A stretch of 64,000 nt of DNA from Selaginella moellendorffii (Eukaryota; Plantae; Lycopodiophyta): positions 62,001 through 126,000 of the forward strand of contig NW_003314366.1 in NCBI RefSeq assembly GCF_000143415.4, in the 5' to 3' direction. Positions within the stretch are counted from its first letter, which is position 1. Each line of letters starts with the position of its first letter. Of the stretch, positions 1-64,000 are shown piece after piece. The position numbers and the translations under genes are program-made. The notes under the pieces are model-generated. The model made no database searches and was not told the origin of the DNA. It saw only the letters and a program-made list of their open reading frames with translations.

Positions 1-3000
1 ACACACTTCCTTTTCCGGAATTTGTTAGCGTCCAACACATTAGTGTTCCTCGCCTAACTTTGTCACTTGGATTCCTTCCAAGGGATTCCACGGCCCTATC
101 TTGGCCACCCATCTTTTGCTCCTATCCGTTGATTGTTGCACCAAGCAACATCGAATCTCTACCTCCCTCCTTGAGGTATTCTTTTGATTCCATAGCAAAG
201 GCTCTGCTTTGCCAAGACTAGGGTGTTCGCCCCTAGTAAGTCTCTTTAGCATCTTCTGTTGTGGGCTCTATCCACGGCCCAACTTTGTGACCCTCCCATG
301 GGTCTCTTTAAAGACTACTTTCCTTGGACACACTATGCCATCGCAATGACATAGCTCATTTCCCTAGGGTGCTTTTCCCACTTGGTCACCTTGACCAAGC
401 CACACCATCATTAATAGTTCAAATCAACACTTTGAACTAGGAACCTTATTCCTTAACCCAAACAAGGACCTTGTCCTTATTTAGCCACAAGATCACCTAG
501 TGATCTCACCTCGGCACCTTAACAGGTTTGCCAATAGGTACTAGGTCTTCCAGACCTTTAATTGGTTAACTACAACCCCGGGGGCATCCCCCACACTTGG
601 CGGTGCGCCCAAGCCAGCCCTTTCGGCCAAGGGTCCATAGCAACTGAGATTAGGTGTTCCCATCTCACTCACCACGTCCTTGGTGCCACTTGCACCAAAG
701 CGTTCAAGTTAGATATGCCGAGCTTTCACACTAAGCAATCTAACCATGCATCACGACTCCGAGGCATCCCTCGCTTGGCGGTGTGCCCAAACCAGTCTCC
801 CCACTGAGAGTCCATGACCACCGAAATATGAGTGTCCTCATATTCCAAACCATCACCACGCCCTAGTGATTTGGGACTCGAACCCAAGCACTAGAGGGTC
901 GGGACTCGAACCCAACCTCTGTATATGCATCTACGGACGGCATCACACAAGATGCCTGGCGTGACTCCCCACGCCGGTGCACCAACTTTTATTTAAAGCG
1001 CGCTACAAATCACAACTTAGGAACCTAGTTCCCCCGCACTGCCAAGTCCTCTCACTTGGCAAGCCTGTGATCATGCATGGACTCCTCCATGCTTGGCCCC
1101 ATGGCCCACCCTTTTTGAAGTTATCACCTTCAATTAGGGTATTTGTTCCCCTGACTTGCCAATCTCGCTTGGCAAGTCCTCCGACCACTGTAGCATGGTT
1201 CCTGCATAAGCGTGAAAGTCCTTGACCATCGACTTTCGTTCAAAGCCCTCTCTTTGAACACTCAGGAACTACTTCCCTAACCTTGATAGCCTTGCCTCAT
1301 GGCAAGCTTCAAGACCACGCTTCTGCTGCGCCACTCTGATTTCGCGCGTTCCATGAACCATTTACACTTGGCCTTTCTAGGTACTAAGCTACCTAGAATC
1401 GTCTTTGGGAACCTTGAAGGAACTCTGTCCCTCAGCTTGCTAAGGCCTCCCTTTTTGCAAGCCTTCCAAATGCCACATAGTCTAACATGGACAATTCCAT
1501 AACTTAGACTCTCCATGGCATCACGGTTGCTAGCGGCAACACCCTCGAGCCCCCACTTGATTCTCCACTCCCAGCTGGCATAACCAACCTTGGTTATGCC
1601 CTTCGATTTCTATGGTTCAGTTCCATCCCAATACTACTTGCCTTTTGGCCCCATATGTTTCCTTTGGTTATTCTCCTCCAGACCAGGAGGATAGCTTTGC
1701 ACTTTCTATCATGCCTTAGCAAGTATTCTTAGGGATGAACCTACCCAATAGCCCAGGGAGTGGTTCCTCAATCCGGGTATGCTCACCTTATAGTCCCACA
1801 CACTGGGATTACATTGTTGCTTATGGGCCTTTACATGCCCATCACTAGCCTTGCCAAAATTCCATTTTTGGCTTTGTCCAACTCGGGTAGACAGTCCTCT
1901 CTTGTCTCCGCAACCTTGGACATTTGGATAGCACCTTCTATCCATCATTCGTTAGGGACTTAGTCCCTTGGGCTTTATCCATTGCCCTTGCGACATCAAA
2001 CACCACCTTCTAGTGTTCTAGAGCGTTCGGGTGTCCCAATGATGGCTTTCTTGACAATGAGTATTTCCTTTTATGACATTGACTTACTATATCGCAACAT
2101 AAGCAACTTATCCCCCGTAAAGGTATATCCGACTTCCCTATGCTAGAAGTCTTAGGTAGCTACCTTCTACCCGTTTAACCAGTTATTTTGCACCTTTTGC
2201 TTAGTTGCCTCATAGTTGTCAAGTCCTACAACTCATTGTTTGGTGCTTTCACACCTCCATCATTATCTGGGTCACCACACTCCAACTGTATGCTCTGCAG
2301 CTTAGGCTATGCCATTCCCATTTCCATTGGGATTCCTTTGGCAAGGGGTTCTCATGAACCCACCAACATAGCCTCAAGGTACCACACCTTGGCACATTTG
2401 GTGTCTCCACACCATCGGCTCCACGAGCTTACCTCTATGACACTTCCCCTTCGTGTTTAAGTCTTTGCCAAGACCAACACCGCTCTTTCTCAGGCCAACC
2501 ATCCGTTAGCACTGCACCATAGAGGTCACACACAACTTTGTGTCAAAGTTGTTTTCTTCTGGGAACACCTTTCCCATAACTTTAGCATGGCACATTTTGC
2601 CATCGATGAGATACCCTCTGTTCTCATCCTTGGATCCTATGATCCCCCCCCCCCAATCCTTCATGGGGTACAACACACCTCAGTCCAAATGCTCCAATCA
2701 GTCCTTTTAGGACCTTTCCTTGACTCTACTTGAGTCATCCAGCAGTTTTGGACTTGGTTCATCCACAGACCCGTAAGGTCCCACTTGTGAGGCACTAGCT
2801 CACTGGAATACACTTCCTGCATTCCTGTCCTACTCAGAAGGACTATTTTCACAAGTGTTACTCTGACACTTGTTTTTGTTCTCTGGGGCAACCTCTGCCC
2901 CTTAGGACTACTTGTCCATGTGATGAGAATACCAACTCATCTCTAAGTACACCCCCCAACTCCTTGGGTTGTTCCAGCATTTATTACAGGTAGCCCCGGC

Positions 3001-3446
3001 TACCATTTCAAGGACTTGAGTCCTCTTCCGTATTTGACCTCCCACGGTCATTACTTCTGGTCTCATATTCATGAGCACCAACCTCAACTATATGAGGATA
3101 ATCTTGTGACTCCCTTATTGCTTTGGAGTCTTTATCTTTTCTGTGATCCCAACTTTAGTTGTTTACCACAACTAAATTGGCCCGTTTGCTGAGTCAAACG
3201 CTCATTTGGATCACCTCCTCAACTCAATGAGGAAAACCTTGCACTGTTCCCAAGATCCCAAAGTCGTTCCATTATTGGCCCCTTTTCTATCCACCACCTT
3301 GTCTACAAGTTCACACATGAACTGTAATGGAGAGCCATGTCTTCCCGACCTGCTACTCCTCAAGGATAGGCCCACTTCTCGGACCTTCCGTTGCCAACAC
3401 CAGTGGTGATATACTTGAGCACCAATAAAAGTCGGACTAAGGAACA

Positions 3447-3458
3447 GCTCCGATACCA
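3447..3458 (-). promoter_or_regulatory. Primer-binding site (tRNA-iMet) of family A copy 1
   Basis: Minus strand reads LTR end ...TACA-ACT-TGGTATCGGAGC, the canonical plant iMet PBS. Same site at 14996-15007 and ~26935-26946. Confidence 0.85.
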
Positions 3459-3461
3459 AGT

Positions 3462-4521
3462 TGTAAGCGACTAAATTTTTCCATTCTACTTTAGTCACTT
3501 AACCACACCTCTGACCACTTGGAGGAGTCTCATTCACAACCTCCATAAGTCCAATCCAGGACTTGGGACTTGCTAGCCCCGAGAATGGCATCCATGCCAC
3601 TCAACATTTGCACTTGGTCCAAGTGCTCCACGTGTCCGATCCCATGACCGACACTCAAAGGTACCACCGACATAGCAGCCCGTTACGCTAAGGCCATGCC
3701 CAATCACCTTTGCCACACTGGTAGTCCAATACCACTTGCATCACCGTCTTGGCTCTCCAAGACTAGGCAAACCATCCGTGAGTGGTCATCTCAGATCCAC
3801 TCCTTAGCATCCTTAGGATGCCCACCGACAAGGGGAATAACCTTCCCCAATATCCCTCTGTCAGTCCCCACTAAGTCCCTTTCTGCCCCTGGCCGTGTTT
3901 GCCAACACTACCACTGGATCGAGACCCACAAGCCCGACCACTAAGTCCCACGGTCCTCTGGGACTTCCTCACCACACGACTGTGTCCTTGGTCACTACCC
4001 CAGAGGACTGCTCCTCTTCCTTTCCACAGTCTGGGCCTTTGGGACAACATTTCGGAACACCGTGGCCTTACGCGAGCCACCTGGGTACTCTCCTCGCCTT
4101 CTGCCCTTGGGTGCTCTAGCCATAGGCTTAGAGCGGGTTCCGTTGAGCCACACCAGGTATCCAAGTAGGTAGTGCCACCCACACTTGGACTGGGAGCATC
4201 GGCCAGTCGATCTCCCGGGGGAACTAGAGCCGGCTCTTGAACACTTCACCAAGCTACCCCGCTTGTCGGTCTGTGTTCACTCTAGTCTTGGACTTCCCAG
4301 TGGGCAGCTCATCACCCAACACTGGGTCCGGCCTTCCTGGGCCAAACTGGCCTTTCCTGGCCAAACTGGCTCCACTGCAGTCCTCCCCCTACTATACTTT
4401 TGGAGCTCACCAAACCCCCCAGGGTCTGGGAGACGAACGCTTTGGGCTTTCACCCTCTCAGACTCGAACTCGGACTCGGACTCGAACTCGGACTCGGACT
4501 CGGTCTCGGTCTCGGTCCCGA

Positions 4522-4553
<32 letters not shown>

Positions 4554-5286
4554 CCGGTCTCGGTCTCGACTTCGGACTCCATCTCGGGTCCATCTCGGAC
4601 TCCATCTCGGACTCCATCTTGGACTCCATCTCGGACTCCATCTCGGGTCCATCTCGGACTCCATCTCGGACTCCATCTCGGGTCCATCTCGGACTCCATC
4701 TCAGACTCCATTTTGGGCCAGGGGCAGAAAGGGACTTAGTGGGGACTGACAGAGGGATATTGGGGAAGGCTATTCCCCTTGTCGGTGGGCATTCTAAGGA
4801 TGCTAAGGAGTGGATCTGAGATGACCACTCACGGATGTTTGCTTAGTCTTGGAGAGCCAAGACGGTGATGCAAGTGGTATTGGACTACCAGTGTGGCAAA
4901 GGTGATTGGGCATGGCCTTAGCGTAACGGGCTGCTATGTCGGTGGTACCTTTGAGTGTCGGTCATGGGATCGGACACGTGGAGCACTTGGACCAAGTGCA
5001 AATGTTGAGTGGCATGGATGCCATTCTCGGGGCTAGCAAGTCCCAAGTCCTGGATTGGACTTAGGGAGGTTGCGAATGAGACTCCTCCAAGTGGTCAGAG
5101 GTGTGGTTAAGTGACTAAAGTAGAATGGAAAATTTAGTCGCTTACACTCACCAAACCCCCCAGGGTCTGGGAGACGAACGCTTTGGGCTTTCACCCTCTC
5201 AGACTCGAACTCAGACTCGGACTCGGACTTGGACTCGGACTCGGACTCGGACTCGGACTCGGACTCGGTCTCGGTCTCGGTCCCGA

Positions 5287-5324
<38 letters not shown>

Positions 5325-5857
5325 CCGGTCTCGGTCTCGACTTCGGACTCCATCTCAGGTCCATCTCGGACTCCATCTCGGACTCCATCTTGGACTCCAT
5401 CTCGGACTCCATCTCGGGTCCATCTCGGACTCCATCTCGGACTCCATTTCGGGTCCATCTCGGGTCCACCTCGGACTCCATCTCGGACTCCATCTCGGAC
5501 TCCATCTCAGGTCCATCTCGGACTCCATCTCGGGTCCATCTCGGACTCCATCTCGGGTCCATCTCGGACTCCATCTCGGGTCCATCTCGGACTCCATCTC
5601 GGACTCCATTTCGGGTCCATCTCGGACACTTCCACGTGTCATGTGTTGGTTCTTTTGGGTCCCTTTTTGGAGCTCGCTTTTTGCTCACTTCGTGCTCGTT
5701 CCTCAAGCACTTCGTTGGGAGTTCCACTCCCGCTCTTGACTTTTCAAGTCGGAGCTTTTGGTCCAAACGTGTTACGCTCGTTTGGCTCTCGCTTCGGCCA
5801 CTACCACGTGGCGCCCTTCCGGCTCCACTTTGGGGCCTAGGGATTTTGTGTCTCACA
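3462..5857 (-). repeat. 5' LTR of family A copy 1, containing an internal inversion/duplication
   Basis: TG...CA termini; homologous to LTRs 21118-22872 and 26950-28710. 4716-5146 is the reverse complement of 3462-3894, and 4406-4715 is repeated from 5147. Confidence 0.85.
4458..4712. repeat. LTR-internal tandem array (GACTCG)n-(GTCTCG)n-(TCTCGGACTCCA)n
   Basis: Visible hexamer and 12-mer periodicity. Recurs at ~5200-5625, ~22115-22640, ~27946-28480 and in degenerate form at ~15545-15670. Confidence 0.95.
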
Positions 5858-5924
5858 GATACTTGTCACGGACATGGGGGATATGGATGCGTTCCATGCC
5901 TTTATATCAGGTTTGCAAACCTGA
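5858..5924 (+). pseudogene. Ty3/gypsy gag fragment, left part (target site of elements A and B)
   Basis: Translates ILVTDMGDMDAFHAFISGLQT and joins in frame to WARGEVMRWNPTNYKEALDAAIKVH at 13180 once element B is removed. Resembles the chromovirus gag F..GL.PW...L...A..AA motif. Confidence 0.7.
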
Positions 5925-7071
5925 TGTCGCGCATGTGACTTCGGGTATCGAAAGTTACCTGTCGACCAGTCCTTACGGACACTCTTACCTTACTGCCACG
6001 ATGGCAGGAGGTCGGTATTGCTGGACCCTTTATTAGCCCCTCTTGTGCTAGTGGAGTTAACTGGGCATTTCGAGTGTACTTAGACCGGACGAGCATAAGG
6101 ACGGAATTCCTACGTGTTATTAGCTAAGCATACTTAGCCCGGTAAGGAGTTCCCGTCTCGTTTTGTCTTGCACTTGCTAGTGACAAGAACCTTCGCGTAT
6201 TGAGATTGGTCCCTCAATATCGCTAGATGATAGCTTACCGTGTCTGCCAAACACCCTCGCTATCATGCCCTTTGTGTTAGTCTTATTTCGGTCCCAAATA
6301 CTATTTATAGAAAGTGTCTAGATTCGCTCATTTGGCATATCTACGGAATGTAGAGATCGGCCTGAACACAATGGTGTTTGTCCCATGTCCAAATTCGCAA
6401 TCTAGCGCCATTCCATATTTAGTAAGTTTCGCGCTTGTCCCAGAGACTAACTCCTGGTACTAAGGGTAGGCTTGGGGTGAAAGCCCAAAGCGTGTGTTCC
6501 TCAAGGGGGGGGGGCTATGGGGGGTTCCAAATGTATAGTAGGGATAGTGGGTAGGTCGGGCATGGCTGACCAACCTGAGGCATAGTCTAGCTCCCGCTTG
6601 CGTGCCTGTCCTTGTTCTGCGTCCGGCTTGGGTCTAAGCCCAAGTTCCATTCCATGCTAGTTGGTGGAGTACCCATGTCCTCGCATTAGGCCACCGGTAT
6701 GCCGAAATAGCGCCAGACTCTGTTTGGCTCCGTTTTGCGTGCTGGTCCTGGCATTGGGATGCTGGTTACTCTAGGACTGTTCCAAGTCGCTCCGGGCCCC
6801 TGTCCCTTCGCTCCTTGGGCTTTATGCTCGGGAGTTGCTCCGTGGTTCGGTTCCATCACTCCTTGGCTCCATGCTTGGGAGTTTGGAACCGTTCCTTCGT
6901 TCAATGGCCCAAGGCCTTGAACCTCGGGTTCCTATGGACACGTGGCATGGACACGTGGCATGTGACACGTGGCATCTGTCACGTGGCACAAAGAGGGTTT
7001 AGGTTCCGCTTCGTGGTGTTATCCTATGGTAAATCACCATAGGATAAAGGGTAAAAACCACGTGCGCTACA
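5925..7071 (+). repeat. 5' LTR of element B (1147 bp)
   Basis: Near-identical to 12046-13179: about 5 C/T substitutions and one 13-bp indel by eye. Confidence 0.95.
6936..6990 (+). promoter_or_regulatory. Cluster of four G-box/ABRE motifs (CACGTGGC) in LTR B
   Basis: GGACACGTGGCATGGACACGTGGCATGTGACACGTGGCATCTGTCACGTGGCAC; three copies in the 3' LTR (~13057-13097). Confidence 0.6.
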
Positions 7072-10000
7072 TTTGGTATCAGAGGATGAGTCTCAGCGAG
7101 TACTATTCAATGAGATTGGGCAACTAGTCTCGTTGCATACGCAGAGATGAAAACGATGATCCGAGTGGGTACACGTTTGATGCAAAGGGTTCACATTCGT
7201 TCCTTGGGTATGGTTTTGGTTACCTTTTGTACCTAATAATGTGAGCTTGCGCTTAGGCTCACAAGAGGGTTGAGTTTTTCCGTTCGCACGAGTTTGAGCT
7301 TGGACTCGTGAGTGAGGCGCATTAGCAACTCAAGGTTACACTTTGAGTTGGCAGGATTAATGTTAGCCTATCAGTGGTTCAATGAGTTGTTCCTTGTACC
7401 ATGGGTAAAAGCAAACTTTCCCTGAGTTTGCTATGAGTGGCAAATAGGCTAGTCCGTAGCTGTTTAGCACGGCACTAGTGGATCCTTCCTAGGCATGGTG
7501 ATAAGTGGATCAATTAAGATTGTAGGGATAAGTCTATTGGTTCAAATAATCATTGCCGTGCTCTCTCATAAACTTTTCTTCGATTGAACTAAAGGCAGTG
7601 CAAAAGCAAGTTTGAGGTTAAGTCAAAGATGAGACCGAAAAGAGAGTCATTAGGGACGAAGGATCAAACACGTAAATCATTTTCTCTTCCAGAAAGATGA
7701 TTTGCAACGAGGTGTGACTCATTGCTCGTGTTCACATTATGCAATCAAGAGTCCCTACCTTGATGTATGTTGGAAATGATAGTCTTACAAATGGCAAGTT
7801 GTGGGATGGATAACGGTGAAGCGTTATACCATTTTGTCTAGGCTTGCTATTGGAAGACTTGGGTTGCAATGCTCAATTCTTTTCCAGGGAATCTTGCTAT
7901 TGCTCCTTGAGTAGCTTGGTGTTGGATTAGTTTTGAGTTTGGTCGGAAAGAGAGTGGCATGACCTTGTCCGTGTTGTGAACAAAAGTTAGTGGTGTTAAG
8001 TGTTATAAATCTCTATCGATAAAGTGTGGCATTTATGTTGCATTTTGTCAAATCGAGTTGACACTTGATACTCACATAAACCTTTGAAGTAATGACATTG
8101 GCATTGCTCATATTGTTGCTTGATTGATGATCAAGTCATTGTGATACTTATATCATATCCATGTGATAATGAGCAATGTGTTTACGAAGTTGCTTGGTTA
8201 ACGATGATCAACCCCAAAGTGGTTGATGGTGAAGCTAGTCTACTTGCACGAGTAGCATTGTAGTAGCTTTGACTGAATTCTCAATGGTGGTCCATTATGC
8301 TAAGCTTAAGTTGGTTCCTTGTTCCTTGAGGATTTGCCCATAAGGTGTTGGAAAGGGTTGTAGCATTCATTTGCTATAGCTCATTAGTTGATCCGTTAAC
8401 ACTTGGAGTAGATTGTTGGATAGAGAAGGTGTGAGGTTGAGGCATTGACATTACTAGCACTTGTGTTAGTGGAAGTGGCATTATTATTTTAAGTGATGAG
8501 GAATTTTCCTTAGAGCTTGATTTTTCATGTCATTTTTCTTGTTAGTGTTTTGGCTTCACATTGGATTTTGAAGGTGGTTGAAGAAAAGTGTTAGTGCGAT
8601 GTGGATATCCGAAGATGTGGTCTTCGTGATCAAGCCTTGGATGTTCACTTTGCATTTTGCGGATGTTGGTGTTGGATGTCAGAAGTATGGGCAAAAAGAT
8701 GTTCGATGCTTAGACATACTGTGGATCTCGAGAATTGGTGTTGAGGTGAACCTATGTGAAATTGTTAGTAGGAGGAAGTTGGTTGAGTCTTGAAAGTTTG
8801 CATTCCTGGATTGAGAGTCATTCTTTCTCTAGGATGGAAAATTTTCCACAAATTTTCTTAGACTTTTCCAATGGCTGATCTGTTGGTCACTTTGGCCGAA
8901 AACCATTCCGTTTTCGTAAGCCAGTACAAACTAGTGAAGGGGTTGGAGTTGACTTTGGTTGGCTTAGACCTTAGTAAGTAGTTTGTATGATGTAGCCCGA
9001 AAGGGATGCTAACTTTTGGGGCTAAGGCAATTGAGTTGGATAGAGTCTGGAATTGGTGTAAAAAAGTGGCCGTTGCACTTTTCTAAGAAAGATGACCCTT
9101 GTGTCGTTCTTCTAGCGTTTGCTTGGTGGCAGGTTGCACCTTGCATTTCATTAGACTCTATGAGAGTAGTGAGCTCTCACTAATCTTGACTTAGTCTTGG
9201 TAGCCCTGCGCCTTGGCTGAGGATGGTGATGTCCAACTTAGTTGTTTAAGTTTGAGATGTTGGTACCCGTACTATAGCTTTGTCTAAGTGGAGGTTGTGT
9301 ACCGATATGAGTCCATCTCATGGTCTTCACTTTAGTTTCAACTGAGTGTTGATCATGCATAGCTAGCCTCTTCAAGGCATGCTCAAAGCTATTGCCTAAA
9401 TGCATTAGTGAGCTTATTGCGGTTGAGTTGGATTCAAGTGGTCATTTAGTTTATGCTTGTCCATGAACCTTTATCTCATATTTGGGGTATTACGTTTATG
9501 TTGGATAAGTATATGACTCAATGGCAAGAGTTTAGTGTTTGGGTCTTGTGAAGGCAAGTTGAAGAGTGATTGCTCGTTGCTTTGCAACTAGTGATTACTT
9601 GTAGACTTCGTCAAAGACTGTTAACACTTGCTTCACTCGATGATGATTTAACAGTGATGGGTTTGCTTTACCGGATGGTGTTACGGAGGATCGTGTCGTT
9701 AGATTTACATGGGTTTTCCATGTTGGCATATCGACTCTACCTTTGTCGATATCATTTGGTTGCGTTTAGTTCATAGTGTTGGATTTCATGGAGTCTTGGA
9801 TGTGGTGATTCACTCCTTGAGGAAATGTTATCTATAGTTGAGTATTGTTGAAGGATTAGTCTCGGATACTGAGTAAAGTATCTTCGACTTTGGTTAGTTT
9901 GGTTGCAAGAGAGTTTTGAGTGGTGATTCACTCTTGCTTTCTTCTAGCTTTGTGATGGTGTTGATGGCATTGAAGTGGTGCCTTGTCGTTGACAATATTA

Positions 10001-12045
10001 ATGTTGAGATTTGAGTGAAATGAGATGTCTATCCTTAGGATTGATATTGAGTTTCATTAGTCTTGATGTAGATAGTGTTGATGATTTGGCTATGACTTTG
10101 TGTTATTAGCATTCTTGCATTTGCTAGTTAGCAACTATGTTGACGTTCAAACAAGCTGAGTGGCAAGTTGAGTTAGTTGTGTTCTAGACGAGATTATTTA
10201 GTAGGGGTTGAGCTTTGGCTTTTCCTTGAAAAGTGATTCAGTCGTGAACTATGCTAACTCTACAAGTGGAAGAGTTAGAGATCAATATTGAAATATTTGA
10301 ATCCTTATTGGATTTGAGTTGGGATATATTGATCATTAATGGTTCTTCTTGTGCTTGTTATGAAGTGAGTTACGTCTTGCTAAAGATGGATTCATGGAGG
10401 ATCGATTAGATGATCACTTGTTGAGCATAGCTTCGTTATGCTTAGCTTTTGGATTGATGCAAATCTGCTCTTCATTAGCTTTGGCATTATAAAGTTTGAC
10501 TTATGGATGTGTCGAGGGAGATATTGTGGGTTGCACCATGATTTCTTCTTTAGCATTGAAGTTAGTTTATGCAAGACTCGTGATTATTATAGGCAAGACT
10601 TTGCTATAGGCTTCTTTGAGCTTTTGGTTCCTTGAGTTTTGTGCTCATTGTTCCATTTGTTAGAAGTAGTTGGGGAAGGCATTTTTGCTCCTTAGCTTTG
10701 ATATTGAAGTTAGCTTTTGCATTTGGCAATCATTGGTGATGATTGACTATCATCTAAGATAGTTGATTATCCTTGTCAAAATGTTTTGCTTGATTATTGT
10801 TAGTATAGAATGATTTGCCGTTCTTCGGGATGGTAGATTCTTTCTTCGATGATGATTATGCATTTCTTTATTGATAGGATGATTGATGATCTTTCATGAT
10901 GGTTAGTTGTTCTCCTTGGTGGCTTATGGCTTTTCGCAATACCACATGTTCTTTGTGGTTTGCTCTGGATTGGTCTCTTGGGTTTGAGATATCAATAGGA
11001 TGTTGCTGACACTTGCTTGAGCAACTTTGGTTCTTTGGTATTGTTGGCCGGGATCTATTCAGATTGGCTTTTGTGATAGTTGCCATGAATGAGTGTTTGT
11101 TGGTCTTACCACATTCATTCTATTGTGTTGATTGTTGCTTGGGTTAGTGCTGATAGATTGGGATGTTATTTCCTTCGGGTGATACATTCGCGAGCATCTT
11201 GCTTGTCAGTCAATGATACTTTGTGTTCTTTGAGTTATCTTTAGTAAGTTGTTTGGCATACTATCTACCATCTTCGATAGTGAAGTTTCATCATTGAGTG
11301 TTCTTGATGATATATTTGCTATTGAATTTTGTTGGATGGTGATTCCTATATTTACCAATTATGATGATCTTGGTGGTTCCTGTACTATACTACTAGTTTA
11401 TCAGATGATACCTTACTTGGAATACTTTTGTGTTCTAATCTAAGATATATTCACTGATAATTAAGTCTCTAAGCTATCATTGTCTATGACGTTGATATTG
11501 TCCATCTATTAATCTTTAAGTTTGGGCCAGTATAGGCAGACTGGCTTCGGCACTTCGTGTGCATGGTGAAATCTCTAGTCATGGGGTAGCTACTGTCGAC
11601 TGGTCACATAACCCGCCTCTTTGTCGATGTTCCTTATTCCGTTAAAAGGGCGTGACCGTGTAAACAACTCTAACTGCCTGTTTACAGTAGTCTATCTAAA
11701 CCTTACCGACGGGTTTGGTTTCTTTGCTTAGGAGGGTTGGGGCCTCTGGCTTCTCTCTCTATGTCTCTGCGGGCAGGGGCATATCACTCTTTTGTAGCTG
11801 GGTGACTCCCAGAGCAACAAGGGTGGCTAACTTTGTTGGTCATTTCTTTGTCGGCGACGGCCGGAAGGTGTCTGAGCTGGTAGCGCATCCGCGTTAGACA
11901 AAGAGGTTACCCCTAACTCATTTAAGTTGGTGCATTTCTCACATAGTGTGAGTACCGTGAACTTTTTCTGGAGTTGTTTCCTTGGCGGTATTCTAGACTC
12001 GAGTATGCATCGACGAGGACGTCGATCTTCCCTAGGGGGGGAGAG

Positions 12046-13179
12046 TGTCGTGCATGTGACTTCGGGTATCGAAAGTTACCTGTCGACCAGTCCTTACGGA
12101 CACTCTTACCTTACTGCCACGATGGCAGGAGGTCGGTATTGCTGGACCCTTTATTAGCCCCTCTTGTGCTAGTGGAGTTAACTGGGCATTTCGAGTGTAC
12201 TTAGACCGGACGAGCATAAGGACGGAATTCCTACGTGTTATTAGCTAAGCATACTTAGCCCGGTAAGGAGTTCCCGTCTCGTTTTGTCTTGCACTTGCTA
12301 GTGACAAGAACCCTCGCGTATTGAGATTGGTCCCTCAATATCGCTAGATGATAGCTTACCGTGTCTGCCAAACACCCTCGCTATCATGCCCTTTGTGTTA
12401 GTCTTATTTCGGTCCCAAATACTATTTATAGAAAGTGTCTAGATTCGCTCATTTGGCATATCTACGGAATGTAGAGATCGGCCTGAACACAATGGTGTTC
12501 GTCCCATGTCCAAATTCGCAATCTAGCGCCATTCTATATTTAGTAAGTTTCGCGCTTGTCCCAGAGACTAACTCCTGGTACTAAGGGTAGGCTTGGGGTG
12601 AAAGCCCAAAGCGTGTGTTCCTCAAGGGGGGGGGGCTATGGGGGGTTCCAAATGTATAGTAGGGATAGTGGGTAGGTCGGGCATGGCCGACCAACCTGAG
12701 GCATAGTCTAGCTCCCGCTTGCGTGCCTGTCCTTGTTCTGCGTCCGGCTTGGGTCTAAGCCCAAGTTCCATTCCATGCTAGTTGGTGGAGTACCCATGTC
12801 CTCGCATTAGGCCACCGGTATGCCGAAATAGCGCCAGACTCTGTTTGGCTCCGTTTTGCGTGCTGGTCCTGGCATTGGGATGCTGGTTACTCTAGGACTG
12901 TTCCAAGTCGCTCCGGGCCCCTGTCCCTTCGCTCCTTGGGCTTTATGCTCGGGAGTTGCTCCGTGGTTCGGTTCCATCACTCCTTGGCTCCATGCTTGGG
13001 AGTTTGGAACCGTTCCTTCGTTCAATGGCCCAAGGCCTTGAACCTCGGGTTCCTATGGACACGTGGCATGTGACACGTGGCATCTGTCACGTGGCACAAA
13101 GAGGGTTTAGGTTCCGCTTCGTGGTGTTATCCTATGGTAAATCACCATAGGATAAAGGGTAAAAACCACGTGCGCTACA
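12046..13179 (+). repeat. 3' LTR of element B (1134 bp)
   Basis: Directly follows the polypurine tract; direct repeat of 5925-7071. Confidence 0.95.
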
Positions 13180-13305
13180 CCTGGGCTCGCGGTGAAGTGA
13201 TGCGCTGGAACCCGACCAACTACAAGGAAGCGTTGGATGCGGCCATCAAGGTGCATTTCAACGATAATCTGCGAAAGGGGAACCGGTTTAGGAAAAGTTT
13301 GTGGC
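13180..13305 (+). pseudogene. Ty3/gypsy gag fragment, right part
   Basis: WARGEVMRWNPTNYKEALDAAIKVHFNDNLRKG continues the 5858-5924 frame. Confidence 0.65.
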
Positions 13306-13311
13306 TTACAA

Positions 13312-15901
13312 AACCTACCCGATAACTTAGGGAGTGGTTCCTCAATCTAGGTATGCTCACCTTGTAATCCTACACATCAGGATTAACATTGCTACTTATG
13401 GGCCTTTATATGTCTATGACTAGTCTTGCCAAAATCCCTTTTTGGCTTTGTCCAATTTGGGTAGACGGACTTCTCCTGTCTAATGCTCATTGCCAAAAGA
13501 AGGCCATCATTAGGACACTCAAACACTCTAAAACACCAGGAAGTGGTGTTTGGTGTCGTGAGGGCATTAGATAAGGCCCAAGGGACTAAGTCCCTAGCGA
13601 ATGATGGATAGGAAGTGCTATTCAAACGTCCAAGGTTGAGAACTATATCGCAACATGAGCAATTCATCCCCTATAGGAGTATGTATAACTTCTTTATCCT
13701 AATAAAATGTCTTAGGTAGTTACCTTCTACCAGTTTAATCAATTATTTTGCACTTTTTTGCTTAGTTGCCTCATAGTTGTCAAGTCCTACAACTCATTGC
13801 TAGTGCTTCCACACCTCCATCATTATTTTGGGTCACCACACTTTAACCACATGCCTTCTATCTTAGGCTATGCCATTCCCATTTCTATTAGGATTCCTTT
13901 GACAAGGGGTTCTCATGAACCCGCCAACTTGACCTCAAAGCATTATGCCTTGGCACATTTGGTGTCTCCACACCATCAGCTCCCTTTATAACACTTCTTA
14001 CTTGTGTAAAGGTTTTTGCTAAGATCAACATAGTTGTTTCTCATGCCAACCATCCATTAGCACTACACCATAAAGTTTACACAGAATTTCATATCAAAGT
14101 TGTTTCCTCCTGGGAACCTCTTTTCCACTACTTAGTATGGCACATTCTGCCACCAATGAGATACCCACTATTCTCATGCTTAGATCTTATGATCCTCCCC
14201 ATCTTTCGTGAGGTACAACACACCTCAGTCTAAGTCCTTCCACTAGTCCTCTAAGACCATTCCTTGACTCCTTTTGAGTCATCCAACTCTTTGCACTTTG
14301 CTAATCCCACGACCCATAAAGTCCTACTTTTGAGGTGCCAGCTCTTTGGAATACATCTTCTTGTATTCATGTTCTACTCATCAGGACCACCATTATAAGT
14401 GTTATTCTGACACTTGATTATTTTTCGATCTTTGTGGGCTACTTTCGCCCCTTAGGACTATCCATCCATATGATGAGAACAGCGACTCATCCTCTAAGTA
14501 CACCCTCAACTCCTTGGGTTGTTCCAGCATTTATTGAAGGCCTTGGCTACCGTTTCAAGGACTTATGTCCTCATCTGTATTTGACTTCCCATGGTCATTA
14601 ATTTTGGTCTCAAATTCATGAGCACTAGCTTCAACTACATGAGGGTAATCTCATGACTCTTTTATTGTTTTAGAGTCTCTATCTTCCCCATGATCCTAAC
14701 CATAGTGGTTTACCACAACTACATTAGCCAATTTGTTAAATCAAACACTCATCTGGATCACATCCTCAACTCCTTTTTGAAAAAAACCTTATATTGTTCC
14801 CAAGATCCCAAAGTCATTCCCTTATTGGCCTTTTTCTATCCACCATCTTGCATAGAAGTACACATATGAACTATAATGGAGAGCCATGTTCTCCCGACCT
14901 GCTACTCCTCAAGGATAGGCCCACTCTTAGGACCTTCCGATGTCAACACAAGTGGTGATATACTTGAGCACCAATAAAAGTGGGACTAAGAAACAGCTCC
15001 GATACCAAGTTGTAAGTGACTAATTTTTCCATTCTACTTTAGTCACTTAACCACACCTCTGACCATTTGGAGGAGTCTCATTCACAACCTTTATAAGTCA
15101 AATTCAGGACTTGGGACTTGCTAGCCCCGAGAATGGCATCTATGCCACTCAACTACGAGCCTCATGGGTACTCTCCCCACCTTCTGCCTTTGGGTGCTCT
15201 AGCCATGGGCTTAGAGTGAGGTTCTGTTGAGCCACACTATGTATCCAACACTTGGACTAGGAGTATCGAGCATTTGATTTCCCAGGGGGAACTAAAGCCA
15301 ACTCTTGAACACTTCACCAAGCTACTTCACTTGTCAATCCGTATTCACTCTAGCCTTGGACTTCCCAATAGTTATCTCATTACCCAATAGCTAGTATGGC
15401 CTTCCTAGACTAAATTGGCCTTTCCTGGCCAAAACTGGCTCCACTGGGGTCCAACCCCCACACTCTTCCTACAATACTTTGGAACCCCCCCCCCCCTTCA
15501 AGACGATTTGCTTTGGGCTTTCACCTAACAGCTTGTATTAGTATTCGGACTCGGTTCCATCTTGGACTCCATCTGGGACTCCACCTCAGGTCCATCTTAG
15601 ACTCTATCTCGGACTCCATCTTGGGTCCATCTCAGACTCCATCTTGAGTCCATCTCTAACTTTCTCGGACACTTCCACGTGCCATGTGTTGGTCCTCTTG
15701 TGTCCCTTTTCTAAAGACTCACTTATTGCTCGCTTCATGCTTGTTCCTTGAGCACTTCGTTGGGAGTTCCATTCCTACTCTCGACCTTTCAAGTCGGAGC
15801 TCTTAGTCCAAATGTGTTACATTTGTTTGACTCTCGCTTCAGCCACTACCACATGGCACCCTTTTGGCTCCACTTTGGGGCTTAGCGATTTGTGTCTCAC
15901 A
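13312..15901 (-). mobile_element. Family A copy 2 (truncated, more diverged; deleted 5' LTR 15011-15901)
   Basis: Aligns with copy 1 from ~1740. PBS at 14996-15007; LTR TGTAAG(15011)...TCTCACA(15901) with a ~470-bp internal deletion; ~160-bp inversion at ~13481-13640. Confidence 0.85.
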
Positions 15902-17883
15902 GAGAGACTTAGGAAACTTGCCAAGAAAAAGCACAAATAAAGTGAATCAACCAGATTTAAGGTAAACATTTTTGTCTTTGCCCTTAGTGTGAGGTCACAG
16001 GCTAATATTGTCCACAAAAATATCTTTCTCTATTTAAGATATATAGCTTCTTCACAGTTAAGTGTTATATTAGCTTCAGGGACAAGGACAAAGAAAAGTT
16101 ATTACTCCAGCCAGGTGCAACAAAGTTTCTATTGCGTATGCACAATTTGTCAGATCAGTATGATATGACATTGGCCCCTTGGATAAGCTCTTAAGATTTT
16201 AACCTTGAATATGCTTTGGGGAGGCTTGGTGTGCTAACAAACATATTTCAATATAAAATGCATGATGAAGACATTTGCATAATTCACCAGTATCTAGTTT
16301 GTTGGGGTCAAATGAATAAGGATGCAAACATCCAAACTGTCTTACAACATTTATCTGGTGTGTTGTTTAGAATGAAAACTTCAAACTCCCTGATGTTTGG
16401 ATGAAGTTTCAACACCATTTCTTCCATCTTGAGCTTAAAATTTTTGAAAGATTTCTCTAGTATAATTTGACCAGACACACTCAAGAAACTTATAAAGCAT
16501 AACAGATGTCTTCTCTAATATAGTTCTTATGTGAGTGATCATATTGAGAATTATCCAATGTTCCAACAATTTTACATGTATGAGTTTTTTAAGAAGAAGT
16601 TGGAGGCAAAGGATTCGCAACGAACTTACCATTTTTACATGACTGTGGCTTTCAATTTGAACTTTATTGGTATGTATACTGATGTATAGAGAGTCACTTT
16701 TATGGATGCTATAATAGAAAAAACATCATATGAAATCGAGTCAAAGATGTTACTTGTATCCAAAGATGTTTCCATATATCAATAAGTTCTACCACTTATG
16801 TGATGATATGTACTATTAAGAAACAAGGTTTATTAGCCAATATAAGAGGAGAAAATATAGTAATGTACTCACATTTTAATAAATATATCTTTGGTATATC
16901 TACTTTTATGCACATGAGTGGTTTTTGTTTGTAAAAAACTCTTATATCATAATAATTATTTACTGTATAATGGGAATCAAACTTGAATATTCCTTTAATT
17001 AAGCCTAATTAATTAGCTAAATATATGTTTTTTAGATTATATAATTAATAAAAATTTAAGAAAATGATTAATATATTAAGTGAGACCTCCAAATGGTCTC
17101 ACTTTAACGAAAATGGGCTTTTTGTATGCCTGAAAAAAACAAAAACTAACATGAAGGGTAGGGAGGAGAAATTTGTGAGTAGTAGTTGAGAATATAGCTT
17201 ATCCTGAAGTTTTTCCAAATTTTCTCTTATAGTTGTAGTTTATAATAGTCACTAAAATTTCTCTTATTGTTTAATTTATATTTCGGTAGTGTTACAGTTA
17301 AAATACAATATTACATAAACTAAATCCATAATATATTAATAATAACAATTCTAATTGGACACAATGATAAACTTGATGATACTTTAGTGGCAACCACATC
17401 ACCACACATAGCTCATCACTCAGCTATATAACATTTATTTATATTAGTATCAACTTCAATATCCTTATAGCTTTCATTAATGTCAAAAATTAACTCTTAA
17501 ACCTATTTTTGTTTAAGAATGTGAGTATGTTAACTTTACTATTTTACATCTAAGTGCTGGAATGATATTATATACTTTCAACCAAAGCTTTGCCTAAAAC
17601 TTTTGATGCACATTTTAAAATATAATTAATATTTTATAATTAAATTTGTAAAATTATCATTATTTGTTTTACCATTATAACATCAACACATGCAAAATAA
17701 TAGAAAAGGAATCTTTCAGTTTTAATAATTAAAATATTGGCACTTGCTATCTACAAAGTCCTTAAATCTCACAAGATAATTCCATCTGCATCTCTCTGCA
17801 ATGGAGAAAGAATTTCAGATTATTTCTCAAAAAAATTCTCAGTTTTACTTACTCTTTTTCACACTGAGCTTTGGCTCCAAACA

Positions 17884-19898
17884 CTAGTGCATTTCCGTGT
17901 TCTTAACCCATCCGAACATTCTATGTGCATACGTCTTCTGAACTTGTTCTAGTTTCCTCGTGTCTGCAGTAGAATCCAGAGAGATGTCGACCAGGTCTTT
18001 CACTTTGTCCTTGGATGAGAATGCATCCAAACCTGGACAGCAAAAGATAACATCAACTGATTGAAAATGAAACAGCACAAACGTACCTTGAATGACCACA
18101 ATGTGTTGGAGATGATCATCTGAAGCAAAATACCGTTCCCATGACTTGAATACCATCTATCCCCATCATAGCTCTGTCCATCCCTGAAGGCCTTTGCATT
18201 CCGGATGAGCGTCATGGAGAGCAATTGCCATGGAATGATTTGCAGGCGTCTTCTTCAGCAATGCTTCTGTGACAAGTTTCCTAGTTCTGTAACGAACACT
18301 GCTGGAAGGCACATGGGCCACATTCAAAACCAGACTGGCGTATGGCACCTTCAACCGAGTCCAACCTTGAGGCCCTGCACTGCTACTCAACATCTGAGCA
18401 AACTCCAGAGAGCATTTGAGCTACGCGGATTGGGCGCTCAAGCATCGTTTCCACGTCGGGGATTCGCTGGGTATGGATCTCTTGTCTTGCTCACATGCTA
18501 AATCAACATCAAGTTTCTCTGTGTGTTTCACCTGCACCAAAATGAGTGTCATCGTCTCCAGGCTAAACGTGTCACCAAAGAACCCAATGATGATGATGTC
18601 CATGCCCCATTCATTTTCAAGGCAAATGATTCCTACGCCAGCCTTTCCAAATTCAAGCAAATCTTTTGCAGTGAGGTCCTGCAGTCGGAAGTCGGTTTTC
18701 CTGAATAGCAAGCAAAAAAACTTGCCTTCACCCATGTTTCTGTGGATTTCTTCTTTACCACTTCCATCTATAGAGCCACCTGCTTGTTTTGTTTCCCCTT
18801 CATCGTGCGTACTTCCACCTGGAGCTTTCGAGGCCGTCAGCATTGGAGATGGCGACTTCACCTCAGGTGGCGGCGTGTTTACTTTGACCTGCGGTTTTTC
18901 TCCTGGAGCTTTGGACAGGGACGCTGAAGCCACCTGCGGCTGACCCAGAAATTTTTTGTTTACTTTAACCCTGCTTCCCCTTGTGCTACGCTTCAACACC
19001 GAGACCGGAGGTGGCGGCATGTTTACTTCGACCTGCGCTTCTTCTCCACCACCTGGAGCTTTGGGGGTCGGAGATGCTGAATTCTGCTCATCTTCTCTAA
19101 TAAGATCGGACAGCGACTTCCCACTTAAGCCATGGCAAAGCTCGTCAAAAGTAAAGCACTTCCATGAATTTCTGCCTAGACTATCCACTGCAAGTAGTAG
19201 CAGCACCCGTGCAACCAACTCGCCCCTGTAACCTCGATCAACCCATCCACGCTTCATCCCAGTTACAAGTGCCTCCAAGCACTCCTTCCACCCTGTCCCA
19301 ACCTTCCCTTGTGCACGCAAAACATGTGCTGCAGCCGCTGCAACCAGTGGCTCCGTAGCCCAATGCGTCTAAACAAGAGTCCGGTCATCAGAAATGGACA
19401 TCACGCTAAGTAGGTGACTTGCAACCATATCAGTGATAATTGTGGCATGCGGATTGATGTCGATGCATACTCTGCAGCCCAGTGTAGCCAGACAAGCCTC
19501 ATGTGATAGACGTCCTCTTTCAAACAAAAACTCGTTGAACGAACCAGTGCCACCCAGGAGCTTATCTACAGCCAAAAGCAGCACGTCACCTGCACTTGTG
19601 GAAGCCTTCACCAATGCTTGCCACAGTGGCCGACCATAGCCGCAAAGACGACCCAGATCTTCAACTTCAGCAAGCAGAAGGTCACCTGTTTGTTCATCCG
19701 ATGGCAAGTCTGCCAAACAAAAGCAGTACGCTGGATGTGCAAATAGCATTCCCGCCGCAGCCACTCGATCGCTACTATCTGCCTTATTGGCCGGCACAAA
19801 ATTGTTTAGCCTCCCGTTTGTGTCGGTGAACATCACCGACACACTTCCATTTTCAGGCAACACCCTGGAAGCCCTCCTTGCAGGAACAAATGCAGCAA
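17884..19898 (-). pseudogene. Crinkler/RHS-like (CR-type) NTPase-associated + PD-(D/E)xK REase protein, 5'-truncated pseudogene
   Basis: Motifs [53 protein letters not shown]...ILVQVK, PYASLVL. In-frame TAG at 19369-19371, frame break near 18420-18480, upstream part replaced by a TA microsatellite. Confidence 0.6.
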
Positions 19899-19983
19899 CA
19901 TATATATATACATATATATATACATACATATATACATATATACATATATACATATATATACATATATACATATATATATATAC

Positions 19984-20014
<31 letters not shown>

Positions 20015-20070
20015 CATATATACATATATATATACATACATATATATATATATACATAAATATACATATA
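19899..20070. repeat. (TA)n/(TACA) compound microsatellite
   Basis: ~170 bp of TATATA/CATATA. Confidence 0.97.
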
Positions 20071-20609
20071 TTATTTAAGAATTAGGTATAATAGTATTAA
20101 GTAATGTTTGAAGATATTATTGATTATTATCTTCATGTTTATTAAAATAAATTGCTACACATTGCATGTAGCAATGCTTGGTTTGCTTAATGGTAGTTTT
20201 ATTATTACTTATTAATCTAATTGATCAAATAAAGTTTATAATTATAAGCATGTTTGTAATTTCCAAACACAAGATTAATCTTATTGCATATCAACCATTA
20301 GATGATAGTATAAAAAAGAATATACTAGAAGGGGTTTAGGAAAGTTCATAAATTATAAACATGTTTATAAATTATAAATACCAGATTAATCTAAATGAAT
20401 ACCAACCATTAGATGGTAGAATATTCTAGAATATCCAAGCATTCTACGTATATCCACTACCATCTATAGGTTTGCTTAAGCAAACCAAAAAAGTTTTCAT
20501 ATCCATCAACAAAACTATAGATTATATAAACTTCTACTAATTTTTTCAATAACAAAAATATTACACTACATTAACTAAATCCATTACACACTAAAATTTA
20601 GACTAGTTC

Positions 20610-20784
20610 TGTGAGTGCATGGAATATGGAAAGGGAATACAGAAATGTGCATATCAATTAGCCCAAAAACCCTAGCTTATATACAGGAGCGAATGGTCCA
20701 GATTGAAACCAATCCGATAGCTACTAAAATCCCACTACGCTAATATTAGTATATAGCATTGTAACCGTACACTTCGCCCTCACA
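20610..20784 (-). repeat. Short 3' LTR (175 bp) of gypsy element C
   Basis: TGTGAG...CTCACA inverted termini. Minus-strand PPT GAGAGGAGGGATGA (20785-20798) immediately upstream; TATATAA inside; lies downstream of the integrase C-terminus. Confidence 0.7.
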
Positions 20785-20899
20785 TCATCCCTCCTCTCGG
20801 AATAATAGAAGACCATCAGGGTTCTCTTGTAGACGGGCCAGGATCTGGAGGAACATTAAGAGGAGGCATCAGCAGATTTGTAGATGGTATTAACCACTC

Positions 20900-21117
20900 C
20901 TGATCCCTTTGTATGAAGCGTTTCAACCGCTGCACATGCACAATCTCTGGAGGATCAGCCTGCTAGACATTATGCTGAACCTCATAAACTTATGGTCCAA
21001 CTTGCCACAACACCCGATACGGTCCTTTCCACTGTGCAAGAAGCCCCTTAGATAAACCACGTACCGTAAGATGGGGAAAACGGACTAACACCAAATCATC
21101 CACTTTGTACTCCACAA
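20900..21117 (-). pseudogene. Gypsy integrase C-terminal GPY/F region (element C)
   Basis: EYKVDDLVLVRFPHLTVRGLSKGLLAQWKGPYRVLWQVGP*VYEV...VHVQRLKRF. Confidence 0.85.
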
Positions 21118-24100
21118 TGTAATTGACTAATTTTTCCATTCTACTTTAGTCACTTAACCACACCTTCGACCACTTGGAGGAGTCTCATTCACAACCTCCA
21201 TAAGTCCCATTCAGGACTTGGGGCTTGCTAACCCCGAGAATGGCATCCATGCCACTCAACCTTTGCACTTGGTCCAAGTGCTCCACGTGTCCGATCCCAT
21301 AACCGACACCCTAAGGTACCACCGATATATGAGCCCGTTACGCTAGGCCATGCTCCTTCACTTTGGTCATATCAGTGGTCTAACACCACCTGCATTGCAA
21401 TCCCGTCTCTCCAAGACTGGGCCATCCGTCCATAAGTGATCATCCCAAATCCACTCCTTGCATCCTTAGGATGCCCTCAGACATGGGGAATAGCCTTCCC
21501 CAATATCCCCTTTCTGGTCCCCACCAAGTCCCTTTCTGCTCAGGGCCGTGTTTGCCAACACTGCCACTGGATCGAGGCCCACAGGCCCGACCACTAAGTC
21601 CCACGGTCCTCTGGGACTTCCTCGCCACACGACTATATCTTTGGTCTTTACTCCAGAGGACTACTCCTCTTCCTTTCCACAGTCTGGGACTTTGGGACAA
21701 CATTTCGGAACACCGTGGCCCTACACGGGCCTCATGGGTACTCTCCCCGCCTTCCGCCTCTAGGTGCTCTAGCCATGGGCTTAGAGCGAGGTTCCGTTGA
21801 GCCACGCTAGGTATCCAAGTAGGTAGTGCCACCCACACTTGGACTGGGAGCATCGGCCAGTCGATCTCCCGGGGGAACTAGAGCCGGCTCTTGAACACTT
21901 CACCAAGCTACCTCACTTGTCGGTCCGTATTCACTCTAGTCTTGGACTTCCCAGTGGTCAGTTCATCACCCAACACTGGGTCTGGCCTTCCTGGGCCAAA
22001 CTGGCCTTTCCTGGCCAAACTGGCTCCACTGCAGTCCTCCCCCTTACTATACTTTTGGAGCTCACCAAACCCCCCAGGGTCTGGGAGACGAACGCTTTGG
22101 GCTTTCACCCTCTCAAACTCGAACTCGGACTCGGACTCGGACTTGGACTCGGACTCGGACTCGGACTCGGACTCGGACTCAGGCTCGGTCTCGGCCTCCG
22201 CCTCGGTCTCGGTCTCGGTCCCGGTCCCGGTCTCGGTCTCGGTCTCGGTCTCGGTCCCGGTCTCGGTCCCGGTCTTGGTCTCGACCTCGGACTCCATCTC
22301 GGGTCCTTCTCGGACTCCATCTCGGATTCCATCTCGGGTCCATCTCGGACTCCATCTCGGCCTCTATCTCGGTCCATCTCGGACTCCATCTCGGTCCATC
22401 TCGGACTCCATCTCGGACTCCACTTCGGACTCCATCTCGGACTCCACCTCGGACTCCATCTCGGACTCCGTCTTGGTCCAGCTCGGACTCCATCTCGGAT
22501 TCCACCTCGGACTCCACCTCGGACTCCATCTCGGACTCCATCTCGGACTCCACCTTGGACTCCATCTCGAACTCCATCTTGGTCCATCTCGGACTCCATC
22601 TAGGACTCCAACTCGGGTCCATCTCGGACTCCATCTCGAACACTTCCACGTGTCATGTGTTGGTCCTTTTGGGTCCCTTTTTGGAGCCTCGCTTATTGCT
22701 CGCTTTGTGCTTGTTCCTCGAGCACTTTGTTGGGAGTTCCACTCCCGCTCTCGATCTTTCAAGTCGAAGCTTTTAGTCCAAACGTGTTACGCTTGTTTGG
22801 CTTTCGCTTCGTCCACTACCATGTGGCACCCTTCCGGCTCCACTTTGGGGCCTAGGGATTTTGTGTTTCACAACTCCACCACCCATAAATGAAGTTCGAT
22901 GTCCTCATCGAACGGTAAACCCTTTTATAAAGTAACACCCGCAGGTATTACCATTTCCATCCTTGGCACCCAGCCAATATTTGTCTATGGTTTGACCCCG
23001 AAGGCTCACCATGCCTTGTCCATCCTCTAAGGAGCATAGTCTCTCCAACATAGAGACTCACTCGACCACCTAGGGTGGTTTGCTCCCTTTTATTGGTTCA
23101 GTTCTCGCTAAACCCGTTAGAGACACCCTCTCTAACTCAATTCCACTACTCATTCTCTAGTAGTTTCAGATTCTATTGACATAACCTCTGCATTTTGGAA
23201 CTTTTAATTTTGACTTCTCCAAGTCAATTTCCCAGGTGTCTCCGACACTTTATGTTGCACATGGTGCAACTCCACTTCCCTATCCTAGGAAGTTCTTTAC
23301 TTGAGGGTACCATCATCCTCTCTTCGATATCGTGCCACCTTTAGGCACTAAGTTCCAGTTATCATAATTGGTGCTAGGGCTGCCCATGGCCCTATTATTT
23401 GGCTACCTTACCGCTCCCCCCTTTGGAGCATCCACTTTCGCCAAATCGGAGCAATTGGGAATCCATCCTTGGGGAAACATTGCCTTTCCCACATTCCATT
23501 AGCACCCAACACATTAGTGTTCTCGGCCTAACTTTGCCATTTGGATTCTTTCCCATGATTCCCATGGCTCTTTTCTTAGCCACTAGTCTTTTGCTCCTAT
23601 CCTTGATTGTTGCACCCAGCAACATAAGATCGCTACCTCCATTTTTGAGGTTTCCTTTCGGTTCCATAGCAAACACTTTGTTTTTCCAAGTCTAGAGGGT
23701 GTTCACCTCTAGTACGTCTCTTTAACATTTTCTGTCGTGGGCTCTATCCACGGCCCAACTTTTTGAGACCCTCCCTTGGATCTCTTATAGAAACTACTTT
23801 CCTTGGACTTACTATGCTATAGCATTGACATAGTTCATTTCCCTTAGATATTCTTTCCACTTGGTCACCTCGACCAAGCCACACCTTTATCAATAGTTCA
23901 AATCAACACTTTGAACTAGGAATCATATTCCTTAACCCAAACAAAGACTTTGTCCTTGTTTAGCCACAAGATCACCTAGTGATCTCATCTTGACCCCTTA
24001 ATAGGTTTATCAATAGGAACTAGGTTTTCCAAACCCTTCTAAGTTGTTGACTATGACCCTGGGGGCATCCCCCACACTTGGCGGTGCGCCCAAGCTAGCC

Positions 24101-27100
24101 CTTTCGGCCAAGGATCCATAGCAACTGAGACTTGGGTGTCTCCATCTCATTCACCACGTCTTTGGTGCCCTTTGCACCAAAGTGTTCAAGTTAGATATGC
24201 CAAGCTTTCACTCTAAGAAATCTAACCGTGCATCACGACTCCGAGGCATCCCTCGCTTGGCGGTGTGCCCAAACCAATCTCCTCACTGAGAGTCCATGAC
24301 CACCGAAATATGAGTGTCCTCATATTCCAAACCATCACCACGCCCTAGTGATTTGGGACTCGAACCCAAGCACTAGAGGGTTGGGACTCGAACCCAACCT
24401 CCGTATATGCATCTACGGACGGCATCACCCTAGATGCCTGGCGTGACTCCCCACGCCGGTGCACCAACTTTTATTTAAAGCACGCTACAGATCACAGCTT
24501 AGGAACCTAGTTCCTCCACACTGCCAAATCCTCTCACTTGACACGTCTGTGATCATGCATGGACTCCTCCATGTTTGACCCCATGACCCACCCTTTTTGA
24601 AGTTATCACCTTCAACTAGGGTATTTGTTCCCCCGACTTGCCAATCTCGCTTGGCAAGTCCTCTGACCACTGTAACATGGTTCCTGCATAAGCGTGGAAG
24701 TCCTTGACCATCAACTTTCGTTCAAAGCCCTCTCTTTGAACACTTGGGAACTACTTCCCTAACCTTGATAGCCTTGTCTCATGGCAAGCTTTAAGACCAC
24801 GCTTCTACTGCGCCACTCTGATTTCGCACGTTCCATTTACCATTCACACTTGGCCTCTCTAGGTACTAAGCTACCTAGAATCATCTTTGGGAACCTTGAA
24901 GGAACTTTGTCCCTTAACTTGCTAAGGCCTCCCTTTTCGCAAGCTTTATAATTTCCATATAGTCTAACATGGACAATTCCATATTTTAGACTCTCTATGG
25001 CATCTCGGTTGCTAGCAACAACATCCTCGAGCACCCTCTTAGTTCTCCACTCCCAACTTGCATAACCACCGTTGGATATGCCCTTCGATTTCTATGGTTC
25101 AATTCCATCCCAATACTACTTGCCTTTTGGCCCCATATGTTTCCTTTGGTTATTCTCCTCCAGACTAGGAGGATAGCTTTGCACATTTTACTATGCCTTA
25201 GCAAGTATTCTTAAGGATGAACTTACCCGATAGCCTAGGGAGTGGTTCCTCAATCTTGGGCATGCTCACCTTATAATCCCACACACCGGGATTAACGTTG
25301 CTGCTTTTGGGCCTTTACATGCCCATCACCAGCCTTGCCAAACTTCCATTTTTGGCTTTGTCCAATCCAGGTAGACAGTCTTCTCCTATCTCCACAACCT
25401 TGGACATTTGGATAGCACCTTCTATCCATCATTTGTTAAGGACTTAGTCCCTTGGGCCTTATCTATTACCCTTGCGACACGAAACACCACCTCTTGGTGT
25501 TCTAGAGTGTTTGGGTGTCCCAATGATAGCCTCTTGACAATGAGCATTCCTGTTCACGACATTAACTTACTATATCGCAACATAAGCAATTTATCCCCCG
25601 TAAGGGTATATCTAACTTCCTTATGCTATTAAGAAGTCTTGGGTAGCTACCCTCTACCCGTTTAACCAATTATCTTGCACCTCTTGCTTAGTTGCCTCAT
25701 AGTTGTCAAGTCCTACAACTCATTGCTGGTGCTTCCACACCTCCATCATTGTTTTGGTCACCACACTCTACCACATGCCTTCCAACTTAGGCTATGCTAT
25801 TCCCATTTCTGTTGGGATTCCCTTGGCAAGGGGTTCTTATAAACCCACCAACATAACCTCAAAGTATCACACCTTGGCACATTTGGTGTCTCCACACCAT
25901 TGGCCCCATGAGCCTATCCTTATGACACTACTTATTAGTGTCTAGGTCTTTGCCAAGACCAATATAGTTGTTCCTCATACTAATTATCCGTTAGCACCGC
26001 ACCATAGTATTTGCACCCAACTCTGGGCCAAAGTTGTTTTCTTTTGGGAACATCTTTCCCACAACTTTAGTATGGCACATTCTGCCATCAATGAGATACC
26101 TATTGTTCTCATACTTGGATCTTTTATGATCCTCCCCATACCTCATGGGGCACCATACAACTCAGTCCACATGCTTCAACCAATCCCTTAGGACCATTCC
26201 CTGACTCTACTTGAGTCATCCAGGATTTTGGACTTTGTTAATCCAACAACCTGCGAGGTCTCAGTCTTAGCGGTGCCAACTCACTGGAATACAACTTCTT
26301 GTATTCATGTCTTACTCACAAGGACAATCTTTGCAAGTGTTACTCTGACACTTGATGATTTTCTTGGGGCTAACCTTTGCCCGTTAGGACTACTTGTCCA
26401 TGTGATGAACATAGCAACTCATCTTTAAGTACACCCCCAACTCCTTGGGTTGTTCCAGCATTTATTAGAGGTAGCCCCGGCTACCATTTCAAGGACTGGT
26501 GTCCTCTTCTGTATTTGACCTCCCACGGTCAACAATTCCGGTCTCAAATTTATGAGTACCAGCCTTAACCATATATGGGTAATCTTGTGACTCCTTTACT
26601 CTATTGGAGTCTGCATCTTTCCCGTGATCCCACTATAGTTGTTTACCACAACTATGTTAGCCTGTTTGCTGCGTCAAATGCTCATCTGGATCACATCCTC
26701 ACTCAATGAGGAAAGCTTTACACTGTTCCCAAGATCCCAAAGTCGTTCCCTTACTGGCCCCTTTTTTTTATTTTTTATCCACCACCTTGCCTACAAATTC
26801 ACACGTGAACTGTAGTGGAGAGCCATGTCTTCCTGACTTGCTACTCCTCAAGGACAAGCCCACTCTTAGGACCTTCCGATGCCAACACTAGTGGTGATAT
26901 ACTTGAGCACCAATAAAAGTCAGACTAAGGAATAGCTCCGATACCAAATTGTAATTGACTAATTTTTCCATTCTACTTTAGTCACTTAACCATACCTTTG
27001 ACCACTTGGAGGAGTCTCATTCACAACCTCCATAAGTCCCATTCAGGACTTGGGGCTTGCTAGCCCCGAGAATGGCATCCATGCCACTCAACCTTTGCAC

Positions 27101-28710
27101 TTGGTCCAAGTGCTCCACGTGTCCGATCCCATGACCGACACCCCAAGGTACCACCGATATATGAGCCCGTTACGCTAGGCCATGCTCCTTCACCTTGGTC
27201 ATATCGGTGGTCTAACACCACCTGCATTGCAATCCCGTCTCTCCAAGACTGGGCCATCCGTCCATAAGTGATCATCCCAAATCCACTCCTTGCATCCTTA
27301 GGATGCCCTCAGACATGGGGAATAGCCTTCCCCAATATCCCCTTTCTGGTCCCCACCAAGTCCCTTTCTGCTCAGGGCCGTGTTTGCCAACACTGCCACT
27401 GGATTGAGGCCCACAGGCCCGACCACTAAGTCCCACGGTCCTCTGGGACTTCCTCGCCACATGACTGTATCTTTGGTCTCTACTCCAGAGGACTACTCCT
27501 CTTCCTTTCCACAGTCTGGGACTTTGGGACAACATTTCGGAACACCGTGGCCCTACACGGGCCTCATGGGTACTCTCCCCGCCTTCCGCCTCTAGGTGCT
27601 CTAGCCATGGGCTTAGAGCGAGGTTCCGTTGAGCCACGCTAGGTATCCAAGTAGGTAGTGCCACCCACACTTGGACTGGGAGCATCGGCCAGTCGATCTC
27701 TTGGGGGAACTAGAGCCGGCTCTTGAACACTTCACCAAGTTACCTCACTTGTCGGTCCGTATTCACTCTAGTCTTGGACTTCCCAGTGGTCAGTTCATCA
27801 CCCAACACTGGGTCTGGCCTTCTTGGGCCAAACTGGCCTTTCCTGGCCAAACTGGCTCCACTGCAGTCCTCCCCCTTACTATACTTTTGGAGCTCACCAA
27901 ACCCCCCAGGGTCTAGGAGACGAACGCTTTGGGCTTTCACCCTCTCAGACTCGGACTCGGACTCGGACTCGGACTCGGACTCGGACTCGGACTCGGACTC
28001 GGGCTCGGTCTCGGCCTCCGCCTCGGTCTCGGTCTCGGTCCCGGTCCCGGTCTCGGTCTCGGTCTTGGTCTCGGTCTCGGTCCCGGTCTCGGTCTCGACC
28101 TCGGACTCCATCTCGGGTCCTTCTCGGACTCCATCTCGGATTCCATCTCGGGTCCATCTCGGACTCCATCTCGGCCTCTGTCTCGGTCCATCTCGGACTC
28201 CATCTCGGACTCCGTCTCGGTCCATCTCGGACTCCATCTCGGACTCCACTTCGGACTCCATCTCGGACTCCACCTCGGACTCCACCTCGGACTCCATCTC
28301 GGACTCCGTCTCGGTCCAGCTCGGACTCCATCTCGGACTCCACCTCGGACTCCACCTCGGACTCCATCTCGGACTCCATCTCAGACTCCACCTTGGACTC
28401 CATCTCGGACTCCGTCTTGGTCCATCTCGGACTCCATCTCGGACTCCAACTCGGGTCCATCTCGGACACCATCTCGGACACTTCCACGTGTCATGTGTTG
28501 GTCCTTTTGGGTCCCTTTTTGGAGCCTCGCTTATTGCTCGCTTCATGCTTGTTCCTCGAGCACTTTGTTGGGAGTTCCACTCCCGCTCTCGATCTTTCAA
28601 GTCGGAGCTTTTAGTCCAAACGTGTTTCGCTCGTTTGGCTTTCGCTTCGGCCACTACCACGTGGCACCCTTCCGGCTCCACTTTGGGGCCTAGGGATTTT
28701 GTGTCTCACA
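21118..28710 (-). mobile_element. Complete family A element (copy 3) inserted in element C integrase
   Basis: 3' LTR 21118-22872, 5' LTR 26950-28710, PBS ~26935-26946, PPT-like GGGTGGTGGAG ~22874-22884. Degenerate TSD CACAA/CGCAG. ~4.1 kb non-coding internal region. Confidence 0.92.
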
Positions 28711-29510
28711 CGCAGGTGGACGATGATGGGAGTTGTAGCGCTGTTGTTGTCCCACTTGTACACGGCCTAAGTGTTCGGCAAACTCCGCTCAGACAAGTGG
28801 AAGAATGCTAGTCAAATATTGATCCCATGACCTAGCATCCGCAGCTCGTGGCAATCGCGAAGGTAAACCCAGCTCCGTTGGTAATATTGGATCATGACCA
28901 TATAAGAGTTTATATGGTGAAGCACCAACAGAACTCTACACCCAGTGACATATGCATACCGAAGAGACGGCAAATAACCATCCCAATCTGAATGCTGAAA
29001 GTTCACATATTTTGCAATCATCCCCTTGAACATCTGAACAAGCCGTTCCACCAGACCGTTTGATTGTGGATGATAAACACTCGTGAAAGTGTGGCGAATC
29101 CCCAACCGAGACGTCAAAACATGAAATGCCTCAGCCATAAATGTGGGACCATTATCCGAAAGAATCCGCTCTGGACAAGAATGTTGGAACACCACTTGAT
29201 TGAGGAGGAAGTATCCAACAGCAATTGCAGAGGCGCTAGCAAGAGCACCAACTTCCACCCAACGAGTCAAATAGTCAGAAGCATTAATAACATACTCATT
29301 GCCAAGAGTCGACCGTGGAAAAGGTCCCATAAGATCAAACACCACCAACTCAAACGGACGAGAAATTGCAATTGACTCCAACCGTCCTTCCGCAGCCCGA
29401 GGGGGAGTATTACGAGCTTGGCACCAAACGAAGCTATGCACATACCGGATAATATCATGTCGCATCTCCGGCCAATAGAAAGACTTGCGTAGCTTCTCGA
29501 TTACACGGCT
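28711..29510 (-). pseudogene. Gypsy integrase zinc-finger/core (rve) fragment of element C
   Basis: RVIEKLRKSFYWPEMRHDI..VHSFVWCQ, PFELVVFDLMGPFPRS, DYLTRW, ILSDNGPTF, YHPQSNGLVER (D,D-35-E). Continues into 21117 across the family A insertion. Confidence 0.92.
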
Positions 29511-31135
29511 AGTTTTATTCAGACTCGTTGCACTCATCTTCACTTTATTATTTATGTTCGGCCTCACTCCACTATTGCATCTGTTTGGCCTCACTATGTT
29601 AAAGTTAAATGTTCCATTTGGATTCACTATGCTTGTCCTCACTCCATAATTTATGTCATTTGTCTTTACTCTATTACCATATCCATTTGTCTTCATTCTA
29701 TCATCGAAGCTGAACTCCTATCCATCCCCTCTACCCCCTCTAAAGAAAAAAAGTTTGACGTGGCAAGGAAAGTGAAAAAACTTAAGGAAAAACCATTATG
29801 GAAGAAGAAAAAGTGGATAAAGAAGTATTAAAAGAGGAATTTGCAGTAGTTGGCAACAATATAAACAAAAGATTCACAACACTCAACTTCCTCATCATAT
29901 AATTTAACACTTAAGACAGGAAAATTAATAGAAATGTCCACACTCTCAAAATAACACATAAACTCTTCAACATCAATGATAAAATAAAGGCTCTCAAGTG
30001 GGGATACACATTTAACTTAAAACTTTGGTCAAAGTGACTTAACCTTATATTTACACAAGCACTAAGGATATCTTGATTGTGTTGTAGTGTTGACGGCACT
30101 GGTGATGATGGTTTCCCTGATGGTAATGGGTGGTTCTCTCCATAAAAGTTTCAACAGAACAGAAGTAAGTGTTTGCACACCTGAAAAAGAAAGAACACAA
30201 TATTGCAGTGGTGGAGACTGCCAAATTGCCAAGCAGGAAGGCTTGCACCTTAATCTGTCTAAGGCACGTTTTTCTTCACGTCAAGGACGAGTCTCACACC
30301 TTGGGCAATGGACATCTCGGATGCATGTAGCACGTAGTTGCTTTTGCCCCACTTCGGAAACCGCCCACTTGTGACCTGCCTTGAAATATTGCTGGAGTTC
30401 TTCCGAAACTTCACGGCGATGCTGCTTCTGGGATCCCATGGGAAAGGAGTGTTCTGTTACTTCAATCTTGTACTGCTCTCTGGAATGAGTAAACCATTCT
30501 CGATACACTCATATAGGTCAGAAGGAAGATCGAAGGTGAATGGACCTTTTGCACTAATCTGGACCCATAGTCTGGAAAATGCCTGAACCGATCTGAGCTC
30601 TCTCTGAAAAGTCGACTATGAGTCGTCTGCATGGAAAGCAAAACAGGTGACCAGATCCGTCGCTCGATCCACTCACTAACACCGTTGGACTCTGGAGCAA
30701 TAAGAACAAGAAAATCAATAGACAGATTCCATCCACATAAAATGGCAGCCCCAGCCAGACATCAAACCATACAGAGAGCTGAAACAAACTAGTAGCCCAC
30801 AAAGACCAATAGTGTGAGAAGTTCCGGGCTGAAATGTAGACCTGCTCAGGCCGTCTTCCCTAGCCTCTAGAATTCTCTCCTTGACCTTGCATACACCCTG
30901 ACCGTTAACTAAGTAATTGAATTACAGGAGCTCTTTCACAGGGTTGACACCACCATGCTTGCCAGCTATCTGCGTGACCCTTCATCACATGCCACTTGGT
31001 AGTTGTAACATCCAAATTCCTGAACAGCAGCGTCTAATCAACCCTACAAATTCTTGTGAACTTCTTTCCTACCATTCTTAAGGACCATCACTGCTTCGGT
31101 TGAAGAACAAGGTTCTTCGATACCAACTCGAACAA

Positions 31136-31235
31136 NNNNNNNNNNNNNNNNNNNNNNNNNNNNNNNNNNNNNNNNNNNNNNNNNNNNNNNNNNNNNNNNN
31201 NNNNNNNNNNNNNNNNNNNNNNNNNNNNNNNNNNN
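31136..31235. other. Assembly gap (100 N)
   Basis: Run of N. Confidence 1.
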
Positions 31236-31258
31236 TAACTTGCTTGATTACTTTTCCT

Positions 31259-34200
31259 CTATCCCGTGTTTTGCATTCCTGCCGCGATTCCTTTCATGGT
31301 GAGAATGATGGTGTCTTCCAGGCCAGGAGCGTACTCGGTTGTGGTGTTAAGCTCCACAAGCTCTTCCGCCGATGCGCTGTTTGCGTTGGTCCTCGGCATT
31401 GGCGCATCGTCCGGCTCGATCTGCCGCATCTTCTTCAGCGTGTAGGCCTGCTGCACGTTGAGCGTCGTGATGAATGGCTCACGGAGTCGAAGCCGCTGCT
31501 TGAGCGTCGGGTTTTCCTCAAGAAGTTCCGAGTGGCAAGCCACCTGACCAAGAAAACACTTGCTGAGAAAAGGCAAGAAAAACATGAACACTGTACCTCT
31601 AGGAGGAGCTTTCGCGTTTCCTCGTATTTCCCTCTCAGCTTCTTCCCAATGTCCTGCAGCTCCGGAGACACAAGGAGCCTGTCGTATAGCTCGGCAATCC
31701 GGGGGTCTCCCTTGGCGAAAACCATCTCCACGAGGTCGACGGTGACCCGGAAGAAAGGCCACTCGCGGTACATAGCCTGGAGCATCTTGAGCGTCTGTGG
31801 ATTCCCGTCAATTACATCCTTGAAGGCTTCACCGAATCCAAGCCACACCGGAAGATGGAACCGCGTCTGCGTCCATGCAAATATCCACGGGATTGCCCGG
31901 AGAGACTCAATACCCCCGCTTGGCTTTCTCTTGGATGGCCGGCTTCCAATGTTCATGCGTCCATACTCCAGCTCTGGTGTCGCCTATCGCACAGAGAGAG
32001 CCCTTAGCACAATGCAACAGTACGAAAGCTATGAGCACATACCATTCGAAAGTAGTGCACGAACTGCGGGTCTTTGAAAACCACGGATCGGTAAGCCTCT
32101 GTGGCAATCGCGGCCATTTCGTCCATAAGTTTCCGCCAGTCTTCTTTCGGCGCGGTCGGAGGATGCATTCCGTGCTCCAGCGTTGCAGCTGTGAAACGTT
32201 GGAGCGTTCTGAAGCACAAGTGCTCCTCCCCAAAGGACTGCTCAATAACTTCGCCTTGGATGGTCACACGCAGCGAGCCATCGATGGTGTCCCGAGGCTG
32301 TGACAGAATAGCCAAATGCGTCGGACCACCACCTCTGCCAACGGTTCCTCCGCGGCCGTGGAACATCGTCAACTTAACACCAAACTGCTTTGCCACCTTG
32401 ACAAGCTCTTCCTGGCACTTGTAAAGCTGCCATGCCGCTGAAAAACGACCAGCGTCCTTCCCAGAGTCAGAGTAGCCGATCATTACCTCCTGCTTTCCTT
32501 TGATGCGGTTGCGGTACCAGTCGATGGAAAAGAGGCGAGTGAGGCTTGCAGGAGCAGCCTCTAAGTCGGCCAGCTTCTCAAACAGGGGAACCACCCGCAG
32601 AGGCACGTTGACGCGGCACTCGCGCTGGAGAAGTTCCACCACCAAAACATCCGACGGGGCCGTCGCCATTGAGATGATGTACGCTCCAAAACAGTCGGTT
32701 GGAAGCTCCGCAATCACATGGAACGTCTCAAGCACATCCTTGATCTCATCTGTTTTCGGTAAATCTGCTCCAAATAACGGACGCTTCCCGCGTAGCTCTG
32801 CTAGAAGCCACTCTTGGCGCTCCTCCTCTGTCCAGCTCCGGTAAGAACCAATGCCCAAGTGCGTGGTGATTGCGTCCATTACATCCGTGTGCCGGTCCGA
32901 CTCTTGCCTGATGTCAAGCCTGACTAAGCCGAGGCCAAAGCAAGAGACCTGACGCATGAAATCTAGCAAGCTGCCGTCCGCTATAAGTTTGTCGCCAGTA
33001 GAGCATAGCGAGCGGTAACACAGCTCCAGTGGTTCAAGGATCTAACAGAGACAAACACCGGTCAAAACAAAACATGTAAGTCACAGTGGACAGTACCTCC
33101 TCAACGGACGAAAAAGCCTCTTCTTCATTCACGTCGGACTTTCCAGTCGCAAGAATTTGGCGAGCACGCTCTCTCGTCCGATACAATCTATCACGTATAT
33201 CACCAAGAATAACACGGAAGGGCTCGTTGGAAGGAATTGGCTTCCAAAACTCTGTCACAGCAGCTGAGGTAATCCGTTCAAAAGAATACAACAAAACACA
33301 GACCTTTGTAGTGTTTGGCGTCCTCTTTCGTACGAAGTTCCAGCTGAGCCACTCTAGCACGAAGTTCCTCATTGCACCGCCACATAGAGAGCTGGCACAG
33401 CAAGAGGGCGTCAGAAAACGTTAAGAAAAACAACAAAAAATACCTCGAACATAAGATCTTCAATCTGAGAAAAGTACAAACTTGACGCCATCAGCCTTGC
33501 CAACAAGCACACGTCCCTTGTTACTTCCGGAGTGACACGGGGATTACCTGCAAAAATGCATAAAAAAACGATAGTCCTACAGAGGACAAGCTTGCTTACC
33601 ATCCCTGTCTCCTCCCATCCACGAAGAAAACTGAATGAGAGGTACATTGTAAGGCAGTCGCTCGTTTATCCCGATCGCTTTCAGCGCGGTGTCTACCCGC
33701 CGGAGAAATTTGGGGAGACAATTCCAGATTGTTTCGTGGAAGTAGCTCATTCCGGCTCGCATCTCATCCTGAGGTGTTGGTGGTGTGCGCCTAATCTCGT
33801 CAGTCCGAAAGGCCGCTTGGACCTGGCAGTCAAAACGGTGTTATAAGCACGAAACTAATCCCGCGGTGTGTGTGGATGGACTTACTTCTCTGTGGAGCGC
33901 CTCTTCGAGTTCCTGCTTCTCATCGGGAGTGATATCGTCTTTGTACAGCTCCGACAGGCAGCTCCGAATCCTAAGTACAAGCAAACAACGCAAAAAAGTC
34001 AGTGCTTGACACGTAAAAGTGATGGACGTGATGGTGTGGACGACTTCGGCCTAGAGAATAGAGAAGAGCGAAGAGAAAAGCAAGAAAAAAGCTAGTCCAT
34101 GAAAACTACCTGGAATGCTTTTGGAGCAGCGAGCGTCGGATGGATTGCGTTGGATGCGCAGTGAGCACGAGATCCACCGTCTGTGTCTTCAAGGCCTCGA

Positions 34201-34743
34201 AAATCTCTTGCGGCGACTTTCCCAATTTCATGAGCCTCCGGAAAGTCTCCTCGATGTCTGACTCCGTGAGAGCGCTGTTCTCGTCGCCAATCCCTCCCGA
34301 CTTCTCACTCACCCTCCTGCGATGAGCAATCTGGACCTCCTCCGCCAGGTTCCCCAGATTGAGCATGTGAGACAGCGAGCTCGCAATCACAATCGCTGGC
34401 CCTGGCTGCAAGCTCTTCACCAAATTGCCCAGATCTTCCAGCTTTGCCGGATCGCCGCACCCCTCGGCCTGTCCATACTGACCGGAGAGCTCGTAGCAGC
34501 GATGCACCTGGGAGAAATTCGAATTCGATGGATGAATCGATCCCAAATCCATGGCGGTGAGAGGGCTAGGAAACATACCAGCTCCCGCATTTCCTCGCCG
34601 TGAAGATCCTTGAGCACCGACAAGAAGTGATTGAGTAGCAGCATGTCGTACTCGATCAGCTTGTCATCGGCGGTGACCTTAGTCGGGACGAGCAGGCGCA
34701 TGCGATCGTCGATGGAAACCATTTTGCGCAGCGACAGCGCCAT
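31259..34743 (-). CDS. PPC: Plant-type phosphoenolpyruvate carboxylase, 10 exons, C3-type residues
   Basis: N-terminal RKMVSID phospho-motif, [59 protein letters not shown]-terminal MQNTG; GT-AG introns. Confidence 0.98.
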
Positions 34744-34850
34744 GGCTTAAGAGCTCTCCTGTCTCGCTCGCTAGAACCCTAAATCCAAAAAACCAAGACG
34801 AAAGAAGAAGACAATACACCATTTTTTAGGGCTCTTCCCCTGTGCCCGCG

Positions 34851-36050
34851 ATGGATGCCCTGAGATCGCTGCACGAGGGTCGGATCCTCCGCGCCCTCTG
34901 GCAGACTTGTGTCTATGGCGCCGTGCTGCTGCTGCGGATGATTCTCCGCGTACTAGACGCCTCCCAGCTACCGCTGCGCCGATTCCTCTGCTTCTTGAGC
35001 ATCCATGCCTTGTGCGAGCCGTCGTCCCCGTGCTGCGAGCTCCTCCCCGGATGGAAAAACCCTTTGCTGCCGCCGCGCATCGGCAGGAGCGATCAAGAGC
35101 TCACGGTAACAGTAGAGTGGACAAATTCCAGAGCATTTCTCGGTTGATTTGATGCTAGCTATGTCATAGGTGATTCTAGATTTGGACGAGACGCTCGTGT
35201 GTGCCTACGATTCGGCTGGTTTGCCGCCAGGCCTCCACTCCCGAGCAGTGAATACTGGAATGACGTGGTTCCAGCTCGAATGCTTAGCGGCGGACAAGGT
35301 ACTCTCTCTTCCTACTTCTTTCTTCCATCACTTGCAGCGACCGTGATCGTGTGTTTTCTTTCTTCCCAGGACAAGGAGGGAAACGTGAAGATCAATTGCG
35401 TCATGGTTTATGAAAGGCCTGGGTTGAGAGAGTTCCTGGCGAGAGTGAGCCAATTCGCGGAGCTTGTTCTCTTTACTGCCGGACTCGAAGGTTTGGAAAC
35501 ACAGCTCTCAAACATTTCTCTTTCTTCTCTTGACACGCTTGGCAGGATACGCTAGACCGCTTGTAGATAGGATTGATCCCGAGAACAGGATCTCCGCGCG
35601 GCTGTACAGACCGGCCACTCTGGTTACGTGTGTAAATATACCACCTTTTTTTTTGCTTCAACTCTCGCTAAGACAATCTTTCTGTGTTTGATCTTGGCAG
35701 CAAGTACAGGGAGCATATCAAAGACCTGTCACGCCTAGGCCGAGACTTGCGAAGAACAGTGATTATTGACAACAATCCCTGCAGCTTCATCCTGCAGCCT
35801 TCGAATGGAATACCGTGCGTACCATTCACAGCCGAAAACCCCAACGATTCTCAGGTATGTAGAACTTCGTCTTCCTTTCTTGTCATTGATTTTCTTCTTG
35901 CTTCTTGCGTAGTAGTTGCTCGACGTGCTTCTCCCGCTGCTGGAACTGCTAGCAGCACAAGAGGACGTGCGACCCACTCTGAAAGATCGATATGAGATGG
36001 CGGCCTGGTTCCATAGCCGGGGCATTCTCGTTACCAGGCGACGGTGTTGA
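34851..36050 (+). CDS. SCP1/FCP1-like (NIF) HAD phosphatase, multi-exon
   Basis: [62 protein letters not shown]; stop TGA ends at 36050. Confidence 0.9.
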
Positions 36051-36226
36051 CGCGCACAGCTTATTGCCTCCTGGGCAAATACACAAAAGGTGAAGTTATC
36101 TGTGTCTTCTCTATAGTGGCAGACAAGAGAGTGTGCAACACCTTCTTCTCCGGATCAATCCAATCCGTCTCTTGCGAGTTGATCTGGCGTGGGGGTGCTG
36201 CTACTATCGCTACGTATACTACGGTG

Positions 36227-38493
36227 TCATTGGTTCCGGGGAGTTGAAGCTTTTCCCAGCCTCAAAGCCAGCTCCAGATCGTGCAAAACCTCTGAGATGG
36301 ACGGGCGGTCATAACTGCGGGGCTGGACGCACAGGTGAGCTACCTCCGCCAGCTTCTGGAATGCCGGCAGCGGAACATCACAATCCAGTCTTGGATCCAA
36401 GAGCTGCGACAGCCCCTGCTTCTCTCCGATGACGGCCATGGCCTTACAACGCAAACAAGCACCAGAGTTAAAGCTAGACATTGTCATGCAAGAATAAAGT
36501 GCTCACCATTTCGACAATGGAACGGTTCACTCTTGTGTCGTTGTCGATGGCTTTCCTGCCGCTCATCAGCTGCAGCAAAACGATCCCAAAGCTGTAGACG
36601 TCGCTGGCTTCGGTGAGCTGACCGAGTATGAGGTACTCGGGGTCGAGATAGCCTGTCGTGCCTTTGATCTCTGTGGAGACGTGAGAGGCATCAAGCTCGA
36701 TGATCTTGGAGAGACCAAAGTCGGAGAGCTTGGCCTCTAACAGTCCGTTGAGTAAAATGTTGGTCGGCTACAAGAAGAAAAGTAAAGAACAATCTCGAGT
36801 GGGAAAGCCTTTGCTACCTTGATATCCCGATGGACAACTGGGCCTTCGGGGCACTCGTGCAAATATGTAAGTCCTCTTGCGCAGTCTATGGCGATCTGGA
36901 TTCTCTGGTCCCATGTCAATGCGGGGCCATCCTTTCCTGGCACAGCAAAAACATGCTCTAGTTTTCCAGCTTAGGAGGAACAAAACTTACTGAGAAGCTT
37001 TTGTGCCAGGTCGCCGTTGCTCATGTACTCGTAAACCAGCAGGCAGACGTGCTTGGAGCGGCAGTAGCCGAGTAGAGCTGTGAGATTGGGATGCCGGATG
37101 CGTGCCAGCAGCTCCACTTCCTTGTAGAATGTCTCCACCTTTCTCTCCTTTAGTATTCGCTTCACTGCAACGAGCTTGCCACTAGGGAGCTGGCCTATGT
37201 AGACTTTGCCAGCGCTCCCCTCGCCCAGCAGCGATGCGTTGCTGAAATGGTTGGTTGCCTTGGCAAGCTCTTTGAGTGTGAATATGTAGAAGCCTTCGGT
37301 TGGGAGCACCGCGATCTCGCTTGTGTCGAATGCACGCAAGTCCTTCCCACCATTCTCTGCCAAAACGATTTCACAACACAATTTCACAAGGGTGGGAAAC
37401 ATGTAAACGACACGTTTCTTACCAGGTAGCGGATTCGTAAAGTCGTAGCCAGACTTGTTCCGCCGCCTTATCACGTACAAGCACGAGAGAACGATGAAAG
37501 CGCATAGCACCAGACCTCCGATTGCTCCCATGAGAATGATCACCAATCTCGACGACAGAGACGAGGATCTCGCTTGTAAAGTCTGGCCTGAGGAAGAAAG
37601 TAGCTCATACACTTAGCGCGCAAGCTAAAGCTATCGAAGAGAAGATAAAATATGCTCACCCGGTGCTACAGTGCTAGGCGCTGTTGTGATATTGAGGTAC
37701 TCTGCGAGAAAGACAAACAACGAACAAGTGAACGAAGGAAGATGACAACAAGCCAGAATCTTACGTACGAGATATAGGAACTCCTCCCAGAATTTGCAAG
37801 ACGCAAGTGTAGAAGTTCTCAAAGTAGACCTGGTTCGGATTGAAGCTGGTGAGCGCAATGGCGATGGCTGTGCCGCAGGCTCCCGGTTGATCAGCCTTTC
37901 GAGACGCCAGGCTGACGGTGGCCTGGAGGAGCTGGGCCTGGCACTCTTGGCAGCCTCTATTCCCTCGCTGGCCGCACGCATCCGAGACGTTCTCCAAGTC
38001 CACCGCTTGCATGAGCTCCTCCATCTGGCCAAAGTTACAGGGCGAGGCATAGCTCGTGATCCTGGACGCTGGCAGCGGGCAGAAGCTGTCGAAGAAGGCT
38101 GGAGAGATGCGCTTGAGCTGGATAAGATCCTGCTTGTAGAGGTCGATGCAAACCTCCGCCTGTGACGACTCGAGGAACATTGCTCCAGTGGAATTGGTGT
38201 ACTGCGCGATGGCATAGACGGCAGCTCCATACACTTCCTCGCAGCAAAGCATCGTCTGGACGGAAGATCCCGACGTGACACTGCCATCGCATAGGTTGGT
38301 GATGCCTTGGCCGTGATTGAACATGTAGGGGCAGCCTGGAGTTGGAGCAAACCAGAAATCAGTCACTCCCTCTCGAATTCTAGCAAGCGAAATCTATCCA
38401 CCAAGGAGCAAGGAAGAACATACCGGTGCTTGGCCTGGCTTGGACAAGGTTGTTGTAACCCAGCACAAGAATGCACAAGAAGTATGCCCACAT
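36227..38493 (-). CDS. Receptor-like kinase with Cys-rich (SPARK-like) ectodomain
   Basis: Signal peptide [12 protein letters not shown], Cys-rich ectodomain, [22 protein letters not shown], kinase motifs [41 protein letters not shown]. Confidence 0.9.
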
Positions 38494-38892
38494 TGGATGG
38501 AAATCCAGCGCCTCCCCTCGTCAAGAACACCGACGACGACGACGAGAATCCATCGCCGCAGCTGGGCTAAATCCCAGGATCTAGAGCCCCGGCGATTTCG
38601 AATTCAAAACCCTTGCTGCGCGGCCGATCGCGGCTGTACAATGCAGCTCCTGCCTAGCATCGATTTGACGGAAGCCCCTCCTCCTCCGCCTCGTCCTCGC
38701 CATCGCCATCGCTCTCTCTCTCTCCTGCTTTTCTCTCTTTCTCTTTCTCCCAGGGTCAGGTCAGCCGGAGGAGGGCGAGCGAAGAACAGATCGAGCGACT
38801 ATACGGCGCTGCATTAACTGAGGAGCTCGAGCATATTCTCGGGTATATTCTAAAAGGAATATACCTGTTTCTAGGGCAACCGTGAGAGGGAG

Positions 38893-40712
38893 AATGAATT
38901 CGTGCTTGCGAGGGGGAGTGCGTCTTCCCGCATTCCCGTGAGCTGTGATTTCTATCGTTTTGATCAATTGTTTCTCTAACACTGGTGCGGTGGCAGCGTG
39001 TTTACCTGGCGAACGACTGCGTGGAATCACTGGTTTCTCTCGCTGGGGCTGCGACACTCCGCGTGAGTAGCGATTTTGTTCTTTTCTTTGATCCACGGGT
39101 CCGCAATAAATGAATGCAGTGCTTTCAAGCTGTGGTTCTCTTGTGGAGCACTGTTTGGGATTCTGGCTGTGCTCTCCTCCGTCTTGGTATGGTTTTTATT
39201 GTTTTCTTTCCCAGGAAACTTTCCTGATAAGAACGACGCTGCTGCAGGTCCTCGTCTGGCAGATGCTTTTGTCCCTTTGCAGAATCTTTGCTTCTGCGGG
39301 CAGCTCCCAACTAAATTCCTCCATCGTGACACCGATCGTAAGAACAACTCTGCTGTGGATCTTCTAACCAGGAATTGCGCAGGTACCTGGTTTGAATGTG
39401 CCATGGAGTGATGTTTTCTACGTAATGCTTGGTACGAGTTTGGCGGCGGGGTTTCACGAGGTTGGCCATGCACTTGGCGCTGGAAGGTAGAGCAAAAAAT
39501 CTCTCTTTTTTTTGTCTCTTGTTCTCAAGGTTGTAGCTTGCTTCATTTGCAGCGAAGGTGTTCCAGTGCACCACGTTGCAGTCTTCGCCTTTGGAGCATT
39601 TGTTGCTCTGAGTGAGGATGCTCTGGAGCTGCTATCCCCTTGGAGACTTCTCCGGATTTACTGTGCTGGTGTGTGGCATAACGCCGTGGTACGTGAACTC
39701 GGACTGTTTCCAGTGTCGCCACCTAGTGAAGTACGTGCTAGTTGTGCGTAGGATGCTGGATTCTCCTCAAGCTTCTCCCGGTGCTGTTAGTTCCGCTCTT
39801 CATTCACGGAGTCGGCCCTGTGGTGAGCCTTGCTCGTTCTCACTCACACGCTAATGATACAGCTGCCTCTATCTACAGGTTACTGGAGTTGATCCTGGCT
39901 CTGCTTTGAGAGCACATTTGAGAGCCGGAGATGCTTTCAAAGCGGTAAATGGAGTGCCGGTTTACACTTCAAGCGACTGGCTGCAAGAGCTACAATCGAG
40001 TAAGGATCTCCCTGGCTACTGCATTCCCCATCATATCTCTGGTTCCAGTTGCAAGCCAGGAATGTTAGAGCTCCGCTCAAGATCCAATTGCTTCAACGCC
40101 AGCGAGATTGTTGCTTATAGGCGCTGTGAATCGTCCAGTTCGTGCTCACAGGTAACATTCTTTTTTCTTTTCTAGTTTCTAGTTTTCCTTTTTTTCCTTT
40201 TCAGATTGAAGAATGCACAGAGCCTAAACTTGCGGCTGGAGAAGCTCTAGTCCGGATCTCATTCGCTTCGCGTGAGAACTCAACTTGCGGACTAATGCCT
40301 CCGGAAGAATTTCTAATCGAGGGCTGTGAGAAGACAGTCGTTTTTGCCGGTGTTCCCCAAGAACTTGAGGCATTCGTGTTCGTCACCGACTATCGGCCAC
40401 GCTACCAGCTCCTGTCCTCGCTATCATGGCTTCCAAGTGTTGTCCAAAAGCTTGTAGCTTACACTTTCAACATCTCAGCAGCTCTTGCGATTCTAAACAG
40501 CGCTCCAGTGAGTAATCTATCGTTCTGGCAGCCCACTTTAAAACGTTTCACTTTTAAAACAGGTGTTCTACCTCGACGGCGAGGAGATCCTGCGCTCTGT
40601 GCTTCGACTGCGAGGACGCCACCGACGTCAAGAACAATTTTTAAGGGCTTGCCTGGTGGGAGGAACGGCGGTGTTTGCGTTTGGAATTTTTTCAGCATTA
40701 CTCGCGCTATAA
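38893..40712 (+). CDS. S2P: Site-2 protease (peptidase M50); start codon approximate
   Basis: HEVGH zinc motif (~39456), GAFVAL, RIYCAGVWHNA, LAILNSAP / VFYLDGE. Confidence 0.88.
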
Positions 40713-40885
40713 TCAGCTCCAAAATTCGAGCAAATGTTCTACGTGGTACGGCTAGACCAGTTCGGAAGTAAAACAAAAAATTCTGGAAAGTGAGTAACGG
40801 TTTGTGTTAATGCAAGAGGGCGTACAAAAAAGCCGAGGTACATACCTGTAGCGTAGTCAGCTTTACAGAGATTAAGCAGCCTGCT

Positions 40886-43224
40886 TTACTCTAGAACCTT
40901 TTGCTTTTTTCCCAGTGGAACGCTGTCGTCTTCCGGCTTCCTCTTCTTGGCTGCTGGTTCGATAAGCGTAATGTCATCGTCGTCAATAATTTCTGCCGAC
41001 GCAGCTGGAGCTGCAATGGGCTTTTCTTTGTCTTTCTCCTGCTCAGCCACGCTGGAAGACCATCCAATCAACACCATTCCATCTGGTTCCTTTTCTTCAT
41101 CAAAGTTGTCCCTGAAAATCAATGCGTCCGTTAGCTTTCAAGTTTCAACATTAGCTCTCTAACCTGTGTCTGATATGTATGCTGCACTTGAACTCCTGCT
41201 GCAGATCCTCGACGGACAGGACACCGCCGTTTGTAACCGGCGTTGGGAGCTCCGCAAGAACCTGAAGCAAAGGCATACGAGTGAGGTCAATCGTGGATAC
41301 GAACTGGAAAAATACTTCCCTACCTTCTCAGAATTTGAGGTGTAGAGCTGAATTTCTTCTTTTCCAAGGTCGTCTCCAGTTTCGAAGAGAAGACTCGTGC
41401 CGTGCATGATAACCGGAGAGCTCACGCCCAGCTTGGTTCTCAGTATCCGATCGATCACGTCCTTAAGTTTCGTGTGTACAGTGTTTACTTCCAGGATGAG
41501 AGGAGTCTGTTAGAAGGAAAGTAAAATCCAAGAGTCAGTACAATCCAGAAAGCGCTAAAGAAAATTAAACGCACATTCGAACAAACATAGCAGTTAGGAT
41601 TCGGTTCAAAAGGGTCGGCTGGCATCAGCAATCTTTTTCTTGAAGGGTGCTCAACGCAGTACGTCATCCTGAACCAAACAAAGAAAATCTAACACACCAA
41701 CAACGATTTTAAAATGCTTACCTGCAGTGGTCGAGGTCCTTCATAAGTATCTTCACAGCCTCAATCACAATCAACCCGGCAATGATAGCGTTCGTTGTAG
41801 CTATTGCATGTATGATGTTTCCAGCAATACCTTTCGCGTCAAAAATACTCATAACAGGGATTCCAAAGGAGTACGCTCTCAGATTAGCTGCTGACGAAAC
41901 GAACTCCATTGCCAACTGATCGTCCTTGTCAAAAGTCAGGCTTCCAATCTCCTGCAACAAGCCGAGCATCAATCTCAGTGGTCCTGGCGAGTGAAACAGA
42001 GTACCTTCGTTCTCGTCTCCAGGATTGCACGCATAGCAGAAATGAAAAGCCTGGCATTATCCTGAAGGCTCAAGACTTCTTGAGGATTCTTGAATCCCAG
42101 CAGTGGCATAACCGACAGGATGGAATCTGAGAACCTGTGTGCTTTGCAAGTCTCAATCCCTTCGGGTAGAACGCCAGAAAGAAACAACGGAGTGGGACGC
42201 CTCCTGTTTTTCCATTGATCCTCGTTCTTTAAAGCCACCTCAATATTATGACCAAAGATTTGGTCGAAAACCCTGGCACAGAAGTCACTGATAGTCTCAG
42301 CGTCACGTAGTTGTAAAAAATCCTCGTGATCACTGTCAGCTGCCTGCAGGTTGAGATCGCTTGCCTGGCTGCGGTCACCGAAAAGCTTGACCAGAACAAG
42401 TTCTTTTGCCCACACAATGCAGTGCACTGGCTGAAGAGCAAGACCGAAATGAGAGAGATGATAATGCTATATTTCACAGAAAAGTACCTTGGAGGGCGTA
42501 CTCGTTATAGTGCAAATCGGATAAGTCTTCGGGGCAGGCTTTGGTTGGCACTCGTAGCATTCAGTCTTTCCTTTAACATGCACTGTGACCTGCAGCAGTG
42601 AATTTTCATCGAAGGACCCAAGAACTTCCAAAAACTAAAACCTTCTAAGTACCTGTCCCAAGTAGCCAGTAGTTCCACTTTCAATTAAAGGAACTCCCGC
42701 TGCCAGGCACAGCCGATTCACGTGACGCCGGGCATCCAAATTATCGAGCCCGTTCAGCACAACCTGGAACTGCTGATAAAAATCCACGTTGAATTGCTCG
42801 TCCTTGACGTTGGCGTGATAGCTAGTTACATTAGCATCGGGCCGGAATTTTAGAACCGCTTCCCGAGCAACCTGATCGCGGTCTATCAGCGGAAAAGAAT
42901 GAAAAAAAAGTGATGCTTACTTTAGCTTTAGATTGTCCAACGTGACGCTTGCGGAAAAGAAACTGTCGGTTGAGATTGCTAACTTCGATTGTGTCCATGT
43001 CGATCTGTGTACTCTCGTCAATGTAAAATTCCAGAGAATCCTCTCACACTTACAATGTCTATGTTGTGGAAGCCAGTGAGCACCAGAGTCTTGAGGAGCT
43101 CGCAGCCAATACCGCCAGCTCCAACCATGAGGACTCTCGACTTCTGCGCATTCCCAAAGCGCATGGAGCTCAAATTTTGGGAGATTGAGAGAGCGCCTAC
43201 CTTGAGTACCTCGCGCTGCTCCAT
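40886..43224 (-). CDS. SAE2: SUMO-activating enzyme subunit 2 (UBA2)
   Basis: [84 protein letters not shown]. Confidence 0.96.
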
Positions 43225-43639
43225 GGCGCCGGGGGATTAGGTCTCCACGACTAAAACCCTAGCTCCTTCCCGCCTTGACTTCCGCCCACATTTCGTCCAG
43301 CGCGAATATGCCTAAGATCGTTAACGCTGGCCCTTGGCCACCTACATGGCATCGTCTGAGTGGGTGACACAGAAGAGACCACTGACGCGGCACTATGCGA
43401 TTTGTCACCGTGTAACGGTCCCAGTTCACACTAGCACCACGACTTTAAGATTTAAAGTGGATTAGGGTTCTTCGTTGGATCTAACACGCAGCAGCGCAGC
43501 GCGATCACACGCACCGACACGCCAGAACGACACAGTGCTGCTGGATGTGGCGGCGGATTTCTTTTCTTTCTTCCAATCTCTGGTGAGGGGGTAGCTAGAA
43601 TCGAGCTAGAAGCTTTAGCGGCCCGGAAATTTGGTCGCC

Positions 43640-45385
43640 ATGGGGTGGAGCGTGGTGAGCATGAGATACTCGGACGCGCCACAGGTAGCGCAGCTGCTAG
43701 TCGCGGGACTCATCCTGGCAGCAGCTGTTCTGGGATTGTCATCCCATTTCTTGGGATTCATTCCAGTCGCGATTCCGGCCTTCGGCATCTTTCTGCCCAA
43801 GAAAAAGGAGAACCGGCGCGTGAGGGTTTACATGGATGGCTGCTTCGATCTTATGCACTACGGCCATGCGAATGCGCTGCGGCAGGCGAGAGCGCTTGGT
43901 GACGAGCTTGTGGTGGGAGTTGTGAGCGATGGAGAAATTGAGAGCAACAAGGGACCGCCCGTCATGTCCATGGACGAGAGGTGGGCTCTTAAGAGTTTTC
44001 TTTTTTTTTTTCTCCTTGGTCTAACATCTCTTCCATAAAGGATGGCGATGGTTCGCTCCGTGAAATGGGTGGACGAAGTTATTGAGGATGCTCCGTACGC
44101 TATCAACGAGGAATTCATGAACAAGCTCTTTACGAAGTACCGCATCGACTATATCATTCACGGGGACGATCCTTGCCTTCTTCCCGATGGCAGCGACGCG
44201 TACGCACACGCCAAAAAGGCCGGCCGCTACAAGCAGATCAAGCGTACAGAGGGAGTGTCGAGCACGGACATTGTTGGTACTGAAATAAGCTATCTCTTTC
44301 TCTCTTTTCCTCCACTCATGTCGAGCTGCAATTGCTACAGGAAGGATGCTGCTTTGCGTGAGAGACCGGCCACCCAGCGAAATCCAGAACCATGCGTCTT
44401 TGCAGCGTCAGTTCAGTCACGGCCACAGCCATGGCCCAGACAGTCATCCCCAGACTCAGATCTCCCATTTTTTGCCAACTTCGCGTCGCATAGTTCAGTT
44501 TTCAAATGGAAAGGTGTGTACCATTATTGAGCTCTGCCAACTAATTTATTCTTTCTAAACTTCATTCTCTCAGGGTCCAAGGCCAGACGCTCGGATTGTT
44601 TACATTGATGGCGCATTTGACTTGTTCCACGCTGGGCATGTGGCTGTAGGTATTTTATATTCGATATTGTTGGAATTTTACTGTTCTTTTTGTCCTTCCA
44701 GATTTTGGAGCGTGCCAAAGCGTTGGGCGATTTCTTACTCGTGGGAATTCACACGGACCAAACAGTGAGGTGATGATCCTTTTTGAAACATCTATGCTGT
44801 TTGTTTAGCGAGTGGCTTTTGTTCACAGGACTCGAAGGGGTGCACATCATCCGGTGATGAACCTGCATGAGCGGAGCCTCAGTGTTCTCTCCTGCAGGTA
44901 TGCCGATGAAATCATCATTGGAGCACCATGGGAAGTCACGAAAGACATGGTGAGATCAAATGATGTAGATAGAGACTCATGGCTAACACCACATCTATTT
45001 CGTGTTGATCAGGTCACTACGTTCAACATCTCTTTGGTAGTACATGGAACCGTGGCGGAGACCACTGATTTTAAAGAGGTATACTGGTGCCTTGAGTGAG
45101 CTCTCACCGGCTCTCTTGTGCTCCCTTCCAGGGTGATTTCGATCCATATGCGTGTCCCAAGCAGCTAGGAAAATTCAAAATTTTGGAGAGCCCCCGGAAC
45201 ATAACTACGTCAACCATAATCGCGCGCATTGTCGCAAACCACGAGGCTTTCAGGGTCAGTGCCGTTACGATATAAACCAGTTGCCGTTATTGAGAAAATG
45301 TTTGTCTCTACAGAAGCGCAACGAGAAGAAGGCCGAGAGTGAGCGGAGGTACTACGCGAACAAGCAATTTGTAAATGGAGACTAG
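43640..45385 (+). CDS. PECT1: Ethanolamine-phosphate cytidylyltransferase
   Basis: N-terminal TM, RVYMDGCFDLMHYGHANALRQA, KRTEGVSSTDIVGRML, second domain YIDGAFDLFHAGH. Confidence 0.96.
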
Positions 45386-45649
45386 GAGGGCGAGTATAGC
45401 TATTTTTCAATGATATAATCACTTTGAATATCTCTAGGCAAGGCAGACAGCACACTTGGACTTCGAGATAGGATTGATAAGCTTGCAATTCTTGCACCTC
45501 CATCCGTTTCTCAAGAAGAAGAGTAGGTCTTCCTCATTCTATACCAACTCGGATAGAAGACAGTCGGACCATCTATGTCAATTCAGCATTACGTTTGGCC
45601 GGCTTAGTGCTTTGTTCGGCCTCATTCCTTTTAGAAGCAACATCAACGT

Positions 45650-47280
45650 CGAGCCCGGCTTCTAGAGAGCTGGCCATAAACTGTTGGGTGCGCTTTGTCA
45701 GTGTGACGAGCTTATAAAGCCGATCCTCTCCTCGCATCCTTGCACTCGTTCTCGGCGCAATGTGAAGCCTGTCTCAAGGCCGCAGCGGCATCTTGGAGGT
45801 AATTGTACAGGCTGACCTTGTACGAGTTGTCTTGATGATCAGAAGCACACAAGTAGTATTCATACACGAAGCTCCACTTCATGACCCTGCGGCACCGGAC
45901 ACTCATCTTCCACGCATCGAGTATGAAGTTGAGCTCGATATAGGTGTCACTGTCCTTGTTCAGCTTGGTCTGGAATGACCGTGCTCAAGTCGCTCTGCAC
46001 CTTGTCCATGGACTTGGCCCGCCTCGAACCTCGCAAAGAGGTGCTCGTATCGCTTCACGTCCATTCGGGCCTTGCGCCTGTCTTTTGCCACAGAATATTC
46101 TTCCTGGTATGCATTGCACCAGCCGGAAGCGCCATGCTTCAAGGCAGATCCAGCAAAACTGGTGCTTGTATGGAGCGGCACAAAGGCTTTGTTCCTTTTA
46201 GAAGCAACAACATCAACGTTGTCAAGCCTGTTCTTCTCTATGGGCCGGCTGCACTTGCCAACCAGCCATGCAACGTTGCCACTCTCGGACTTGTTCTTGG
46301 CGTTCCACTTGGCAGCGAGCTCGCACGAGATCGAAGGCTGCGGCTAGTCGAGGCACCCCCAGCAGAAAGTCACAAGACACTTGCATCTCACTTCGGAGGC
46401 TCCAGTCTGTGGGTTCGAAAACGGCCAGGTGCCGGGCACCTCTGGCTTTCCACATAAGAGGCTGTACCGCACAAACTCGTGAACGATCAAAATGAGGGTG
46501 CAATTACAGAGCATGCAGGGGATTCCAAGATCCCAAGAATATAAGGATAAGAGCAGGAAGCAATGGGTTCAAGGCTTCTGTATTTAACAGTGTTTCTTAG
46601 AGTGTGATTGGATTGGAGTGTGTTTATATTCGTTTTGTAGATTGATTGTGAATGTGGGTTCTTTTGTTTGAAAAGTAAATGTGTTTCAATTAATGTCTAG
46701 AGTATCTCAGGGTGAGATCCTGTGTCTGCACTATGAGGTTGAATCACGTGCACGCATTTGTTTCGTGTCGTGAACTCACTAGCAAAGAGACTGAGCAGTG
46801 TTGGTGAGAGATCAGGGAGGCTTGCCATATGGCTTGAGTGACCCATTGCACCTTCTAGGGCGGTCCAAGGCACCAGGTCATCACTGCACAACTGGACCAC
46901 AATTCTGTTCCAGACATCTGCTTCGGATGCAATCTGGTCCATATCACTCCCAGCACTCGTCGCAGAAGCTGCAAAGGGCATACCTGATTCTATCCAGTGG
47001 ATAAAACTCAAAGTATATGTCAAATCACCGACACCATTGCCAACAATGAAAACCCCACGAACTTTTGATTTGTCCGCAAACCATGGCTTCACCCCTCTGA
47101 AGAGCAAATCTGCGGCTTCTTGCATTGCCTGATTCTGTAGCTGAGCAATCTGAACTTCATCCAAAGGCACCACTGCAGCTACTGCTGCTTACGAATGGCC
47201 ATCGTCATCTGGAACATAGTCATCTTGAAAAAATCTTTTAAACTAGAGTGGAAGCAAATCCTCGCCGCACACGTGTCCAT
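45650..47280 (-). pseudogene. ARIADNE-type RBR E3 ligase pseudogene
   Basis: Fragments in different frames with stops: DDYVPDDD acidic head, QAMQEAADLL, FCDECWE*Y..CIRSRCLEQNCG (RING1), FCWGCL*..P.SC..A.KW..KN..ES.N..W, CNAY, RCRRVMKWSFVYEYY, YNYLQ. Confidence 0.7.
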
Positions 47281-47352
47281 CACTCTAGGGTTAGGGTTAG
47301 CGCGTGGCACTGGCAGTGGCGCTGGCCAAGGCGCCACAGCAGCCCCGCGACG

Positions 47353-50300
47353 ATGATGTTCACCAATGTCTTCCGAATTGTAAGTGCTGCTGTCGCGGTT
47401 GGAGCTGTCGTTGCTGATGAATGCCGGTTTTACAGGGCGGGTTGCAAGAAGTCTCGTGGTTTCAGCTCGTTGCGGACGATTCCCAGAGGTAAGAGTGATT
47501 AGACAAACAGGAATGTAGCCTAGTGTAACGCTTTCCTCGCGAGCAGGAAGAATCAAGAATGCAGCGAAGATAAGCTCGCTAAGCAGCTCCTCGCAGCACA
47601 CATTGAGCTCCAGAATGAAGGACGACTTAGTTCATGGACTTATTCGTCACAAGACAAAGGCCAGTGAAACTCGAGGCTTGGATCCATTTACTGAGTTTCT
47701 TTCTCTGTCTTTTGCTGCAGGCCAAAAGCTCAAACTGTGGCTCTTTTTACCCGGGCGTCACATTGACAGCAGGTCGTCTCTGGATTTGAGAGGTTTTGCG
47801 AACTCCACTCTTGTCTTGCTACTGCTCGAACTTATGCCACTTTGCTTTTCTTTTGGCAGTTTTAAAATCCGGAGTGTGGACCTGTCCTGGGACGTCGACG
47901 GAAGTGACAGCAGCCTTATGCCAAGCCCTTCGCAATCGCTTTGAAAGGTGAAGTAGTAATTTTTGTAGCTCTGGCCTTAGCTTATGCATTTGTATTCCCT
48001 GAGCAGGGCGCTGGGTGCTTTTGCTTACGTTCGTTTCGGTGATATGTTTGTCAAGTGCAAGAGATACACCGCAGATGATTCAGACTTCAGGTGGGGTTCG
48101 GTTTGGTCGCGTCTCTCTGCTCTTATGAATCCAAACTACTTGGCAGACGAACACTTCCGTCTTGTGAAGCTACGTTTTTTGCGAGTGAAGAAGGCGTGTT
48201 TGTCCACTTGCGCATTTCCAGAAGGTTAGGCTTCGTATGTACCGCATGGGATGCTCTAACTTGGTGTTATCGATGCAGACGAATGAGGCCTTTGGCAGCG
48301 TCAGATGTTCGAGCTGTACTTACGCAGCATCTGACCTCTTCTACACCACCGATAGAGAATCCTGCTGGTATGCAACAAAAAGCGATCGGATTGTCTCACG
48401 TTCTTTTTCCTTTTATTTTATGTTTATGTAGTCGTTGTTGCACCCTATGGTCTGACGGGATGGCTCACTGGATGCTGCCCTGGAGATCTGGTTCGACAAA
48501 TATCCCAAAGGTAAAAACGAGTAGCTGCATGCTTGTGCATTGTCATTCATAGAACATTGCTGGGAAATATAGATTGCAGACAATGGACTTGCTGCTATGC
48601 AGGCTGATAGAGCCAGTGCTCGAAATACTGTTGCCATTGCAGCAAGTCTGGACCTCTGAAGGACTCTAGCATCAAAAGTTCAGTCACTCCGAGGAATGGA
48701 GGATTTGCCTCTCGAAGCTGGTATGTCGAAGTTCGCATGAGGTTCCAGCTAGCCAAAGGCAAGTCTCAGCCCAAGACGGATCAGAACCAGTGGATTGAAA
48801 AGGTTTTTATTTTCCCGCCGGAAGCTGTGGTTGTTCCGACCGTGCCTCCGATCTCTGCTCGAACTTACCTCAAAAGGTATGCTTACGAGGTGGCGTCCGC
48901 GCAAAGTATATTGATTTAAATTATCGGCAGGTGCTGGCTTCGAAAGCAGGCCGGAACACATTGGCTTGAGGACGCCTTTTCCGTAAGAAAATTTCTACCG
49001 CTTACAAATCTGGCAGGGTAAGGCTCTTTGTATCTCCTAAGGACATGCAGCTCAATGTTGATCTTGTGCAGACATAGATTACAGGCTATGGGTAAAGCTA
49101 ATACTATTTGGAAGCTGAATAGCAATGGCAGCAAAAGCAGCACTAGCAGCGGTAGCGGCGGTAGCAGTATCAAAAGTAGTGACAGTAGGGGTAGCTCGGG
49201 CAGTGAAAGTGATGTGAATGATGATGGCGACTACAGAGAAGATGCAGATTCCGCCGCTACCTTGGCTGGACCAAATGGGACGATGATATCTTCGTCAGGA
49301 CGCACCCCAGATGGCGATAATAAGCGTCTGCCGGTAAGCTGCTGCTACTGCCGACTTATCGATCTCTTGCGCTGCTTTTCAGGGATCAAAGCGCGGGAGA
49401 GAACACGGAAATGATATGCACAATAGTTCTAAATCTGCAAGAAGAACTAGCCCTGAGATTTCATCGTCAGCCGCAAATAATGCCGAGTCCACGAAAGGTG
49501 CACCAAGTCAGGCGGGGACACCCTGGGACTGGACCGATCAGGTTAACATGCAAAGTGATGCAGACTTTTTTGCGGAGTTCGGAGATTTTGGAGATTTCTT
49601 TGAAGGTGACGGGCTTGGTTTCGGTGAGGTATGCTGCTTCTTCTTTCGACCAGATTTTTGCCCTGACGCACACTTCGTGGCTGTGTAGCCTCCAGGGACG
49701 ATGGAATCCCAATCATACATGTTCCCGTTTGACGGTGATGGGTCGAATACTCCGGGAACACAGTTTATTGAGACTTCAGATCCAATGCGACTACCGATAC
49801 TGGATTTTCCTATGCTTGAGGTATTGGGTCAAGCGGAAGATTTGGAAAAGGAACAGGATACAGGCACAGTCGTCGATGAGAAGTGCGAACCAGAATCTTC
49901 ACCGCCTGTTCTCGTTCCTGCCGGTCTTTCTCTAGTGGCCAAGTCCGAAGCGGCCTTGATATTTGCTTCCGAGTATGCTCCTATCGATATTACTGGTCTG
50001 GACAAGCTGGACAGAAAACCTGCATACAAACCAGATGCAAGAAAGGAAACTTCAGCTTCTCAGTCCGCAAGCTATGTTTATGGAGCGACTCCTCCACCGA
50101 CGCCAAAGCTAGACTCGTACGAACGTAAAGCGCACTCTAGATGGCGGACCGAGTTTGAAGAACGGAAAAATGTAGCAGTTAACAATTTCGGCAACTTAAA
50201 GTATGGTGAAACATCGCCTACGGACAATACTCTGGTTGCGAAAACTGGTAACTCCCATCGAATACAAGGGCCACTGGCTGCTACACTTGCAACGGAGTTG

Positions 50301-53300
50301 GAATGTGCAATGTTTCAACTTCAACTCCACAGCGTCAAAGGATTCGCGTACTGTGCTCATCCGAACGAACATGCCAAGCTTACAGAGTCGTCTCATAAGG
50401 AATGCACTTCTGAAATAACGGACTCGTCAGATGCCTGCGACAGCTTACGGCGCAAGCCTGATCGGAAGAAAGTTCCTGAAAGAATTGCTGGAGATACGGA
50501 TGACTTATCTCACGATGGGCCTCGGCCAGTTGAGGTTGGCGTATGGCGTCCAGTTGGTTTACCAAAGCCGCAGCAAAGGCCTCCGGATGGTGGCCGCGGA
50601 GTGGTTTCCAATATAGCATCTCCAGAGGTTGGCACTCCGTCTGAAATAAGTGACGCGGCCATGCAGGACATCGTCGACTTGATACCGCTTTTAGTTCAAC
50701 AAGCAGCTTGTTGCAATGACATATCTCTGAATGGGGAGCATGGAGATGGTGCATTAGCTTGGCTGACTTTACAGCAGAAGCTAAGTCAACAGGATCTGAG
50801 CTGGACAAGTGATGTGTGTGATCCTTCTATCACCGAGGTGAGTGTCTGTTTTTTTTTTTTTTTCATTCAATACCAAGCTTTCTGCGGTGGTGGTGTGCAG
50901 ATTTCTCCTGCTACAGTAGCAAGCATTCTTCAGTCAGATATGCGTCAGGCTGTGGGTGTTGCGTTTAGTGATATCAATGCGGCTGGTCCGTTGAGCTTGG
51001 CTGAGTGGTGTCGGGGTAAGACTCCGACAGACAATCATTCAGGACCATCTGACTCTAAGGACCTTGTCAGCAGTATAACCGGCGAGCCTATTACGCCTCC
51101 GCAATCGGCGAAGGTAGTGTCTTTGCAGGATCTGGATAATCATGCTCCGGATTTTCGTAGGAGTGGTCGAGAGGCCGAGGATGCTGCTCAGAGAAGGTTG
51201 TGTGTTGATGATGCTGAAAGTCAAGCATTATCATACGCCATGCTTCCAGTGCCTACTCTTCTCGTCGGGTATTTCTCTCTTTTGCCATTTCATTGCTGTC
51301 CTAAATAGTGTCTTCGTCTCAGATATCAAGAAGATTGGTTAAGAACGGCTCCAAGGTCTCTGCGGTACTGGGAAAAAGCTCCTTTCGAACCGTATGGCTA
51401 CCCGAAATCTGTAAGGCTTTTCATTTGCTAAGTCTTCCAAATTCACTGACTCGTTTTCGAAGGTTACATACTACGTTATTTGCGCTGGTTTGGATCCTTT
51501 GCTGTGTTCCGCACTTGAGTTTTTTCAGCAACTCAGTAGTGGTAAGTCTTCAATGCCACCATTGTTGGGATTCCCCTCATTTTTTATTTTTTATTTTATT
51601 TTATTTTATTTTATTTGTGCAGTTTATGAAGCATGCAAGCTTGGAGCACACATTCCAGCCACTGTCACGGCACAAACTGTCAGCAAACGCTTGCTACCTG
51701 GATTCGTTCCAGTAGATTTTCCTTCCAAGCTTAAAGGAAGTTCCTCATCTATTAATCTGGCAAACGACTACATAACGGCTATGGATAATGGCTGGGATGT
51801 CTCCGAATTTCGAAAGTCTCTTCGAAAAGCGTGCAAATCCCTCAACCTCGGCAATTCTGTATCCCTGGAGGCTGATCATGAAAACAGCCCCAGCACGGTA
51901 TGCGATGGCCACTTTGTATGTATCTTCTAACACACAAGTGCAGGTTCTTTACGTTGTAAGTCCTTCGTCGGAGCCCTCCATGGTTTTGCAAACGCTGATG
52001 GAGACCTGTCAGAGCATTGGACCGAACTTAAACATCAAAAAGGCTTCAGGGAAAAATTCAATGGAGGATGGAAAGCAACCAGTTGTCGGATTTTCTATCG
52101 GAAGGCTAGCCTTGCAAGTGGTAACTCCCGAAACGGTGATAAGGTTGAGTAGCTCGCCTGCAGCCGGGCTTGACATCCTGAAGGAGCTATCATTTGCAGT
52201 ATATAACAAGCTGCGTCGTATACCATACAAAGCTGCTGAAGATACGCAACAATATGGCTTTGCATCTAAATCCCGTATGGGTTTGCAGAGCAATACTGCG
52301 ATGACATGGAAAGACTGTCGGAATGTCTCATTACTGGACACTGGAAACTTACGCTGGGACAAGTCATGGTCTTCTTCCAGGCTGTTGGAAACGTCTGCTT
52401 CCGGTCCGCCAGCACCATTCCGACTCTTATACGAGCCTCTGTTTATTCTCGCGGATGGTTGTTTATTGGACCACTCTATGGGACAACTGACCAAAGCCAG
52501 AACAGAAGAGGTTTCGACACAGAGTTTTGGGATACCAGACACTGGCAGTGTAGCCGACGGGGTCTCCAGGACTAGCAGCCAGCCACTCTCTTTTCACTGC
52601 TGTTATTCGTGGACGAGCAACTGGCTGTGGCTGATCGCCGTCTGGATAGATTCCCAAGGGAAGATGCTGGACGTGAACGTATTTCCTAGTCCCCGGTGCA
52701 CGCAGGATAAGGATGACTGCTCCAAAGAACTGTGTCAGCTCTTTAGTCAGGTAATGCAACAGGGTCAGCAGCTCTTGGCAACCATGTCTCGAACGGCAGG
52801 CAACAGGGGCCACACAGTTACCGTCACCCGCATGGGTGTTCTGTATGAAACCGAGTACCAAGGTATGATCAAGTTATACTTTTTCTTATCAAGCTAACTG
52901 ATCCTCGACCATGCTGCAGAATGGCAACGCGTGTTTATGAACATCGCGGGAGATGAATCCAGAGCATGGCCCGTGGTGATTCGTCCGGACAGCGGCGGTG
53001 ATGGTAGCTCTTTGTCCCAGCAGAGAAATGTGAGCGCAGTCGTGGGATTTCCATCGTCTCCAGGTTCGTCGTCGTCTTTTGTTTCGCGCGGCTTAAACCC
53101 AAAGCCGGAGATCAACTTCCATGCTGGGAAGCTTGCCGGTGTGACCTTGGCAACGGTGTCTGGTGACGAATCATTGCAGGTGCTGAGCCTCGCCGAATCT
53201 GCTGGTAAGCTGGAATTTCCTTCGTATCCAACTATACGCTGACTGATGTTTTCATTCCAGCAGCTTCGACATGGTCCGTAGCCAGCTCGAGTGGACTAGC

Positions 53301-53934
53301 CTCCGGTTTTGGCATGGCAAAAACAATCGCTTCTCTTAACGGGGCTTACCTCTTCATTCCCGCTCACGGTTTACGCTCGCTCTCCTCGTCAGACTCGGTG
53401 GCTAGCAACAAAGTCAACGCCCCGGCATTTGGACAGTGGATCCAGAGCAGAGGCTCCGTCTCTCCCGTTGCATCCGGCTACGTCATCTCCGGCCCGACCA
53501 CAGCTCTACGAGCCGAGGTTGCTCAAGTTTCCATGGAGGAGGAATGGCCGAGCACGCTCCAGATCGGTCTCGTAGCACACTTTGGCTCCTCCAAGGCTCG
53601 GCAGGAGACGCAAGGAATGCGTCTGGGTGGGAATGGCTTGTGTGACAACGCCGGTAGTAGCAGCAACACTGGCGGCAGCAGTGCGGGTACAGGAAAGCAA
53701 GGCAGCAGCAGCGGCATCAAGCAGCAAATCCGCTACGTTCTAGAGCAACTTGGAGCCGAGTTTTATGGCCTGTCATGGCTGACCATCAGTCCCATGTACC
53801 TCCACCGCCGCCGACCGCTGCCTTACCACTGCGACGTAGCGCAGCGGCTGGAGAAGCTACTGGGTTACATGGAGGCGGCGGCGGAGCTATCGCCCACTGC
53901 TACCACGGCCACCGCCGCCGCCACCGCTAGCTAG
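47353..53934 (+). CDS. MED13: Mediator subunit 13 (CDK8 module), multi-exon
   Basis: Starts MMFTNVFRI; ALGAFAYVRFGD, VFIFPPEAVVVP, FFAEFGDFGDFFE, WEKAPFEPY, LLYEPLFILA, HCCYSWT..W..L..VW.DS.G, LSWLT....R..PLPYHCD. Confidence 0.93.
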
Positions 53935-53970
53935 AGACACTATGATTAACTATGTACATATGGGCTTCTT

Positions 53971-55932
53971 TTACCGGTTGACAAGTGTAGACAACAATAC
54001 GTATGCTCCTCCCTCGTTTGGATTCATACTCAATACCATATTTGCGGCACGTCCACCATTCTGTAAGACTCTATGGCTTTTGCACGCCCCAAGCAAGCTA
54101 GTCCACTCCAAAACATCTGGAAAGTATGGCATGTTTGCAATGAGCTCTTCTGCCTCGTTCAGGTGTCCTGACCGGCCCAACAGATCCACAAAGCATCTAT
54201 AGTGCTGCTTGCTTGGCTCCATTCCATAGTCTGCTACAACTGAAGCAAAGCACTGCCTTCCTCGCTTAACGTTTCCAGTATGGCTGCACGCCACAAGACC
54301 CAAAACAAAGCACGTCAAGTCAGGGAGGTGGAGCATCTTGAGCGAATCAAACAGTTCCAATGCCTCAAGTGATCTACCCGCATGAGCTAGGGCTGCCAGC
54401 ATTGCAGCATATGAAATCAGGTCAGGCTCGGGAATCTGGGCCAGCAGCTTCAAAGCTCTGTCCAAATGCCCATTCACGGCATATGCTGTCAACAGGGTAT
54501 TCCATGTAGCTGATTCGTGTTGGGGGACACTTACAAACATCCTAATGGCCTTGGCCAGATGCCCATGATGAGAGTATGCTGAAAGCATTGTGTTCCATGA
54601 CAGGAGATCCTGCTCTGGCATGGAGTTGAAGTGTTGCTCCATCTCCACCATTTCATACACCCCGCTCTTGCTTTTCAAGAGTAGCATTGTGGTCCACGAG
54701 ACGAGGTCGCGCTGTGGCATTTCTTCAAACAAGCACGTAGACTCCTCTATGCAACTGTGGCAGGCATATGCCGCAAGCATTGAGTTCCAGGATACAATGT
54801 CCCTGAAAGCCATTTTGGTAAACACAAGCATGGCATATTCAACGAGGCCGCTTTCTGAGAATGCAGCAATCATTGTGTTGGACGATAAGACGTCGTGATA
54901 TGGCATGTCTTTGAAAATCTCTTTAGCTTCTTCAATATGCCGTGACTGGGCATATACTGCCAACATGGCATTATACGAGGCAAGGTTGCGCTGTGGCATC
55001 TCTCTAAACATCTCTTGTGACCCGACTGTATTGCCTGCCTCGCCCAAACCATAAATCAGGGCATTCCACGACACAAGATCCCATTCGGGCATGCTGTTGA
55101 AAATCTCCAAACAACGATGCCCTTGCTTGTTTTGGGCATGTGCAACAAGCATCACATTCCAGCACACGATGTCGATCTGATGGGCCTCCAGAAATATAAG
55201 CTCAGATTCCTGTAAATACCCTTCTTGGGCATACAGTGCCATGATTGTTGTCCATGAAACCAGGTTCCTTTCTGGCATCTCTTCAAGGAAGTTTGCAGAT
55301 TCCTCTAGACGACCGGCTCGAGCATAGGCTGCGAGCATCCCATTCCACGTCGCCACATTCCGCAAAGGAATGCTGCCAAACAGCTGCTGGGAGAGATCCA
55401 GGCGTCCATTCTCAGAGCATGCACTGATCATGGCATTCCACGAAACAATGTCTCTCTCTGGCATTTGCTCAAAGATCTCAATCGCAGACTCTACCTCTCC
55501 ACTCTGGGCATACATGCTGATCATCGTTGTGTACGTCACCTCGTTTCTAGCGGGCATTCCCTCGAACATCTCCACACACTCTTTCATATGCCCAGTTCGG
55601 GCATATCCAGCCAAGAGCACATTCCAAGGAATGACGCTCTTGTGAGGCATTGTCGCAAAGATTCTCTGGGCTTCTTCCAAAAGCCCGTTCCTTACGTAGG
55701 CAATGAGCAGGAGATCCCAGGAGAAGGAATCTTTCCTGTGGAGCGAGTCAAAGACCCGGCGGGCATTAGCGACACTAGAACACCTCCCATACATCTCGAT
55801 CAGCTTGTTGCAAAGGAAGATGTCGTTGCTCGTGTCCTTGAGGATGGATTGGATCCTGGAGTGAGCTTGGAGCGCTTGAGAGGGAGTTGCAGAGCTTTGG
55901 ATGAGCTCCAAGCACTGCTGCCTCCTATTCAT
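53971..55932 (-). CDS. PLS-class pentatricopeptide repeat protein with E-type C-terminus, no DYW; intronless, 653 aa
   Basis: Many 31-aa MP.R..VSWN.M repeats, then HY.C.VDLLGRSG.L.EAE.LI..MP and W.SLLGAC..H...YVLLS. Confidence 0.95.
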   Translation of the reverse strand: MNRRQQCLELIQSSATPSQALQAHSRIQSILKDTSNDIFLCNKLIEMYGRCSSVANARRVFDSLHRKDSFSWDLLLIAYVRNGLLEEAQRIFATMPHKSVIPWNVLLAGYARTGHMKECVEMFEGMPARNEVTYTTMISMYAQSGEVESAIEIFEQMPERDIVSWNAMISACSENGRLDLSQQLFGSIPLRNVATWNGMLAAYARAGRLEESANFLEEMPERNLVSWTTIMALYAQEGYLQESELIFLEAHQIDIVCWNVMLVAHAQNKQGHRCLEIFNSMPEWDLVSWNALIYGLGEAGNTVGSQEMFREMPQRNLASYNAMLAVYAQSRHIEEAKEIFKDMPYHDVLSSNTMIAAFSESGLVEYAMLVFTKMAFRDIVSWNSMLAAYACHSCIEESTCLFEEMPQRDLVSWTTMLLLKSKSGVYEMVEMEQHFNSMPEQDLLSWNTMLSAYSHHGHLAKAIRMFVSVPQHESATWNTLLTAYAVNGHLDRALKLLAQIPEPDLISYAAMLAALAHAGRSLEALELFDSLKMLHLPDLTCFVLGLVACSHTGNVKRGRQCFASVVADYGMEPSKQHYRCFVDLLGRSGHLNEAEELIANMPYFPDVLEWTSLLGACKSHRVLQNGGRAANMVLSMNPNEGGAYVLLSTLVNR

Positions 55933-55980
55933 TCATTTACTTGTTACTTATTATCTTGAGTTTAGGGTTTTAGCGAGGGA

Positions 55981-58634
55981 ATGCTCCAGCAGCGTGTGAA
56001 TGCGCTCACGGGCGAGAGCGAATGGATTCTCGTCAGCGATGGAGACGATGGCGATGGCGATGCGAGCGATGCCTTGGCGGAGAGCATGTACCTTGATATG
56101 CTGAATGATCGCGCCAGGAACACGGCATTCTCTTCCGCAATCGCGAAGCTCGGCCGCCATGGCCATGTCCTCGACATTGGGTAAGGTTAGAGATCCTTCT
56201 TTGCTGAGCTAGATAGATGCATTCTTGGCAGTGCTGGGACTGGGCTCTTGTCGATGATGGCTTGGCGGGCAATGGAAAAGCAGTGCCAGGTGACTGCTTG
56301 CGAATCGTTTCTTCCAATGTACAAGCTGGCTCGCAAAGTTTGCCGAGACAATGGGACGATGGGAGCGATCAAGCTGCTCCATATGCGCTCGGATGAGATC
56401 AAAGTCGGGGTGGACATCTCCAGCAGAGCCGATGCATTGGTACGTTCTTCTTCCGCTGGACTCTTCTACTAAGTATCTCTCCAGGTATGTGAGATTTTAG
56501 ACTCGGAGTTGCTTGGAGAAGGGATAATTCCAAGCTTGAGGCACGCTCACGAGCATTTACTCCAGCCTAATGCTGCAACAGTGCCATATCGAGCTACTGT
56601 GTATGCCCAGGTATTGTAAAGTCTCTTTTCCAATCGATGGAGTTTACAACTTTTTCTTAGCTGGTCGAGTGCGACTTTCTCTGGAGATTTCACGACCTTC
56701 AAGGAGTAGAAGCTCAGCTGCAGGACGGAATGGCTTTTGCTCCCGAGGATTTCTACTCTTATTTCAAGCACAGACAACATGCTTTTCACGTAGATGAAAT
56801 CCCCGGTATCAAGCTGGTAATTTAGTAGAGTTCTCTTACAAGTTACCAAAAACCCGTGGTGTTGCAGCTTTCTGAGCCGTTTGAAGCTTTCACTCTTGAC
56901 TTTTATAGAGCTCCAGATGTGTGTGGACAATTCACTCGAGCCGTGCATGTCAACATGTCTGGGACTGCTCACGCAATAGTTTCATGGTACGAAACTTGCT
57001 CAGATTCGCTTTCGCTTTCCTCTCTGATTGAACTTGACAAGGTGGGTGCTGCAGCTTGACAAAGATGGCTTGATTTGCTACTCAACTGCTCCTCGTTGGG
57101 TCAAAGGTTTGTTTTCCTGTTTGATTCTTTGAGTAGCTCCTTCTAAGAGGGTAATTCTCAGGCGCAAGTGATTGGTGTGACCATTGGAAACAATGTGTCT
57201 GGTTTCTTCCTGGACAAGGTATTTCGGTGGAGCAGCACTCAGAGCTTTGCGTCGTAGTCAGCCACGATGAAACCTCAGTGCGGTATGACATCAATGGTGG
57301 TGGACGCTGCAATAGTTTTACGTCTGGTTTCAAGCTGAGCCCACAAAGGTGTCGCATGCTTGGGGACGGTAGCAGGCGTTCTATCATACGTTCTGTCATT
57401 CAGAAAGCTGTAAGTAAGTCCCCTTTGAATCTATTCTTACTCATTTTTTCTTCTTTTTTTCTTTATGTCCAGCTTGGAGAGCGAGAAGTTGGAAACTGTC
57501 TCATTCTGGATGACGGTCTGATGAGCGCCGTGTGTGCTCTATCTACAGTACATGGGTCCTGCCATGTGGCTGGGTTGTTCCCAGGCTGTAGAAGAGATGG
57601 CTTGAAGTACTTGGCGAGCGTCGCGAGCAAGTTGTCTATAATACACAAAGATGTCAAGCATCTCACCCGGGACGATTTCAAGGGACATGAAGTATACAGT
57701 CTTGCAACTCCATTGGATATTGACGGGTTTTTTTCTTTTCGCAACAGGTGGATGTTCTTTTAGCAGAGCCTTATTATGCCACGTACGAGCATGCGTTGCC
57801 GTGGAAGCAGCTGCGGTTTTGGTTAGTTTTCGTTTTCTTATGAGTTGGAAGTCGTTTAAAGCAGTGAGATTCCAGGTACGAGAGAACGACGCTAAGTCCG
57901 TTGCTATCAGAGAATCCTATTATAGTTCCTTGCCTTGGAATTCTCTATGGGATGGCTTGTTATCTTCCTGTAAGTTTTTTTGAGACGTCAAAAGGATTTC
58001 ACTTTTTGTAAAAACAGGATTTGTGGCAAAGCCGTTGTTGCCTTGAAGGCGTTGAAGGGTTTGACCACAGCTTAGTTAATTCAATGCTTGGAGCATGTGG
58101 AAACCTTCCAGATGGCCAAGACAGTCCAATTTTACCATTTTCAGTATGGCAATGTGGACGACATGAGGTTTGTATTTTTTACGTGAAACAAGGGGCTTAA
58201 CTCGAATTTTGTGTTGTGGTCAGTCATTGACAAAACCGTTTCCACTGCTCGAGTTCAACATGCGTGAGGAAATTCACAGTCTAAGTGTATTTGCAAAGGT
58301 TAGTCATTTTAGGTGGCATGGCACCACTGAACGTTTTCGGCATTTAGCACAGGTTACCTTCGTAAAGAGTGGACTTTGCCATGGAGTTGTCCTGTGGATG
58401 GACTGGGTGATGGATCCCGAGAACAAAGATTTGGTACTTTCAACGGGACATGTAAATCCAAGTGAGTAAGATCTCATCTCAACGAGTTTGTTCCTGACTA
58501 GTCATTTTTTAGGCGGCAGCTGGAAGCAGGGTGTCAAGCTTTTCCGAAAACCACTGCAAGTCACTGAGACTTTAGAGCTCAATGCGTCCTTCAATGCACA
58601 GACTGGAGAGATCAGCGTCACTCAGATGGTGTGA
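55981..58634 (+). CDS. PRMT7: Protein arginine N-methyltransferase 7, multi-exon
   Basis: QRVNALTGESEW, YLDMLNDRARN, VLDIG-AGTGLLSMMA, EILDSELLGEG, W.DHWKQCVWF, second module LLAEPYY. Confidence 0.94.
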
Positions 58635-58699
58635 AGTCACAAATATCGACTCTGTTGCATTTTGGAAAGATGAAAATCAATATTAAACAAATGTAAGTA

Positions 58700-60480
58700 A
58701 AGTTCATAGTTCTTCGTTTCTTCATCCTTCAAGCAGATGGTGTCAATGCATGGTAACTTCCGCCACCTCTCAATTGCTGAGTTATATACCACCAAAATCC
58801 TGTCTGCGTTGTCCACTTCCACTTCTCCCTCGTCATCGTCGTTGTGAACCAGCATTGAATGCCCGAAACCCATATCCCACAAACTTCCTGGGGACCTCAA
58901 GGATCTGGCACTGCGCCCGAGAATGGGAGCGCTCTCAAAAAGTCGAGCATCTTGCCACTGCACGCCACAAACTGGTGAGGGTCAATGTCATCACCCAACG
59001 TCCTCTCGTTCGACGACTCCTCCGAGAAGATGGAGCCGGCATCCACATCGCCACGCCCTGCCAAACACTGCGCAGCGCATGGAGCAGATCTTGCTGGAGA
59101 TAATATCTCGACTCCTGACCCAAGCGAACAATCTTAAAATCTTAAAAGTCTTGAAGGACGCAGTGTCACCGCATGGTTTTACCATGTGCCACGTGTTCGT
59201 TACTCGTGAGAGGCCTTGTGATTCCAGAAATGATAAACCTCGAGCTCTAAACTCTCCATAAATTTTCTTAGTTTTTAACTTTTCTCTTTTCCGGTTCAAA
59301 TCGCGTGGCTGCTGACTTGCATTTAAAAGCTTATACCTCCAACCAAACACAACGGGATCAAGGAGTTTTGCATCTAGGACAATCAATTCCATGCACTCTC
59401 TCATGAGAGTTTGGATATTGATCCTCTCGAATCCAACACTGATATATCGGAGGTGTACGAACTTTTGTTCGCTCTCCGTTCCTTCTTTGACCTAGAACAC
59501 AACATGAGATGATTAAGAGCATCGTTTCCTCAACTTGGATTCTGTCTGTCCGGTGAACGGTGACCGCGTCTTTCAATTCACAAAAGTCAATGTAAGTCAA
59601 TCAATAAAACTCGTCTGCCATCGACAAGCTCAATTTTGGCAAGATAGGCATCCGTCTGAAGCCACAGATATTGATTCTAAAAAAACATCAAACAAAGTAC
59701 ATTCGAGTTCATGCCATCTTTTTTCGCTTCAAGTTCTTAGCTTCTATCAAGCAGATGGTGTTGTTAGGCCTGAAGTAAACAGCTTCACACGCATGCTCGT
59801 TATATATGGTAGTTTCTGCCACGTGAGCTATACACTGGTACCAAAATCCTGTCATCGCCAACTTCCTCTTCTTCCTCCTGCTTCTCATCTGGAACCGTGT
59901 TTGCCCCTCCCTCTTGCTTGCTCTTCTCTTCCTGGTCTTCCTCCTCCTCTTCCTCTTCCTCTTCTTCATCGATGTTGTAAGGGAGTTCCAGCACCACCAC
60001 TCCGTCCACAACATTACACGCCTGAAACCCATATCCGCTTCCCTCCCCCGCAAACTTCTTGGGGACATCAGAGATCCAGTCCTGCGCCCGAGAATGGCAG
60101 CGCTGTCTCACTTTCAGGATGTTGTCAAAGTGCCAGAAGTCGAGTATCTTGCCATTGCGGTCGCTGTCATCAACCAGAGGCGTCTTGTTCCCCTTCTCCG
60201 AGAAGAAGGATCCGGCATCCACATCTCTCCTTGTCGGCCTCCCAGACACTGCGCAGCGCATCCTGGCATGCACGTCGGAATCCTTGAACACGCTGTTGCG
60301 AGTCCTGCTCCACTTCAAGTCGTAAACTTGGACCTTGACAGCATATCTTGCCGGCTCATGGCGGATATTATGTTTCCATAACAGCACCCAAGTTCATGGA
60401 GTAGCGAAAGTAGTGAACCTCGCCACTTGAAGGAACAGTGCCAATAGTAACGCATCCTCCATATCACTCGCCATGTGCCA
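58700..60480 (-). pseudogene. Two tandem degenerate paralogous fragments, possibly F-box/kelch-associated-like
   Basis: 58700-59200 and 59760-60480 share visible blocks (NTWHM; CAV.GR; DAGS..SE; GFGH/GYGF; DRILV.VY) with frameshifts. Confidence 0.4.
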
Positions 60481-60799
60481 TGTGTTCGTTACCGGGTTGC
60501 CAACAGCGTGCGTTTGCACAAGTTAACCATCGCCAACTGCGAAGTTGGCGGGGAACGCCGAAAGGATACACCAGCAAATCATGAAGTATACCTATTAGGT
60601 GTCTTTAACATAGAACGATATAATTTCAAACAACATATAAAAGTAAAATGAAATCAGGACAAAAGTTCCTTTATATATTAAAAAAGATAACATAAAAAAA
60701 GGGCAAACCAACGTGGCATGTCTTTTTGACGAGTCAGCATTTATAATGGGAAAGTTCGGCTAGCCAAATCCTTAAACAGGGTAGGGCAAAGCCAGAGAG

Positions 60800-63036
60800 A
60801 TGAAGATGCTGAGCCTAGACGACTCAATAGACGATCACCTGAAGTGGGCATTTCCAAAAGCTCAAATGAGCTCCTCCATTGAGGCTTGCGTGAAGGCGCT
60901 GGAGGGAGATACGATTTCTACGCTGAAGGACCTCAAGGACTATGATTACTCGAGTTTCCCGGGGAAATATGCTTTCAAAAGGCACTTAGGTATGCTCTCG
61001 TTGCTCTCTTCTCTTGTTGCACCTACACTGGCTTGTTTTCGTGCAGCTTGGATCGTCCCCCTTGTAACTACTTGGAGCGAAGCTGTCCAGGTTGGCTCAT
61101 GCCTTCGCGATTGGTGGCTGCCGTTGAAGGACGACCCTAGCTACCTCTGGAACGAGCGTGAGGCTTATAGACTTCTCTGGCTTGGTGCAATACCTCCCAA
61201 GGAGCAAACTTGGTGGAGTGGCGGACAGCAGCAGGTCTACTTGTTCATAGGACGGACCAAAGCCATTCTGTCTACGAGGGCATCTGCGGCTTGGAGGGCG
61301 AGACTTATCTGCGGCTGGTGGGTGCAAAGGGATCCGGGAAGACGTTAGCGGTTGCATCAGTTTGCAGCCACATCCAACAGGCTGGGCTGAAGCAGATAGT
61401 TTATCTGGACGCAAAATCATACATATATGAGCCCCTGCACACCTTGCGGGGGCCTTGCTGCTGGCATTTTACGGGAAGGAGAAGATTTGGCTAGATATTC
61501 TCAAGGAGAAAACCTTGCCTGAGCTGGAAAACTGGTGTCGTTACAGTGGCGGCGACAAACTGGTCTTTGTGGTTGATGACTGGGAGTCGCTGCATGTCAA
61601 GAATGCTGTGGAGGACCCAGACGCGGCCAAAAAGTCTGAGGCAAAGCAGAGTATACTACGGGCTCGGCAACGGCATCCGCTGGTCTTAGTTGCTTCGGTG
61701 AACAGCAAAGAGCATCTATCCAGACTGACAGACGACAGGGAGGCGCTGGTGGATATCACAAGCAGGCTTGAGCTTGATGGGCCTTTCAGCGATCAAGAGC
61801 TTATGACGTGGCTGGGGATAACGAAATTACCGATAGAACGACAGCAGGACATGGAATTCCTCACTGGAGGAATGCCACGGCTACTGAACTACTTTAAGGT
61901 GTCACTGTGGGATGTTGAGAAGTACCTGACACATATTCATCTACCATATACCAGCAAGCTTTGGAGCGAGCTGATTAAGAAGCTGAACACAGTGGAGGAG
62001 TTGGAAGCAGCCTCTGGATTGATTCTCCAGGGAAACTTGAAAGCCGAGCTGGAGCACGTGAACCAGACGTGTTTTTTCACTGAAGGAACGGAGCTTAGCT
62101 TCCTCTGCCCCTATCTGCAGGTTGAGGCAAAGAGGCTGCTCTTAGCAAGATACAGGGAGGTGGAAGCCTCTTTAGCCACACTGGATATCAAGAATTGGGT
62201 CAACGTGGTTAAACTGGATCTGATAAGGCAGCAGACTCCCCAGCGTACCCCCCGTATAGCCTGGAATGTGGAAGGGCTTCTGATTGACGTAATGCAGTAC
62301 CAGGGGCGAGTCTTCATGGGAGATGACACTACTGCCTTCAAACACGTCATGCAGTATCCCAAGGGTGGGGAAAAGCAGACCTGCCTGTGTTTGCAAGGTC
62401 AAGATAGGGAGCTTGAAGAAGGCGTACTTCTGGTTCCCATGGCGTACAACGAGAAAGCGATCGATCTCCTGTTGGTGAAGGTGAGAAACGGCACTACACT
62501 GATTTTCTACGCCTTGCAGATTTCCGTTGCGAAATGGAAGCTGAAATCTAAGAAGAAGTCGCACCTAGTTTGGAAGTCCGTGGTTCTACCTGCTTGGAAG
62601 GAGGCCATGACGGGCTACAGCGAGTACGAGGTTCGGTACTACTATATAATGCCGGAGAACATCAAGCAAACTGACTTGCCGCCTGATGAGCAGGATGAGG
62701 AAATCGTCCCCATAGTCGATGTACAGTTCAAGAAGCTCTCTGACGTCCGCGATGATCTCGGCTACTTTGACCAGCGGCTCATGTTGGTAGAACCTACCAT
62801 CCTGCAGCCGCGAGTGATGGACTATTGCATGGGCAGAAACCGTGACTACTACAAACCTTGCAGAAACTGGGTTGAAAGGGGTGGCTACTGTAAGCTTCAC
62901 GCGCAGTAAGTATGGCGTTTCTTGTGCTTTTTTACACTTAACTTGCTTTGTTTTCACTTGCAGGCAAGACGAAGGGCCCCAGCCCCATTTCAAGAAGCGA
63001 CGGCTCGAGTCAGGTGGGCGCAGTGTGCCTAAGTAG
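60800..63036 (+). pseudogene. Crinkler/RHS-like (CR-type) P-loop NTPase + PD-(D/E)xK REase gene with two apparent frameshifts
   Basis: FIGR, Walker A GAKGSGKT, Walker B LVFVVDDW, TGGMPRLL, REase LVPMAYNEKAIDLLL...ALQIS. Frame breaks at ~61265 and ~61450. Confidence 0.65.
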
Positions 63037-64000
63037 ATGTTTCTGGATTTCAAAACTACCTGCTTCAGACAGGTGTATGCTAATTAGAATGTTCTGGCGA
63101 GTATGATACCGTCGGTTTGAACCACTCAGTCGCCTCGAATTGACCTACACGACGTTTGCAGTTGGCAGAGAAAAGAAAGGTATCAAAGCTGAGTTTCTTC
63201 TGAAGATGGCGGCAAACGATGCAGCAGCAAGGTGCCAGGCAATAGATTTAAGAGATCCATCAGGATATTCCTCTACAGTTTAGGTTGCTATGAAACAACA
63301 AAGTTAAAAAGAAGTGGGTTTCACCCCTTTCTTTGAAGCATTTGAATGTGTTTAACAATATTCTTATAAAAATTACAATGGAGAGTGGTTTTTAGAGAGA
63401 TTTCACAGCTTGCTAATGGTAATATGGTGGCTCTAAGGCTCTAATCTTGTGTCATGATTGGCTTAAATATATGTCTCAAAACAATTAAATTGCCAAAAGG
63501 CTCATACTAAACTAAAGGAATGCATTATAAATAGGAATTTATATTCTAGATGGATTAGTAAATGATGCAATATGAGAATTAAAATATTACACACAATATG
63601 ATATATAAAATTTAATATAGGTAAGAAAATAAAAGAGAGCTGAAATATCAAAACATTATAATTTTAATATATAGACTGAATCTAAATACTAATACAGTTG
63701 TGGGGTAAAAGCCCAAAGTAATCATCTCCCCTGGGGGAGAGGGGCTATAGAGAAAAAAATATAGTAAAGATAATGAGGTTAAAGATTTAATCTTAAATGA
63801 ACTCTCTAATAGTGATTCCAAACCAAATTATGGTTAGAATTACTTAGGGTAGGAATGAGCATACACTCAAGGGTGCCAAAGAGGCTTCCTAAGGAAGTGC
63901 TCAAGAGCAATTTTCACTTCCGGAATAAAAATTGATTATAATGCTCCTGGCTCATATAAAATGGTGCCCCACTTAAACACTATATATCTTTGCTCTTTTC

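Follow-up and report, generated by a model that had tools for sequence, protein, structure and literature searches.

Structure of the retroelement

The window, a 64-kb stretch of DNA, contains two copies (A and B) and a truncated third copy of a LARD-type LTR retrotransposon of Selaginella moellendorffii, a 7.6-kb element without ORFs (Table 1). The primer-binding site (PBS) and the polypurine tract (PPT) both read on the minus strand, which identified this strand as that of the element RNA. The LTRs of copy B lie in direct orientation, each starting with TG and finishing with CA on the minus strand. Its flanks CACAA (21113-21117) and CGCAG (28711-28715), compared as a possible target-site duplication, were equal at three of five positions, and both mismatches were G/A transitions. 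The family is very abundant, with 64,888 contig pieces from one genomic run mapping to the interior; RNA reads were very rare (8 from 9.2 million records).

No ORF in the copy B interior exceeded 100 aa, the longest being 98 aa. The six longest reading frames of the conserved core described below had no Pfam match at E-values up to 1, ruling out a protein-coding role of the core, and a word search found no relatives of a 78-aa frame open in both copies. The LTR pair, PBS and PPT, together with the lack of a long ORF and of a Pfam match, bore out the non-coding LTR retroelement proposed in the initial annotation. Because coding constraint is absent, the conserved parts of such an element are where a cis-acting signal is expected. 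An integrase remnant neighbours the element; used as a word-search query, it returned nothing at an E-value of 1e-20.

Table 1. Coordinates of the retroelement copies and of the features in their interiors, numbered along the window
Feature	Position	Strand	Description
5' LTR, copy B	26950-28710	-	TG...CA ends
PBS, copy B	26935-26946	-	TGGTATCGGAGC, tRNA-iMet type, 3 nt from LTR
Interior, copy B	22873-26949	-	Complete, non-coding, 4077 nt
Conserved core, copy B	24170-24869	-	Holds the top contig-depth bins of the interior
Hairpin-rich stretch, copy B	24055-24490	-	Second copy of 575-1010
PPT, copy B	22873-22885	-	GGGTGGTGGAG, adjoins 3' LTR
3' LTR, copy B	21118-22872	-	95.5% identity to 5' LTR
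5' LTR, copy A	3462-5857	-	Rearranged, with internal inverted duplication
PBS, copy A	3447-3458	-	TGGTATCGGAGC, 3 nt from LTR
Interior, copy A	1-3461	-	Cut by window start; ~600 nt beside PPT absent
Conserved core, copy A	688-1387	-	A/B identity at least 91% throughout, 96-98% over 738-987, zero indels
Hairpin-rich stretch, copy A	575-1010	-	Two units of old tandem duplication and two further hairpins
Duplication unit U2	755-945	-	5' unit on RNA; A vs B 97.9% identical
Duplication unit U1	575-762	-	3' unit on RNA; A vs B 92.0% identical
Second GGAG-tetraloop hairpin	1075-1092	-	Further hairpin of this type
GGAG-tetraloop hairpin	958-975	-	GGCGTG..CACGCC stem of the initial annotation
Palindrome-loop hairpin	918-937	-	8-nt loop GATGCATA with 6-nt palindrome ATGCAT
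T-arm/B-box hairpin I	897-917	-	7-bp stem, loop TTCGAGT, includes GGTTCGAGTCC; copy B 24379-24399
T-arm/B-box hairpin II	871-887	-	TTGGG[TTCGAGT]CCCAA, inside CTAGTG/CACTAG stem; copy B 24353-24369
Repeated-module hairpin in U2	773-792	-	8-nt loop GCACACCG, then GGGATGCC hairpin
Repeated-module hairpin, U1 twin	595-614	-	Counterpart of 773-792

Hairpins and fold stability along the interior

On the sense strand, the stretch at 575-1010 lies between ~60% and ~71% of the interior length, counting from the PBS. All seven stems quoted for it in the initial annotation were found in the sequence. Counting perfect stems of 6 bp or more with loops of 3-12 nt, we identified five hairpins in copy A and seven in copy B, whereas dinucleotide shuffles yielded 0.8-0.9, with a maximum of 3-4. 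Overall, hairpins were 6-15 times as frequent as in shuffles. The stretch had been singled out as a hairpin-dense domain, and its hairpins do exceed the shuffled expectation; however, hairpin density was 11-17 per kb across the whole interior, copy B holding 85 hairpins with perfect stems of 5 bp or more. Folding was likewise better than in shuffled controls: on both strands, most of the interior had minimum free energy (MFE) z-scores between -2 and -10, and a few windows had weaker values. The flanks are therefore as hairpin-dense as the stretch itself. Hairpin density, fold stability and G-rich loops thus do not set the core apart from the rest of the interior.

Covariation among copies, which had been suggested as a test of a selected structure, was at chance level: compensated pairs numbered 2-3 of ~40 or 1-3 of ~20-40 in comparisons of two or three copies. 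The substitution rate in stems was about two-fold lower between copies, and ascertainment alone yields as much. Changes at paired sites retained pairing more often in the core (65%) than in the flanks (46%; p 0.016). Enrichment of G·U stem extension on the sense strand was not significant, and mismatch types in interrupted stems, used as a test of one-strand selection, gave counts that were too small or differences that were not significant.

An old tandem duplication with compensatory changes

The hairpin-rich stretch proved to be an old tandem duplication of ~178 nt, whose units U1 and U2 are 58-65% identical. The module that had been reported to occur twice is indeed present twice per copy because the stretch is duplicated. 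We also sought other internal duplications, and U1/U2 alone was significant.

The hairpins of the two units have been retained via compensatory changes. Among 38 consensus pairs, 10 had changed on both sides and still paired, compared with 0-2 in slid controls. When the structure was predicted from one unit only, 11 of 16 pairs changed on both sides were still paired in copy A and 15 of 21 in copy B, two counts that are not independent, with ~37% expected by chance. Compensatory change above chance was therefore confined to the comparison of the old duplicated units and did not extend to that between copies.

A conserved core of ~700 nt

Copies A and B, the only two in which this region could be aligned, were compared in 250-column windows. 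The window that starts at 747 had the fewest differences, 6, compared with an average of 31.7. The initial annotation had counted ~6 differences over 747-1008; that span holds 8, and the figure of 6 applies to the best window. Both of the loop-only differences it described are real (688/689 and 947/949). Its conserved domain at 575-1010 does exceed the flanks in conservation, but the conserved block is longer and shifted, overlaps the domain in part and comprises the ~700 nt at 688-1387, which start ~2.1 kb past the PBS on the sense strand and span 2.1-2.8 kb downstream.

Between the copies, transitions amounted to 2-4.7% and transversions to 0.8-1.1% in the core, compared with 9.5-10.9% and 3.4-4.9% in the flanks (Fisher p 1e-2 to 3e-6), and gap columns numbered 0 and 41, respectively. 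As the initial annotation had indicated, CpG sites were retained: their observed/expected ratio was 0.66-0.74 in the flagged region and 0.30-0.41 in the flanks, and the two copies shared 18 of 25 sites in the region but 1 of 16 and 13 of 49 sites in flanking sequence. Hypomethylation as the only cause of conservation was ruled out, because transversions and indels were depleted too. A central polypurine tract in the core was also ruled out, the closest match to the 3' PPT (24578-24590) having three mismatches.

Contig depth per bin in the genomic run followed A/B identity (Spearman 0.80, p 3e-6). The deepest four bins of the interior were the 141-nt bins at 24210-24773, at 2.0 times the remainder, and their depth neared that of the PBS and PPT end bins, which include LTR sequence too. 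Depth was summed over contigs with an identity of at least 80%, and a core common to another family could raise it too. In contigs of two other runs, identity here was 94.7% and 98%, compared with 81-92% for most other pieces. Conservation above that of the flanks thus holds for the A/B pair, for genome-wide contig depth and for the contigs of two other runs.

LTR retroelements often recombine in reverse transcription. The core may accordingly have no function of its own: it would be a mosaic block spread by template switching among co-packaged subfamily RNAs, or one common to another abundant family, and would look young and common while being unselected. A/B identity swings blockwise from 73% to 98% along the alignment, covariation between copies is at chance, and the 2-3% divergence of the core equals post-insertion decay alone, as judged by the 4.5% divergence of the LTRs. 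Recombination, however, leaves unexplained why CpG is at ~0.7 in this block and at 0.3-0.4 elsewhere in the family, and it does not account for the compensatory retention of hairpins in the old duplicated units. That the same block is best kept in two other runs also argues against it, and we consider this explanation unlikely.

Sequence motifs of the core

Besides the duplicated module, the core carries two hairpins that match the tRNA T arm and its B box perfectly. The initial annotation had listed a tRNA mimic among its possibilities; these two T-arm hairpins fit that suggestion, but ARAGORN predicted 0 tRNA genes and Rfam had no match in 400-1400 at the gathering score or at E-values up to 10, so that the proposed Rfam search matched no family and known RNA families were ruled out. 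No A box (TRGCNNARNGG, up to one mismatch) was found on the minus strand at 913-1033, and a type-2 Pol III promoter was ruled out by its absence.

The B box GGTTCGANTCC has two exact minus-strand matches per copy, 28 nt apart and the same in A and B, and a CpG-rich, CpG-retaining patch surrounds them. These features would suit a function at the DNA level, in which the B boxes (GGTTCGAGTCC) recruit TFIIIC and thereby establish a boundary or hypomethylated island against silencing, or in which Pol III makes a short internal RNA. Precedents are B2 SINE copies that serve as methylation boundaries (PMC8136502) and internal Pol III promoters in a retrovirus (PMC12498455). We regard this as a rather improbable account of the core: the minus strand has no A box in the 30-60 nt upstream of the B boxes, neither a tRNA nor another Rfam family was matched, and transversions and indels are as depleted as transitions, which differs from the effect of hypomethylation alone. 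Moreover, the conserved block reaches ~500 nt past the B boxes, and the U1 counterpart of the B-box hairpin has no B box.

The stem of the palindrome-loop hairpin is a perfect 6 bp in copy B, at 24400-24419, whereas in copy A it contains one mismatch. One hairpin has the palindromic loop GATGCATA, and by our estimate ~0.4 such loops would be expected per interior by chance.

Strand asymmetry of the hairpins

Most stems are perfect Watson-Crick helices, one-mismatch hairpins are rare, and in one hairpin three clustered changes gave rise to a perfect stem that is new to copy B. Such a pattern is what fold-back template switches of the reverse transcriptase, copying one arm from the other, would leave behind; the hairpins would then be by-products of replication and the core a stretch of low mutation. 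A strand-symmetric error of this kind does not predict loops that are rich in G and A and poor in C on one strand, whereas G made up 37%, A 31-33% and C 10% of the sense-strand loops, with G at 45% in the core. Nor does it predict the recurrence of GGAG tetraloops, of which each interior has 4-5 on different, unrelated stems (p 0.002 and 6e-5), or the 2:1 wobble bias towards the sense RNA, single stem changes giving a wobble pair in 43 cases on the minus RNA and in 22 on the plus RNA (p 0.026). The family-wide conservation of one block is likewise unexplained, and these observations together make the by-product account improbable.

A T-loop mimic is the least probable of the explanations of the core. 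The sequence GUUCGAGUC in 7-nt loops would be read by tRNA-handling proteins (pseudouridine-55 synthase, m1A58 or m5U54 methyltransferases, or export or elongation factors would be candidates) that mark, stabilise or export the RNA or pause reverse transcription; loop and closing pairs do fit the tRNA T arm and the TRUB1/Pus4 mRNA stem-loop code GUUCNANNC (PMC5340967), and the motif is duplicated and the same in both copies, with outer stems altered between them by wobble-compatible steps only, but local folding does not exceed the stability of shuffles (z -1.5), the cloverleaf is absent, and the motif accounts for ~50 nt of the 700-nt core. Moreover, with ~85 hairpins in each element and many families, a single match to a well-known motif would not be very surprising. 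Metagenomes were scanned for pairs of T arms separated by 8-20 nt, which returned 29 loci, all of which were unrelated tRNA 3'-end duplications or simple arrays, and a scan of viral contigs for the module gave no match.

A candidate packaging signal

We infer that selection on the RNA has conserved the core and that the RNA's role may lie in packaging or dimerisation. Our preferred reading, to which we assign a probability of roughly 45%, is that the core is a selected cis-acting RNA signal for packaging, and probably for dimerisation, through the Gag/nucleocapsid of an autonomous partner. The interior RNA is a chain of ~80-85 short hairpins with purine-rich, C-poor loops and linkers, and in RNA orientation the stretch at 575-1010 corresponds to the 3' portion of the ~700-nt core that selection would have kept. 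The G-rich loops on many small stems, comprising the GGAG tetraloops and the duplicated module with its 8-nt loop, may serve as a multivalent binding platform. Recognition of the core by the partner's Gag/nucleocapsid would lead to selective packaging and probably to dimerisation, and a lineage in which the core changed would lose its ability to be copied.

This reading draws on retroviral packaging signals. Retroviral nucleocapsid zinc knuckles bind exposed guanosines, including those of the GGAG tetraloop (PMC7599994). Stem-loops SL1-SL3 of the HIV-1 Psi and the MLV Psi are likewise clusters of small stem-loops that expose guanosines, with a GGAG tetraloop among them (PMC7599994); the corresponding features of the Selaginella element are predictions from sequence alone. 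The palindrome-loop hairpin, in which purines flank the 6-nt palindrome, resembles a kissing-loop dimerisation site and is thus a candidate counterpart of the one in retroviral Psi. Several points speak against the packaging signal, among them the chance-level covariation between copies and the rarity of RNA reads. Such signals usually sit in the 5' leader, as does the retroviral Psi beside the PBS, whereas the core lies 2.1-2.8 kb past the PBS. Hairpins and G-rich loops extend over the full length of the interior RNA. Finally, replacement of the GGAG loop in HIV-1 had no significant effect on packaging (PMC7599994).

A broader version, which we consider unlikely, is that the whole RNA is an array of nucleocapsid-binding mini-hairpins, in which the core, located midway along the element with its duplicated module and two T-arm mimics, is the true point of recognition and dimerisation. 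If true, it would represent a new architecture of packaging signals and a model of how a parasite's parasite out-competes the RNA of its helper. In this version, a protein-less element that makes up a considerable part of a plant genome would carry such an array.

Recognition of non-autonomous LTR elements by helper proteins is poorly known in plants, and the literature searched contained no packaging signal of such elements that had been mapped by experiment. The present analysis narrows 4 kb of hairpins to a block of ~700 nt with testable motifs, namely the module with the 8-nt loop, the GGAG tetraloops, the pair of T arms and the palindromic loop.

Relation to other non-autonomous LTR retroelements

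TRIMs with Pol III-derived sequence include Cassandra (5S) and Helenus (tRNA-like LTRs), and the latter is represented in S. moellendorffii by Helenus-1_SMo (PMC10886601). The element described here is similarly a non-autonomous LTR retroelement with a motif of Pol III genes (B box/T arm), in the same host as Helenus-1_SMo. Helenus is ~325 bp long, and its LTR harbours the tRNA-like part, complete with A and B boxes (PMC10886601). In contrast, the present element is 7.6 kb long and carries the T arm only, tandem-duplicated and deep in the interior, with no A box.

A close likeness is to the LARDs of grasses, such as barley Sukkula (Kalendar et al., 2004, as cited in PMC7215508), which share long LTRs, a protein-less interior of several kilobases with PBS and PPT, and high copy number; the likeness is one of described features, not of compared sequences. 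According to PMC7215508, citing Kalendar (2004), LARDs have a non-coding core that is conserved, as is its predicted RNA structure, and they are presumed to be mobilised in trans. The core of the Selaginella element fits this description at the level of predicted structure. Unlike these grass families, the Selaginella element resides in a lycophyte, its interior is a near-continuous chain of short perfect hairpins with purine-rich loops, and its core carries the anciently duplicated units as well as the pair of tRNA T-arm hairpins.

Structure and strand of the element

The region analyzed here (575-1010 in copy A; 24055-24490 in copy B) had been placed by the initial annotation in a non-coding LTR retroelement, and this was borne out by the anatomy of the element. 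Window self-comparison recovered three copies, A, B, and C, and showed an LTR pair in copy B. A primer binding site (TGGTATCGGAGC), alike in copies A and B, lies on the minus strand 3 nt off one LTR, and a polypurine tract (GGGTGGTGGAG) on the same strand abuts the other. The interior contained no ORF longer than 98 aa, and no Pfam family was matched with the interior reading frames. The element is a LARD-type non-autonomous LTR retrotransposon. The minus-strand placement of both priming sites indicates that the element RNA is the minus strand (hereafter, the sense strand), on which the region sits approximately 60-71% along the distance from the primer binding site to the polypurine tract. 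In the few RNA reads (eight in all), the first mate always mapped to the plus strand, which would fit minus-strand RNA if the library was stranded. The window is plant DNA, with genes for a PPR protein and Mediator-13 and a fragment of a PEP carboxylase gene. An exact match of the PPR protein assigns the window to scaffold GL377670.1 of GCA_000143415.2, the Selaginella moellendorffii assembly.

Coordinates of the element copies and of the features within the region (U1 and U2, units of an old tandem duplication)
Feature	Coordinates	Characteristics	Basis
Copy B, complete LTR element	LTRs 21118-22872 and 26950-28710; interior 22873-26949	LTRs 95.5% identical	Window self-comparison
Copy A, cut by the window start	25-4709	Aligns to 23499-28213 at 88% identity	Window self-comparison
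Copy C, truncated third copy	13312-15903	Stops short of the region	Window self-comparison
U1	575-762	92.0% identical between copies A and B	
U2	755-945	97.9% identical between copies A and B	
T-arm hairpins	897-917, 871-887	Sense (minus) strand; loop TTCGAGT closed by GGG/CCC	

Several rearrangements were observed in these copies. In copy A, the first part of the 5' LTR recurs as a 431-bp inverted duplicate (3462-3894 and 4716-5146; 98.4% identical) within the tandem-repeat zone of that LTR, which may be a fold-back rearrangement. A 157-bp segment of copy C (13482-13638) runs in the opposite orientation to its counterparts in copies A (1911-2065) and B (25395-25548). Arrays of 12-nt tandem repeats in the LTRs of the A/B family (4427-4750, 5186-5521, 22106-22684, and 27932-28522) give rise, on either strand, to ORFs of 250-360 aa that are spurious and of low complexity.

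A conserved core

A block conserved above its flanks exists at the family level, but it spans 688-1387 in copy A (24170-24869 in copy B; hereafter, the core) rather than the originally proposed 575-1010. Identity between copies A and B did not fall below 91% within 688-1387 and rose to 96-98% across 738-987, compared with 73-92% elsewhere. The region itself contained 24 differences; the scarcity noted near 747 corresponded to the minimum among 250-column stretches of the A/B alignment (6 from 747 vs. a mean of 31.7), and the two loop differences singled out initially are real (688/689 and 947/949). CpG retention was likewise confirmed, with observed/expected ratios of 0.66-0.74 in the region and 0.30-0.41 in the flanks, and with 18 of 25 CpG sites common to both copies in the region vs. 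1/16 and 13/49 in the flanks. Lower methylation alone is insufficient as an explanation, because transitions (2.0-4.7% in the core vs. 9.5-10.9% in the flanks), transversions (0.8-1.1% vs. 3.4-4.9%), and gap columns (0 vs. 41) were all depleted.

The divergence left in the tight core (~2.8%) about equals post-insertion decay as judged by the copy B LTR divergence of 4.5%, implying source lineages that were almost identical in the tight core and 10-25% apart elsewhere. A recombinant or shared mosaic block is a rival explanation to be weighed here. For a family-level check, contigs of public runs were matched to the copy B interior; at an identity of 80% or higher, one genomic run contributed 64,888 contig pieces. 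Summed contig depth per 141-nt bin correlated with A/B identity (Spearman 0.80, p 3e-6), and the four deepest interior bins (24210-24773; 728-1291 in copy A) reached twice the mean of the rest, nearing the end bins at the primer binding site and polypurine tract, where LTR sequence is also included. A run carrying the label of another organism yielded a contig that matched copy B at 94.7% identity over 24040-24470, vs. 81-92% for its other pieces, and a piece from a run guessed to be RNA was 98% identical over 24243-24393. We favor a selected cis-acting core, to which we assign a probability of about 0.65-0.7.

In run X17, guessed to be RNA, a contig tracks the element over 24136-24209 and continues into at least 255 letters unlike the window; it may stem from a transcript that is chimeric or reads through, or from a different junction in the genome.

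Hairpins and possible RNA-level signals

All the stems quoted initially are present, and perfect hairpins (stem of at least 6 bp, loop of 3-12 nt) numbered five (copy A) and seven (copy B) in the region vs. 0.8-0.9 in dinucleotide shuffles. In a comparison set beforehand, the region folded better than shuffled controls (sense-strand MFE z-score, approximately -3 to -4). The proposed hairpin-dense domain is thus dense relative to shuffles, but structure does not set it apart: hairpins occurred at 11-17 per kb throughout the interiors of copies A and B (LTR, ~7; genic part of the window, 0-5), and on each strand z-scores of 200-nt windows were -2 to -10 across most of the interior, with flanks at least as good and the strongest windows at 401-600 and 1001-1400. 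The hairpins might alternatively be by-products of replication. Paired-site changes kept pairing in 34 of 52 cases in the core vs. 137 of 296 in the flanks (p 0.016), and single changes in perfect stems gave wobble pairs on minus-strand RNA 43 times and on plus-strand RNA 22 times (~1.15:1 expected, p 0.026); another two strand tests did not reach significance.

Sense-strand loops were rich in purines (37% G, 31-33% A, 10% C; 45% G in the core), as were the linkers. The commonest tetraloop was GGAG, which accounted for 3/17 and 4/14 of the loops of that length (p 0.002 and 6e-5 when loop composition is taken into account). The stems that carry it are unrelated, and two such hairpins lie in the core (958-975 and 1075-1092).

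The top over-represented sense-strand 5-mer of the interiors (1-3461 and 22873-26943) was CCAAG (18-21 vs. ~3 expected), mostly as the 3' arm of hairpins (e.g., CTTGG...CCAAG, TTGGCAAG). The hairpin at 24126-24149 in copy B is shifted in register relative to 645-667 in copy A: an inserted base and two substitutions, clustered together, create a new perfect stem, GAGAC/GTCTC. A templated multi-base event or tight compensatory selection would be expected to leave such a pattern.

Tandem duplication and compensatory change

The twofold occurrence reported for the module is explained by an old tandem duplication that makes up the region; its units U1 and U2 are 58-65% identical (nhmmer E 5e-7) and form the sole significant internal duplication in the interior. 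Between copies A and B, compensatory change showed no excess (2-3 compensated among ~40 changed pairs, near chance), and comparison with copy C gave 1-3 among ~20-40, also near chance. Substitution in stems was approximately 2-fold slower, which equals the effect of choosing stems perfect in one copy. RNAalifold on the four unit sequences predicted 38 pairs with 98.7% of cells paired, of which 10 had changed on both sides yet still paired, vs. 0-2 in slid controls. In a less biased test, with structure predicted from one unit alone, both-side changes left the pair intact in 11 of 16 cases in copy A and in 15 of 21 in copy B (chance, ~37%); many one-sided changes broke pairs. These predictions are suggestive, though not decisive, of hairpins kept in U1 and U2 via compensatory change, and amount to effectively one old comparison.

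T-arm hairpins

The suggestion of a tRNA mimic held in part: two T-arm hairpins each carry an exact B box (GGTTCGAGTCC), unaccompanied by a cloverleaf, an A box, or an Rfam match. Exact matches to this B box number four across the window, all accounted for by this pair of hairpins in copies A and B. The pair arose by a 28-nt tandem duplication within U2; the counterpart hairpin in U1 has a different loop. Differences between copies A and B in the outer stems were solely wobble-compatible, and local folds were no more stable than shuffles. Two rival readings of the core build on these hairpins: a B-box/TFIIIC function at the DNA level, and mimicry of a T loop recognized by tRNA enzymes (PMC5340967).

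Putative role of the core

As an RNA, the selected core would be maintained by selection on the copying of the element by a helper. Packaging or dimerization is the likeliest specific role, because a protein-less element needs recognition by a foreign Gag, nucleocapsid zinc knuckles bind guanosines exposed in small stem-loops (PMC7599994), and a conserved structured core has already been described in LARDs (PMC7215508). This assignment, drawn from sequence, is tentative and somewhat less probable than not. Against it, the core is distant from the 5' leader and G-rich hairpins also occur outside the core.

Neighboring elements

A second, younger non-coding LTR element occupies 5925-13179 on the plus strand (LTRs 5925-7071 and 12046-13179, 98.4% identical), with a primer binding site (TGGTATCAGAGG) at 7074-7085, a G-rich polypurine tract before 12046, and no ORF of at least 200 aa. 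It has 6-7 hairpins per kb; unpaired sequence in it is rich in T and G instead of purines. The 5' LTR of copy B directly abuts a remnant of a Ty3/gypsy-type integrase (rve and H2C2 zinc domain; 28812-29696, minus strand); copy B was probably inserted in or beside an older autonomous element, in which no similarity to the core was found.
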